In this document: in pieces, positions 1 to 64,000 of the stretch
How the letters are laid out: each line of letters opens with the position of its first letter
How positions within the stretch are numbered: position 1 is the stretch's first letter
From: Podarcis muralis
Taxonomy: Eukaryota
Direction: 5' to 3'
Assembly (NCBI RefSeq): GCF_964188315.1
Contig: NC_135655.1
Coordinates: forward strand, 85,436,001 to 85,500,000
DNA length: 64,000 bases
The notes under the pieces: model-generated
Database searches by the model: none
What the model was told of the DNA's origin: nothing
What the model saw: the letters and a program-made list of their open reading frames with translations, nothing else
Program-made: the position numbers and the translations under genes

Positions 1-143
1 AAGTACCCGACATGGTGTCCTCCAGATAATGTGGTCATCATCCCTGACCATTGGCCATGCTGGGAGGGAGGGAGTTGTAGTCCAAAGCATCTGGAGGGCA
101 CCACGTTGGCTACCCCCTGTTTTGGCGAATGCCTCTTCTCTAC

Positions 144-946
144 CTGTTTGATGTTGATACTCTCCAGGATACTTCCCGCTAGCTCCACAAGGAAGTGGGA
201 TAATCCTGTGTCACTGCAGAAGTTGTACAACAGCTCCGTGTCACAGCGGGTACCTAACAAGTTGCCAATAACATGGAGGGCAGGGCGAAGATGGGAAGCT
301 CCCTCCAGCATTCCCTCCAGCACCTGTATAAGGAAAAGGGGTAAATGTACATAGGACATACAACTCTTCCCCATACAGACCTTCCCCACACCCAGTGGCG
401 TAGCGTGGGTTGTCAGCACCCGGGGCAAGGCAAGTAATTTGCGCCCCCTAACCCATGGATTTGCGCCCCCTAACCTGTGGATTTGCGCCCATGGATTTGC
501 CCTAACCCCAGATGTTGCACCCGGTGCGGCCGGTCCCCCCTGCACCCCCCACACTACGCCACTGCCCACACCAATGCCTAAAGTGCTCTAGAAACACCAT
601 ACTAACTACTGATTCCACATTCACTCTGTCTTCAACAGCATCACAGCACTCTTGCCATCCCAAAATCCATCCATGAGATGTTGCTCCCAACTAAAGAGTT
701 AATGACATGCCCAGCTTCCTTTCTAGGATCCACACATTTTTATAAGACCTCTATACCCTGTCAAGTCTTAAGAGTCTCCATCTTTCCAAGCTGTCCCTAG
801 TCTCTATGTATGTGGCTCACCATGTACTAGCTGAAAGGCCAAAACTACCAAAGGAATTCAACAAGTTTCCACCAGTTTCTTTCCTCTTCTCTCTGTAGGA
901 AATCTTGCTTAGCTTCTGAAGGACATACCCAGCATACAGCAAACAT

Positions 947-989
<43 letters not shown>

Positions 990-3900
990 AGCCCTTCCCT
1001 ACAACTCACCTGCCGACCAGAATCCTTGAGTCGGGCATGGATGCGCTGCACAAAAGCAGGGTCTCCCAGAAGGCTCAGTGGGGCACTCAGCTGCACATGG
1101 GCAGGATCTGTGGCATCTATCAAGTGCTGCCACTCCTCATCGCTATCCAACTCCTAAGAGGCAAGAGTGAGTCAGTGAGGACCACCACCATCAGAAAGCC
1201 AAGAGAGTACTTCCTTGCAACTATGCAAATGACTGTGGTACCTGGCCATGCGCTCACCTCAGTCTCCAGATCCACAGTGTCAATGCTGCGTCTGCCTCGT
1301 GCTTCTGCTCTGCCACTTTCTGGCCTCAGCTCTGGGAATTCCCGCTCGTAATCCTGTGTGATCCGATTCTCTCTGTCCATGAAGAAGAGGGATGAGAGGC
1401 TGAAGGCAGGCTACACAGCAATGAAATGTTCTCACCCCAGCTTTGGTTTTCTCTTGTAAAGGACCCCTGGATGGTTAAGTCCAGTCAAATGGAGTGCAGA
1501 ACTCCGACTATGGAGTGCAGCACTCATCTCACTTTCAGGCTGAGAGAGCCAGTGTTTGTCCGTAGACAGCTTTCCAGGTCATGTGGCCAGCATGACTAAA
1601 TCGCTTCTGGTGCAACGGGACACCATTAAGAGTGCCAGAGAGCACAGAAATGCCATTTACCTTCCCACCGCAGCAATACCTATTTATCTACTCACAATGG
1701 TATGCTTTCAAACTGCTAGGTTGGCAGAAGCTGGGACATATATATGTCAGCTAATTCAGTTGTTTCCAGTGTTGTCTTGGTCATTTGGTATTACTTAGAG
1801 CAACAGTATCTCTATCTGAAAATCCTGCAGGCTGGAACTTACGTTTCTATGTATAACTTTGTCCAGAGCTGTTTTGCTGAGCCTATGACTTCTACAGCAG
1901 TAAAAGATTTGGACCTTACTCTGATTCTGTGTGGTGTCTGGTACTGCCAGCTTTAGATCCACACTTCCCTTGCACGTGTATCATATACCACATTCCCAAC
2001 AAAATAAATGCATTTCAACTCCTTCTTCTCACCGAGGTGTGGGGGAAGATTCCTTTTGCTCCCACTCCATTCCCTTTCCTCCAAGGCTAAGGTGCCTCTC
2101 TTCTCCAGTGCCAGGAGCTGCCCGATTCACTTCTCTGGGATCTGTCTGAGCAAGGCAGGCTTTGCGTGTGTGGCTCTGGACCCCCTTGGGGGTTTCTTCC
2201 TTAAACGAAGCCCTGGATTTCCCCATCTCCTGTAAGAAGTCAAGCAACACAGGAAGATTCTAATGGACTGGACCCCACCATACTGTAAGTCGCCTTGCCA
2301 GCAATGGTATTACCTGCCTCTCACCTTTCTCCGAGCCTCCTGGGCCATCTTCTGCCGTGCTTTCCTCAAGATCTTTGACTGGCCACTGTGAGGGGCCAGC
2401 GAGTGTGTCTGCTGCTCTTTCAGGGCCTGCAGTTCAGGAGGCAGTTTGCTGGTGAAAGGGTTGGTAATGCCTTGATCTGCTGTGTCATCAATTACTGCAA
2501 AAGAGAAGGTCGGTGACTGGGCTTGCTTGAATTGGGCTCTGTAAGGAAAGGCAGATGCAGGAGCCAGATGGGAGGAAATTGCAAGTAAGCATGGCAGCTG
2601 GTACTCACCAGTGACCAGCCCTGCAATGAAGGGGTGATAGAGTAGCTCTGGCCAGGACAGGCGCTGCCGAGGGTCTTTCATCAACAGGCCTTGCAAGAAG
2701 CTCTACACAGTAATGAGAGATGGTCACTTGCACATCCTCACACTACTTATAGTCTATAACCCCAGCTGCTAATTTTACAAGGAAAACCTTGGAGCCAATG
2801 AAATTCCTTGGTCGCTGTGGGAAGAGTCTATTCAATCCATGCATACAAAAAGCACATTTTCCAGAATGTTCCCATTTTTTTCATTTTTAAGTTTCTAGCG
2901 CTGAAGATTACTGAAAAAAGTCTTGCAAACATGGCTGCATATTCTGCCTTAAGAAAGAAACCTGGTGGCCCCAATACCACCAAAACATGTTTGCACACAG
3001 AACTACATTCTTTGGCACAGATGTAGCAATGTGGTGTCCTTCAGACATTGTGGATAACATTTCCGTAACCACTGGCCATGCTGGCTGTGGCTGATGCAGT
3101 CAAAATTATTGGGGGGGCATCCCTGCCTTAGCAAGTACACTCATCCCAGTCTAATCCCCACAGGCAGTGGGGTAGGATAAGGATTGGAGAATGCACTTAA
3201 AAACTGTATTTCTACCTTTCAGACATACACACCAACAGTGTGAAAGAGGCCAAGTGGCATGAGTGAACAAAATCTAAGGTGTTCAAGCTTCCAAGGAGAG
3301 AACAAACTCAAACCACAGATACATACAGTGTAATGCCAGAGATACAGATAGCTGAGTTTGAGTCATGGGAAACCCAAAAGTATAAGCTTCTAGAGCAAAA
3401 TATATCTCTTATGGCCCTTAGCAGGGCAATGTACCTTACAGGGCTCTTGTGTGTGGATCAAATGAGACTAAAGAAGCAATGCATCTAAACCTGCCCTGAG
3501 ATCATTGGATGGAGTGTGGACGGCATTTAAGTACAGTTACCTTGAAGTTGGAGCTCATGTTTTTTGGCCACTTGATGGGGTCCTTGATGATCAAGCTCAC
3601 CAACTGGAAGATGCTGTTGGTGTAGAAGGGTGGTGTCCCCACACACAGCTCATACAGAATGCATCCCACTGACCAGAGGTCAGCTGTGTGGTCATAGGGT
3701 TTCTCTTCCACTAGCTCAGGCGCCATATACAGTGGAGTGCCTTTTATAGATGTCAGCACCATGGTGTGAATACTCATTGCACGGGCAAACCTTCCCAGGA
3801 AAGAAAGAAGACAACAACTGAGACCTTTCAGTAATGAGACCAGAGATTGGTTGGGGAGATCAGTTCTTAACATACCTACCCAAAGTCACAGAGCTTGATC

Positions 3901-5761
3901 ACTCCTCCTTTCCCAAGAAGGATGTTTTGGGGTTTCATGTCGCGGTGCAAGATTCGGTGGGAGTGCAGATAATAGAGCGCCGAGACCAACTGAGAGGCAA
4001 TATCTTGCACCTGAAAGAAAATGACAACCCTGATACTTTGCAAAGCCCATTTAATCCTGTAGGGATGCTCCACATCTCCAGCATAAAACTTCCATTCCTT
4101 TTTGTTATCTTTGCTGATGCCCCTCAATTGTGAATCACAAGTCCTTCCCCAACACACAGAAATCTACTTGTATTATCCTAAGACAATTAGATCTATTTTT
4201 ATCCTTGAGGGCAGCAGAGAGCAAGCATTTCCACTCTTCTATGTACCCTTCAGGTATTTGAAGACTGCAATCATGTCCATCTGCTGCTAGACTTCTCTTC
4301 TCCAGATTCAACGCTAGTTCAAAACACATATGTTCACTCAGGCATCACTTGAAGTGTGACTCCAGATATTCTTATTTATTTAGGATAAGGGCTGTAGCTC
4401 AGTGGTAGAGCTTTGCATACAGAAGGTCCCAGGTTCAATCCTCAGCATCTGGGAATGTCCCTTGTCTAGAACACTGGAGAGTCACTGCCAGTCAAAGCAG
4501 ACATAACTGAACTAGATGGACTAATGGTTTGACTCAAGGCAGCTTCCTATCTTCTTATCAATAATCATGGTGAATTTTATACTGAGTATGTAATGTTTTA
4601 TGGTTTATTGTGTTTTTATATTGTACCATACACCACTTTTGATATTCCAATTTGAGCAATATATAAATTGGTTAAAAAAATTAATAAACAAAAAGACATA
4701 CAGTACCAACTTCCTTAAACCTTTCCTTGATTTAAGCTGCTCTAATATCATCCCTGGTATCAAATTCAGAGGGATGGGTCTCTAGTTTCTCAGATCATCT
4801 TTTTAAAAATTAGGACTGTCTTGTAAGCACCTCAGTCACTATTCCAGGAAATCTAACAGGTTCATGTCAAAGTACACAGCTGGAGGGTTTATGGCCTAGC
4901 AAAGACTGACACCTACCCACACTCCAGCTACTCTCCCATTCCTGGAGTCATTCATCACACTGAATCCCCACTCACTCTTCTTGTCATAGTTACCTGCTCC
5001 TCAGGCAAGTTCCCATCATCCTCAAGGATCTGAAAAAGCTCCCCTTCAGCATAATCTGTCACTACCACAACCTGAAGGAGATAAACAAGACCAGAATGCC
5101 AATGAGAACATTTTCAAAGATGGGACACTTGTGGGTAGGGAATGACAATCTGACTAAGCTCTCTGTGCTGTTTGAAGCCAACAGGAAACCACCATCAAAA
5201 GAAGAGTGTGCAGCAGCTACCAACACATTCTTATTTGATGAAGGTGCCTATGGAGAGCTCCAAACTCTAAGTGTGTTGGGACATTCTTTGGATATTGTCA
5301 TTCTGCTGATAGGTCTTGGCAGGTTAATTGCCTGATGCAGCCTCATGAACCAATAGGCTTGATGTGGCAATCCAAACTTCCACAGACAAGATGTGTAATT
5401 TAGATAGCTGTTACCAAAATGGATAAATTTTAGTTCACTCCTCCTAGGTACTCATTGAGACATCTGGAGAACACCATATAACCTAAACTCCATCAAACAA
5501 AATGTAGCCATTTTCAGGCCTTTCTGCTTCTTGGGGGACTTTCCACAGAGCCAGGAAGACACCATTTTCTTCTTCACCTCCCACATTTAAAAAGGACTCC
5601 CAGCAAGTCCCTTACCTCTTTATCAGTTTCAAAACTGTCAAGCATCTGGACAATGTTGGGATGATGAAGCCCCCTCATGATCTCAATCTCTCGCTGCAAA
5701 TTCTTCAGCTCTTTCTGTGAGCGACCCACTTTAGGGATAAACTTCAAGGCCACCACCTGCC

Positions 5762-5800
<39 letters not shown>

Positions 5801-6067
5801 TAAAGGCTGGAAATGGGTCATACACTACTTTCCCCTCTGTTTGTCCCTGAAAAACTCACTGTGAAACAATGACCACTGCAGGCTCAGGAACAGACTTCTT
5901 ATATAGCAATCTTTGGAAACAAATCTCCCTAAATTAACTCTCCTGTTGATGAGGTCCATCCCCCTGTTCCCTTGTGCTCTTACCTGTGCACTGTATTTGC
6001 GACGCCCCTTGTAAACTCTTCCAAAAGAGCCTTCACCAATCATCTCCAAGACATGATACTTCTCCAT
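144..6067 (-). CDS. STK36: Serine/threonine kinase 36 (Fused homolog), 5' part; gene continues beyond the window start
   Basis: Ten phase-consistent GT-AG exons on the - strand: 6067-5984, 5756-5616, 5071-4994, 4010-3880, 3790-3541, 2702-2609, 2494-2325, 2229-2033, 1372-1258, 1153-1010, then 323-144 (eleven segments in total). Translation [69 protein letters not shown] matches the Fused/STK36 kinase domain; position head-to-head with RNF25 fits known synteny. Confidence 0.96.
393..564. mobile_element. hAT-type MITE in an STK36 intron
   Basis: Terminal inverted repeats CAGTGGCGTAG(C/T)GTGG...CCACACTACGCCACTG; perfect 8-bp flanking duplication CCCACACC at 385-392 and 565-572. An 8-bp TSD is the hAT hallmark. 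Confidence 0.85.
950..987. repeat. (GT)19 microsatellite
   Basis: Directly visible in the sequence. Confidence 0.95.
1457..1737 (-). mobile_element. Older, diverged Sauria (Squam1-type) SINE fragment
   Basis: Shares diagnostic blocks (gtcatgtggccagcatgac, tttaccttcc, cctatttatctact, actgctaggttggcag) with the young copy at 23951-24311. Confidence 0.7.
4389..4552 (+). mobile_element. tRNA-derived SINE (Squam3-like)
   Basis: A-box-like ggctgtagctcagtggtagagc and B-box-like ggttcaatcc, followed by a non-tRNA body ending aaggcagcttcctat. Family name from recall. Confidence 0.6.
5762..5800. repeat. (AAT)13 microsatellite abutting an STK36 splice acceptor
   Basis: Directly visible; reads (ATT)13-GGCAG|GTG on the - strand. 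Confidence 0.95.
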
Positions 6068-6899
6068 GATGGGAATGTGGAGAGGGGTGGGTATTAATCT
6101 GAAAGGGCAGAGACAAGAGATTAAGTTAAACATGAACAGTAAATGAAAAATGTAAGCACAATGGCAAAGCATGTCAATTCACAATACCATTTTGCAAAAT
6201 TATTATTATTATTTATTATATTTGTATACCTCCCTTCATCTGAAGATCCCAAGGCTGTTCACAACAGAAAAATGCAAAATAAGCATACAAATCATACACA
6301 TGTGGTCAAAACCAAGAATCAAAAAGAAAAAAGGGAGCAAAGCAGTCAGAAAAGGTTGGGGAAAGGGGAATAGACTCTGTCAAAGCCAATATGGCATGCA
6401 TATCAGGCAGACAGCTCTAAAGAGGGGTCCCAGATCTCAGAATAGTTGTGCTTTTTGCATCTCCAGGCAAAAGCGGTTTTTTTCACGTGATGCATGAGAA
6501 GAAAGCCCTCCAACCAAGAAGCTATTGGAGGAGATATCAAGTCCTTGCAATGCTGTAAAACCAGTCGCTTAGCCACCCATAAAGCATGCAAGTTCCAGGA
6601 CATTAGGATATAACCGAGCCATCCATGACCATCCAAATATTTCAGGGACAGTCTCATAACAAAATTAATTTGAGCAAGCACCTTCACCGAAAAAGAAGCC
6701 AATGCAAGGCATGTTTTTAATGCTTCCCAAGAAAAAAGTTAAGGCACCCCGGCTCCAAAGTGCCCATCAGGAGTCCATCAACACACACAGTCTTTTTAGC
6801 CATCTTCTTGCCTGCACAACTCTCCGAATCCCTTTTGCTATACTGTATAAAGTCCTCACCCGGCCACGGCGTCTTGAGGAGCCTCCTAAGGCGACGATC

Positions 6900-7300
6900 C
6901 TACGCCCACTTACTTAGGAGTAAGCTCCACAAAAGTGAAATGGGGCAGAGAAATGCACACAAGGTCGGGCTGTGCGCTGCAGCCCGACACCGGCTCCTTC
7001 GCCTCAGCCTCCTCCTTCCAGGTCAATGCAGAGGAAGGACAGAAGCACCCACGTCCCACCCGCTCCGTCTGACAAAGCCTTTGCCGCGCTGAGCCCCGGC
7101 GGGGGCCGTTGGAACCCGGCGGCTCGAGAGTAGGGCGGGGCGGATGGAGGCTAGTTATCAGCGCAGGCCCCGCGCAACGGCGTCTCCCGGCTGCTGCCTA
7201 GCAACCCTCAGCGCCGGAAGAGAACCCGGCAAGCATTCCAAAGCGGTTGAGTTTCCGGGCCTGTCAAGATGGCGGCGACCGGCGACAGCGAGGAGCAGGA
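6900..7300. promoter_or_regulatory. CpG-rich bidirectional promoter of STK36 and RNF25
   Basis: GC/CpG-rich tract between the divergent start codons. RFX X-box-like GCTGCCTAGCAAC at 7193-7205, ETS-like CCGGAAG near 7214, YY1-like AAGATGGCGGC overlapping the RNF25 ATG. Motif calls are by consensus only. Confidence 0.7.
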
Positions 7301-10300
7301 GGAGTTGGCTGCGGATTGGTAAGGGAGCGGTTCGGCCTTGTGTGTCCTCCTTTCTCTCTCAGCGGAAGGCAGATGAGCAAATGGCTGGCGTACCCTTTCC
7401 TCCTCTGTTTTCTGTAGCCCAGGCCATCTCTTCACGAAGGAATTTTTTTGTTTCTTCGTTCGTCTTGTTCTTATGTAATGTTCGACATGTACGATGTGGT
7501 TCGTCATCTTCCTGGGTCTCGTCACAACAGGGAGTGAGCTAGCACACGACCCCCCCGCCCCCCGCGCGCTATTTCTGAGGGTAGGGGGCTGAGAGAGAAA
7601 GGCAGCGCCCAGTAGCCGAACAAGCAGCGATATGAATCTTATATCCAAGCCAAGTGCAAAATCCACTCCCTGGGCCAATCCTGTTCCTCCTCGCCCTTTG
7701 GTCTTCTAGCAGGGTTGGTTGTTGTTGTTGGTTGTTTTTTTTAGAAACTCCTTATGAAAAACTGTAGATAGAGAAATAAATGCCTTCTCTTTACCGCACA
7801 GTTACCTGGCTAGAAGCATATGCCAACTGAGATCTCTCCTCAGTCGGCTGCTGTTATGCCACTGGTTCCTTATGGATATTATGAAAAAATACTCCATGCA
7901 ACAATCTCACTCTCGGTTAGTATTACAGCTGTGTTTCTGCCCTTTGCAGTATGGAGCTGTGTCATTTTTCAGCCACAGAATCAAAACAGAAAGAGAATGA
8001 CAGCCTTTCTCAAGCATGGTAAACTACCCACTGTTGTGGGAATTGTGTGTAAGGTAAAATTCTGAGAAGTAGCCAGAGAGAAATGTTTTTGTGGTTTTCA
8101 TTATCACTGGCAGCAGCAAAGGTCTGCTAGTTTAGACTATGTGTTTCTGTCCTGCTCTGTACATACTGGGAAGTGCCAGTCCAGTCCCAGCAGGAAGAGG
8201 CTGATGTGCTTGATCTGAGCTGAATTGAACTTCCTGAGCATCAGCTAATGCATAGGAGTTCAATCCTGATTTCTATCTGCCCCATGCATAACATCATACA
8301 TGATGGACAGGAGAAACCTGAGGAAATTAGCCTTATATATAATATGATTTTTTTTTTCTTACTCAGGGCTCTGCCTTCAGAAGTGGAAGTCTTGGAGTCC
8401 ATTTACTTGGATGAGCTACATGTTTCTAAAGGAAACGGAAGGTAATTGCAACATTGTCAGATCCTTTGCTGGTTCTTTGTTTTAAAGTATTGATCACTCC
8501 TGTGATCTTGCATATGTCATTGTGGAACTTGATTCCTGGTTTAGAAGACTGTACCCTGTTTTTGGATTAGACTACAGTGTCCTGCACAAACTCGGAATGA
8601 ATTGCAACCCCTGATTCATGTTTGTTAATTTCCCAAAATATTAGTCACTTCTTTCCCCCCCCTCCTTGTATTTGATACTACCATTCTGAAATAGTTATCT
8701 TTGTAAAAATATGGGGTGGGGAGAATGGAAGGTCTGCATTATGCCTGCTTCAATCTTCTTTCAGCCTGAGAAAGGAAGGAATAACAACCCACCTGCATTA
8801 TCTCTCCTGTTCCATCTTCCTTTCATTTGACACCAGACCCTCACTTGAGCCTTTCTTCAACCCTAGGTCTGTGCCGTGGGAAATATCTATCACCCTTCAT
8901 CCAGCAACTGCAGAGGACCAGGAGTCTCAGTACGTCTGCTTAACCTTGGTGCTATCCGTGCCTCTTCAGGTAAAGCCTTGTATGACCTGAGTGACTGTTT
9001 TGCTATATAACACTTTAGCATGGCTGTACTACTCATTTTGACTTGGCTTTGTTTCTTATTAGTATCCAAATGAAGTGCCAAAGATAGCCATCCAGAATCC
9101 TCGAGGGCTGTCAGATGAGCAAATCCAAAAGTAAGTGTATTATGCAAACTCTTTCCAGTTCAGTGCAAGAAGTAAGGTTTTCTTTGTTTCAGTCTGTCAC
9201 ACTTTTAATGGAAAGTGTGGGGAGGTGGGAGCTTCTTTATATTGTGTTCCACCTGCCCAATGATCTTATGTGGAATATGTATTATGCAGCTGTTCTCTTA
9301 ATTTAGAGCTGTGCTGTGAAGGCTGTTGCTATGTTACTAACATTGGGAGCATGAGGAATGAGGTTACAAACAAGACTGGAAGTTCTAATCATGTATGCAA
9401 CATGTTTGGGTACATATAAATTAATTATGGTGTTTGTGTGTAAAATTGGCATTGGGAGAATACATGTTAAATGAGATCTTTCCCTTAAAAGTTATTGATA
9501 GGTGGACAAAATTAAGAGATGAGAGGCAATGCATCTTGGTACATTACTGTATCAGAAATGCAGCATCTTCATCCAAAACAAAGTCCCAGCTTCTGTGGCT
9601 CTTTACACCTGGCTTACTAGAACCTGCTTTCCCTTCCCTGCTTTCCCTTGCCCTAGAAGGGCTTCAAGCTGCTTTTTCAATTTCAGTCTGGTACCACTTC
9701 CTTCTAATTTGTACTGAAGTAGCTACTGTGTCCGATGAGATACTGGGTGAGAGGTTGGCGCCCATCCTGTGTTGGTGTTGAGATTGCTATTGCAAGTGGC
9801 TGATTCAGCCACTCCAGTTCTTGCCATCTCACTTCCCTGGACATCTATTCTAGCCTTTCTCCTTACCTTGCCCCCTTTTTTGCCTCCATTTTAGGATTTC
9901 CCAGACACTACAATGTACTGCTGAGGCCCAGCTGGGTACAGCTATGTTATATGAGCTAATAGAGGTAAGAGAACAGAAAGGGGAGGCAGGCTGTCCAGAC
10001 CTATGGCTTGGGCTGTTGCGCCTTTATTGTGTGAAATGACAAACTGACCCTCTCTGTCTTCACAGAAGGGAAAGGAAATTCTTACAGACAACAACATCCC
10101 TCATGGGCAGTGTGTGATTTGCCTGTATGGCTTTCTGGTAAGGGCATGCTGGATTGGCATCTTGTTTTCATTTGTGGGGAGCCATAGGGAATAAAAGCAC
10201 TAATATAAGGAGGTGGAAGAATGAGGTGAAGCTGGGACTCACTCAAAAAGGAAGGAAAAGGGAATGGGAACTTGTTGGGATGTCTCTAGATCCCTTCCTT

Positions 10301-13300
10301 AGTGCTGTGTTGTATTCTGTTCTGCAAAAGTGTGTGCATGTGTCCCCATAGTGGGAAGAGGAGTAACAGTGGGAATGGGGTGCAAAAAGCCCCTGTTAAT
10401 GTGATTGTTTGAATCTGAGCCAGCATCCACATATATTACTGTACATATGAATTGAATTGAAATTGGAATGAATGGGAATTATTATTTCAATGTATGCTGA
10501 AAACGCACAGTGTAGCTGATTTGTATTAATAGGAATCTCTTCCTTCCCCTGTGCAGGAAAACGAAGCTTTCACTAAGACACCATGCTACCACTACTTTCA
10601 CTCACGTTGCCTTGCCAGTTATACAGAGCATATGGAGGAAGAGATCCGTGCAGAGAGGAAAGAAAGAGTACAGCCTTTGGCACCTCTGCCCAAAGAGGTA
10701 ATAGCTCCTTGCATGCACCCCACAGCTGCTTCTAGAACTTCACCAACTTTTTCCTCCAGGAATGGCTTCTGAATCTGGATCAACATTTCCAGTTCATTTT
10801 GGTTATTAGTTACGGCGTTGAGAGCTGTGGACAAGATTTTCCCAGATCAATGTTAAAATGGTTTTCCATGGTTCAGTGCTGTGCATACGTTCGCATTTGC
10901 AAGTTATTTTGTCTACAGAGAACAAAATGTTAAGTGATGTGTAAAGTCTGGGAATCTAGTTAAAGACCAGAGGAGATGGTCAACATATCTTCCTTTGCTT
11001 CAAATACTAAGGAACTGGGGTTCTGTAGATAAAGGCAATCTTCACAGCTGCAGTACAAGTGACCAAAAAGTATACTCACGTTATATCTTCTTGAACACCT
11101 GTGTTGGTGTGTTTCCTGGTGGTAAAGATTGTGAATGGACTACAACATACACAAAAAAGCTTTGCCAAGAAACAAAAGTTATCTTCCTCCACTCCCAAAC
11201 AATAGAATAGTTCTGAGGGCAGGGTTGCTAGTGGTGAATCTTCACTCTGAGATAATTTTTGCACTAGCTTTGATGCAAGTTGTGATTGCATTAGGAAGGC
11301 CCAGTAGCATCTTATAAAAGAGAACACTTTACTGGTGGATGTTTATAGAATGAAATTAATTACCGTATTTTTCGCTCTATAAGACATACTTTTCCCCTCC
11401 TAAAAAGTAATGGGAAATGTGTGTGCGTCTTATGGAGCACATGAATGCAGGCTGCGCAGCTGTCGCTGAAGCCAGGAGAGCAAGAGGGATTGGTGCGCAC
11501 CAATCCCTCTTGCTCTCCTGGCTTCAGGGACAGCTCCGCAAAGCCTCCTGAGCACAGTGGGGGCGCTCCTCCCGCTGCGCTCAGGAGGCTTTGTGTTGCT
11601 TTCTTGTTTTCCTCCTCTAAAAACTAGGTGCGTCTTATGGTCAGAGTGCGTCTTATAGAGTGAAAAATACGGTAAGTGCCCAGGAGGCTTGGATGATGAG
11701 CTCAGAATCCAGGCTGTCCCGTGACCTTTTAGTCAAACTGCACAACACTCTTCTGCCAATAACACTGTTGTTGAGTGCTAGAGCTCCCCAGGATGAGTAG
11801 CAGTTTATCAGGAAAATACTACTCTCTTAAGACACACTGGTGGAGTATGAGAACAGTAGCTGTATATCCCATGACTAGGTCTAACCAAGGCCGAATTTTG
11901 TTGTTATTACCTTCTGTACAGGAATTTGAAGTGCAGTGCCCTGTGTGCAGGGAGCCTCTGGTTTATGATCTTGCAACATTGCAAGCAGCACCACCTCCAC
12001 AGCAGCCAATGGTAAGGAAACTTTCAAAACAGACCTTTCACATGGACTTGCTGCTCTTTAAAAGATGCACCAGGCAGGCACCCTCTTGCTTCACTAATCT
12101 CTCTCACTTATTGGACCTGTTGGGCAACCCCATTTCTCCAAATGAGCTCTGTTAAGTGTTATTTCCAAATAATCATATACCTGGTGCTCTGTAGGCCTGC
12201 AGGTGGTTATGAGTTCTCTGTAGGCCTGCAGGTGGTTATGAGTCTTTCTTTTTGCCTGCCCCCCGGCAGCCCCTTTGCCCATCAGATCTGGAGGGTTGAG
12301 AGACCCAGAAGGCTCTGTTTGGGCCAGTCATCCAATTACATGCCTCTCTTTCCTCAGGAGGTGTACCAACCTGACACACAGACACTGCAGCACAGAGAAC
12401 AACTGCGCCTGATCTATCAGAAGCAGCAGGAGAAAGGAGGCATCATTGACCCTGAAGCAGAAAGAAATCGCTACTTCATCAGCCTGCAAAAGGTTAGTGC
12501 AGGCAGCAGGAGTACAAAGAGGATAATGGTCATAGGGAAAGAATGAAACAATGGAGGTAGCAATTTTTACTTGCTGAGACATCCTGTCTTGTAGCACAAG
12601 AGAGAGCTTTGATATTTGCATCCCAGGCAATTCTTTTAAAGTGCTGATGACTCTTGTTGCTGGCAATTTTGCAAGTTACTATAGGGAAAGATTTAAGCAG
12701 CAAAGCCTGGGGAAGACAGATGGGGTGACATCAATATATTAATTCCTGTGGGATCTTTGCCACTCAGACTGAGAATCAAGCCTGCTGGGTTTATGCATTT
12801 TCTGCCCTTCATTTTGGTTTCTATCCTTTTTAGCCCCCAGATACCACTGAACATGAACAAGTAGCCATCTCAGAAAATGTTCTGGATACTGACAAGGAAC
12901 TGAGGCCATCAGTCGGCTCAGAACATACCCAAGGAACTGCAGAGGCTGCTCTTCCAGTGAGGAATGAACCTGAAAAACCAGAGAGACCTTCTGTCCCTTT
13001 GCATTTCCATAGCAAGAGAGAGAGGACTCGAGAGGAGAAACCATCTATACAAGGCCCTGGCTGGCAGCTGCGCTACAAGTCACTGGAGACACCAGCAGAA
13101 ACTCATTGTCTTCTCACTGTTGAGGGGAAATCCAGAACCTTCAGTAGAAGACCCAACTGGAGAAAGGAGAGGGGACAGCGAAGCTGTGGGAGGTACAATC
13201 AAGACTTCTCAAAATCTTGCAGCAGAGACCAAGTGTCTTCACTGGTGGAGAAAAAAGAGCTGCGCACCAGAGGAATCTCACCAACCAAAGAGGGAATGTA

Positions 13301-13574
13301 TTTGAGAGAGGAGAAAAATGTTGTGGGGAAATGGACGCAGGAGCAGAAAAGTCAAGCCCATGACAGTGAGGAAGTAAACTTGGAGGTTAGCCATAATGAG
13401 CTCAGGGGGTCGGCCAAGTGGCAGGGTCGCCGTGGGATGCAGGATTGTAGGCAGTGGGAAAAGACCAAGGGCAGAGAACATGGATCTTATATTAAAGTGC
13501 CAAGAGGCCGAGGACGCACCACATTGAACTCAAGGAGAGAGCTGCAGAGCCAAGAGACTGAGGATGGCTCCTAG
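7269..13574 (+). CDS. RNF25: E3 ubiquitin ligase RNF25 (RWD domain plus RING-H2), 514 aa
   Basis: Ten GT-AG exons in consistent phase: 7269-7318, 8367-8441, 8867-8969, 9063-9130, 9895-9964, 10066-10137, 10557-10697, 11922-12011, 12358-12492, 12834-13574 (1545 nt). Motifs LPSEVEVLESIYLDEL, NPRGLSDEQI, RING CVIC..CYHYFH..C..CPVC, GGIIDPEAERNRYFISL and C-terminal EDGS match human RNF25. Confidence 0.96.
11363..11672. mobile_element. Tc1/mariner-superfamily (Tc2/pogo-like) MITE with internal palindromes
   Basis: TIRs CCGTATTTTTC(G/A)CTCTATAAGAC; TA on both flanks (11361-62, 11673-74); perfect 62-bp palindrome at 11466-11527. Confidence 0.85.
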
Positions 13575-13784
13575 CAGGCAGGAGTTGAGGCTTGAGGGGC
13601 TTTTTCTAGGGGTGAACACAGGTGATTTTGTTGTGCTGTCAACCATTGGCCTGGATTGTAAGGAAAAGCAGATCTGTCTTGAAATTCTCCTCTCGGCCAT
13701 GGGCGGTTTATGTCTTGCAGAGTAGGGGTATATTGTCCTCAGAGATCAGAATTACTGTCTGTGGACTGTAGTAAATAACTGAAT

Positions 13785-13790
13785 AATAAA
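13785..13790 (+). terminator. Probable RNF25 polyadenylation signal
   Basis: AATAAA about 210 nt after the RNF25 stop codon. Confidence 0.5.
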
Positions 13791-15499
13791 TGGTAGCCAA
13801 ATGCTATTGCCCATGGGTAAACTGTAGGATCTTACAGTGAATCAGTGCTGTGTAGAGGGCTGTTTGAGGCTGAATCCCTGAACTAAAAGCCAAGCTTGAA
13901 AAATAACTATTAAGTAACCCTGTTCTAAAATAGGTGCTAAAAATAGAAGGACTATAAGGGAGTACAGGTCTCCTTGTTTACTGTCCAGAACTATGGAGAG
14001 GACTTGCCATTAATAGTGTCACTATTTTTAGACATGCCTTATTGATGGTATTGGCATATGTGAAAAGAGTGGACTTGAATCAACATTGACTTGGTGGCTG
14101 TTGACCACAGAGGGTTCTTTAAGCCCCCCAACTGTGGCCAGACTGAATGTTGGAGTCTCCCACTGCCTCATTGTAATTGGCTAATGTTCAGTAGTGATTG
14201 ACCTTGAACTGCAAACATCAAACATGCCTATTCTAAAGAGCCTTTAAATTATAAGAAGTCCAACTCCTTACTCACCCAGTAGTTGGATTTGGAGCTAGTA
14301 TTGGCAACAAAGGCTTCAGCTCCAGGTACACCAAGGCTCTTGTCTTTGCCTGTTTTCACAAATGTGATATCCTGCAATGGTTTACTAACTGTAATCCTGT
14401 CCAGAGTTCACGTGACTTATGTTTTGGGTCTTATCATCTTTGATTCGAGCCAAATTTGGTTTTGTTGGGGTGAGAAGTCTCTCATGCTCAGCTGGCTTTC
14501 CCCTCCTAACCTTATGGCTGTGTGTATGTGCATTCACCCACACACCATTCAAGAACAGCTCTACTCTCCATTTGGGAGGGTAATACCAATGTACCTACCT
14601 ATTTTTAGGCTACACAGTCCCTGTCATCTCCCTCAGCAAAATGCAGCCTTGTCTTCATGGGTATTTCTGCTCAGAGGAGGAGTCTGTAGCAATATGGAGT
14701 ACATGTGGCCACTATGCAAACATTTTGAACAGACTTTCCTCCACTTGTATTTCTATTTTGTCACATATATATGGCCTTCCTCCCCCCACAACAAATTTTA
14801 CCCTAGGCTGTGTGAAAGTTCCCAAGCTGCTTAAATTCCTTATATGTCTGCAAAATGTCCCCCCACCCCTCCCCAAGTGAAGCTTTGCCAGACTTCGTAA
14901 TTTTCCTTTTCTGCTTAGCCACAGTAACATTGTAGATGTGTGACAACTTTACAGAGCACAGTGGCCAAAATGACCTTACAATAGAAGTGTGACTGATTTT
15001 AAACCAGTTCATGCTAGAGGCTAAAGGATGTCATTACTTATTTGCATGCATGCACATATACCAGTTTGAGCAGTTCTGCCTATTAAAAGGATTGATGTGA
15101 GATTGATTTACCTCCCTGCACTGTGGTGAGGTGGAATTTGTGGTGATGTGATGCAAAACAGGAGTATTAAAAGCAATTTGAGTAAACCAATCTATGATTC
15201 TCTTTCGTGGATAAAGAACATAGCTGCTGCTGTGCTGCATGTGATGAGACCATTCAACATTAGAAACCATCTAAAAAGAGGCAGGGAGGTAATAACCTAT
15301 GACCCATGTAGTTTAGCTAAAATGAGGAACCTTTTGATTATAAATGAAAAACAATCGGGTTCTAATCTGGACATCTTTCTGTTGGATTCACATTTTCTTT
15401 TTTTTTCCTTCTTCTTTTTTGTAAACTATTCTTCTAAGGAGAAAGGCTGCTTCATTTTGCACCACTTGAAACTTCTGAACAATAATGAATGGTAGCCTA

Positions 15500-16790
15500 C
15501 ATAGAATATAAAACATGGGTAACACAGTATCTAGATCCTGATTGGATTTTCTGGACAGGGTTATAATACCGTTAAAGAAATTGGAGTTCTTGTTGAAAAT
15601 ACACTGAAATGGATATACAAAGAACTCTGGCCACAAGTTTCAATACAACGAATAGTTCCTACTCGAGAGTTGAAAAGAAAAACGTGTATATTCTGCTAAG
15701 AATAACAGTTTGAAGCTAATAGTAAATTTAAACACAACGTGTGAGTACGATAGTTTTAAGGTAATAGTAAATTTAGATACAACGTTTAATTGCAGAAATA
15801 ATGTAATTTCAAATATGGAGTGATATAGTATAAAGGTACATAAAATACCAGTAAACAACAATTGTTTTATACAAGTCTCAATGGCAGTCAAAAAGAGTCC
15901 ATATTATATAAAATCAGAACAAAGAATAAAGAATCAAATAGGGCCAAAAAGGAGTATCCGGAGTGTGAATCAGATGTACGACTCAGTAGTGGTGACCAGG
16001 ACAGGGCCCTGTTTCGGAGTAAACGCCTTCTTCAGCTGGTAATATCAAATAATATGTCAAAATAGAACAAGATTCTTCAATACCATAGATCATAAATATA
16101 ATAAAGTATATACATACTAAAGTGTATTAACACATATCATGATATTTGGTTCCATACCTCGGTTTTTTGAGGACTATAAATCTGTTGGAAGTCTATATCA
16201 TATAATTCTTTTGTGTTTCTTTTTTGACTTGCGTCTAGAAATAAGAATTTACAAGAGTTATTATTTCCAGTCAAATTATTTGTGAAAAACGGACAACAGA
16301 TGAGTGTTTTCTCACCTTAGATAATTGAATCCAAGTTTTCTTGCGTTTCTCTGTGCGTTTTCTATTAGGGAGTGAGATCATTGTCTTATATGTGTGTCTG
16401 TGGGGGAGGAGGATAGGCTCTCCCTTCTTAAAGGTGTAAACAGAGAAGGGATTTAAAGTCCAAGGTCATCTATAGTGGTTTTTTCAAAGAAAAGAACTGT
16501 AGTCTTGATGTTCATTCAAGCCCTTGGGGGACATCGTTTCAAACAAATGAATATATCGTGCTTCCTGTTGTAACAATAGTCTATCAATATTTCTCCTGGT
16601 ATATTAAATCTACTTTTGGTTTCCAGATAATGAAGAAGACAAAATCCTCCTCCATATGTTTTTGCTGTATATAATGTTCCACCATTGGGGCTTCTAGCAC
16701 TCTATCGGATCCTGATTGTTCTGCCTTCCTTTTTACCAATTGCTCTCGATCCTTTAAGGACTTTAGCCCTCATTTCATAAACCCACCCCA
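15500..16790 (-). mobile_element. Decayed, 5'-truncated Penelope-like retroelement (GIY-YIG endonuclease C-terminus plus 3' UTR/pLTR); boundaries approximate
   Basis: - strand translation EAPMVEHYIQQKH..FFIIWKPK, a frameshift, then NIDRLLLQQEARYIHLFETMSPKGLNEHQDYSSFL* (16591-16484) resembles the Penelope endonuclease C-terminal P.GLN motif. A hammerhead lies downstream on the same strand. Confidence 0.7.
15995..16040 (-). ncRNA. Minimal type I hammerhead ribozyme (Penelope-associated)
   Basis: - strand reads ACCAG CTGAAGA A-GGCG-TTTA-CTCC GAAA CAGGGCCCTG TC CTGGT. It has the CUGANGA and GAAA core, a 5-bp stem I (ACCAG/CTGGT), a short stem II, a palindromic stem III and a GUC cleavage triplet (predicted cut between 16000 and 15999). 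Confidence 0.8.
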
Positions 16791-17272
16791 TTTTCCCCCA
16801 TCATGTCCACATCCAGCAATTTCTTTTATAAAATTTCTGAAGTGCAGGATCTGTTTCTTCCTGAACCTTCCTAGTCTTTCCCATGCTTTCGCCTATTTGT
16901 CTGTGATATATTAGAGTTACTGTCCCACCCTGGGTTAAAACTAATACCTCAAGTATCTTCTCTCTCCACCCCCACCCCCCCAATGTATGAAAGAACAATT
17001 CCCCCTTTCCATGTTTTGCTGTTGTAACATTGGCAAGAAGAGCAAGTGCTGTTTCACACCTGGCTGTTGCTATAAATAGAAGTGGAACCACCCGCCTCAA
17101 GGAGAACACTCAATGGCACTAACAGTACGTCCTAACCCAGCCTGCATGGAGAACCTCATTGTAACCATTAACTCAGATCAAACAGACAGGAATCGTTAGA
17201 GATCTGGCAGTGCTGTTTACGGCATACGTAGCTTACTGCGCGCGCACACATATATATGTGCTTGTTTGTTTT

Positions 17273-17340
17273 TGTTTAGTCGTTTAGTCGTGTCTGACTC
17301 TTCGTGACCCCATGGACCAGAGCACGCCAGGCACTCCTGT
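17273..17340 (-). mobile_element. RTE-BovB LINE 3' end fragment
   Basis: gtttagtcgtttagtcgtgtctgactcttcgtgaccccatggaccagagcacgccaggc resembles the antisense BovB 3' tail as recalled. Confidence 0.55.
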
Positions 17341-17560
17341 GAGCGGTAGTCTTGTAATCTGGGGAACCAGGTTCGAGTCTCCGCTCCTCCACATGCAGCT
17401 GCTGGGTGACCTTGGGCCAGTCACACTTCTCTGAAGTCTCTCAGCCTCACTCACCTCACAGAATGTTTGTTGTGGGGGAGGAAGGGAAAGGAGAATGTTA
17501 GCTGCTTTGAGACTCCTTAAAGGGAGTGAAAGGCGGGATATCAAATCCAAACTCTTCTCT
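17341..17560 (+). mobile_element. CORE/MIR-like SINE remnant
   Basis: B-box-like ggttcgagtc, CORE-like gtgaccttgggccagtcacacttctct..cctcactcacctcacag, and tail aaggcgggatatcaaatcc. Confidence 0.5.
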
Positions 17561-17879
17561 GAGGCCCGGGGCAGGTATGCCTGGCTCCCCCCACTCTACA
17601 AAGGCTTCCTGGTCACCATCTTGAATCATGATGACAGACCAAAACATGACTTTGGCATGACTTCACCCAATTTTTGGTGTGACATGTCCAAACTCACAAA
17701 TTACACTATCTGTTTAAAAATAACAACAACAGGTTCCTAAAAATTCCCAGGCAGTGCCAGGCACCCCCTGCTAATAAAAGTGGGGGAACCATCTTAGTGA
17801 TATTTTATATTAAATCCTGATGGGATTCTGATGCTGATGTACTGGGGATGCTGTGAAAATTATTCTGTGCATGAATGAG

Positions 17880-17960
17880 GAACACTTACCTGTGATTCCT
17901 GCATAGCAGGGGTGGAATAAATGAGCTTTGGAATCCCTTCCAAGTCTACAATTCTACGAT
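17880..17960 (+). mobile_element. CR1 LINE 3' end remnant
   Basis: gatgagc-like ...cccttccaagtctacaattctacgat, typical of the CR1 3' terminus with an ATTCTATG-like tail. Confidence 0.45.
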
Positions 17961-18503
17961 CCCACAATAAACACCCTTTGGAAGCACCCCAAAAGCCCAA
18001 GACGTACGAGAAAACAAATGATTATTTCCCTTTGGCTTTGACACATCAAACAGGGTTTTAAATGCAATAATTCCTACTTGGAAATAATTTATACAGTGGT
18101 ATAAAGAGGCATGACATGGGTCTGGAGATTCTTGCATTTCATTCAATATTGTGAAACAATGTTTTTGTTCAGGAATCACATGAGACGCAACCAGAACTTA
18201 GTACTAAAGTGAGTTACTTAAGCTGCATATATACCTTTAAAGCATATTCTGCTTCTGGGCACTGTCCTTTACTCCTTGCAGAGTTACGATTCCCAGCAAC
18301 CCTTAAAAAAACTGCAGTATCTAGAATTCTTTGACGGAAAGAATGTGCTTTGAATATAAAAGTGTAGTGGATATACTCCAGTGGGAAGGGAAGGGCAGGA
18401 GAGTAGAGTGTGAAGGGATCGTGGTTTATCACCAGCAAGCATAGATTGAAAGGAGTGGATTGAGGCTGTAGGAGAGCAATCAGCTCATAGGCCAAACAAA
18501 CTA

Positions 18504-18769
18504 CAGTGGTACCTCAAGTTAAGTATTTAATTCGTTCCGGAGGTCCATACTTAACCTGAAACTGTTCTTAACCTGAAACACCACTTTAGCTAACGGGGCC
18601 TCCTGCTGCTGCCGCGCCGCCGGAGCACGATTTCTGTTCTCATCCTAGAATCATAGAATTCTATGATCCTGAAGCAAAGTTCTTAACTTGAAGCACTATT
18701 TCTGGGTTAGCGGAGTCTGTAACCTGAAGTGTATGCAACCTGAAGCGTATGTAACCCGAGGTACCATTG
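18504..18769. mobile_element. Tigger-like (TcMar) MITE
   Basis: TIR CAGTGGTACCTC..GAGGTACCATTG; TA on both flanks (18502-03, 18770-71). Confidence 0.85.
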
Positions 18770-19021
18770 TAGAAGCTTTATTCTTTCAAATGGTAACTAC
18801 CTAGACTCAGTACAATCTGTTGGAAGAGACTTTGCCCAAAAAACACACTGTAGAAGGCTCAGTCTAGTGCTGAATGGGGAGCATTTGCTGGCTAAAGGAT
18901 GTGGTGGGGAGGTTGCTGTTCTCAGGAAACTATCCTGACCTTAGTTGACTATCAGGTTATGAGAAAGGGCTAAATCAAGCGATGAAGCATCCCATTTGCC
19001 TTTCTGCATCCATCATCCCAG

Positions 19022-21432
19022 GTTGCTGCAGATCAGATCATCTTCCACGATGGACCAATAGCAAGTGATGACAAAGACAATAAATGTATCTGCAGCATAG
19101 AGCTCCCCGACACTACTTTTCCTTCACATCTGATGATTATCCTGGAAAACGCTTATAAGAACCTGAGTACTATTTATGAAGAAGAAGCGAGCAAGGTAAG
19201 GGGGCACACTTCGGCACATAGTATGCCAAATATTTATTCCCTGCCTTGAATCACTAATGCTGTCTAGTTCTGACTGTTTCCAGCAGCTAAACAATATAAC
19301 ACAACACAATCAGTGACTACAGTATCATATGAGCACTGATCCAGAGCATATTTTCTACAGCGTTTATATTTGCTTACATGTAAGATTGGCTTGTTAAGAA
19401 ATTGAACTGCATCCTTCTCATATTATTTCTTACAAGTCTGGCTGATGAAGAATTGATCAAGATTGGCTGATGAAGCATTGAACGAAACAGATTGGTTATC
19501 CAGAAACTCTGTTCTGGAGATATTTGGTGACAGATTATGTATATATCAAACTTTTGAATTATTCTACCGCGACTGGTGAAGAAGATTTAGAGACTTTGGT
19601 TGTGATTTCTGATCATTTGTATTAGTCTATAAATAGTGTTTAGTGCCATTGTTATTGGCCATCATGCTGTGTTATATTGTTCAGCTTGTCTATATTGCAA
19701 CACAGGGGTCTGTTTACGGATTACTGTTTCCAGCAGCTGGCAACACTACACAGGGGAATGGTACTGGCGGGGGGGGGGGGGCGTGTGTGTGACAGAATGT
19801 GGCTCACAGATCTTTCAAGGCATGTTAACCCTTCCTCCAAAGCACTGTTACTGGATAGCCTTGGTAAAATAGTCCACCACCACCCACTATAAACTAAATT
19901 TGTCAGTCACAGAAGTGCTCCGAGTTCTCCCGTCTCCACAGCCCAATGTTTGTGAAAGTGCAAAGTTGAAGTCTACTCATTGTCTGGATACACCTTCAAA
20001 ACTGAGTGATAAAAGAATGGTTGTTCCAGAGAAAAGGACAAGCATGGAAGCAACAATTGTAATGAAATGGTTGTTCATGATTTGTGGAAATATGTTTTCA
20101 GTATCCTGCTAAGTGTGTGTCCTGCAAATTTCTCTAGGCTATGAAACTCCAGACAGACTTGGCATCATTTAATAGTACCTTGGAGAAATTAACCGCAACA
20201 GTGCGTCAGGTTGAGATGGAAGGTATCAAGGATGAAGAAACTTATCAAGACCTCCTAGAAAAAATTAATCATACGAAGCGATGGGCTCGGGATCTGACTA
20301 ATGCTCTAAGTGCAACTGGTGTGGGCATTACATCTTTAACCGAACAGGTAGGTACAAAATGTTTGGGAGCACAGCAGTTTGAATTGTGCTTGCACATTGT
20401 ACTGAATACACCAAGAGTGGTGCTCCTGTTTGAGAGGATTCAAACCTGCTTTAGAAAGGGCATTTGGGGGGCTGTTTGGGGCTCTTCAAGGAAACTTTTA
20501 AAATATTTCTGTGCAATGCTGAGTACTCCATGGCTAGAGAGCTGCTTCAGGGAGCAGGAAAACATGGGATGAGAACTTTGCCTATTTTAATGTTTACCAC
20601 TAGCATAAAGTCTCAAAAGAGGTTATTCCTTCCTTACCTCTCCCCATTATTATTTTTTAAAAAAACCAGATACTTTCAACATTCCATGGCTCATGGACCT
20701 ACCGTAATTAAGAATGTTGTGAGCAAAGGCAAAAACCTCTGCTCCAAGGCATGTAAGATGGAGCCAAGCATCATTTTCATCAGGGATTTGGGGACTGGTA
20801 GTCCTACTAACTTAGTAGCACTAAGCCCATCCCTGAGCCAAAGGATGCTGTGCCAAGGCTCTTTGAGCACCTGCTGCCACAACCACTATCCTCTTTCCTG
20901 GCCTCAAAGGTGATTTCTTAGCAATTGAGGACAGGGATGTGAGGAGGGAGGCTGTGCAGAACACAAGTGCCTTCAAGCCTTTTGCAAGTGCTTGCACTGA
21001 CTTCTTGCAGAAAGCTTAAGCTCACAAAAGTGCAATCCTTTGGAATTCAAACAGTGAGATATTCATGCATCCCTAAACTTAATGACTAGATGCACCTAAG
21101 TCCTGTTCAAATGTTCTTCAAAAGTGGGTGAGAATAGCACATGGAGGGGAGGGGAGTTGGGGCCATGCACTCACATCTCCATCTACAGCATCCCCACTGC
21201 CCCTCCTCTGACATACACACATTGAATGAGGAGGTCTGGAAGGGGACCTCAGTGGCTGAGCATATCGTAGATCCTCCCTGCAATTGGAAAACCAGTACTA
21301 GCAGGTTTCCTGATCTCAAGGAGGATTCTAAGGGCATTCCCTTAGGCAACATCCACACCATACATTTGAAGCACATGGCTTCCCCCAGAGAATCCTAGGA
21401 AATGTGTTTTGTGAAAGGTACTGGGAACTGTA

Positions 21433-21483
<51 letters not shown>

Positions 21484-22340
21484 TTTATACCCCGCCCATC
21501 TGGCTGAGTTTCCCCAGCCACTCTGGGTGGCTCCCAATCAGTGTTAAAAACAGTACAGCGTTACATATTAAAAACTTCCCTGAACAGGGCTGCCTTAAGA
21601 TGTCTTCTGAATGTCAGGTAATTATTTATCTCTTTGACATCTGATGGGAGGGCGTTCCACAGGGCGGGCGACACTACCGAGAAGGCTCTCTGTCTGGTTC
21701 CCTGTAGCCTCACTTCTCGCAATGAGGGAACCGCCAGAAGGCCCTCGGCGCTGGATCTCAGTGTCCGGGCTGAACGATGGGGGTGGAGATGCTCCTTCAG
21801 GTATACAGGACCGAGGCCGTTTAGGGCTTTAAAGGTCAGCACCAACCCTCTGGGAGGTGTAAACTACAGTTCTCAGGACACTAACTGCCCAATTTCTGGT
21901 TGAAGCCAATTGGGCCTCTGGTTGATCTCAGTGATGGGCTGAGATATAAGGGCTCAGGCAGGCCTTAAGATATCCTGGACCCAAGTTGTTCAGGGTTTTG
22001 AATTTTTGTGAAAACTGCAGGTTCTTTTCACACATAGTACATCTTTATTGTATGATGCTTAGCTGGGGGGTAGGATTTGAGAAATAAAGGCATGCCCCCT
22101 TAGCACCTTTGAGATATTTCCCAGCCATTCAGAAGCCTTGGAGAAGATCCAGCTATTAAGAACAATCAGTCAGTGTCTCTGGGTCATAGAATTATAGAGT
22201 TGGAAGGGACCGCAAAAGTCATTTAGTCCAACTTCCTGCAATGCAGGATCTTTTTGCCCAATGTGGGGCTTGAACTCATGTCCCAGAGATTAAGAGTCTC
22301 ATGCTCAATCCATACAATAACAAGAGAGGTAATTGGTTAC

Positions 22341-22402
<62 letters not shown>

Positions 22403-25213
22403 TGTTTGTGCATGCTTTAGCCTCTCTCATTCAATCACTCATGAAGCTGTCAAACACATCTACCACCACAACACACAGGGAGACGCTGCAGTAGAAAATT
22501 GCTTGGGGCTGTTCAATTAAACATGTGCTAATATATTTCAGGTCTCCAATGTCTCCAGTATTGTGTGGGAACTAGAAAAGTTTGACGAGAACAATGTGTT
22601 GTTGACACATAGGGAAATAGCCACTCTCAAGAAACAACTGGCCGATTGCGAAGACTCTGTTACAAATCCCAATTCTGGCCTCTCTCCCTCTGGAAACTGG
22701 ACTCCAGAGTTTGGTGAGTCCTACCGTGTGATTGTGGGCTGGAACTTCTCCTTACATTGGTTTGTCTATAAGCTACATTATCATCATTATCATCACCATT
22801 ATCACCGTCACCAGTATTAATATTTATTTGTTGCTTTTTTCACAAAGGTGGCTGAAAGCAGCTTGTGCTGTAAAAACCACCATTAAAAAAAAAATCTAAG
22901 AAAAAGAATAACATCACGGCATAAAATGCTCATTGTATATAAAAGAGCAGATCCAAGTCAATCTGCCCCACTAAAAATGTGAGTGGAAGAAGACACCACA
23001 AACATAGTTAAGTACTCTCCCAAATGAAGGCCCAAAAGCCTAGGAGAATTAAAAAAATGTTTTTGCCTGGGACCTAAAGGCAGATAACGCAACCAGGCAT
23101 GCCTCCCTGGGGAAAGCGCTCTACAAACGGGGAGCCACCACTGAGAAGGCTTGCTTCAGTCTGGTCACCCCACAAACTTAATCCAGCTTCTTCTCACAAC
23201 TAGCACATCCTCAGCGAGCTATTTGAGGCACCACCTGACCCAGGAAAATTTTACCGTCATTTAAGCTTTGAGCTCTTTCACTAGATCAGTTCTCAGTCTG
23301 TACCGGTAGAGATCAGGGTAAAAGGAATTTCCTAATAATTACTGGATTACCTCCCACTTAATAGTTCTTTATATTATAAAGAGGCCTGCAGAGCCCTTCT
23401 GGTGCCACAGGGTCCCCCCGCCATTTGACATTAGACTTGAAAGAAGCATTCTGTTGCACTTACTAATAGAATGTAGCATGTGCTTGTGCTTAGTGCTCAC
23501 AGCAGTTCTCAGGTTTGCAAATGATCCCAAAAGGGATGATGACCACCTGCTTTAGTGAGAATTTTGGAAGGCAAACATGTAATGAACAGCTGATCAATGA
23601 CAGTACAGAGGAGGAATTGGGAAGCATTATGCAGAGAAAACACAGCAGGGCAGAGGAGTCTGGTTTGGGGGCCTGACCCGTTTTCTAAACGCAGTGGGAT
23701 AAAACTTGGCAGAGCTTTTGAAACCAGCAGAATGCCTAACATGGTCACAGAAAACAAAGATGATTTAGTTACTTATCTTGTAAAATTTATGCACCTCTTG
23801 ATTATTAAAAAAACCAAAAAAAAACACAAAAAAAAACCTCAGAGCAGTTTGAAGGCGGAGAAAAACTTGTCAAGAGGAGCCACAAACAAAAGTAATTCCC
23901 TTTCTATTCCCTGGCAGGTAACTGCGACAACAAGGTGTTGATAAACGTTAAAGGTAAAGGTACCCCTGCCCGTATGGGCCAGTCTTGACAGACTCTAGGG
24001 TTTTGCGCCCATCTCACTCAAGAGGCCGGGGGCCAGCGCTGTCCGGAGACACTTCCGGGTCACGTGGCCAGCGTGACAAGCTGCATCTGGCGAGCCAGCG
24101 CAGCACACGGAAACGCCGTTTACCTTCCTGCTAGTAAGCGGTCCCTATTTATCTACTTGCACCCGGGGGTGCTTTCGAACTGCTAGGTTGGCAGGCGCTG
24201 GGACCGAGCAACTGGAGTGCACCCCGCCGTGGGGATTCGAACCGCCGACCTTTCGATTGGTAAGTTCTAGGCACTGAGGCTTTTACCCACAGCGCCACCC
24301 GCGTCCCTGTCTGATAAACGTTAGCAAGCCACTTATAGTGAAACTCAACTGGCGAGGTTTAAGCTACAAATTCGGAGCTTGGGGAAAGGACTTTGCTGTT
24401 GGAAACAAGACTCCTGACGCATACTGGGTTGCCCCGCTCAACACAGACGAGCGTTTGTTGGAAACCTACTGCATCTACAACTATTCCGACCTGCTGTTCT
24501 ACAAAAGCCAAATAGAGAAAAGCCTTTCTCAATTTGTTGGGTTCACCTGGAACTACATCAACTGTGGGCAGGGAAGCGGAACTATTTTGTACAACGGCAG
24601 CTTCTATTACAACTGCTACAACTCCAGGAACCTGTGCAAGCTGGATGTGGCAACCAGTAAGGTCCACCGCAAGACCGTCGAAGACGCCGTGTTCAACAAC
24701 TGGTACTCTTATAGCGGAATCAATTGGCATGACTTTGATTTCTCCGGGGATGAGAATGGACTGTGGCTCATTTACTCCACGGAAAAAAACAAGGGGAAAA
24801 TAATGATTGGGCAGCTGGATCCCAATACTCTGACAATAGTCAAGTCATGGCAAACCTCACTGTACAAGCCTAAGGCAACTGGTACCTTCATGATCTGTGG
24901 GGTGATGTATTCCTTGATGCGGGTGAGTGAACACAAGGAGAAGAGCTTTTACAAATATGACACTAACACAGCCACAGAAGGCTCTATGGACATCATCCTG
25001 GAAAAGCTCACAGGCACACCGCAAAGCATAAGCTACAACCCCAATGATCACAAGCTATACATGTACAATGATGGCTACCTGGTCAGTTATGATGTGATAT
25101 TCCGACGCGTACCCCTGTTCCAAAAGAGGAGCGTGGTCAGTGTGAAAGAGCCAGATACTTTTGCGATGGTCAGTAAAAACCACTTCAGCTCACGAGACTT
25201 TGCCATAGCCTGA
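19022..25213 (+). CDS. Olfactomedin-4-like secreted glycoprotein gene; last exon interrupted by a SINE, first exon unresolved, may be a young pseudogene
   Basis: Phase-consistent exons 19022-19195 (KCICSIELPDTTFP, cf. OLFM4 CQCSVSLPDTTFP), 20138-20347 (coiled coil), 22542-22713 (LEKFDENNVLLTHREIATLKKQLADCE), and a terminal exon 23918-23950 + 24324-25213 (GNCDNKVLINVSKPLIVKLNWRG..YWVAPL..GQGSG..DFDFSGDENGLWLIYST..FMICGVMY..SISYNPNDHKLYMYNDGYLVSYD). The exon and phase pattern mirrors OLFM4 as recalled. About 492 aa without the first exon. Confidence 0.85.
21433..21846 (-). mobile_element. L2-clade LINE 3' fragment with (TTA)n tail
   Basis: ORF VLTFKALNGLGPVYLKEHL..RTLRSS..RAFSVVSPALWNALP..FRRHLKAALF is the typical L2 ORF2 C-terminus; (AAT)n tail at about 21433-21482. 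Confidence 0.85.
22185..22310 (-). mobile_element. CR1-tailed SINE (Squam2-like)
   Basis: Antisense CR1 tail catagaattatagagttggaaggga.. joined to a tRNA-like head (gggcttgaactc). Confidence 0.5.
22345..22406. repeat. Compound (CT)n(GT)n microsatellite
   Basis: Directly visible. Confidence 0.9.
23951..24311 (-). mobile_element. Full-length young Sauria (Squam1-type) SINE inserted in a coding exon
   Basis: 5' end GGGACGCGGGTGGCGCTGTGGG (A box), GGTTCGAATCC (B box), (ACCTTT)n 3' tail; exact 12-bp TSD TGATAAACGTTA at 23939-23950 and 24312-24323. Confidence 0.92.
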
Positions 25214-25876
25214 AAGAGAAACAAGGCCAGGCACGCACAACATTTACCTATTGGCAAATACATATTTTAAATGGTAAAAGTCTTGATTGTAAGGCCAGCA
25301 GACAGATTCTATCTTTAAAGGGTATAATTAAACAAGCCCTTTTCTTCACAGTGCAGTCAAGTGTCTACCTGTGTGAAGAGAACATGTCACAGGGTTGGCT
25401 GCTCTCACCATTGAACCTCCACTGCCTTTCCCTCGCACCAAATGATTCTGGCAGTAACAGGATTAGGGCTTTGGTGTGGAATCTGCTATAGATCATGCCA
25501 CTGAGTAACTAGGAGTTCATAAACAGCAGACATACACCCTGAAATCACCTTGCGTGTGTTGTGTTTGTGTGTGTCTGTCCCCTCCGCCTAGTTATGACAC
25601 CTTTTGGGCCTCTCCTCAGGTGTTAACATTTGCCATCTGGAGGACATAAGTTCCACAACACCTGAGCTTCACATTTATTCATTTTCAAGAGTTGCATTGT
25701 AGGAGTTATGTTGGGTCGCTCTTTATTTTCTTTACAAAAAGGTGGCCTCACTGAGGTGGACATGTGGATGGCATCATCCTCATGATTATCTCATCCCGCC
25801 TAAACAAATCCATGCATGCAAACAACCCTTTTCCTGGGGAAGCCATATGCAAAGCGGTCTCGGGGTTTGTTCAACG

Positions 25877-27542
25877 TCAGGATATAAGAGCTTGCACGTT
25901 CTTAAGGGCTGCGTCCGGATCCGCCTTGTATAGCATGAAGTGGCCTTGGACTTGCGCGGCACTGATCTGATCAGAGGCAGACACGGCCTGTTTGGCAAAC
26001 TCCTCGGCCGCAGCTGCTGGCTGGTCTGGGTAGAACCTCTGGAACATGCGCCCGAGCTGCCACTCTGAGCAGTACCCCACATACTGCTTCAGGTCCACCC
26101 GGCCAGGGCGAACTAGGGCTGGATCGAGCCTGCAGGTAAAGAGGAGAAGACAAATGAGGCTCAGCAAATGCTCAGGTGGGAAATATGGTTCTCTATGCTC
26201 CTCTCACTTGGGGTATCACCTCCTTGTTCTCTCTCCAACCCCAAGAAGATACAGGGCTAGGGGAATCTTCTCTCCCCTTTATTTTTTTGAGCTACTCTCT
26301 AAAAGAATATAAAGTAACAGTGCCTTGTGATTTAACTGCACCCACGTCTTGCTGCACTCACCCATCATGCACCTCTTTCTCCATACCTGCCAAGTTACCC
26401 ATCCCCTCCTACAATCTCAGAGGAGCCTGCATGGAACCAGGAACAGTAAACAAGGACAGAACCAGATCTTCAGCTTCTGTGTTAAATGCTGGAAACCAGC
26501 ATGACCAAAGGAGGCAGAAGTCCATATGTATATATACCCCAGACCACTCCCTAACAAGCATGACCCCAGCGTTACCCAAAACCTTACCCAGCCAGTTTTA
26601 ACTGGCTGACCCTGTCTGCTGAGCATTTGCTCTTCTACCCTACACATGACTCCTTCAGCACCAGGCTACATGGCTGGCAGAGTCCTGTGCTTGTGGGAGA
26701 GGATGTGTCACAGGTCTTGGAGACTACAAGAGCCCCAAGATAAGATTCTCTTCCGTCTTCTCCTATAGTATCATCTTCTGGAACAGGAAGTGTGTCTTCA
26801 TTCCTGCCGCCTTCCTCCTTTTTATACTTAAAATAGTTACCAGCTGGTCCCCAGAAAGGCAGACTTTGCCTCATAAAGACAGCACTTCCAAGGGCTGGGA
26901 CACAAACTGCCCTCCTCTGTTACTCACTGCAATCTCCTTCTTGACTGAGTTACAAGGAAGCTCATGGAGTTGCCTTGTGTGAGCTAGGGATGGACGGATC
27001 AGTTTATTTGGGGTCCATGTCCAAAGTGTTACAGGTGTTAAGTCTCCTCTGTTGCTTTTCCACTTTAAGATCTGTATTTTTTTTATTTAAAAAATCCATA
27101 CAAAAATTCGTATTTAAAAATGCATTTTATTATAAATGCATATTTAAATAGTATTTATCGCAGGGTATGCATCTCTAAATGCATTTCCTCCTAAAAATAA
27201 TAATAAATCTTAATGCATTTTGGGAACCAAGGACAGTATTGCAAAATTTGGGGGAGTGGGGAAGCTGAAGGATAATTGTGAATTCGTTTGGGAGGTACAA
27301 ATTTGGCTAGCTTGCTTGAAAATGCAAACAAAACAAAACTCTCCTCCACCCCTAGCTTGTCCTCACCTCAAAAACACCAATGGAGACATCTTAGGCACTG
27401 TGTTACTTGAGGAATCCTTGGTCCCACCAAGGGAAGTGAACCCTTTGGATCGAAGTGGCCTACCACCAAAGGGACTCCATTTGCAGGCTTCCTCCCAGCC
27501 ACTGAGCGGTGAAGTAGGCTGATTTGCTGGAATACTGGTCCT

Positions 27543-27582
<40 letters not shown>

Positions 27583-30500
27583 CTGTTTCCCTGGCAAAAC
27601 AACAGTCCTGCTCCTGTCTGCGTTTGGGCTACCGAGGGATTCAAAAACCTGCCTCAGGGGATACCTAGCTTCTCCTCGTGGCATGCTTTGGCACCGAATG
27701 TGAGAGGGTTGAGTGGAATGGGTTGGGCGAGGTTATCATGGTGTTAGTGTCCTCACCACATGCCGGCTGGTGGTTTCAATGTGTCACCAGTGTGGGACTT
27801 CATGTTGTGAGGGGAAGGTGATGAAGGAATTTCTCTATGGGAATGTCAGTTGTTGCTACATTGTCTCCTCCCCCTCCCCCTTTCCCCTTCCTGCTTCTGT
27901 TACAACAGTTTTGATTTAGCTGCTGGAGGAACGTAGAATCCTAAACCACTGTAGACTCCAGCCTATCAGCCACTACCTTCCTTGGGTGCCATTAAATGAT
28001 CCTTCCCAAGCAAAAGGTTATCTTCTGCAGCTAACAACCTCTCTATCTGCCCCATTTTCTGTGCAACGCTTCTGACCTGTCCACATGATTGGTGGTCATG
28101 AATACAATCCTTGCTTCGGAGGAAGCCACACCATCCAACGCGTTGAGAAGGCCACTGAAAGTCAGGCGTCCCATGCCTTGGTATGCGCTGGGGTCTAGAG
28201 GGAAACACAGCGGCACAGAGACAGCTCAGAGGGAGACACTATAGGTACAGTTGTGACCAAGGGCTGCCCAAATTCTGTCTAGGTTTATAGCCTTCCAGGG
28301 GAAGGGCAACAATCCCACTGTTGTGGTCTTATGTCACAGTAGTACCAGCTTTATGTTCCCTGCCTGATGTGCAGTGGCTTGCAAAATGTTCCTGACACCC
28401 TGCTGTCCAAATAGATACATGAAGGGGTCAGAGAAAATCATGCCACCTGGTGGCAAAATGCAAGTCGATAGAAAGCAGGACAATAAACAGTCAGGATCCT
28501 ATGTCCAAAGAAGGCTGGCAAAAAGAAGTGCCTCTAGGATCTCTGCTGGCGAATCTCTTCCACAGTGCAAAAACTGTAAACTTGTCCCCAAGAGCCTGTC
28601 TTGTTTCAAGTCTCTCTTTGTATATGGATAACTGAATTGGAATAGGTGTCACATTAAAGCCTGCAGATAATTATTTATCATTATATTTATTCAATCTATT
28701 GGTAGCTTGCTACGTAAAAAGTATCGAAGTAACTCACAAAGTTTTAAAGACATAAAGCAAAAACAAAAACAAAAAAACCACTCAATAAGAAGAAAAGAGA
28801 GCAATACATTGCATTTAAAAAGAAACTGTACCAAAATCCAGAGAACAGACACAGTAAAGCAGCCGGGGGAAAAACATGGCAGCAAAGCATACCATCCAGC
28901 AAATCATCACCACCATCTGTCAAATACCTGAGTTAAGTTTTTACCTGGTGCCAAAAGAATTTTAATGATAGCCCCAAGAGGACCCCACTGTGAAGAGCAT
29001 TCCACAAGTGGGGAGCCCTGACTGGAACACGCTCTTCCTTGTCACCACACTCCAGACCTCCCTCAGAGTGGACACCAGTAGAGGATCAAAAAATGAAGGG
29101 TCTGGGTAGGTTTTTAAGGGAAGACATTTTCCAAAAGGCATTGGTGTCCTGAGTCATTGACCCCTCTTTGTCAGTACCAGGTCACCAACCCGAATCCCAT
29201 TGCAAATTGCAGCTTGGAGGAAGGAGCTACCGTATTTTTCGCACCATAGGACGCACTTTTTCCCTCCTAAAAAGCAAGGGAAAATGTGTGTTAGTCCTAT
29301 GGAGCGAATGCAGGGGGGAGGCAGGCGGGAAAAGCCCCCAAGAGCCGCACACAAGCTCTGTGCGCTCTTGCGGGCTTTTCCACAGGAGGGAGAAGGGACT
29401 GACTGGCCGCATCAGTCCCTTCTCCCACCTCCCAGGAAAGCCAGGAGAAGCCGTGCAGCCCTTTTAAAGTGCACGCGGCTTCTGCCGGTTTTGCGGGAGG
29501 TGGGGGAATTCCCCCACCTCCCAGAAAAGCCAGGAGAAGCCGCGCAGCCCCTTTAAAGAGCTCACGGCTTCTGCGGGCTTTTGCGAGAGGTGAGGGAATC
29601 CCCCCACCTCCCAGGAAAGCCAGAAGAAGCCGTGCAGCCCTTTTAAAGTGCGCGCGGCTTCTGCCGGTTTTGCGGGAGGTGGGGGAATTCCCCCACCTCC
29701 CAGAAAAGCCAGGAAAGCCCTGCGCAGCATCTCCCGGCAAGGAGAGGCTGCGCGGGGCTAAAGGGGAAGGCAAAACAGCGAGCGGGATCCATCCCGCTCG
29801 CTGCCTTGCCTTCTTCCATAGCCGCGCGCAACCCCTCCGCAAGGAGAGGCTGCGCGGGGCTAAAGGGGAAGGCAAAACAGCGAGCGGGATCCATCCCGCT
29901 CGCTGCCTTGCCTTCTTCCATAGCCGCGCGCAACCCCTCCGCAAGGAGAGGCTGCGCGGGGCTAAAGGGGAAGGCAAAACAGCGAGCGGGATCCATCCCG
30001 CTCGCTGCCTTGCCTTCTTCCATAGCCGCGCGCAACCCCTCCGCAAGGAGAGGCTGCGCGGGGCTAAAGGGGAAGGCAAAACAGCGAGCGGGATCCATCC
30101 CGCTTGCTGCCTTGGCTTCTTCCATAGCTGCTCGCAACCCCTCCGGCAGGGAGAGGTTGTGCGCACCCTGTACGCTGCTCTTTGGGGCTGGGGGGGGGGA
30201 GATTTTTTTCTTGATTTCCCCCCCTAAAAACTGGGTGCGCCCTATGGTCCGGTGCGCCCTATGGTGCGAAAAATACGGTACTATTCAGCTCTCATTCCCC
30301 CCACTCTGAATGAACAACTAGCTTGGGAAAGTTGCTGCGGTGCAGCACTTAATCAGGATGCCTCCACAGAGTTACAACACAGGGGTGATGAACGCTTGGG
30401 CCCAGCTCAGTCAGAGGCAGCAGAAAAGGGCAGCCTGGAACAAAAGAGTGGGGAGGCGCCATCTGCCTGTCACTCACTTTCGGCAGCAAGATCCCGGCTG

Positions 30501-33500
30501 ACGAAAGCAGCATCCACGTCCTCCAGGAGGATGATGCTCTGTTGAGGAGCTACACTCAGGAGGTGGTTAAGACGATCATCAGAGAGGCTGCGGTCGCTCA
30601 GGCTCAGGAGACAGATGCTGTACTCAAGTTCTCCAGCAAGGGCTGTGCTGTGATAGACAGAGGACAATGTTTCTGCTGAAGAAAACTGTGACAACACCTT
30701 GTGCAAAGATAAGCAGGGTAAGCTGTAGGGGAGTGATTCCTGACCAGGAGCTACACAAGTGCCCAGGGAGGTACCCTCAGAGACTGTATCCATGGGCAAA
30801 TCCTTTGAGAAAAGGGTTTTTTGGGGAAGGAAAGCTGAGGACATGGTACTCACATGAAACTGCTCTTTCCACAACCTGGGGGCCCGTACAGCAGGTATCC
30901 TCTCCGATAGGGGATTCCTACAGACAAAGAGGCTAGTCAAAAGGCAGAAAACTTAGCCTATTCCAACTTCTTTTGAAATCTGAGCTACCATCTCACACCC
31001 GAGAATAAGAATGAGCTGATCGATGATGCCTTGAGCTCACCCCATAGTGGCCAATTCCAGTTGCTGAGAAAGAAATATATTGCACAGGGCCCTGACAGAG
31101 TACCCAATTTCCTGCCACCCTAAAGGTTTAGGGCATCCTGAACAAAAGCACTACTTTAACCAACTTGGCAAAGAGTTGATACAAAGTATTGTGGCAAATG
31201 CCAGAAACTTAGTAAACATTTGGTTTATCAGTACTTGGCTGTGCAGAGATGAGCAAGGACAGTCTCTCTCGTAGGAAAGTAAGGGATAGTTCCTAATTCT
31301 CAAGGCCTGGGACTATGCAGGGGCTGTTGTAGAGACAGCAATGAGGTTAGAAGAGGCTTCCCACTATACAGTGGTGCCCCGCAAGACGAATGCCTCGCAA
31401 GACGAAAAACTCGCTAGACGAAAGGGTTTTCCGTTTTTTGAGTCGTTCCGCAAGACAAATTTCCCTATGGGCTTGCTTCACAAGACGAAACGTCTTGCGA
31501 GTTATTGCGAGTTTGTTTCCTTTTTCTTAAAGCCGCTAAGCCGTTAATAGCCGCTAAGCCGTTAATAGCCGCTAAGCCGCTAATAGCCGTGCTTCACAAG
31601 ACGAAAAAACCGCAAGACGAAGAGACTCGCGGAACGGATCAATTTCGTCTTGCGAGGCACCACTGTACTCATGTCAGAGATGAGTTGTGAGTGCTAGTGG
31701 AGATAAGAGTCCGGGAATCCAGCCATATTTACAAGATTTTTTGCTTCTTTCGTGCTATGTACAATCAGCTTTGAAAGTCCGTTCCGGTCATGGCAAGTCA
31801 GTTGCCTCGACTAAAGTTGCTTTCAGTTTTCCCCAGCATAACCACCTCCTAAGCCCAACCCCCCTCCTTCCTCTCTTACGAGAGTGGCTTGGCCCCAGAA
31901 GTGCCTCCCCCCTCTCAGATTCATTGCCTCCTGACAGCCTGTCGTCACCTTCCTCGTCCGAGGAAGAACAGCTACTAATTAATGGAGGTTTGTCTCGATA
32001 CGTTCCCATTCTCTCCCCCTTCTCTGCCTCCCATTCCCTGACAACTCATAAGAAGAGAGAGGTCCCGCTGCACTCATAAGAACAGAGAGACATCAGCACA
32101 GTTGGGAGTCCAAAGCAGGAAGAAGGTGCAGGCAGGTTGGAAATGACAGGGATGCAGAAGGCAGCAGAGATGCCTTTGGGCACAATAGCAGAGGACATTG
32201 AGAATGATAATCTGGGCTAAATAATGGGATATGCTGGCTCTGTAAGTGGCATTCCACCTGCCTTAATTTAGCTCATAAAGGAAAAGCTCAGGTTGTGAGG
32301 GTATCTGAATGTCGCTCCCTGAAAAGTAAACTCACCTCGATCAATGTACCACTTGGGGTTACCAGTGAACTCTTGCACATCCTGCACAATTCTCTCGGAC
32401 ACTCCTTTCTCAAGCACTACAGAGGTGAGTGGACGCCGACGTCGTGGGAAACCAAATGGCCGCCATTCAGCCCCCATGGCTGTGTACATGACCGTCTTTC
32501 CTTCTTGCTGCCTCAGAGCCAATTCTTTGGCTGCAGAGAAAGGAACAAAGCTGAGGAAAGGGAGCTAACTGCACATCTGGATACAGATGGGAAGGAGGAA
32601 GAGGGAAATCGCCTGTCTGCTAAATATAACAAAGAAGCAAGGAAGCATCACCAAAGAGAATGTGTCAGTTTGGAGGGCAGCCCCAGCTCTAAGTAGGGGT
32701 ACTTAAGGAACTGGAGTTCTGTGAATTCTGATGCAGAGTGATATAATTTGTACCTCCTGGAATTAGGTGCAGAACAGAACATAACTAGTCATCAGATTTT
32801 GGCCTTCTCTAAATTTTGAAATACAGTTTTCAGTTCAAAAAATGCCCAACGGCATGAAAAATGCATAATTTGGAATAAAATACATTTAGAAGTGCATACA
32901 ATGAGCTACAATTATAGCTGCTTCATAAAAATATATTTAGGTATGTATTTAAACACAATTTTTTGCATATTTATTTTTTTAAATTGCAGATTAATGCAGA
33001 AACAGGATGGAATGGACTTACTAAAGAACACATGTAAAACAAGCCTGGGTCCAGAAATAGTCTGATCTATTCATCCCTAGCACCAACATCATCATTAAAT
33101 GTATTACCCACCCTTGCCAGCCTACAACCAAGGAGAGCTATTGTACCTTCCTGCAGGATGTTGAAGAAAACTTCTCGGTTGCTACCGATTGCTGTGAAGG
33201 TGACAGATTCCCAGGGGGTGCCCGTATGCAGGTCAATCATTTGTTTCTCCCGGTTCCGTTCAATGCGGATCCACTTCCTTTTATACCTGGAAGCAGAGCA
33301 GGGAACATGTGAACAGGAACTGGTGGTGGGGAGACAACTGGACGAGCAAGCATGCAATATTCATGACCACCACTTCCTTATTAGCCCTGCAATACTTCTG
33401 TCCATCCCAAAGACATTCCATGGCCTCACTTACCAAATGAAATGGTTCCCAGGGCTGGGGATAAAGTCAAACTTGGTACTGATACGGCCACTCTCATGCT

Positions 33501-33753
33501 GCAGGTATGAGGTCTCCACGCTCAGGTGCTGGGTGTGCTTTGCATGGTGAGAGATCCAGCTCAGCAGCCAGTGGTAACTCTTGTCCTTGCTTGGCACCTC
33601 TAGGGTGATCATACAATGCCGCCTGAAAGCCACCAAGCCAAGCTGTACCCCTTTACGGGCCAGGGCCAAGGCTGTACCTACACCCACCAGGCCAAAGCCT
33701 GCTCCGAAGTATGGATTGTCCTTCAGGGCCGAGACAAAGTCAGGAAAGGGCAT
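25877..33753 (-). CDS. BCS1L: Mitochondrial AAA chaperone BCS1, 419 aa
   Basis: Seven GT-AG exons: 33753-33434 (320), 33286-33147 (140), 32530-32336 (195), 30917-30854 (64), 30647-30478 (170), 28194-28077 (118), 26129-25877 (253) = 1260 nt. Motifs [15 protein letters not shown], Walker A GPPGCGKS, Walker [20 protein letters not shown]. Confidence 0.98.
27545..27580. repeat. (GT)n microsatellite in a BCS1L intron
   Basis: Directly visible. Confidence 0.9.
29424..29705. repeat. Tandem array of about 3 x 89-90 bp imperfect-palindrome units
   Basis: cccacctccc recurs at 29424, 29513, 29603 and 29692. Confidence 0.85.
29741..30148. repeat. Tandem array of 4 x 102 bp hairpin units
   Basis: ggagagg recurs at 29741, 29843, 29945, 30047 and 30149; each unit is centred on CAGCGAGCGGGAT-CC-ATCCCGCTCGCTG. 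Confidence 0.92.
31369..31665. mobile_element. Tigger-like MITE
   Basis: TIR CAGTGGTGCC(C/T)CGCAAGACGAA, TA flanks, internal 18-bp repeats gccgctaagccgttaata. Confidence 0.85.
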
Positions 33754-48000: not shown

Positions 48001-51000
48001 CAAGCTGCGCATCCACCGCCTGCGGGTCCACGAGAAGAAGCCCACCCACTTCTGCCCGCTCTGCGACTACAGCGGCTACATCCAGAACGACATCACCCGC
48101 CACGTCAACAGCTGCCACCAGGGGGAGCTGAACTTTGCCTGCGCCCACTGCCAAGCCCGCTTCAGCTCTGAGACGGCCCTCAAGCAGCATGCCCTGCGCC
48201 AGCATGAGGAGAAGGTCTCCTACGCCTGCCCTCGCTGCGCCTTCGTCTGCCACAGCGAGGCCACCCTCAAGTGCCACGTCCAGAAGCAGCACCCACACCT
48301 GGAGTGCGCCACCTGCAAGGCCACGCTGGCCACCCGCGAGGAGCTGGAGGAGCACAAGAAGCTGCACTTCAGCCACCGCTGCGACATCTGCAGCTACGCG
48401 GCCAAGGAGCGGCAGCAGCTGGTGAGCCACTACTTGGAGGCCCATGAGCCCCCCGCAGCCAGCGAGAGGCTGCTCAGGTGCTCCTTCTGTGACTTCAGTT
48501 GCTGCCACCAGCTGGTCCTGGACCACCACGTGAAGGGCCACGGTGGCACCCGCCTCTACAAGTGCTCCGACTGTGAGTACGCCACCAAGAACAAGCAGAA
48601 GATCACGTGGCACATCCGCATCCACACCGGAGAGAAGCCTTACAAGTGCCACCTGTGCCAGTACGCCTGCGCTGATCCTTCGCGCCTCAAGGTGAGAGCC
48701 ATCCATGCTTGGGATGATGGTTAATAATGATTGCCTTGCCTGATTTGTCCACTCCCTGCTCAATATGTACCTATCTGTTTTCCCTTTCGGAGGGACTTAA
48801 CTTTGGCTTCATTTGTTCTGGTTTTAACTTCCTGTTAAAAGATTTAATTGTCACCAGTGGAGTCAAAACCTATCCAGTAATTGTCTAATATGATCGCCTT
48901 TCAGTGACAGACCATATGAAACATCTGTTGCTATCTGGGGGGTTTTTTCAGCCCAGCTAGACTGGCTGCTTCCAGTCTGTGATTCTGATCTCTTCCTCCT
49001 CTCTTGAAATGTTACAACTCTCTCTTATGCTTCAGCCAGTCTTGCCCCTCTCCTGCATGCATTTTGAAAGGTGGAAATGAAAAACAAAAACAAAAAACAA
49101 AACTAAGGAGTGCCTCAGATGCGGTGGGTTAAGTCTGGCCTTTGTTACTGTGCCTTTTCAGTGCCTTACTGTCCGTAGTATTCCCTCTCTGTCCTCATGC
49201 AAGAGGACTATCATCCAGGTTGCCTGCTAGGACCACTGGTCCACTGGGTGAATTATTTTTTTCTTTATACAATTTATCTCCTGCCCTTCCTCCCAAAGGA
49301 GCCCAGGGTACCTGTTGATACATTTGCTTCACTGTTTAGTCTTCCTTGTTTCCTGGGTTCATAATAATGTTTCAGTCAAGTAACTGGATTAAACTACTTG
49401 TGAGGTTGGTGTCCCACATGTGTGACCCCCCCCCCATTTGTCTCCCTCTCTCTGCCCAGTATCACATGCGCATACACAAGGAGGAGAGGAAGTACCTTTG
49501 CCCAGAATGCGGCTACAAGTGCAAGTGGGTGAATCAACTGAAGTACCACATGACAAAGCATACAGGCAAGTGCTTCACTGGAATATGGAGGTCTGGGAAC
49601 TCAGGAGCTAGAAAGGGCAACCTCTGTCCCTTTTGGCGGATAAAGCTTTGCAGGGCCATGTGTTTTGTTCACATGATGTGAAGAACAGAACCTCTTGTAG
49701 CCTTCCAAAAGCTGTATGCAGAGGCAAACAGTTGGCATGGTCCAGATTTGATAGAGATTTCTTTCATCACAATTGGATTTATGAGAGTAGGCACGGTGAT
49801 CTGTAGATTCTTGAAGAAATGTGGCAGTATGTTCTGTGAAGAACTAAACAGATTATTGTCCCTTGTGAGATGGTGCTGGTCCACCAATGCATCTATTTTG
49901 GGTGGGGACATCAGAGTAAAGAACTGGCTGTAGCTTTTGGAAGTGTTGGTACACATCAAATTTTTAAATACATATCTCACCGCAGGCATTTTTTACATGC
50001 TAACAAGTTTAGCCCATACCAGTTTCATGCCTGTCCCTGGGAGCGATTGCTGGACCCTTGCAGGCTGAATGGCACTCTTGCTTTCATTGTTCCATCTCCA
50101 ATCCTTCTAGTTAATAATGCACTGAATGCCACACTGATGAAACTTGGGCCGTGCTTAGAGTATACCCATTGAAATCAACAGGCTTAAGTTAGCCATGTCC
50201 ATTGATTTAATAGGTCTGCTCTGAGTCTGATACAACTGCTTATTTCCATTTGAGAGCATTTCTGCCTGGTAGCATTTGGGCTGCTGAAGTAGTTTTCATT
50301 AGAATTTGGGGTATTTTTATAGCCATAGTTCCAAGGCCAACATATGAGGCTGCAGTAATGGGTGGAGATTTGGGGACACTCCTTTCACCAGGGCATGCAC
50401 CATCCTGCAGAACATGGATGAGCGGCAATGTTGAGCACTGTTGAGGACACATGGGCTGTGGCTTGGTTTTGATGGTCTGGCATCTCCCACCTGCTTCCAG
50501 TGTGTTGCTCTGTGCTTTCTACACAGGGATCAAGCCATATCAGTGTGACGAGTGCGAGTACTGCACCAACCGTGCCGATGCCCTGCGCATCCACAAGGAG
50601 ACGCGCCACCGCGAGGCCCGCTCTTTCATCTGCGAGCAGTGCGGGAAGGCCTTTAAGACTCGCTTCCTCCTTAAGACACACCTGAAGAAGCACAGCGAGG
50701 AAAAGCCGTACGTCTGCAACGTCTGCTACCGGGGTTTCCGGTGGGCAGCCGGCTTGCGGCATCACTATCTCACGCACACCAACGAGCACCCTTTCTTCTG
50801 CCGCTACTGCAGCTACAAAGCCAAGCAGAAGTTCCAAGTGATCAAGCATCTGCAGAGGCACCACCCTGAGCAGGGCGGGACGGAGGGGGATCTCAGCAAA
50901 GGGGTGGGCAAGGACCCTAGTACACTTCCTGTCCACCTGCATGATGCTCAGCTGGAGATTCCCCCCTCCAAGCACCCAGAGGTGATTGATGCCCAGGTGT

Positions 51001-51014
51001 CACCGCATGGCTAA
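39012..51014 (+). CDS. ZNF142: C2H2 zinc finger protein 142, about 2011 aa
   Basis: Eight phase-consistent exons: 39012-39273, 40945-41658, 42217-42459, 43007-43819 (GC donor), 45159-45336, 45460-48691, 49460-49565 (GC donor), 50527-51014 = 6036 nt. LFKTHMCPECKRCFKKRTHLVEHLHLHFPDP and YQCNQCSYRCHRADQLSSHKLRHQGK match human ZNF142 as recalled; synteny agrees. Confidence 0.95.
40329..40505 (-). mobile_element. L2 3' end fragment with (TTA)n tail
   Basis: Near-identical to 21483-21610 (cccgcccatctggctgagtttcc..ccactctgggtggctcccaatca..aaaaacttccct..acagggctgcctt). Confidence 0.8.
43990..44135 (+). mobile_element. MIR/CORE-like SINE remnant
   Basis: cttgggtaagtcacatactctcag..aacctgcctcacagggtt resembles the CORE block. 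Confidence 0.4.
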
Positions 51015-53954
51015 GTCAAACCTGGGGGGAAATGGACTTTGCACATTGAGACGACACTTTGCTGTGGTTTCCATGAACTGGAAGTGGGTGGAAGCCCTCA
51101 GCCTGGAAGCACCCGATGTGCCCGTCCAAGCTGTTTCAAGCCCGCTAGGGCAAACACTGGCCTCTCTAGGTCAGGCGTACGCCATTGTGTATGTTTTATA
51201 GTCATATCTGTACATGGGATGTAAAATATGTGACTGTATAAAAGGGATCTCCAGCTTTCTTTGCAATTTTGATGGTGTTGAATTCTTTGCTTTGCCCAAT
51301 AGGGCAGTCAAGGTGAAGGGTGAGTGCTGGGAGAAACAATACTTTATAGAAGTTGGGAGGGAGGATTGAGCCTGGCTTCTGAAGAAGGGTCTTGGTATGA
51401 GAATAGTTACTCATAAGGTCCCATGCTTTCTAATAAGTCTGCAGTATTGGGAAATGGTCTTCCCTGCTGAAAGTTGGATCCAAGAACCTCAGGACAGAAC
51501 TTTGTGATGCACAACGTATATTTTTGTGCTACCAGCCTTCTGCCTGATGCATTTAAAAATGAAGTTACTCCTTTCATATCCATCTGGACTTAACCATCCA
51601 GGAGTTTTTTACCTTTACCGTTTTTTACACCAAACATTTGTGTTACTGTGGAATGATGTTCATTTTAATCAGACAGTGCTAATTTGCAAGAGCTGCTTTC
51701 TGCTTGCAGGAATTTCAAAATTGGCATGGAAGGTCTTGTATATACTTCTTGCCAGTGGCTGCAGTGGGAGAGGCTTGGCATTTTCTTCCTTTCTTCTAGG
51801 GAGTGCAGGGACACATGTCAATCTTACTTGGAAGTAATCAGTTTGTTCCAGCTTGCAAATGATGAGAGTATTTGATAAAGCCTCTTTATGACGGGCCAGG
51901 AGCACTTAGCAGGTTGCTGTCTTGGAAACCCTTATGACAAAGTGAGTTTATAGCTGCACTTAATTGATTTTTGACATTGTAGTACTGTGCAGCTTTACTA
52001 AGCTAAGCCTTTGCCTTTCAGGTTCACGTACTTTCCACCCCTGCAGTGTTTTCTATGAAGATTGCTCATGACGTGTGTGTTCACTTTTGCTGAAAGGCAA
52101 GTTAGGTGCTGAGGCTGCAGAACACTGAGAGTTGTAAAAATTTTGAGCAGTAAGGTCATGGCATACTTGTCCACTTTTTAAATTTCATGTGCGTTTACTA
52201 ACTCTAGTGTACACTGTGATATGCACAGATCAGACACTCGCCCATCCTTTATTTCCCCCTAAATGATGTGTCTGAGACCAGAAATATTCATTCTGAGCAA
52301 CAGAACAGGCACCAGGACCTGAAGCCATCCTTTGCCTCCTAGTTTGAGCTGCTACTCCAAGAGCTGTGTTTTGAGTGTGAGTGTGTGATGCACAAAAAGA
52401 GAGTCTCCCTCTTGTTCTTGTATATGCATATGGTTGCTGTGAATGAAAGATGTCCGCTTCTTTGGAAACTCAGCTAAGCCCAGTCTTCCTCATTTTATGG
52501 TAAACTCCAGGGGTTTGTGTTTCTTTTTTTTCTGTAGCCCACAACATTTATGAAAGGCTCTGCAGCTTTGATTATGTCATGGAATGGATGTCTTCTAACA
52601 GAAAATTGAGTAGGTACTGCCATTTCCTAAGAATTGCAAATTTAAGGTTGATTTCTACTGCTGTGGTAGTCTTAAACATTGCTTTTTTGTTCCTATATGC
52701 TCATGTTTTGCTTGTGGATTTCTCATTTCTCATGGGAAATGGGATGCTGGACAACATAGGACTTCTTTGCTTCTTTTCTATAGCTCTTCATTTTCCCTGT
52801 GTTTTAATCTTTATTCCCAACCTTCAGTTAGCAAAAATCTAAATTGTGCAATGAAACGAAGCCATGAAAATGTGCATAAATTACCCCATGGCATAATTGT
52901 ATGTCACCTCAGCTCCCCACTTTGCTGTGTTTGAAACTCCCAGCATTTTAGGCACATTTTGCAACAGGGAATTTCAGACCATTTTAAACTTGTCTTTTTA
53001 TTATTTTGATAAAACCAATTTGCATATGTAGGGTCTCGGCCCTTTACAAAGGAGGCAGTATTTGGGAAGTAAATGACATTCCATGCATTGCTATAGATAT
53101 TTTTAGACATATATTGCATCTGTAAACATACCTGAGTTAAACAAAGATGTACAAGTAGGAGGGTTGTGGCTAGGGAACAAGACAAGCTGACTGGATGCAT
53201 AGGCATGCTGTAAACAGGCAAGCTAGCTTGCAGGTAACTGTGTCACATCTGTCACAGCCAAAGTGCTGTTTCCACATGAATTAGGTTTTTGCTCTGTGAG
53301 ACTCTAGCCCAAGGGCAGCCAACATGGCACTTTCCAGATATAGTTGAACAACATCTACCATCATCATCATCAGATAGCATGTTCAGTAGCCAGGTATGCT
53401 AGGAGTTGGAGTCCAGCATTGAGGGCATCATGCTGACTATCCCTGATCTGGGACTGGCAAAGTGCAACTGGCTTCCAGTTGAAGGGTGTACTTCAAATGA
53501 ATGAGGGACTACAATTCCCATCATCCCTGGTCAACCTGGCTAATGGTAAAGGATAATGGGAGTTGTAGTTCAGCAGCCACCACATTGGCTGCCTCACTGC
53601 TCTAGTCCATTTAGACTTAAGATGGAGGCAGCTTTTATAGTATCAAATTCCTCTTCTTTTGGCTACTTTAGAGTTGCGGTGAGTTATCCTGTCTTTTGAT
53701 TTTTCAACCAGCAGGCCTCTGTAGTTCTATCTGCTATTTCTGCTTCCCAGCAAAAATCATTCCACACAAAAGGGTTGCCTCTCAGAGGCAGAAGCCTGTG
53801 GCTGCTATGTGGAAGTTGTACATGCACTATTTTGTGTGACTGGATAATTTAACAACTGAGCACAAAAGCACTGGAGTATACCTACTGCGAGACCAGTCTA
53901 AATGGTAAGGAGCTGAGCCATGGCTATAGAGGCAAGCAACCTTGTTGTTTTGCC

Positions 53955-54850
53955 TTGGTAATGGACAGGATGAGAGCAAACAAACTGAAGCTTAATCCAC
54001 CTAAGACTGAAGTACTGTTAGTGGGTGATTCCCTAGACCGGATGGATGGGGATGCACTCCCTCTGAAGGAGCAGATACATAGCTTGGGGGTACTTCAGGG
54101 TCCTTTGCTGTCGCTTGAGGCTCAGGTGGCCTGAGCAACCCAGAATGCCTTCCATCAGCTTGGGCTGATGGCCCTACCCCTATGCCCCTATCTGGGCAGG
54201 GATAGCTTAACTTCTGTCATCTATGCTCTGATAACCTATAGGTTAGTTTATTGCAACGCATTATATGTAGGGCTGCCTCTGAAGATGGTTCGGAAACTTT
54301 AGCTGGTGCAGAATTTGGCAGCCAGGTTGCTCACTGGGGCAAAACAGGTTGAGCATATTACATCAATCCTGGCCTGACTGCACTGGCTGCCAATTAGTTT
54401 CCAGGCCCAATTCTAAGTGCTGGTTTTGACCTATAAAGCCCTAAACGGCTGAAGACTGCAATACCTCAAGGACTGCCCCTCCCCACACGAACCTACCCAA
54501 ACAATGTGATCATAATCTGAGGCCTTTGTGTGCCTCCACAAGAGGTCAATAGGGTGTCAACATAAGAACAGGCTGTTTTCTGTGGTGGCTCCCTGTTTGT
54601 GAAATGCTCTCCCCAGGGAAGGCCACCTGGAACCTAGGTGCCAGGTGAAAACATTTCTCTTCAACCAGGCATTCAAGTGATTAGCATTCTGTAGCCTTTT
54701 AAATGTATTTGTGGGAGGGGAATTAATGGTTTGCTTTTGTTTACGTTTTATTATGCAGTTTCTATTCTCATTTTGTATTTTTCTATTGTGAACTGCCCTG
54801 GGATTTTTGGATGAAGGGCGGGATACAAAACTAATTAATAATAACAGTAA
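53955..54850 (+). mobile_element. Older L2 LINE 3' fragment (RT C-terminus and 3' UTR)
   Basis: Decayed MRANKLKLNP.KTEVLLV, LQLVQNLAARLL and LHWLP..F..Q motifs with stops; ends in an AT-rich tail. Confidence 0.8.
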
Positions 54851-56673
54851 TAAGAATTGTGTCACTGGGTACATTTTTTGAGGAAGTGCTGCGGGTACCA
54901 GTCACAAAATGGCTGCTGTAGGAATGTGGCATAACAGAAAATGACTACCACATGACTAAGAGAACAGACAAGGAGGACCACAAATGGTACAGATAGCCAA
55001 GCCCCCCTCCAATCATTAGGGGGAGGAGGACACCAAAAGCGTGTACAATCCGGTATCTAATGAAATAGGGTTGAACAAGAAGCTCAAACAGTCTCTTGCA
55101 CATTATGGATTTTTGAGATGTTTGCTGAGACCTTCTTTGAGCACCATAGGAACTAGTTGATGCACTGTCACCTGTGGGTTCTGTGTTGGCGACCGTTGTT
55201 CTCATCACATTTTTGTGGAGCTAGCATCTTAATTGCATCAGAAAAAAAGGTGTTATGTTTATGGAGGCTTTGAGAATACCAAGGCATTCCTGCTGTGGAA
55301 GAATTCTTACTGAGGAGTCAGTTGTATGAATATTGTTAGTGCTGATGCAGAAAAAGACAAGCTCATCTATAAGAATCTTATCACTTCCTGCTTGGAGTTG
55401 ATTTAGAGGATGATTCGAGTCTAGCCAACATCTTTCTATATAAAGGCAGAATTAGACTGTCAGAGCTCCTTGGCCAACACATACTTGACAGGAAGCCAAT
55501 GGTTATTGAGCTGAGAAAAGGAGTTGTTGGCATTCCTTCTATCTTTATGGCAGTCTTCAAGGAATCAGTGGGATAAGTCCTTTCTACTCTTTCCCTGAGG
55601 GCTGATAATCATAGGCACACACTGTACATCATTTGATGGCTTCTACCTAGCTGTGCAAACTGCCTCCATTGGAAAGTATTGTTAGCGGCTCTGTGGAAGG
55701 CTTTCCATGTGCGATGTCAGTTTCCCAGATGCATGTTGTCAAATGTTTGCTAAGCGATAAACATCCATATATACAAGCACCCTATTAGCTGCTAACTGGG
55801 TGGTGGTAACGGGAGGGCTACAGCTAGGAGATGAGGAAGGGGGAAATCTTGTAGTATCTCAGTACCATTCAGATTGGGCAAGGGGAATAAATAAAGCAGG
55901 GTTTCCCCTTTCTCATATGCAGTCTGCAAGGGAAAAGAGCAGGTGGTCCAACAGCTTAGCTTCTTCCTGTCTCTTTTGCTCAGTTAGAAAGAGATGCTGC
56001 CACAAGAGTCAACACCGGAATCCTTTCTCTCTTCTCTCGGTTATTGCCAAATCTTGTCAGGAGCATCCAGGAAAAGCTTGATCAGCCACCTTCTGATGCT
56101 ACTTTGAAGGTGGCCAGCAGACTGGACCTACTTCTGGGCCCAGATCAGGAGAGTTGCCCTTGAAGACAGGTGGAAAAACAAAGCCCTTTGGAAAGACTTG
56201 ATGGTTGGCTGACGTTATTGAAAGAAATTCACTCTTCCTTTTGAATATCGTTAAGTCTGCTTTGGGGTAGGTCCCATTCGTGGCTGCAGTAGCCTGTCCT
56301 GCCCTTTTTGCACAACGGAGGTAGATTTTAAAACTGAACCATACGAGTGGACAGATATAGTTGGAGGGTCTGGGAACTGTGCAAATCACAATAGTTTAAA
56401 TTCTTTCTTTAAAAAAATAGCAGCAAAATGATACAAAACTGTTGGGTTGGGTTTTCGTTTTGAAAAAATAATAATAATAATATATATATATATAGTAGTG
56501 CAAAGTAACTTTTCAGTCCAGTGCTGTGTAGGAACAAGAGAGGCAGGCAGATGGAGTGGGGTATGGCATCCATTCTTAAGACAACTCTTGTCCCCTTTCC
56601 CTCCCCCTCCCCCCACATTCTCCAACCTAAATGGGGCAGAGAGGGAAGAGCTGTATTTGGAGACACAGTTGCT

Positions 56674-59600
56674 TTAGTCACTCTCTGTTGACAACTCCCT
56701 GATTCGGATATGGACAAATAGGGAGGCTGGTGGGATCCCCGTCCCATCCTTGGAAAGAAGGTGGATGTGGCGGTATCCTGCATGGGAGACAAAAAAAAAA
56801 GACAAAAAAAGAGCCACGCACAGTGTTTGAAGCTGCCTTGTGTTGAGTTAGGCCAAGGGTAACCAACCATGTTGTTGGGCTCCAGCTGCCATCAGCCCCA
56901 GCCAGCACGGCCAGTGGCCAGGGATTGTGGGAGCTGTACTTCAATAACACCTGGAGAGTCCTATGCTTGCTATCCCTGAGTTAAACTACTGGTCCATCCA
57001 GCCCAACTCTGCCTACTATAACCAGCAGAGCCCTGGTGGGATCCTAAAAACAAACACAAACCAGGGCTCATCTGCATGCATAGCCTGTGCTCTCCTCCTG
57101 AGCTCTAGATAATGCTACAGGCAGAGATATGGGCATAGTCAAGGGGGGATGGGGGGCAGAAAAGCATTGAAAGTACTTAGTTGATTGAGGTTCCTGGCTA
57201 CACCCATGGGCAGAGAGCACAATGAATGGTTACAAATTCTGGGTTTCTCCCATTCCTTTGAGTAGATTTGATGTTTTATATATTCTGCTTGTCCTGCAGC
57301 AGATGCATTTATTCGGTTGATCACAGCTACAGCCTGTAGAAGTGTGTATTCTAGCACCAATACAGGGCACAGTATTTCTCTTCTCCACTAGATGGAGACA
57401 ACATGAGCTCCCTCCCTCCCCCTACAAAAAATAAAAATTAATGTATGTACACAGGATGGAAATGCAAAACTCTGCAGTGTGATCTAGCAGCAGCTACAAG
57501 TATGGTAATAACTAATCCAAATACTAAGGAAGCAAATCCATTGATTCTGAGGATGGAATCATACATATTCCTGCCCCCCCCCAGCCATCCTGCAAAGTGA
57601 GTTGTACTTCTCATGGGGGAGAATTAATTTGTGGGTTGTGATAAACGTCAGGCCTGCTTTGGAATTAAAAGTAAAAAAAAAGAAGAAAAGAATTCAGAGA
57701 GCAGCTGTATAGGTTTAAAAGGGCAGCATCTTTAACTGCATCTCAATCAAACTGATTGATTGAATCCAGACTTACAATGCACTCCTGATTCCACTTACCT
57801 GGGTAAGCCTCACTGAACTCAGTGGGATTTACCGGTACTTCTGAGAAGACATGGTTAGAAGGGCCCTGGTAGTCATTAAGGGCTCCTTCACACTTCCACT
57901 TGTCTTGTGCCTGGAAAATGGGTCCAAGTGGCTATTCCTTTGCCCCACTGCTTTCCCCTGGAAAACCTGCTCTTTACTGCTGAATTGAAACAAATGGCAA
58001 CGCAACAAAAACCTGATTGCTGTTTGGCTCCATTTAGCAGTAAACCACAGGTTTCTCCAGGGGAAAGTGGCAGGGCAAACGGAGGTGTGGATGAGCCCAG
58101 AGTCTGGATCTAATACTATGTACTTTTGTGTTGTACTGTGGTCATAATATCCATGTGCTGATTTACTGAGTTGTTACAGTCTCTGTTGAAGGGGGTAACT
58201 TAGTCTGCCTTCCTTATGTACACAAATAACTGTCTCTGGCTAACCTTGACTGACCTGCCAGGGATGCATTCGTCTCTTGATCTTGGCAGCAAACTGGCAC
58301 AAGATAGTCACACCCCACAGGGCTGAGAGGGAGATGCTCACCTGCTTTGACACTAGTAAGAGGTAGAGTGTACTGTCCCACAAAGTCATTCCGAGATGCC
58401 TTGTCATAATCCTCCACCACAAAGCGCAGAAGTGCCAGCTCTGGTACCCAAACCTGGAACTGAAAGGCCTCATTCCATTGTGGGTTAAAACCTATCCAGG
58501 GATATTAAAGTGAAAAGAGGGTGTTGTCACAGCACATAACCTGTATGTGTCCCCCAGCCTCTGTCCATCTTCACCTCCATAAAATCTCACACAACTTCCC
58601 TCTGCATTGCTGCTTCTGAGATTCCTAAACTGCTCTGGTCTAACCTCAAAAACACCTGCCCTCTTTGCATCACTTTTCTACTACTATGAATGGTCCAACT
58701 GGGCTTTTAGCATTTTCAATGCCCCAGGAAAAAAGAGAGAAGATGCCTTTAAGTGGGAAACCAATGTCCCCACTGTGGAAGGATGTGTGGGTCCAGAATT
58801 GGCCTCCACAGTCACTTATGGACTCATTGTTAAAACTGTGTTTATGGAAGACAATCTCACTTGGCTACGAGTGGTCGCCAAAGAAGAAGGAAGAAGATAT
58901 GCATATACTATTGTGGGACCTTGGTGGAGAATTTACCTTTTTTGCAAAGTTCAACTTCCTTTTCAAAATGACTATGCAAATTTCTACCCTGCCTGGGTGC
59001 GAAGGAAAACAGGAAAATGTAATGGAGAATGGACACATGTTAGTCATGAGGTGAAGCTTCACTTATGTCAATGGGACAAATCGGCTGCAACTCATTTTGT
59101 TTTATTTTAATGTATTTATGGGCTGCTCTTTAGGTAAGACATTTCAAACTGTCTAAAATAATAAATACAATACACAACAGCATAAGAACATCAGCACATA
59201 CCAATCCACTGTTTTCAAAGAGGCTTAGTCATACAACTCACATTTGCTGGATTGTGCCCAGTGTGGTAGGCCACAGACATGGAAACCCAAGGCTTCCAAA
59301 GGTGGCTCATATGCCCTACACATGAGTTATTTGCTTCTTTGGGGCTCCAAGTCCCCCTAATAAATCTTTCCCCTGTTACCTGTTCCCACCTCTGCTGCTT
59401 CCTTGTACTTTACCACCCCAGTTCTTACCAAAAACAAAAACATCACAATTTAAAACCATGCCTGACATGCCTAGTATTTTAAGGACATTCATTCCTATTG
59501 AAGAATTTGGTTTTTTAAAATGTAGAATCTGAGTTCCCTTGGCACAGATAACACCAGGATATTCATTCATTCATCCTTAAGTAAATAAGAATGAGGGGCA

Positions 59601-62600
59601 TCCATGTTGACACATGCATGAGGTCCACATAAAACCCCATCTCAGCAGTTCTTTACAATGACCAAGAGAATTGCCTCACCGTTATCATCAATATATTTGG
59701 TCTCCTGCTTGGCACTATCAGCAGGGATCCCATGAATCTCCACTCGCACTAGTGGATCGATGATGGAGCCTTCTTTGCTGTTGGGCATCTTGGGGAGTTG
59801 CTGCCCACTAATGATCTGGAAGAGAAGCTTATGGTGAGCATAGAAGAGCAGTCAAGTCCATATGTGCAAACAGCAATGTGTCAGCAGCTGCACCCTGCAA
59901 CTCAAGCAGCTCAAAACAGTGACAAAGGAAGTTGGTCACTTTGGCATATAAGCCCAAAGACACAAAGGACTTGGAACAACACTCTGCCTGCTTGATACAG
60001 TGGTACCTTGGTTTTCGAATGTAATCTGCTCCAGAAGACCGTTTGAGTTCTCAAACGTTCAAAAACCGAAAACTCAAAACGGAAGCCTCAAAATGGAAAA
60101 CTCAATTGGGAAAACTCAAAACGGAAGCTGTGTGGCATGTTCGACTTCCAAAAAGTGCTCAAAAACTGAAGCATTTACTTCTGGGTTTACGACGTTTGAA
60201 AACCAAAACGTTCATCAAGGAGACGTTCGAAAACCGAGGTACCACTTTATCCCAAACTCAGTTTTTCCAACAGAAGTTGATCTTTGACTCAACCAGGTAT
60301 AGGGAAACTTTGGCCCTCCAGATATGGCTTACCTACAACTCTCATCAGCCCCAGAAGCATGGCCAGTGGCCATGTTAGTTCAGCAGCATGAGAGTCAAAT
60401 ATTCCCCACATCTGCAGTAGGATAGTAGCACTGAGTAGCTATTAAAAGATAGCAGGGTAGATAAAGCCTCTCTCTAGGTCGGACAGAAATTTTCCAAGAT
60501 GGGGGCCACATTCTCTCATAGACATCTGGAAGCTTCTTATTCCAATACGTTTTTCTCTAAAATCCTAAAAGCCCTGTTAGGTTAAGGTATGGGCAACAAA
60601 CTCACACAGTACCTTAATGGCTATGTTCAGGGGGCTACCATTCTCCCTGCTTTGGGGGTTCTCAGGACTGAAGGCTGTCTCTGGGTCTTTCATGAAGCTC
60701 GGCTTTAACACGTAGCCACAGCGGCCATTTTTACTGAAGAGCCCATCGCACAAGTCCATCTCTGTACCAGCCGTTTGAAAATTCAAGGCCACTGGGAGGA
60801 GGAGGAGGAGGAGACAGGAATCTTTCAGACCAGCAGCAATTGGAGGCAAACAAGAGAGCAGTCTTCTAGCTCTTGCTAGCTTCTTCCATGCAAGGCATCT
60901 TAGAAATACAAATTAAAGCCCAAACTGCACACTGTGGAGAGAGGGCCATCAACCCACATCTCCCTAATAATGGGGATAAAACACATGACATATCATTGTC
61001 TTAGTGTTTCCCTCCCTACACCCACTTATCCCATTTCTGGATCTCTATCTTCCCTCAGTTCCTGCCTTTCGAATCTGCATTTGCAAGCTTGAAGAAAGCT
61101 GAGGAAACCAACATTCAGAAGAGTTGGGGGGAAAACCCTTCCCCCATATAAGAACAGCCATGCTGTAAAGCCCAGTTTTGACCGCTAAGGCTTGGCAATA
61201 GCAGAATAAATAACTATTATTTATAAAGCACCACTTTGAACACTCTGAAGCACACTGTATATTTATTTTACATCTTGTCTTTCTGCCATCATAGAACCCA
61301 GTGTGGCATACATATGTCTCACAGACAGTCACCCCCAGACCTGCAATGTCGTAACCTTATGTGCCTTCAGATGCTGGGATCAGGTTTACTTACTTACAAT
61401 ATCCAAGGGTGGAACAGCTTGCTACTTCAGCAAAGTTTGCTGAGACACAAATGAGGAGGGGATTTCCAGGAGAGGATCAGTGTAGTAGGAGTAGTTAACC
61501 CTTCCCTAGATTGCCATCTTGCCAAAAATACTCCTTGGCATATGACAACTCGTCCCCCTCCCAGAAAGCAGGATTCTGAGGCTAGGCAAATGAAGGGGAG
61601 GCAGCATTTGTGGGAATAAGTGAATAAATATAGCCCTGTTGGCTCAAACCAAAGGCCTGTTTAGTCAGCCTCCTGTTTCCCACAATGGACAATCAGATGT
61701 GCAAGTGTGTGCTCTCTGTCTCTCTGTGTCTGTGTCTGCGTCTCCCTCTCATTCCCCAGTGACTGCTAGTCAGAGGAAAGCTGCTGCTGATTCTCAGGTA
61801 GCAGTCAGACATTATGACTCATAGCCATCAGTAGCCTTAGCCCCCAGCAGTTTGTCTAATCTCCCTTTTAAAAGCCATCTAAAGCCCCATCTGCACTTAA
61901 AGCAGTATCTCGCCACTTTAGTCCTGGCTTCCTCCACACACACACACACACAATCCTGCACTCTGTTCAAGGTGCCAAGAGATGCTAGGAGACTCTATTC
62001 TGCTCACAATCCCCAAAGTTCCAGGGGAAGAGGGTCTGATGGCTAGACCACTCTGGGAGCTGCAGCTCTGAAAAAAACAACAACACAAGGGTGACTTCCT
62101 CACCCACCCACCCCTTAAATCCTTCTGGGGCTGGCATACCCAGCTGGCACCCCACATTCCACATCGCCTGGGGGTTGTAATTGGAGGAGTCCGTCCGCAG
62201 ACCGCTGGGGAAGATGCGTGTCAGCTGCCAGGCATTATGGCGGATGAAGTCATTTCCTGCAGGAGGTAGTTAGCACACCAAAAGTTTAGAAATCTGGTAT
62301 TTGGGGAACCCCCTCTCCAGTTATTAGTGCTTGGAGAATGTGACCCTCTGCAACTAAGTGATGTGTGTGTCAGAGAAACAGTTTGCATCCAGTTTACCTA
62401 AAATGTAGACAGAGAACATGGAATTTCTAGCTGGTTAGTTGAAATTAGGGTGCGCACCCCACCCCAATGCGTGTGTAGGTCTTCACAAACTGCTTTCTGG
62501 GAATTTGATGCAGAATTAGAGTGGCTTTGCTGCCTGCTTACAAGAGGTTGTTTGCTTCCACTATGCTGTGCTGGTATGTTCTCTGACCCAAAGGAAACTG

Positions 62601-64000
62601 AATCAGGGAGGGCTGCCTCTGACTTTCTGACTGCTTGGCAATATGGGGCAAAACATTAACATCTTAGTGTATGTTGGGGAGGAGTCAGAGGAGTCACGGG
62701 CCCGCCAATGCACGTTCCTAATGTCTTGCCTGCTGGCTGCCTCCATCCCCGGTTTCTCACCAGCCTCTCGGATGAGCTTGCGGGCCTTGGATTCAGCAAA
62801 GGAGGACATCTCGTAAGACTTGTAGTGGCTGCGGGAGTGCTGGAAGCTGTGAAAGGGCACGCTCTTGCAGTAGACAATGCAGTCAGAAAGCTCCTGGGAG
62901 AGGGACTGTTTGGCCTTCTGCAAAGAACGTGAGACCAACTTGTAAATGATGACCATGTGTACTGCAGACACGGGAGTAAGATTGAGTCCCACACCTGCTA
63001 AAAATAGAATCAAAATATCAGGCTTTGTGGGGGGAAGGCTCCTTTTGCCTTTAATTGGTGAGGGGCAGGTAGAGTTTTGGCCCTGGGAACTTTACCTGTC
63101 TTTTGTTAGGAGGAGTCATACCTCAGCAGGGAGCCTATGCGCTTTGCATCCCTGGCATTTCCAGTTTTTAAAAAGACTAATTTAAAACCCTGCCTGGGAG
63201 CTTGGAGAGAGCTGCTAGTCAGAGAACCCAACGGACCAGTGGTTTGACTCACATACAAAGGCAGCTTCCCATATTCCTGCGATAGGAGAAGAGCCCCCTT
63301 TTGCTCCTGAGAAAGAGCCACCAACTCCAAATGATTCAAAGGCTGTAGTGCAGTGTAAGAAAGTTTGCTTTCTCTCCACATCAGGGTTTCCGGGTTTCCC
63401 AGTAGAATCAATGTAGCTCACATTCTATCAAAAACTAACCTGTATGTGTGTATTGTCGTCAGTCACTCCTGCTTTTGCGGGCAGGTACCTCCCACCTGTC
63501 GGTATCTGGCAGGTGAGGTTCAAGTGCATATCGCTCTACCACACTAGTGCAACAATTTTTTAAAGCAAACAAACCCTGGACTTTTAGCAGTTGGGGAAAT
63601 GATGGGGAAATGCATTGAAATTGAGGGATGAGCAAACGATTAATGGGAAGACGTATCAACACTTGGCTGGCAAATTGTTGCATAACCTCCCCACAAACAC
63701 ATTATAATGAATGCTCATAAAGACTGGACATACCTTAACTGCTATGTGAACTTTGTGCAGGCAACTCCAGGATGGATCCTCAAAACATAGCTGCCACTAC
63801 CTCTAAAGAGCCAACTAACCAGGGTTTCCATGTACCTTCTCTTTCTTCTTGTCTTCATTGCGCAGGACTTCTTCCTCTGCCTCTGGCCCCTCTTCCTCCT
63901 CCTCCTCCTCTTCCCGCTCAGGCGGCTCATCCAGATGCCCATTCAAATAATCCTCCAGGTGCCCAATCTTCTTCCCTTTCAGGATGATCTTGCCCTTCAG
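56674..64000 (-). CDS. PLCD4: Phospholipase C delta 4, 3' part (X-Y linker, Y box, C2 domain); gene continues past the window end
   Basis: Exons 64000-63836 ([11 protein letters not shown], acidic linker), 62917-62761, 62256-62140 ([20 protein letters not shown]), 60791-60613 ([17 protein letters not shown]), 59815-59680, 58491-58342 ([21 protein letters not shown]), 56777-56674 ([12 protein letters not shown]..stop); phases are consistent. The delta-4 assignment rests on synteny with ZNF142. Confidence 0.92.
59998..60247. mobile_element. Tigger-like MITE
   Basis: TIR CAGTGGTACCTTGGTTTTCGAA / TTCGAAAACCGAGGTACCACTT; TA flanks. Confidence 0.8.

What the first reader, a model, noticed from the sequence alone, without database searches (positions are those of the whole stretch)
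15995..16040. Intact-looking minimal hammerhead ribozyme with a palindromic stem III, antisense just upstream of the OLFM4-like gene
Seen (- strand): ACCAG-CUGAAGA-A-GGCG[UUUA]CUCC-GAAA-CAGGGCCCUG-UC^-CUGGU. The catalytic-core nucleotides are present; stem I is 5 bp; stem II is GG/CC plus one pair around a mismatch with an extra A after the core; stem III is the loopless palindrome CAGGGCCCUG. Established: Penelope-like retroelements carry such minimal type I hammerheads, and palindromic stem III is thought to support dimeric cleavage. Inference: the motif looks better preserved than the frameshifted host ORF, so it may still cleave antisense or RNF25-convergent transcripts. I found only one intact copy, so cleavage would probably need a trans dimer.
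Basis: partly seen in the sequence, partly recalled or inferred. Interest (0 to 1): 0.8.

Follow-up and report, generated by a model that had tools for sequence, protein, structure and literature searches.

The report
Retrotransposon-borne hammerhead motif in lizard DNA
The hammerhead ribozyme motif is real, but it is one of many copies carried by an abundant Penelope-type jumping gene of this lizard, and nothing shows that this single copy cuts RNA or affects the neighbouring genes.

Summary
It has a full hammerhead core, a perfect 5-bp stem I, an extra A after A9, G10.1-C11.1 and a 12-nt palindromic helix III. It is not a chance match: 700 random windows gave none.

It is not a stand-alone gene. 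Contigs from two DNA runs show it inside a roughly 1.1-kb copy (about 15572-16703, minus strand) of a very abundant repeat. Depth there is 30-170 times that of the flanks and rises toward the 3' end, as in 5'-truncated retroelements.

The 122 nt just upstream of the CUGAAGA box form a GT..AG intron, and intron-less DNA copies also exist. Intron retention is a Penelope-like element (PLE) hallmark. As in Drosophila virilis Penelope, the intron ends at helix I.

- **PLE membership is incomplete.** No reverse transcriptase or endonuclease homology could be shown in this decayed copy.
- **Folding.** Helix II is weak, the monomer fold is disfavoured, and a dimer fold is accessible.
- **No partner, little RNA.** There is no second copy in 64 kb and almost no RNA, and Rfam models do not match.

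Verdict: an ordinary member of a known kind. The scan has already noted about 109 hammerhead/Penelope sites in this genome.

The parts
15995..16040 (-). Minimal type I hammerhead motif. Stem I is 16040-16036 with 15999-15995. The CUGAAGA box is 16035-16029 and the extra A is 16028. Helix II is 16027-16016 and GAAA is 16015-16012. The 12-nt palindrome is 16012-16001, C17 is 16000, and the predicted cut is 16000/15999.
16036..16157 (-). Retained 122-nt AT-rich spliceosomal-type intron (GT..AG on the minus strand, branch-like TTTTGAC 24 nt before the AG). Its last 5 nt, ACCAG, form the 5' strand of hammerhead stem I.
   Evidence: table 5: contigs of two DNA runs join 16035 to 16158, with ends CT..AC on the plus strand. 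One search gives the intron sequence and shows that the spliced reading ends in a stop at the UGA of the CUGA box.
15572..16703 (-). 5'-truncated copy of a very abundant interspersed retroelement (Penelope-like type). The 3' end at 15572 +/- 3 is well supported. The 5' end is at 16703 or some tens of nt beyond.
   Evidence: summed word depth is 13-19 in the flanks, 400-2300 from about 15578 to 16225, and 58-1200 up to about 16703. Loose ends with differing flanks lie at 15570-15575. A longer copy runs on beyond 16703; homology probably continues a little past 16703 (p about 0.03).
15572..15994 (-). About 420-nt AT-rich 3' part of the element, downstream of the predicted cut. It contains a 34-nt direct repeat pair (15707-15740 and 15752-15785).
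16158..16769 (-). Decayed coding remains upstream of the intron. The pieces are at most 64 codons long in all frames. A weak lead points to a GIY-YIG endonuclease. This copy has private 1-nt indels at 16485 and 16604.
   Evidence: table 4; Atlas best named cluster GIY-YIG, score 0.80, a lead only. Negative.
15534..15544 (.). Left copy of an 11-nt direct repeat, GATCCTGATTG (right copy at 16708-16718). It may be a target-site duplication, with 15545-15571 as a PLE-type 'tail'. This is uncertain, because the right copy seems to lie in sequence still homologous to longer copies.
   Evidence: The tail concept comes from PMC8557442 and PMC11167929.

Best explanation
The motif is the hammerhead ribozyme of a Penelope-like retroelement (PLE) family that is very abundant in this lizard genome. 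The copy here is 5'-truncated, lies on the minus strand (about 16703 or a little beyond, down to about 15572), and sits between a RING-finger gene and an olfactomedin gene.

Read 5' to 3', it holds decayed coding remains, a retained 122-nt GT..AG intron, the hammerhead, and a 420-nt AT-rich 3' part.

The motif was inherited from the element's master copies. There it presumably acts in tandem or pLTR-containing transcripts as a double hammerhead: the 12-nt palindrome makes an intermolecular helix III, possibly helped by the element's own protein. The intron's 3' splice site lies inside stem I. Unspliced RNA therefore has a perfect 5-bp stem I. Spliced RNA has a bulged stem I, and its reading frame stops at the UGA of the CUGA box.

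Shown here: the motif, the repeat membership, the depth gradient, the intron-less DNA copies and the fold energies.

Inferred: PLE identity, the role in element RNA processing, and that this solitary copy is inert. It has no partner within 64 kb, a weak helix II, a disfavoured monomer fold and almost no RNA.
For: Motif and chance:
- The motif is as described.
- 0 hits in 300 plus 400 random windows, against 1 in the real window.

Repeat membership:
- Summed contig depth is 13-19 in the flanks against 400-2300 over 15578-16225.
- Depth rises toward the minus-strand 3' end.
- 107 and 97 contigs were laid, 90-99% alike.
- Loose ends with different flanks lie at 15570-15575.

RNA-mediated copying with intron retention:
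- The joint 16035->16158 appears in DNA contigs of two runs from two studies, with GT..AG ends on the minus strand (sequence).
- Intron retention is described as a PLE peculiarity (PMC8557442).
- In D. virilis Penelope the intron ends at the 5' end of helix I (PMC4209133).

The motif shows the emergent features of metazoan PLE min-HHRs listed in PMC4209133:
- an unpaired nucleotide between A9 and 10.1;
- G10.1-C11.1;
- a 4-5 bp helix I;
- a palindromic helix III.

Folding:
- The monomer hammerhead fold is -6.0 kcal/mol against an MFE of -10.1 (P about 4e-4).
- The double hammerhead is -32.7 against a dimer MFE of -35.7, and against -20.2 for two monomers.

Other points:
- Near-identical words occur in a second species and in many small contig sets.
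- A lizard PLE hammerhead (Anolis Poseidon) has been tested: it cleaves only with the PLE protein, and no RNA-seq ends are seen at its cut site (PMC11167929).
- Unchecked leads: the scan holds 109 notes on hammerhead/Penelope in this genome, two of them describing the same variant.
Against: - No reverse transcriptase or GIY-YIG homology could be shown in this copy. Pfam at E<=10 gave nothing relevant. HMMER against 1.84 billion proteins gave 0 hits. PDB and the word search gave none. The only support is a language-model lead at 0.80 and an R..EH-like reading of 30 loose letters of a longer copy.
- Helix II is 4 bp with a C.U mismatch, whereas published metazoan PLE min-HHRs usually have 6-8 bp.
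- Rfam hammerhead models give no hit.
- No copy of the family could be fetched, so there is no covariation evidence.
- The run types are guesses ('DNA?', '?'). Even coverage of the unique intergenic flanks argues that they are DNA.
Confidence: 0.85

Rival explanations
1. The repeat is not a truncated autonomous PLE. It is a non-autonomous PLE derivative (a retrozyme- or SINE-like element) that keeps only the pLTR region with the hammerhead plus non-coding remains, and is mobilised in trans by PLE proteins.
For: - All three frames upstream of the motif are broken into pieces of at most 64 codons. Yet the laid copies are 90-99% alike, so many breaks are probably shared by the family.
- No protein homology was found.
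- A 2026 preprint argues that animal non-LTR retrozymes derive from PLE pLTRs and occur in 4 of 5 reptiles sampled (10.64898/2026.07.22.740005).
- An unchecked scan note describes a 487-bp TSD-flanked insertion with the same kind of hammerhead.
Against: - At least two of the frame breaks (16485, 16604) are private to this copy.
- The depth gradient fits 5' truncation of a longer unit.
- A longer copy continues upstream with an R..EH-like reading.
- No tandem array is present here, unlike typical retrozymes.
Confidence: 0.25
2. The motif has been taken over by the host. It cleaves minus-strand (antisense) transcripts between the RING-finger gene and the olfactomedin gene, and so affects their expression.
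For: - The core is intact and no variant letters are listed in 15966-16064.
- The position is intergenic, about 3 kb upstream of the olfactomedin-like gene.
Against: - RNA is near zero: 14-16 reads of about 12.7 million per run, mostly under 99% alike, with mixed strands and no pile of ends at the cut site.
- There is no dimer partner in 64 kb, and the monomer fold is disfavoured.
- The invariance is shared by the whole young family, so it says nothing about this locus.
- The tested lizard PLE hammerhead needs the PLE protein to cleave (PMC11167929).
Confidence: 0.03
3. The motif is a chance match to a loose hammerhead descriptor.
For: - No Rfam hit.
- Helix II is weak.
- The scan looked at very many windows.
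Against: - 0 hits in 700 random windows, even when stem I was dropped.
- The motif lies in the deepest central part of a high-copy repeat and is invariant among the laid copies.
- It shows features not needed for a descriptor match: the extra nucleotide after A9, G10.1-C11.1 and the 12-nt palindrome.
Confidence: 0.02

Closest known systems
Minimal hammerheads of metazoan Penelope-like elements (Cervera & De la Pena 2014, PMC4209133)
   Same: Type I topology, a 5-bp helix I, an unpaired nucleotide between A9 and 10.1, G10.1-C11.1, a palindromic helix III that implies dimeric action, dispersed mostly solitary copies, and a position near the element's 3' part.
   Different: Helix II is short (4 bp with a C.U mismatch), not 6-8 bp. 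Helix III is a long 12-nt palindrome rather than no helix or a 2-nt one, so a 4-bp hairpin with a GGCC loop is also possible in the monomer.
Drosophila virilis Penelope hammerhead with adjoining intron (PMC4209133; Arkhipova et al. 2003, cited there)
   Same: A spliceosomal intron ends exactly at the 5' side of helix I, so spliced and unspliced RNAs have different hammerheads. Helix III is palindromic. [quoted passage not shown]
   Different: The host is a vertebrate and the sequence is different. Here the unspliced form has the better stem I (5 bp perfect), and the spliced reading puts the ORF stop in the CUGA box. Splicing itself was not observed in RNA here, only intron-less DNA copies.
Anolis carolinensis Poseidon (PAc) hammerhead (PMC11167929)
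   Same: A lizard PLE hammerhead that overlaps the ORF boundary. In that study there was no self-cleavage without the PLE protein, and RNA-seq showed no ends at the cut site. That matches the weak fold and the absence of ends here. An optional 30-40-bp tail at the insertion end has a possible counterpart at 15545-15571.
   Different: In PAc the ORF start lies at stem II. Here there is no AUG in the motif, and it is the ORF end that meets the CUGA box. No sequence comparison with PAc was possible with the tools.
Rfam Hammerhead_1 / HH9 / HH10 (type I hammerheads of animals)
   Same: The same catalytic core and topology.
   Different: No match at E<=10. Those families have 4-bp helix II and 6-bp helix I with loop-loop contacts, which are absent here.

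Membership tests
Hammerhead ribozyme | Conserved core: CUGANGA, GAAA with A15.1-U16.1, and a non-G at position 17 | tested here: met
   CUGAAGA, GAAA, U16.1, C17.
Hammerhead ribozyme | Three helices around the core | tested here: inconclusive
   Helix I is 5 bp and helix III is 4 bp with a loop, or 12 bp as a dimer: both met. Helix II has 3 pairs and 1 mismatch and is not stable alone. The monomer fold is 4 kcal/mol above the MFE. The dimer fold is within 3 kcal/mol of the MFE.
Hammerhead ribozyme | Match to a curated covariance model (Rfam) | tested here: not met
   no hammerhead family at gathering score or at E<=10. Minimal PLE hammerheads are not modelled by these families.
Hammerhead ribozyme | Mg2+-dependent self-cleavage after position 17 | not testable with these tools
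   RNA reads show no pile of ends at 15999/16000, but coverage is only a few reads.
Penelope-like element | ORF with a telomerase-like reverse transcriptase and a GIY-YIG endonuclease | tested here: inconclusive
   This copy is 5'-truncated and decayed. There were no Pfam, HMMER, PDB or word hits. The only support is an Atlas lead to GIY-YIG at 0.80 and an R..EH-like reading of a longer copy's loose end. No RT motif occurs anywhere in the window.
Penelope-like element | Hammerhead motif in the pLTR / 3' region with the min-HHR traits | tested here: met
   against the traits listed in PMC4209133. Helix II length is the exception.
Penelope-like element | Retention of spliceosomal introns in genomic copies | tested here: met
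   table 5: the 122-nt GT..AG segment is present here and absent in other DNA copies.
Penelope-like element | Frequent 5' truncation, a common 3' end, and an optional 30-40-bp tail with a TSD | tested here: inconclusive
   The depth gradient and common 3' end at about 15572 are met. The tail and TSD are only a candidate: an 11-nt repeat that is questioned.
Non-LTR retrozyme | Tandem head-to-tail units, each with a hammerhead | tested here: not met
   There is a single motif in 64 kb and no tandem unit.

The most novel reading that the evidence does not exclude
In this vertebrate PLE family the 3' splice site of a retained intron is built into hammerhead stem I, as in Drosophila virilis Penelope. 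Splicing and ribozyme folding would then be coupled. Unspliced RNA forms the perfect stem I and can be cut. Spliced RNA gets a weakened stem I, and its ORF stop comes from the CUGA box. If this layout is shared between insects and lizards by descent, it would point to an old functional link between splicing, translation and self-cleavage in the PLE life cycle.
Probability: 0.2. Interest if true: 0.55.

Novelty: new member of a known kind. Interest (0 to 1): 0.2.

Why it matters
For this locus it matters little. The motif is passenger sequence of a common retroelement, and there is no sign that it touches the RING-finger or olfactomedin genes.

For the biology of Penelope-like elements it adds a lizard family whose hammerhead has a long palindromic helix III and an intron ending inside stem I. 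That is the same layout as in D. virilis, and it could be used to test whether splicing and ribozyme cleavage are linked in these elements.

It also shows that Rfam models miss this class. Genome scans will keep 'rediscovering' such motifs unless repeats are masked first.

Tried and rejected
- Rfam at gathering score and at E<=10: no hammerhead hit.
- A second copy or tandem partner in the window: none.
- The decayed upstream ORF pieces gave nothing in Pfam, in HMMER against 1.84 billion representatives, in PDB sequences or in the word-based homologue search. The Atlas gave only a 0.80 lead to GIY-YIG.
- Exact-pattern scans for the motif in viral and metagenome contigs: 0 hits, so no copy from elsewhere could be fetched and no covariation analysis was possible.
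- RT motif scan of the whole window: only an unrelated YIDD.
- A partial tandem copy downstream of the 3' end: the local alignment was no better than shuffles (31 of 200).
- Scan lookup by sequence: blank.
- The chance explanation is rejected.
- The host-function explanation is not supported.

Full report
**Observation.** The minus strand from 16040 to 15995 reads ACCAG-CUGAAGA-A-GGCG-UUUA-CUCC-GAAA-CAGGGCCCUG-UC-CUGGU. Every hammerhead core position is present. Stem I has five Watson-Crick pairs. A15.1 and U16.1 extend the palindrome to 12 nt (ACAGGGCCCUGU). The predicted cut lies after C17, between 16000 and 15999. Helix II is the weak part: G-C, G-C, a C.U mismatch, then G-C closing a UUUA loop, preceded by an unpaired A.

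A descriptor scan of my own found this one site in the window. It found none in 300 random windows of the same dinucleotide make-up, and none in 400 more even when stem I was not required. No Rfam family matches, either at gathering score on the whole window or at E<=10 on 451 nt. The curated hammerhead models do not cover this minimal type.

**What surrounds it.** I laid contigs of two DNA runs from two studies, and raw reads of two RNA runs, on 15200-16800 at 80% likeness.

- Summed contig depth is 13-19 up to about 15570.
- It jumps to 400-2300 between about 15578 and 16225, stays at 58-1200 up to about 16703, and falls back to about 12 beyond.
- About 100 contigs per run lie on the stretch, mostly 90-99% alike.
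- Several contigs break off at 15570-15575 into different flanks. That marks the common 3' end of a minus-strand element.
- Depth falls toward higher coordinates, as expected for 5'-truncated retroelement copies.
- One contig of a longer copy runs on beyond 16703. Its 30 loose letters align through 16705-16720 of the locus with two gaps (p about 0.03), so the 5' end of this copy is only roughly placed.
- The bins that hold the hammerhead are two to five times deeper than their immediate neighbours, and no variant letter at a share of 10% or more is listed between 15966 and 16064. Many are listed on either side.

The motif is therefore the best-kept part of the family. That also means the laid copies offer no covariation.

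**The intron.** Table 5 shows contigs in both DNA runs that join 16035 directly to 16158. The 122 nt they skip begin with GT and end with AG on the minus strand (sequence).

- The 5' site is GAG|GTATGG.
- A TTTTGAC branch-like site lies 24 nt before the AG.
- The segment is AT-rich and has no terminal inverted repeats.
- The chance that a random deletion has GT..AG ends is about 1%, allowing for the 2-nt ambiguity.

The family therefore exists in the genome both with and without a spliceosomal-type intron. This means copying through RNA with frequent intron retention, a peculiarity described for Penelope-like elements (PMC8557442).

The intron's last five bases, ACCAG, are the 5' strand of hammerhead stem I. 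In the intron-less form the exon end ACCGAG takes their place, which gives a stem I with a bulged G. The reading frame then runs ...K-K-P-S-stop, the stop being the UGA of the CUGA box. Cervera and De la Pena reported the same layout for D. virilis Penelope: the intron ends at the 5' end of helix I, so spliced and unspliced RNAs carry different hammerheads (PMC4209133).

**Is it a Penelope-like element?** The motif shows the traits that paper lists as emerging in metazoan PLE hammerheads without being part of the search descriptor:

- a nucleotide between A9 and 10.1;
- G10.1-C11.1;
- a 4-5-bp helix I;
- a palindromic helix III.

Helix II is shorter than the 6-8 bp typical there.

The protein test failed. 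The minus strand upstream of the intron is broken into pieces of at most 64 codons, and none of these searches gave a relevant hit:

- Pfam at E<=10;
- HMMER against 1.84 billion proteins;
- PDB sequences;
- the word-based homologue search.

The only hints are a language-model neighbour cluster in which 15% of members carry GIY-YIG (score 0.80, a lead only) and an R..EH-like reading of the longer copy's loose end. Two of the frame breaks (1-nt indels at 16485 and 16604) are private to this copy (table 4).

PLE identity thus rests on the hammerhead type, the intron retention, the truncation pattern and the literature, not on RT/EN homology. A non-autonomous PLE derivative remains a live alternative (10.64898/2026.07.22.740005).

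An 11-nt direct repeat (15534-15544 and 16708-16718) could be a target-site duplication, with 15545-15571 as the optional PLE 'tail' (PMC8557442, PMC11167929). However, the right copy seems to lie within element sequence, so I leave this open.

**How it would work.**

- As a monomer, the hammerhead fold costs -6.0 kcal/mol against an MFE of -10.1. In the MFE, the 3' strand of stem I pairs into the palindrome. The probability of the hammerhead fold is about 4e-4.
- Two molecules in the double-hammerhead arrangement (intermolecular helices I and III) reach -32.7 kcal/mol. That is within 3 kcal/mol of the dimer MFE (-35.7) and far below two monomers (-20.2).
- This fits the published view that PLE hammerheads act in tandem transcripts as dimers and are poor ribozymes on their own (PMC4209133).
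- In the one lizard PLE tested (Anolis Poseidon), cleavage needed the PLE protein and was not required for insertion in vitro. No RNA-seq reads ended at the cut site (PMC11167929).

At this locus there is no second motif within 64 kb. Only 14 and 16 RNA reads of about 12.7 million per run lay on the stretch. Most were under 99% alike, they fell on both strands, and no ends piled up. The copy is present in both DNA individuals: contigs cross the 3' junction, and no empty-site joint was seen. I therefore regard this copy as an inert passenger.

**Context.**

- The olfactomedin domain lies on the plus strand at 24338-25213 (E 6e-64).
- A RING-finger piece lies on the plus strand at 10551-10772.
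- A BCS1 lid domain lies on the minus strand at 25877-26167.

Only a minus-strand transcript could carry the ribozyme, and none is evident.

**Spread.** A second run search shows that the 261 nt around the motif are held by many small contig sets of the same species (share of words 0.61-0.73; their type is guessed as RNA but unconfirmed). A second species holds them at 0.46-0.50. The scan's own index holds 109 notes with the words hammerhead and Penelope in this genome. Two of them describe the same variant, with an extra nucleotide after CUGAAGA and a 12-nt palindromic stem III. These notes are unchecked leads, but they agree with the depth result.

**Verdict.** It is a Penelope-type hammerhead built for dimeric action, but it is one of many copies of a known kind of element, and there is no evidence for activity or host function here. 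The intron ending inside stem I is the most interesting detail, and it has a published precedent in Drosophila.

Noticed in passing
window 16036-16157 (minus strand): A 122-nt GT..AG intron is retained in this retroelement copy, and intron-less copies exist as DNA. The 3' splice site lies inside hammerhead stem I, and the spliced reading stops at the UGA of the CUGA box.
   Followed up: partly
window 17280-17400 (minus strand): A SINE-like tail (…ccatggggtcacgaagagtcagacacgactaaacgactaaacaa…), of the type common in squamates, lies about 600 nt upstream of the element. It fits the scan's Sauria SINE notes for this window.
   Followed up: no
window 15707-15785: A pair of 34-nt direct repeats, 45 nt apart and 88% alike, lies inside the AT-rich 3' part of the element.
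   Followed up: no
window 15445-15481: A short stretch in the otherwise single-copy left flank has raised contig depth and loose ends on both sides in both DNA runs. It may be a fragment of another repeat.
   Followed up: no
window 15644: Four RNA reads of run X24 match the element up to 15644 and then continue into unrelated G+C-rich sequence (GTAGGGAGTGGTTCC…). These are transcripts of another copy or a related family embedded elsewhere.
   Followed up: no
window 15534-15544 and 16708-16718: An 11-nt direct repeat, GATCCTGATTG, brackets the element (rough chance about 0.004). It may be a TSD with a 27-nt PLE-type tail, or microhomology within element sequence.
   Followed up: partly
window 15900-16160: Near-identical words of the hammerhead region are held by runs of a second species (organism B, share 0.46-0.50). 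The family is therefore shared between at least two species.
   Followed up: no

Follow-up and report, generated by a model that had tools for sequence, protein, structure and literature searches.

The olfactomedin gene that lies between RNF25 and BCS1L in the window, the 64-kb stretch of Podarcis muralis DNA that we analysed, is probably the lacertid ortholog of paralog A in a squamate-specific three-gene olfactomedin cluster that is not derived from OLFM4 and is eroding here. We propose that the cluster would trace back to the frog-type lineage of archetypal olfactomedin rather than to OLFM4, and that its erosion would have involved the deletion of paralog B and the loss from paralog A of the conserved TATA promoter and the signal-peptide exon. 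On the assembled haplotype, a young and still polymorphic SINE in the last coding exon additionally ends the reading frame before the propeller. Transcripts of paralog A in this genome cannot encode a secreted full-length olfactomedin, and the window copy is therefore, most likely, a dying gene or a unitary pseudogene of very recent origin: the promoter/exon 1 deletion and the SINE stop are disabling lesions, and relatives have the gene intact.

RNF25 (plus strand) ends at ~13574 and the stop codon of BCS1L (minus strand) lies at ~25877, which leaves an interval of ~12.3 kb with a plus-strand olfactomedin gene between them. When residues 14-506 of the Zootoca ortholog (P0001) were searched against the window by tblastn, they fell into four collinear blocks. 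The limits of the following coding features were read from the sequence.

19022..19195, plus strand: exon 2 of paralog A, 58 codons in phase 0 (tblastn, P0001 residues 14-72)
20138..20347, plus strand: exon 3, 70 codons, helical/coiled-coil region (tblastn, spliced RNA contig)
22542..22713, plus strand: exon 4, 57 codons and 1 nt, donor G/GTGAGT in phase 1 (tblastn, RNA contig, sequence)
23918..23950, plus strand: exon 5a, the start of the ancestral last exon (read from the sequence)
24324..25213, plus strand: exon 5b, the remaining OLF beta-propeller and C-terminal tail (Pfam PF02191)

Exon 2, bounded by the acceptor cccag/ and the donor AAG/gtaagg, encodes VAADQIIF...KCICS...EEEASK. Its KCICS segment contains the CxC motif (CIC), a trait of the secreted OLFM4/olfactomedin-type subfamily, and the two cysteines (C35 and C37) are nearly invariant. 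Exon 5a (cag/GT AAC TGC GAC AAC AAG GTG TTG ATA AAC GTT A, read as G-NCDNKVLINV) carries the conserved disulfide cysteine and the first OLF strand and matches GKCDNKVMLNI of Zootoca, the DNA of which is collinear with the window through the end of this segment at 23950. Exon 5b closes with a stop codon at 25211-25213, and the open reading frame at 24338-25213 matched the Pfam OLF profile PF02191 (E=5.7e-64; score 216 bits, cut-off 23.9 bits) over profile positions 14-246 of 246, the first 13 positions being found upstream of the SINE. The closest protein to exon 5b is the Zootoca 'olfactomedin-like' (90% identity), followed by other squamate orthologs at 59-73%, and the PDB relatives of the domain are the OLF domains of myocilin, noelin and latrophilin. 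All conserved cysteines (8/8) are retained. Both codons of the intradomain pair (C201 and C402 in Zootoca, invariant in 54 sequences) are still present in the window, with the SINE and a premature stop between them. A sequence-only reading of the window had described four exons with a CxC motif, a coiled coil and a complete olfactomedin beta-propeller. We recovered the four exons with the CxC motif, a long helical region and an OLF domain, but a 361-bp SINE splits the propeller.

The intact Zootoca ortholog is predicted to consist of a signal peptide, the CxC motif, long helices over ~135 residues and a propeller of five blades that a Cys-Cys bond closes. In its AlphaFold model the helices span residues 48-182 (48-99, 104-154 and 160-182) and the propeller residues 204-472 with pLDDT >90; the latter superimposes on the OLFM1 OLF structures 4xat and 6qhj with TM 0.93-0.94 and rmsd 1.7-1.8 A. 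This five-bladed fold belongs to the model of the intact Zootoca ortholog and not to the interrupted window copy. If it behaves like OLFM4 and the bullfrog protein, the intact form would be secreted into mucus or extracellular matrix as an N-glycosylated oligomer held together by disulfide bonds.

Phylogenetic analysis grouped the squamate paralogs A, B and C as a monophyletic clade (support 100/99), with gecko sequences within each paralog, while true OLFM4, skink included, formed a separate clade (100/100). A/B/C, the turtle olfactomedin-like protein and frog olfactomedin together made up a non-OLFM4 group (93/95) with an internal trichotomy. Forcing A/B/C to group with squamate OLFM4 as its duplicates cost 74 lnL units and was rejected (AU p=5e-5), whereas orthology with turtle olfactomedin-like (AU p=0.23) and a sister position to the whole OLFM4 clade (p=0.14) were not rejected. 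The window gene falls outside the OLFM4 clade, and in Tiliqua the OLFM4-like gene does not share a chromosome with A and B, which speaks against OLFM4 orthology. OLFM4 proteins of bird, crocodilian, turtle and skink (for example P0095, P0275, P0273 and P0287) share the subfamily-level architecture, with ~45-48% identity in the OLF domain, but form their own clade with a squamate member. Bullfrog olfactomedin (P0158) is the family archetype, a glycoprotein that is secreted into olfactory mucus and polymerises through disulfide bonds (Anholt 2014, PMC4206993). At ~40% identity it shares with the squamate proteins the CxC motif, the helical region, the OLF domain and the presence of several N-glycosylation sequons, and it belongs to the same non-OLFM4 group.

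The genomic positions differ between these lineages: the turtle (L003) and Spea (L006) relatives adjoin an HNRNPUL1-like gene, whereas the squamate genes are located between RNF25 and BCS1L, a position that therefore looks squamate-specific. Because the squamate genes group with turtle and frog olfactomedin, which have this HNRNPUL1-like neighbour, we consider the lineage to be ancient and to have been relocated and triplicated in squamates. The cluster is seen as B-A-BCS1L in Zootoca, RNF25-B-A in Lacerta and C-A-BCS1L in Sceloporus, and the gecko has B and A on the same strand, 109 kb apart; composed from the Lacerta, Zootoca and Sceloporus partial orders, the full order would be RNF25-B-(C)-A-BCS1L. 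The orthologs of paralog A (Zootoca P0001; Sceloporus undulatus P0006, 'olfactomedin-4-like') share exon structure, architecture and the tail-to-tail arrangement with BCS1L, with 59-90% identity in the OLF exon, but in the window the promoter and exon 1 are missing, exon 5 is interrupted by a SINE and the neighbour B has been lost.

These results bear on the view that the window holds an additional OLFM4 paralog that is intact, had gone unrecognised and serves as a matrix protein of mucosa, skin or chemosensory tissue. It is true that the OLF domain, the CxC motif and the helical region are all there, and the human interval is not known to contain such a gene, with RNF25 and BCS1L tail-to-tail within about 1 kb and OLFM4 on another chromosome. 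Against this view, NCBI already labels the gene at the same position 'olfactomedin-like' or 'olfactomedin-4-like' in Zootoca, Lacerta agilis and Sceloporus (a circumstance that the sequence-only reading had itself named as lessening the novelty), the tree argues against a squamate OLFM4 duplicate, and the gene is not intact here; we regard this view as extremely unlikely. The sequence-only reading had correctly proposed a diverged olfactomedin outside OLFM4 in an interval of about 12 kb. Its two suggested origins are each half borne out: the lineage is old, in agreement with the turtle and frog grouping, and the position looks squamate-specific from the synteny of squamates, turtle and Spea. 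Since the promoter and exon 1 are lacking and the SINE splits the coding sequence, it would be unsafe to take this gene for the source of a functional matrix protein of mucosa.

The insertion in the last coding exon consists of three elements.

23951..24311, minus strand, antisense to the gene: 361-bp tRNA-derived SINE of Squam1/Sauria type (sequence, reverse complement)
23939-23950, plus strand: TSD copy 1, TGATAAACGTTA, the last 12 nt of exon 5a
24312..24323, plus strand: TSD copy 2, TGATAAACGTTA, 12/12 identical to copy 1

The head of the SINE has A and B boxes (GGTTCGAATCC is the B box) and the tail reads TACCTTTACCTT. Neither ARAGORN nor Rfam called a tRNA within it. Squam1/Sauria elements are ~360 bp long, have pol III A/B boxes, end 3' in short direct repeats and reach a very high copy number (PMC10058329; the primary accounts, Piskurek 2006 and Kosushkin 2008, are as cited there). 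The window element resembles them in length (~360 bp), A/B boxes, 3' repeats and copy number and has a TSD, and was assigned to the type by these traits; its distinguishing features are the location within a coding exon and the polymorphism. Its word depth ran into the millions in the DNA run, and other SINE copies in the compared loci were only ~77-78% identical. In the frame of the gene, the SINE is translated as KGKGTPARMGQS before a TGA at 23986-23988, so that read-through ends after 12 codons and the conserved cysteine and first strand are cut off from the remaining propeller. Zootoca DNA is free of the SINE at this site, and an RNA library with the same species label (X17, record 20) carries the exact empty site, which argues that the insertion is recent and not fixed. 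DNA run X11 yielded both junctions and X15 the 3' one, and the SINE is carried by three of the four haplotypes seen (assembly, X11 and X15).

The 5' end of the gene is also missing. Position 19022, which had been read as the gene start, is the start of exon 2; the ancestral exon 1, an ATG and a 13-aa signal peptide (MFGLLLCLAVAYL in Zootoca), was also found in Lacerta and Sceloporus DNA. The module of TATA promoter and exon 1 is conserved to 95% in Lacerta, 80% in Sceloporus and 72% in gecko, and had no match anywhere in the window. A search for a substitute signal-peptide exon at 13.5-19 kb returned none, the frame of exon 2 closing at 18986, and the window copy accordingly lacks the signal peptide of the secreted OLFM4/olfactomedin-type subfamily. 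Two rearrangements were mapped upstream of exon 2, both by comparing one assembly with two other species, Lacerta and Zootoca.

15569..17556, no strand: stretch in place of ~18.8 kb of Lacerta agilis L005 (3110-21892), from a blastn comparison of this locus with the window
17802..17827, no strand: deletion junction, ~2.7-3 kb removed with the TATA promoter and exon 1 of paralog A

On the left of the exon 1 deletion, window 17557-17802 corresponds to Lacerta agilis L005 21893-22142 and Zootoca L001 7479-7715, and on the right, window 17827-18502 corresponds to L005 25226-25941 and L001 10448-11145. The replaced Lacerta stretch includes the entire paralog B gene (L005 10001-20240). All that 15569-17556 retains of this stretch is a collinear island of 127 bp (17115-17239) and fragments of repeats. 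A second OLF copy was sought in the window and none was found; Zootoca L001 has paralog B. Could the loss of exon 1 and paralog B be an assembly artefact, with a complete RNF25-B-A-BCS1L order in the real genome? The losses are seen in a single assembly and both junctions lie in repeat-rich sequence, but the window has no runs of N, its flanks are collinear with Lacerta and Zootoca on both sides of both junctions, and the SINE, the other unusual feature, is borne out by independent contigs from both DNA and RNA. In addition, two family searches of the protein collection returned no A or B protein from the window's own genome. Two other lacertids are represented in that collection. We therefore judge an artefact to be very unlikely and continue to read both losses as probably genuine.

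The locus is nevertheless transcribed. RNA contig X15 record 12 joins 20344 to 22539, equivalent to 20347 and 22542 given a shared CAG, which documents the exon 3-4 splice, and words of exon 2 are present in the RNA-labelled runs X16, X25 and X26-28; a promoter must therefore persist somewhere, and an alternative first exon may have escaped recognition. The remaining 492 codons contain no stop and no frameshift, although the probability that a fully neutral branch would have gained one or more stops is 0.93. Given these open codons and a locus that is transcribed and spliced, the inactivation, if any, is young. dN/dS was >=1 for exons 2-4, exon 3 with its helical/coiled-coil region being the fastest-evolving part of the gene, and 0.48-0.59 for the OLF exon. 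The overall value of 0.8-1.0 was similar in the apparently intact Zootoca and Lacerta copies and so does not set this lineage apart.

A gene that is still functional, through an alternative promoter and a new first exon, with either a common SINE-free allele or a SINE spliced out as an intron, would account for the open codons and conserved cysteines, the dN/dS of ~0.5 in the OLF domain, the transcripts and the empty-site allele in X17. Splicing is conceivable because a phase-compatible donor (AAAG/GTAAAG, 23953/54) and acceptor (ttatag/, before 24339) flank the SINE. However, the acceptor tract is purine-rich and weak, the joint 23953 to 24339 was found in none of the contigs listed, and in X15 record 15 the SINE continues directly into exon 5b. 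Such a splice would also delete SKPLI, including a proline (P212) that is invariant in 54 family members. With the conserved TATA/exon 1 module gone, no signal-peptide exon in its place and the SINE on most haplotypes seen, we consider continued function unlikely and favour a pseudogene or dying gene.

The gene family is known and the gene is auto-annotated in many lizards, so that it is not the unrecognised extra gene it had been taken for. Apparently undescribed in the literature searched are the private squamate three-gene cluster of a non-OLFM4, frog-type lineage, its move away from an ancestral location near HNRNPUL1 into the interval between RNF25 and BCS1L, and the fact that one lacertid or more is dismantling it, a process caught early, while the SINE that knocks out the gene is polymorphic. 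As an example the case is modest but clean: a gene has been relocated and expanded and is now dying. It is also a warning for annotation: an open 291-codon OLF ORF is here not equivalent to a working gene. It is conceivable, if rather improbable, that A/B/C represent a relocated and triplicated olfactory-mucus olfactomedin for nasal/vomeronasal chemoreception and that the lacertid is a still-segregating natural knockout; in a variant of this idea, the SINE may be in the course of intronisation, rescuing the frame with a net loss of 4 residues. The components of the knockout would be the presence/absence SINE allele, the loss of B and the loss of the secretory leader of A. If true, this would provide a field system for testing the function of archetypal olfactomedin, a question that has never been answered experimentally (Anholt 2014, PMC4206993). 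Because that function has never been directly tested, natural loss-of-function lineages of this kind could be useful.

The window carries its olfactomedin gene, the ortholog of squamate paralog A, on the plus strand between RNF25 and BCS1L, in an interval that had been put at ~12 kb by a sequence-only reading and that measures ~12.3 kb. The open reading frame at 24338-25213 matches the Pfam OLF family (PF02191, E=5.7e-64, profile positions 14-246 of 246), and among solved structures its closest counterparts are the myocilin, noelin and latrophilin OLF propellers. The nearest database protein is the 506-aa 'olfactomedin-like' protein of Zootoca vivipara (P0001, 90% identity), followed by 'olfactomedin-like' and 'olfactomedin-4-like' proteins of many lizards (59-73%) and then by those of turtles and amphibians (~50%), a ranking that places the window in a lacertid. 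Using tblastn, residues 14-506 of P0001 were placed on four collinear blocks, for which splice sites were read from the sequence.

Gene order and exons in the window
~2300-6200, minus strand: STK36
end at ~13574, plus strand: RNF25
between RNF25 and BCS1L, plus strand: olfactomedin gene (paralog A)
19022-19195, plus strand: exon 2 of paralog A
20138-20347, plus strand: exon 3
22542-22713, plus strand: exon 4
23918-23950 and 24324-25213, plus strand: exon 5, in two pieces
last coding exon ending at ~25877, minus strand: BCS1L

The olfactomedin gene (plus strand) and BCS1L (minus strand) converge, with ~660 bp between their stop codons (25213-25877), so that the 3' UTRs of the two genes may overlap or abut. 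Intron 3 contains an extended run of the (TAT)n type, together with microsatellites of (GA)n/(GT)n units (21440-21520 and 22330-22420). Between 15000 and 25300, Rfam at E<=0.1 revealed no tRNA and no hammerhead; ARAGORN likewise detected no tRNA; the sole Rfam match, CrcZ, was far under its gathering score on the low-complexity run at 21440-21520 and was dismissed as spurious.

Exon 5 is split by a SINE. The ancestral exon starts at 23918 with cag/GT AAC TGC GAC AAC AAG GTG TTG ATA AAC GTT A, encoding G-NCDNKVLINV (GKCDNKVMLNI in Zootoca), and directly after 23950 there is a 361-bp insert bordered by a perfect 12-bp target-site duplication, TGATAAACGTTA (23939-23950 and 24312-24323). In reverse complement the insert displays a tRNA-like head, the B box GGTTCGAATCC and the tail TACCTTTACCTT, traits shared with the ~360-bp Squam1/Sauria SINE of squamates (PMC10058329). 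The reading frame gains KGKGTPARMGQS from the SINE and then meets a stop at 23986-23988, so that nothing of the propeller remains beyond its first strand and the conserved Cys. In protein terms the insertion falls between the first strand, which bears C201, and P212; only one splice that bypasses it, 23953 to 24339, would keep the phase, and it would remove SKPLI, including the invariant Pro. Zootoca DNA is contiguous over the site, with positions 16395-17976 of its locus (L001) matching up to 23950 and 17965-20245 matching from 24312. The 12-bp overlap of these two matches is the duplicated target, indicating that Zootoca has the empty site.

We additionally placed contigs of four sequencing runs that carry the same species label (DNA run X11 and RNA-labelled runs X15, X17 and X19) on 18990-24989. 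Both SINE junctions are present in X11. In one X17 contig (record 20), 23938 is joined straight to 24312, an exact empty site with a single target copy, which shows that the SINE is not fixed under the species label; the divergence of X17 contigs from the window is ~0.4-4%. No contig with the SINE removed by splicing occurs among the top pieces listed for this region. The same exon holds a second polymorphism. One Ser codon of Zootoca is absent at 24480 from the assembled haplotype, a private 3-bp in-frame deletion; X15 and X11 contigs have CTC after 24480, and with it the Zootoca codon.

The 5' end of the gene is also missing. In Zootoca, exon 1 (ATG and 13 signal-peptide codons) is followed by GTGAGT; together with its upstream TATA-box region it is kept in Lacerta agilis (95%), Sceloporus (80%) and gecko (72%). 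It has no match anywhere in the window. The flanks are collinear on the left (window 17557-17802, Lacerta agilis locus L005 21893-22142, L001 7479-7715) and on the right (window 17827-18502, L005 25226-25941, L001 10448-11145), indicating that ~2.7-3 kb with the promoter and exon 1 are missing in the window. Scanning 13500-19021 for a substitute signal-peptide exon (ATG...GT, phase 0, hydrophobic core) yielded nothing convincing, the best of the weak candidates having a poor donor or sitting in the RNF25 3' flank; the frame of exon 2 closes at 18986. The left breakpoint of the deletion (17802/17827) coincides with the site of a Squam1-like SINE in Lacerta agilis (L005 22144-22494), which shares 78% identity with the exon-5 SINE of the window, and the deletion was possibly repeat-mediated. 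In Lacerta agilis itself, A is annotated with 456 aa from a Met within exon 2 (L005 26247), while the DNA (L005 24690-24923) contains an intact-looking exon 1, MFWLLLRLAVASL, with its GTGAGT donor and TATA region; the short model is probably an annotation miss, not a lesion.

In addition to these lesions in A, the neighbouring paralog B is gone. The gene order is RNF25-B-A in Lacerta agilis (B being P0130) and B-A-BCS1L in Zootoca; Sceloporus has C ~14 kb upstream of A, followed by BCS1L, and in gecko B and A lie on the same strand 109 kb apart, with no neighbour within 10 kb in the gecko flanks. The stretch of L005 that holds the entire B gene (3110-21892) corresponds to ~2 kb of mostly unrelated sequence in the window, and no further OLF copy was found by tblastn across the 64-kb window. 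The observation of an olfactomedin gene at 19022-25213 from sequence alone is real but incomplete, with exon 5 split by the SINE and both exon 1 and paralog B missing; its interpretation fails on intactness, given the stop at 23986-23988 and the absent promoter and exon 1.

The locus is nevertheless transcribed and spliced, as indicated by an exon 3-exon 4 join in X15 record 12. That contig also includes 52 nt of intron 2, and pieces of intron 4 reach a similar depth, suggesting that much of the RNA signal is unspliced. X15 record 15 begins 31 nt within the SINE and continues through the second piece of exon 5, which means that the SINE was present in the RNA, or in carried-over DNA, of that library; the same contig extends ~500 nt beyond 24989, to about 25496. 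A silent exon 2, suggested by zero depth in X15, X17 and X19, was rejected because 40-67% of exon-2 words occur in other RNA-labelled runs of the same studies.

With the SINE excised, exons 2-5 comprise 492 open codons, and 8 of 8 clade-conserved Cys are retained, with one Cys newly gained. Window DNA shares ~90-93% identity with Zootoca and with Lacerta agilis alike, a distance suggestive of a third genus. Between the window and Zootoca, dN/dS was 0.78 by NG86 and 0.96 by ML overall, 1.4 and 1.8 in exons 2-4, and 0.48 and 0.59 in the OLF exon. Since Zootoca and Lacerta also give high values in exons 2-4 (0.82 and 0.99), fast evolution is a lacertid trait rather than a mark of the window copy, and raised dN/dS was ruled out as proof of pseudogenisation. 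The coding sequence compared here contained one surplus codon (GTA) at the exon 2/3 joint, whose influence on dN/dS and on the trees is negligible. An excess of damage was likewise discarded: at sites invariant in the clade the window copy has 5 private changes and Zootoca 2, and orthologs as a whole span 0-15. On a fully neutral window branch (~4.4% divergence), at least one stop from substitutions alone would be expected with P=0.93; as there is none, any inactivation is recent.

We assessed the intact protein using a 54-sequence alignment, in which C35 and C37 of the CxC motif are nearly invariant and C201, C402 and P212 invariant, and an AlphaFold model of Zootoca A (mean pLDDT 80), whose propeller matches OLFM1 OLF structures with TM 0.93-0.94 and rmsd 1.7-1.8 A.

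Segments of the Zootoca A model
residues 3-13: hydrophobic helix
residues about 14-47: flexible CxC segment
residues 48-99, 104-154 and 160-182: long helices
residues 204-472: propeller, pLDDT above 90

The intact protein is predicted, from its likeness to bullfrog olfactomedin and OLFM4 (Anholt 2014, PMC4206993), to be a secreted, disulfide-linked oligomer.

A maximum-likelihood tree of 62 rows (LG+C20) recovered true OLFM4 of skink, turtles, birds and crocodilians as a clade (100/100). Squamate A and squamate B+C also each formed a clade (both 100/100), and A, B and C grouped together (100/99) with geckos within each, showing that the triplication is older than crown squamates. A non-OLFM4 group (93/95), internally a trichotomy in this tree, unites A+B+C, turtle olfactomedin-like and anuran olfactomedin (including the bullfrog protein, P0158), and amphibian 'olfactomedin-4-like'. 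In AU tests, placing A/B/C with squamate OLFM4 was rejected (delta lnL 74, p=5e-5), placing them with turtle olfactomedin-like was allowed (p=0.23), and placing them as sister to all OLFM4 was not rejected (p=0.14). The two origins proposed from sequence, an ancient lineage or a squamate-specific duplicate, are each half right. This olfactomedin lineage may have been lost in mammals.

In the turtle Mauremys (L003), the gene is flanked on one side by an Ig/fn3 receptor tyrosine kinase gene, presumably AXL, and on the other by a SAP/SPRY/AAA_33 gene; in the spadefoot Spea (L006) it is directly upstream of a SPRY/AAA_33 gene. This neighbour, which we take to be HNRNPUL1, is downstream and in the same orientation in both. 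Caecilian and Bufo loci displayed tandem OLF copies at most, and were thus uninformative on neighbours. In a word-indexed protein search, clades A, B and C contained no snake and, among lacertids, only Zootoca and Lacerta agilis, though many such genomes are annotated, and clade C had no Lacertoidea or Varanus member; these gaps, in a search that does not prove absence, hint at repeated losses.

The gene is of a known kind, automatically annotated in other lizards, and the novelty first assigned to it falls away. Searches of the literature on olfactomedin in squamates or reptiles gave nothing relevant and no mention of the frog-type olfactomedin/HNRNPUL1-like micro-synteny, and the history of the cluster and its ongoing erosion in this genome seem undescribed in the literature searched. 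The empty-site evidence, the deletions of exon 1 and B, and the phylogenetic placement are results of the present analysis. In the simplest reading, an old tetrapod olfactomedin gene would have stood beside HNRNPUL1, and both its move into the RNF25-BCS1L interval and its triplication would have taken place on the squamate stem.

What the first reader, a model, noticed from the sequence alone, without database searches (positions are those of the whole stretch)
23918..24340. Sauria SINE inserted inside the olfactomedin coding exon: fresh knockout or intronization in progress
Seen: removing the SINE and one 12-bp TSD copy (373 bp) restores GNCDNKVLINV-S-KPLIVKLNW seamlessly. Read-through hits TGA at 23986-88, yet the 296 codons downstream have no stop or frameshift. 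The antisense SINE tail supplies GT donors (AAG|GTAAAG after 23953, AAG|GTACCC after 23959, both phase 1). Joining these to the nearest AG (24324) frameshifts, but joining to ttatAG (24338) restores frame, giving LINVK-V-KLNW or LINVKGK-V-KLNW; a CTGAT branch-like motif sits at 24311-15. Inference: either a very recent, possibly segregating null allele, or a SINE being converted to a new intron at a cost of 2-4 residues.
Basis: partly seen in the sequence, partly recalled or inferred. Interest (0 to 1): 0.85.

Follow-up and report, generated by a model that had tools for sequence, protein, structure and literature searches.

The report
Segregating SINE insertion disrupting lizard olfactomedin gene
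A jumping-gene copy (Sauria SINE) sits inside the last coding exon of an olfactomedin-like gene in the wall lizard reference genome. It is a real allele that some wall lizards lack, it stays in the RNA rather than acting as a new intron, and the gene already looked to be decaying in this genus.

Summary
An antisense 361-bp Sauria SINE (23951-24311) with a perfect 12-bp target duplication splits exon 5 of an OLFM4-like gene. The read-through stop is at 23986-88 and the downstream frame is open.

The window is Podarcis muralis GCA_964188315.1. The empty site is the ancestral state in P. raffonei, Lacerta agilis, Zootoca vivipara and two further relatives. It also occurs in another P. muralis DNA sample, so the insertion is segregating or lineage-limited.

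In a carrier's RNA assembly the SINE head runs unbroken into the exon, and the spliced exon 2-3-4 contig stops about 61 nt after exon 4. Both fit SINE retention. No splice to AG 24338 was seen, so intronization is not supported.

The RefSeq protein XP_077779540.1 reads the empty-site sequence. No canonical splice can produce that from this DNA, so the annotated 373-nt gap is an artefact.

"Fresh knockout" is only partly right:
- The ancestral signal-peptide exon 1 is deleted in both Podarcis species, with different boundaries.
- dN/dS between the two species is about 1.3.
- The P. muralis branch carries six changes at near-invariant family positions.

The SINE is most likely a late hit on a transcribed, decaying gene. 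This is an ordinary kind of event; its main practical value is correcting the annotation.

The parts
17801..17827 (+). Junction of the deletion that removed the ancestral promoter and exon 1, which encodes the signal peptide
   Evidence: Zootoca L003 positions 1372-3447 have no counterpart anywhere in the 64-kb window. That stretch contains the TATA box and exon 1 at 3001-3042. Its flanks map to window 17557-17830 and 17827-18503. L. agilis keeps the exon.
18180..18208 (+). Replacement first coding exon used by the RefSeq model (MRRNQNLVL), followed by a GTGAGT donor
   Evidence: The gene range of P0121 in L001 starts here and the translation is. Zootoca has GCAAGT where P. muralis has GTGAGT.
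19022..19195 (+). Exon 2
   Evidence: tblastn with the Zootoca and P. muralis proteins, plus the splice sites.
20138..20347 (+). Exon 3
22542..22713 (+). Exon 4
   Evidence: A spliced RNA contig in X1 covers it with exact boundaries.
23918..23950 (+). The 5' piece of terminal exon 5 (GNCDNKVLINV), ending in the first copy of the target duplication (23939-23950)
23951..24311 (-). Sauria SINE, 361 bp, antisense to the gene
   Evidence: Sequence. The word depth of 10^4-10^7 in these bins shows a very high copy family. The tail and target-duplication signature match PMC13295347.
23986..23988 (+). First in-frame stop (TGA) of the read-through. It lies 69 nt into the last exon.
23954..23961 (+). Candidate GT donors in the antisense SINE tail (GT at 23954 and at 23960)
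   Evidence: They match the donor consensus at 7 of 9 and 6 of 9 positions. No use was seen in RNA contigs.
24312..24323 (+). Second copy of the 12-bp target duplication
   Evidence: The joint 23938->24312 has 12 ambiguous letters.
24337..24338 (+). Candidate AG acceptor that would restore the frame
   Evidence: Pyrimidine content upstream is 0.50, against 0.70-0.85 at three of the four real acceptors. The X1 contig runs through it unbroken.
24324..25213 (+). The 3' piece of exon 5. It encodes the whole OLF domain and tail and includes the stop codon.
   Evidence: Open frame. Pfam OLF, E = 5.7e-64.
24478..24482 (+). Site of a 3-bp in-frame deletion (loss of one Ser codon) private to the reference haplotype
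   Evidence: X1 and X5 carry CTC and X32 carries CCC here. All three other lacertids have TCC. No gap occurs in this column in any of 150 homologues.

Best explanation
**What it is.** This is a Sauria SINE retrotransposition allele in the terminal coding exon of the olfactomedin-like gene that lies between RNF25 and BCS1L in Podarcis muralis. The reference haplotype and at least one other haplotype carry it. Other P. muralis DNA and all relatives examined have the empty site.

**What it does to the RNA and protein.** The element is not removed from the RNA. Transcripts of the carrier allele read from exon 4 into the antisense SINE tail and meet TGA after 12 foreign codons. That stop lies in the last exon, so exon-junction-dependent decay should not act on it and the RNA stays detectable. 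This step is inferred from the standard NMD rule. The predicted product keeps the N-terminal coiled-coil part and lacks the whole OLF domain. The allele is therefore null for olfactomedin-domain function.

**Prior state of the gene.** The gene was probably already under relaxed constraint in Podarcis. It has lost the ancestral signal-peptide exon, its dN/dS is about 1, and it carries radical changes at invariant positions. The insertion is therefore most likely a nearly neutral late hit on a transcribed, decaying gene.

**The annotation.** The public gene model hides the lesion by skipping exactly the 373-bp indel.
For: **Identity of the window.** L001 (GCA_964188315.1, OZ076954.1) is 100% identical to window 15180-28213, SINE included.

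**Insertion hallmarks.** The target duplication matches 12 of 12. In element orientation it starts with TA, and the tail is ACCTTT-type, as described for Sauria SINEs.

**Empty site.**
- The joint 23938->24312 (skips 373, 12 ambiguous letters) appears in X31, a 3.4-kb contig of organism A DNA.
- It appears in X32, a 7.5-kb contig of organism C DNA.
- It appears in X5, an RNA contig of organism B that continues upstream into spliced sequence.
- P. raffonei, Zootoca and L. agilis each have a single copy of the target.

**Second carrier haplotype and SINE retention.**
- X1 contig 24281->25400 begins in the SINE head. It shows no break at 24312 or 24338/9.
- It differs from the window at 8 letters and a 3-nt indel.
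- The spliced exon 2-3-4 contig in X1 ends 61 nt after exon 4. That is where k-mers would enter the repeat.

**The RefSeq reading is impossible by splicing.** None of the 13 equivalent 373-nt removals has GT-AG, GC-AG or AT-AC ends. Yet P0121 reads LINVSKPLIV and is otherwise 100% identical to the window.

**Relaxed constraint.**
- Exon 1 is deleted in both Podarcis species, with different boundaries.
- dN/dS between P. muralis and P. raffonei is 1.33. Deeper comparisons give 0.34-0.69 for the OLF domain.
- In the OLF domain the two tip branches carry 12 non-synonymous to 2 synonymous changes, against 7 to 9 on the stem. Fisher's exact p = 0.026.
- R246C, loss of S250, L256F, Q333H, A394S and I405S fall on columns that are 86-99% conserved in 150 homologues.
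- P. raffonei has W345C at a column that is W in 150 of 150 homologues.
Against: - Only assembled contigs could be laid, not raw reads. Contigs drop rare forms, so a minor spliced isoform cannot be excluded.
- 53 joints were not displayed.
- The 61 letters after exon 4 in X1 were not shown, so their identity is inferred.
- The substitution counts are small. The all-gene comparison of tips with stem gives p = 0.09.
- The N-terminal half of the gene evolves fast in all lacertids. Positive selection could also raise dN/dS.
- The replacement N-terminus MRRNQNLVLNIPFAFL... has a basic start and a hydrophobic stretch. It might act as a signal peptide, in which case SINE-free alleles could still be functional.
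- The allele frequency of the insertion is unknown.
Confidence: 0.7

Rival explanations
1. Fresh knockout of a fully functional gene. SINE-free P. muralis alleles encode a working secreted olfactomedin that uses the replacement first exon. On this reading the insertion is a deleterious or recently arisen loss-of-function allele.
For: - The gene is transcribed and correctly spliced in organisms A and B.
- The 493-codon frame is open apart from the SINE.
- The new first exon has a strong donor that Zootoca lacks, and a signal-peptide-like hydrophobic start.
- The empty allele has flanks nearly identical to the carrier's, with 1 of 572 and 2 of 132 letters different. The target duplication is perfect. 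Both suggest a young insertion.
Against: - The ancestral exon 1 and promoter are lost.
- dN/dS between the two Podarcis species is 1.33.
- R246C and L256F are also carried by the second SINE-bearing haplotype, X1. A394S and I405S are shared only by the two SINE-bearing haplotypes. None of the four derived residues occurs in any of 150 homologues.
- P. raffonei shows parallel damage: W345C, a late nonsense codon, and its own exon 1 deletion.
Confidence: 0.2
2. Intronization in progress. The spliceosome removes most of the SINE by joining GT 23954 (or 23960) to AG 24338. This would give an in-frame protein, LINVK-V-KLNW, four residues shorter than the ancestral one.
For: - The donor matches 7 of 9 consensus positions.
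- A CTGAT branch-like motif lies 24 nt upstream of AG 24338.
- SINE-driven intronization of last exons is known in primates (PMC2394776).
Against: - The carrier RNA contig is continuous from the SINE head through 24338 into the exon.
- The upstream spliced contig stops at the SINE tail instead of continuing into exon 5.
- No such joint was listed.
- The acceptor's pyrimidine content is only 0.50.
- The documented Alu cases all lie in 3' UTRs, not in coding sequence.
- The gene shows no sign of selection that could favour a rescue.
Confidence: 0.07
3. Assembly artefact. A SINE was wrongly placed in the exon by the assembler.
For: Nothing positive.
Against: - A perfect 12-bp target duplication is the product of retrotransposition, not of misassembly.
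- An independent run, X1, holds the SINE-exon junction on a haplotype that differs from the assembly at 8 positions and one indel.
Confidence: 0.01

Closest known systems
Polymorphic SINE insertions in coding exons that create loss-of-function alleles (for example Alu insertions in human disease genes and canine SINEC_Cf exon insertions; recalled from general knowledge, not tested here)
   Same: - A non-autonomous retroposon with a target duplication sits inside a coding exon.
- Filled and empty alleles coexist in one species.
- A premature stop follows shortly after the junction.
   Different: - The element is a Bov-B-dependent Sauria SINE in a lizard.
- The hit gene appears already dispensable, so no phenotype is expected.
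- The stop lies in the last exon, so the RNA persists.
Alu 'intronization' of last exons (Sela et al. 2007, PMC2394776)
   Same: A SINE inserted into a terminal exon carries potential splice sites. The antisense orientation supplies GT and AG motifs.
   Different: - The known cases lie in 3' UTRs and have mRNA or EST support for the spliced form.
- Here the insertion is in coding sequence and the available RNA assemblies show retention only.
Unitary pseudogenes and gene loss in progress
   Same: - An orthologue is intact in sister genera.
- The first exon is lost, dN/dS is about 1, and radical substitutions occur at invariant sites.
- Lesions arise independently in sister species, and transcription continues.
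   Different: - The long reading frame is still open in SINE-free alleles.
- A replacement first exon exists, so loss of function before the SINE is inferred rather than shown.
OLFM4 / amphibian-type olfactomedin family (Pfam PF02191)
   Same: - The architecture is a coiled-coil N-terminus followed by a C-terminal OLF beta-propeller.
- The gene has five exons, with the OLF domain in the large last exon.
- It is 40-50% identical to vertebrate OLFM4.
   Different: - It lies between RNF25 and BCS1L.
- It belongs to a squamate, turtle and amphibian 'olfactomedin-like' group.
- In Podarcis it lacks the ancestral signal-peptide exon.

Membership tests
Sauria SINE | 3' end made of ACCTTT-type repeats | tested here: met
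   In element orientation the copy ends ...GGGGTACCTTTACCTT directly before the target duplication. PMC13295347 gives (ACCTTT)n as the Sauria SINE tail.
Sauria SINE | Short target duplication that begins with T (usually TA) in element orientation | tested here: met
   The 12-bp duplication reads TAACGTTTATCA in element orientation. The signature is described.
Sauria SINE | tRNA-related 5' head with pol III boxes | tested here: inconclusive
   ARAGORN calls no tRNA here. A B-box-like GGTTCGAATCC and an A-box-like TGGCGCTGTGG are visible in the head.
Sauria SINE | Very high copy number in squamate genomes | tested here: met
   Summed word depth in the four SINE bins is 10^3-10^7, against about 10 in the flanks, in all four runs from three species.
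Sauria SINE | 3' region shared with Bov-B LINE | not tested
   No Bov-B reference sequence was compared.
Segregating transposable-element insertion | Filled and empty alleles both present in conspecifics, with the empty state in outgroups | tested here: met
   Filled: the window and X1. Empty: X31, under the same species label. Also empty: P. raffonei, L. agilis and Zootoca and organisms B and C.
Spliceosomal intron (intronization) | Canonical boundaries that restore the frame | tested here: met
   GT 23954 or 23960 with AG 24338 restores the frame. The 373-nt gap implied by the RefSeq protein has no canonical boundaries.
Spliceosomal intron (intronization) | Spliced form present in RNA of carriers | tested here: not met
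   The X1 contig is continuous across 24338 and no such joint was listed. Caveats: contigs only, and some joints were not displayed.
Olfactomedin family | OLF domain (PF02191) | tested here: met
   E = 5.7e-64 on the downstream ORF and 1.7e-66 on P0121 residues 214-477.
Olfactomedin family | N-terminal secretion signal | tested here: not met
   The ancestral exon (MFGLLLCLAVAYL in Zootoca, MFWLLLRLAVASL in L. agilis) is absent from the whole window. Whether the replacement N-terminus is a signal peptide could not be tested.
Unitary pseudogene | Loss of purifying selection on the lineage | tested here: met
   dN/dS is 1.33. OLF-domain tips carry 12 non-synonymous to 2 synonymous changes against 7 to 9 on the stem, p = 0.026. 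Hits fall on invariant columns. The counts are small.

The most novel reading that the evidence does not exclude
In carriers a minority of transcripts may join GT 23954 to AG 24338. This would yield an in-frame olfactomedin lacking four residues at the start of the OLF domain. It would be a SINE-derived intron arising inside coding sequence and caught while the insertion is still polymorphic. The contig-level RNA data cannot exclude a rare isoform.
Probability: 0.07. Interest if true: 0.75.

Novelty: new member of a known kind. Interest (0 to 1): 0.3.

Why it matters
- **Annotation.** The current RefSeq model for this P. muralis assembly (XP_077779540.1) reports an intact olfactomedin-like protein that this haplotype cannot encode. 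The model skips a 373-bp insertion/deletion polymorphism as if it were an intron. Gene-content and selection studies that use this protein would be misled.
- **Gene loss.** The locus is a compact example of gene loss in progress in a well-studied lizard genus. It shows independent exon 1 deletions in two species, neutral-looking substitution, small lesions in the C-terminal tail in three lineages, and a still-segregating SINE hit.
- **Population marker.** The insertion is a ready-made presence/absence marker for P. muralis lineages.
- **Intron origin.** The finding does not provide evidence for intron birth.

Tried and rejected
- **Short protein query.** The first protein search used the 291-aa ORF and missed the Podarcis and Lacerta models because of the length filter. 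Repeating it with the 506-aa Zootoca protein found them.
- **Pfam error.** One Pfam call failed because a reference contained stops. It was repeated without that piece.
- **tRNA search.** ARAGORN finds no tRNA in the SINE head.
- **Dating the insertion.** Dating from local SINE copies failed, because the window holds only one other 111-bp fragment at 77% identity. One search shows at least three positions (24003, 24261, 24266) where nearly all family copies read another letter. Source-gene variation makes this unusable as a clock.
- **Relocated exon 1.** A BLAST search for the ancestral exon 1 elsewhere in the window and in L002 found nothing.
- **RefSeq gap as an intron.** All 13 equivalent placements of the 373-nt gap were checked and none has canonical ends, so the idea that it is a real non-canonical intron was rejected. 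The same joint also stands in DNA runs.
- **Splice scoring.** Only consensus matches and pyrimidine content were computed. MaxEnt tables were not available.
- **Read evidence is limited.** Raw-read junction counts, allele frequencies and the genotype of the reference individual could not be obtained.
- **SINE-free exon.** For the codon analyses only, a SINE-free exon 5 was joined inside scripts.
Full report
**1. What is in the sequence**

Mapping the Zootoca vivipara protein P0001 and the P. muralis protein P0121 onto the window gives a five-exon gene on the + strand. The mapped exons are exon 2 at 19022-19195, exon 3 at 20138-20347, exon 4 at 22542-22713 and exon 5 from 23918 to the stop at 25211-13. 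All have canonical splice sites.

Exon 5 is interrupted after 33 nt. The string tgataaacgtta stands at 23939-23950 and again at 24312-24323. The 361 bp in between are a SINE in antisense orientation. In element orientation it ends in ACCTTTACCTT, and its target duplication begins with TA. Both are signatures described for Sauria SINEs (PMC13295347). Its four depth bins reach word depths of 10^3 to 10^7 in all four runs laid, against about 10 in the flanks, so it belongs to a very abundant family.

Read-through gives KGKGTPARMGQS and then TGA at 23986-88. Downstream, the frame is open to the normal stop and holds a complete OLF domain.

**2. Where the window comes from, and what the public annotation does**

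The protein P0121 is XP_077779540.1, "olfactomedin-like [Podarcis muralis]". It is encoded on GCA_964188315.1 record OZ076954.1. The fetched locus L001 is 100% identical to window 15180-28213, SINE included.

P0121 matches every exon of the window at 100%, including variants private to this haplotype. Yet it reads ...LINVSKPLIVKLNW, which is the empty-site sequence. I enumerated all 13 equivalent ways of removing 373 nt. None has GT-AG, GC-AG or AT-AC ends, and the nearest is GT..AC.

The same 373-nt skip also stands in DNA runs. The gap in the gene model is therefore the insertion/deletion polymorphism itself and not an intron. It most likely arose from aligning transcripts or proteins of SINE-free alleles; that last point is inference.

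**3. The insertion is derived and not fixed**

P. raffonei (L002), Zootoca (L003) and Lacerta agilis (L004) have the two flanks directly adjacent, with a single copy of the target.

- X32: organism C, DNA, a 7.5-kb contig.
- X5: organism B, RNA. The contig has 49 letters upstream of the joint. 23 of them lie on exon 5 and the rest were left unplaced, as expected for exon 4.
- X31: organism A (the species label of the window), DNA, a 3.4-kb contig of depth 49.6.

The flanks of the X31 contig differ from the window at only 1 of 572 and 2 of 132 letters. That, together with the perfect duplication, argues for a young insertion.

**4. RNA of a carrier**

Run X1 (organism A) holds a spliced contig that covers exon 4 exactly, with 259 further letters upstream and 61 downstream. 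This shows the run is RNA. It also holds a 1,219-nt contig that begins at 24281, inside the SINE head. That contig runs without a break through the second target copy and through AG 24338 to beyond 25400.

This contig differs from the window at 8 letters. It also carries the CTC codon that the window lacks. It is therefore a second, independent SINE-bearing haplotype, which rules out an assembly artefact.

A k = 31 assembly would break at 24312 if an empty allele were co-expressed, and at 24339 if the proposed splice were common. It breaks at neither. The upstream contig ends about 61 nt after exon 4. That is where k-mers become pure SINE (about 23977). It does not continue into exon 5, as it would for an empty or spliced form.

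These are inferences from contig ends. The 61 letters were not displayed, and 53 joints were not listed.

**5. Consequence of the insertion**

The SINE enters at residue 217/218 of P0121. The Pfam OLF match spans residues 214-477. The predicted product is 217 native residues plus 12 foreign ones, with no OLF domain.

The stop lies 69 nt inside the terminal exon. By the established exon-junction rule for nonsense-mediated decay the RNA should escape that pathway. This fits its detection at depths similar to the intact transcript of organism B (9.7 against 10.2), although word depth is a poor measure of expression.

**6. Splice-site appraisal**

- Donor GT 23954 matches 7 of 9 consensus positions. 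The real donors of this gene match 7-8 of 9.
- Donor GT 23960 matches 6 of 9.
- Acceptor AG 24338 has 0.50 pyrimidines in the 20 nt before the AG. Three of the four real acceptors have 0.70-0.85, and the exon 4 acceptor has 0.55.

Sequence alone therefore does not forbid splicing, but the RNA evidence does not show it. Documented SINE intronizations (Alu; PMC2394776) are all in 3' UTRs.

**7. The gene was already in trouble**

*Exon 1.* The Zootoca exon 1 has a TATA box, encodes MFGLLLCLAVAYL and has a GTGAGT donor. L. agilis has a 91% identical counterpart (MFWLLLRLAVASL). Neither the 64-kb window nor P. raffonei has any counterpart. In Zootoca coordinates P. muralis lacks 1372-3447 and P. 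raffonei lacks 1956 to about 4283. Neither boundary is shared. The two lineages therefore lost exon 1 by different deletions.

*Replacement first exon.* The RefSeq model of P. muralis starts instead at 18180-18208 (MRRNQNLVL). At the donor, P. muralis has GTGAGT where Zootoca has GCAAGT. The model also uses an acceptor 34 nt upstream of exon 2. The resulting N-terminus has a basic start and a hydrophobic run. Whether it can direct secretion could not be tested.

*dN/dS.* Over 460 codons, dN/dS between P. muralis and P. raffonei is 1.33, and 1.54 for the OLF domain. Deeper lacertid pairs give 0.34-0.69 for the OLF domain.

*Polarised counts.* Using L. agilis and Zootoca as outgroups:

| Branch | Non-synonymous | Synonymous |
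|---|---|---|
| P. muralis tip | 12 | 3 |
| P. raffonei tip | 13 | 2 |
| Stem | 20 | 12 |
| OLF domain, both tips | 12 | 2 |
| OLF domain, stem | 7 | 9 |

Fisher's exact test gives p = 0.026 for the OLF domain and p = 0.09 for the whole gene.

*Hits on conserved columns.* In an alignment with 150 homologues, the P. muralis changes fall as follows:

| Change | Family state at that column | Derived state seen in |
|---|---|---|
| R246C | R in 143 of 150 | 0 |
| Loss of S250 | S or T in 129 of 150 | 0 (no gaps) |
| L256F | L or I in 143 of 149 | 0 |
| Q333H | Q in 148 of 150 | 1 |
| A394S | A in 141 of 150 | 0 |
| I405S | I, V or L in 150 of 150 | 0 |

P. raffonei has W345C at a column that is W in 150 of 150 homologues.

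*Tail lesions.* Three lineages have small lesions in the last 25 or so codons. P. raffonei has a nonsense codon 6 codons before the stop. L. agilis has a 1-bp deletion. Organism C has a 1-bp deletion at 25146.

*Distribution among haplotypes.* From, translated:
- R246C, L256F, A394S and I405S are shared by the two SINE-bearing haplotypes. X31 keeps the ancestral Ala and Ile at 394 and 405. It has no coverage at 246 and 256.
- N226T, loss of S250, Q333H and a tail Gly-to-Ser change are private to the reference haplotype.

Five to six such changes in 890 bp are too many to have arisen after an insertion that still has perfect duplications and near-identical empty-allele flanks. Relaxation therefore most likely preceded the SINE. 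This is inference.

**8. Verdict**

The finding is real. It is best read as a segregating Sauria SINE insertion that truncates an olfactomedin-like gene already drifting towards pseudogene status in Podarcis.

| Reading | Probability |
|---|---|
| Late hit on an already decaying gene | about 0.7 |
| Fresh knockout of a fully working gene | about 0.2 |
| Intronization | about 0.07 |
| Assembly artefact | about 0.01 |

The kind of event is well known. The specific case and the annotation error are new but of modest interest.

The neighbouring genes are BCS1L (Pfam BCS1_N/AAA) and an RWD/RING gene.

Noticed in passing
window 18180-18208 and 18988-19021: P. muralis appears to have recruited a new first coding exon from former intron 1. 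The ATG pre-exists in Zootoca and L. agilis, and the strong GTGAGT donor replaces GCAAGT of Zootoca. The RefSeq model also uses an acceptor with only 0.30 pyrimidines, 34 nt upstream of the exon 2 acceptor.
   Followed up: partly
L002 (P. raffonei) about 5226-5232, against window 17831-18909: P. raffonei lacks both the ancestral exon 1 and the segment that P. muralis uses as its replacement first exon. Its RefSeq N-terminus (MAEERDERAQ...) has no hydrophobic stretch.
   Followed up: partly
window 25146; L004 near 8040; L002 near 10665: Three independent small lesions lie in the last 25 or so codons, after the OLF domain. Organism C has a 1-bp deletion, L. agilis has a 1-bp deletion, and P. raffonei has a CGA-to-TGA change 6 codons before the stop. 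Either the tail is dispensable or the gene is decaying more widely in lacertids.
   Followed up: partly
window 23107-23207 (intron 4): Word depth is raised about 10- to 40-fold in the three runs with coverage here (X1, X32, X31). This suggests another repeated element inside intron 4. X1 and X5 also hold intronic RNA contigs at 23067-23744.
   Followed up: no
window 23394 (intron 4): The empty-allele contig of X31 has a 21-nt deletion relative to the window.
   Followed up: no
window 22300-22440 (intron 3): A long CT/GT dinucleotide microsatellite shows up as SLSLSL and VCVCVC ORFs in the ORF list.
   Followed up: no
window 25400-25900: The X1 RNA contig for exon 5 runs past 25400 towards the convergent BCS1L gene, whose last coding exon is at about 25877-26167 on the - strand. 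The 3' UTRs of the two genes may overlap.
   Followed up: no
window 24584-25400: The X31 contig over this stretch differs from the window at 21 of 817 letters (2.6%). That is as much as P. raffonei differs, while the X31 contig around the insertion site is nearly identical to the window. It may reflect deep lineage structure, a pooled sample or introgression in P. muralis.
   Followed up: no
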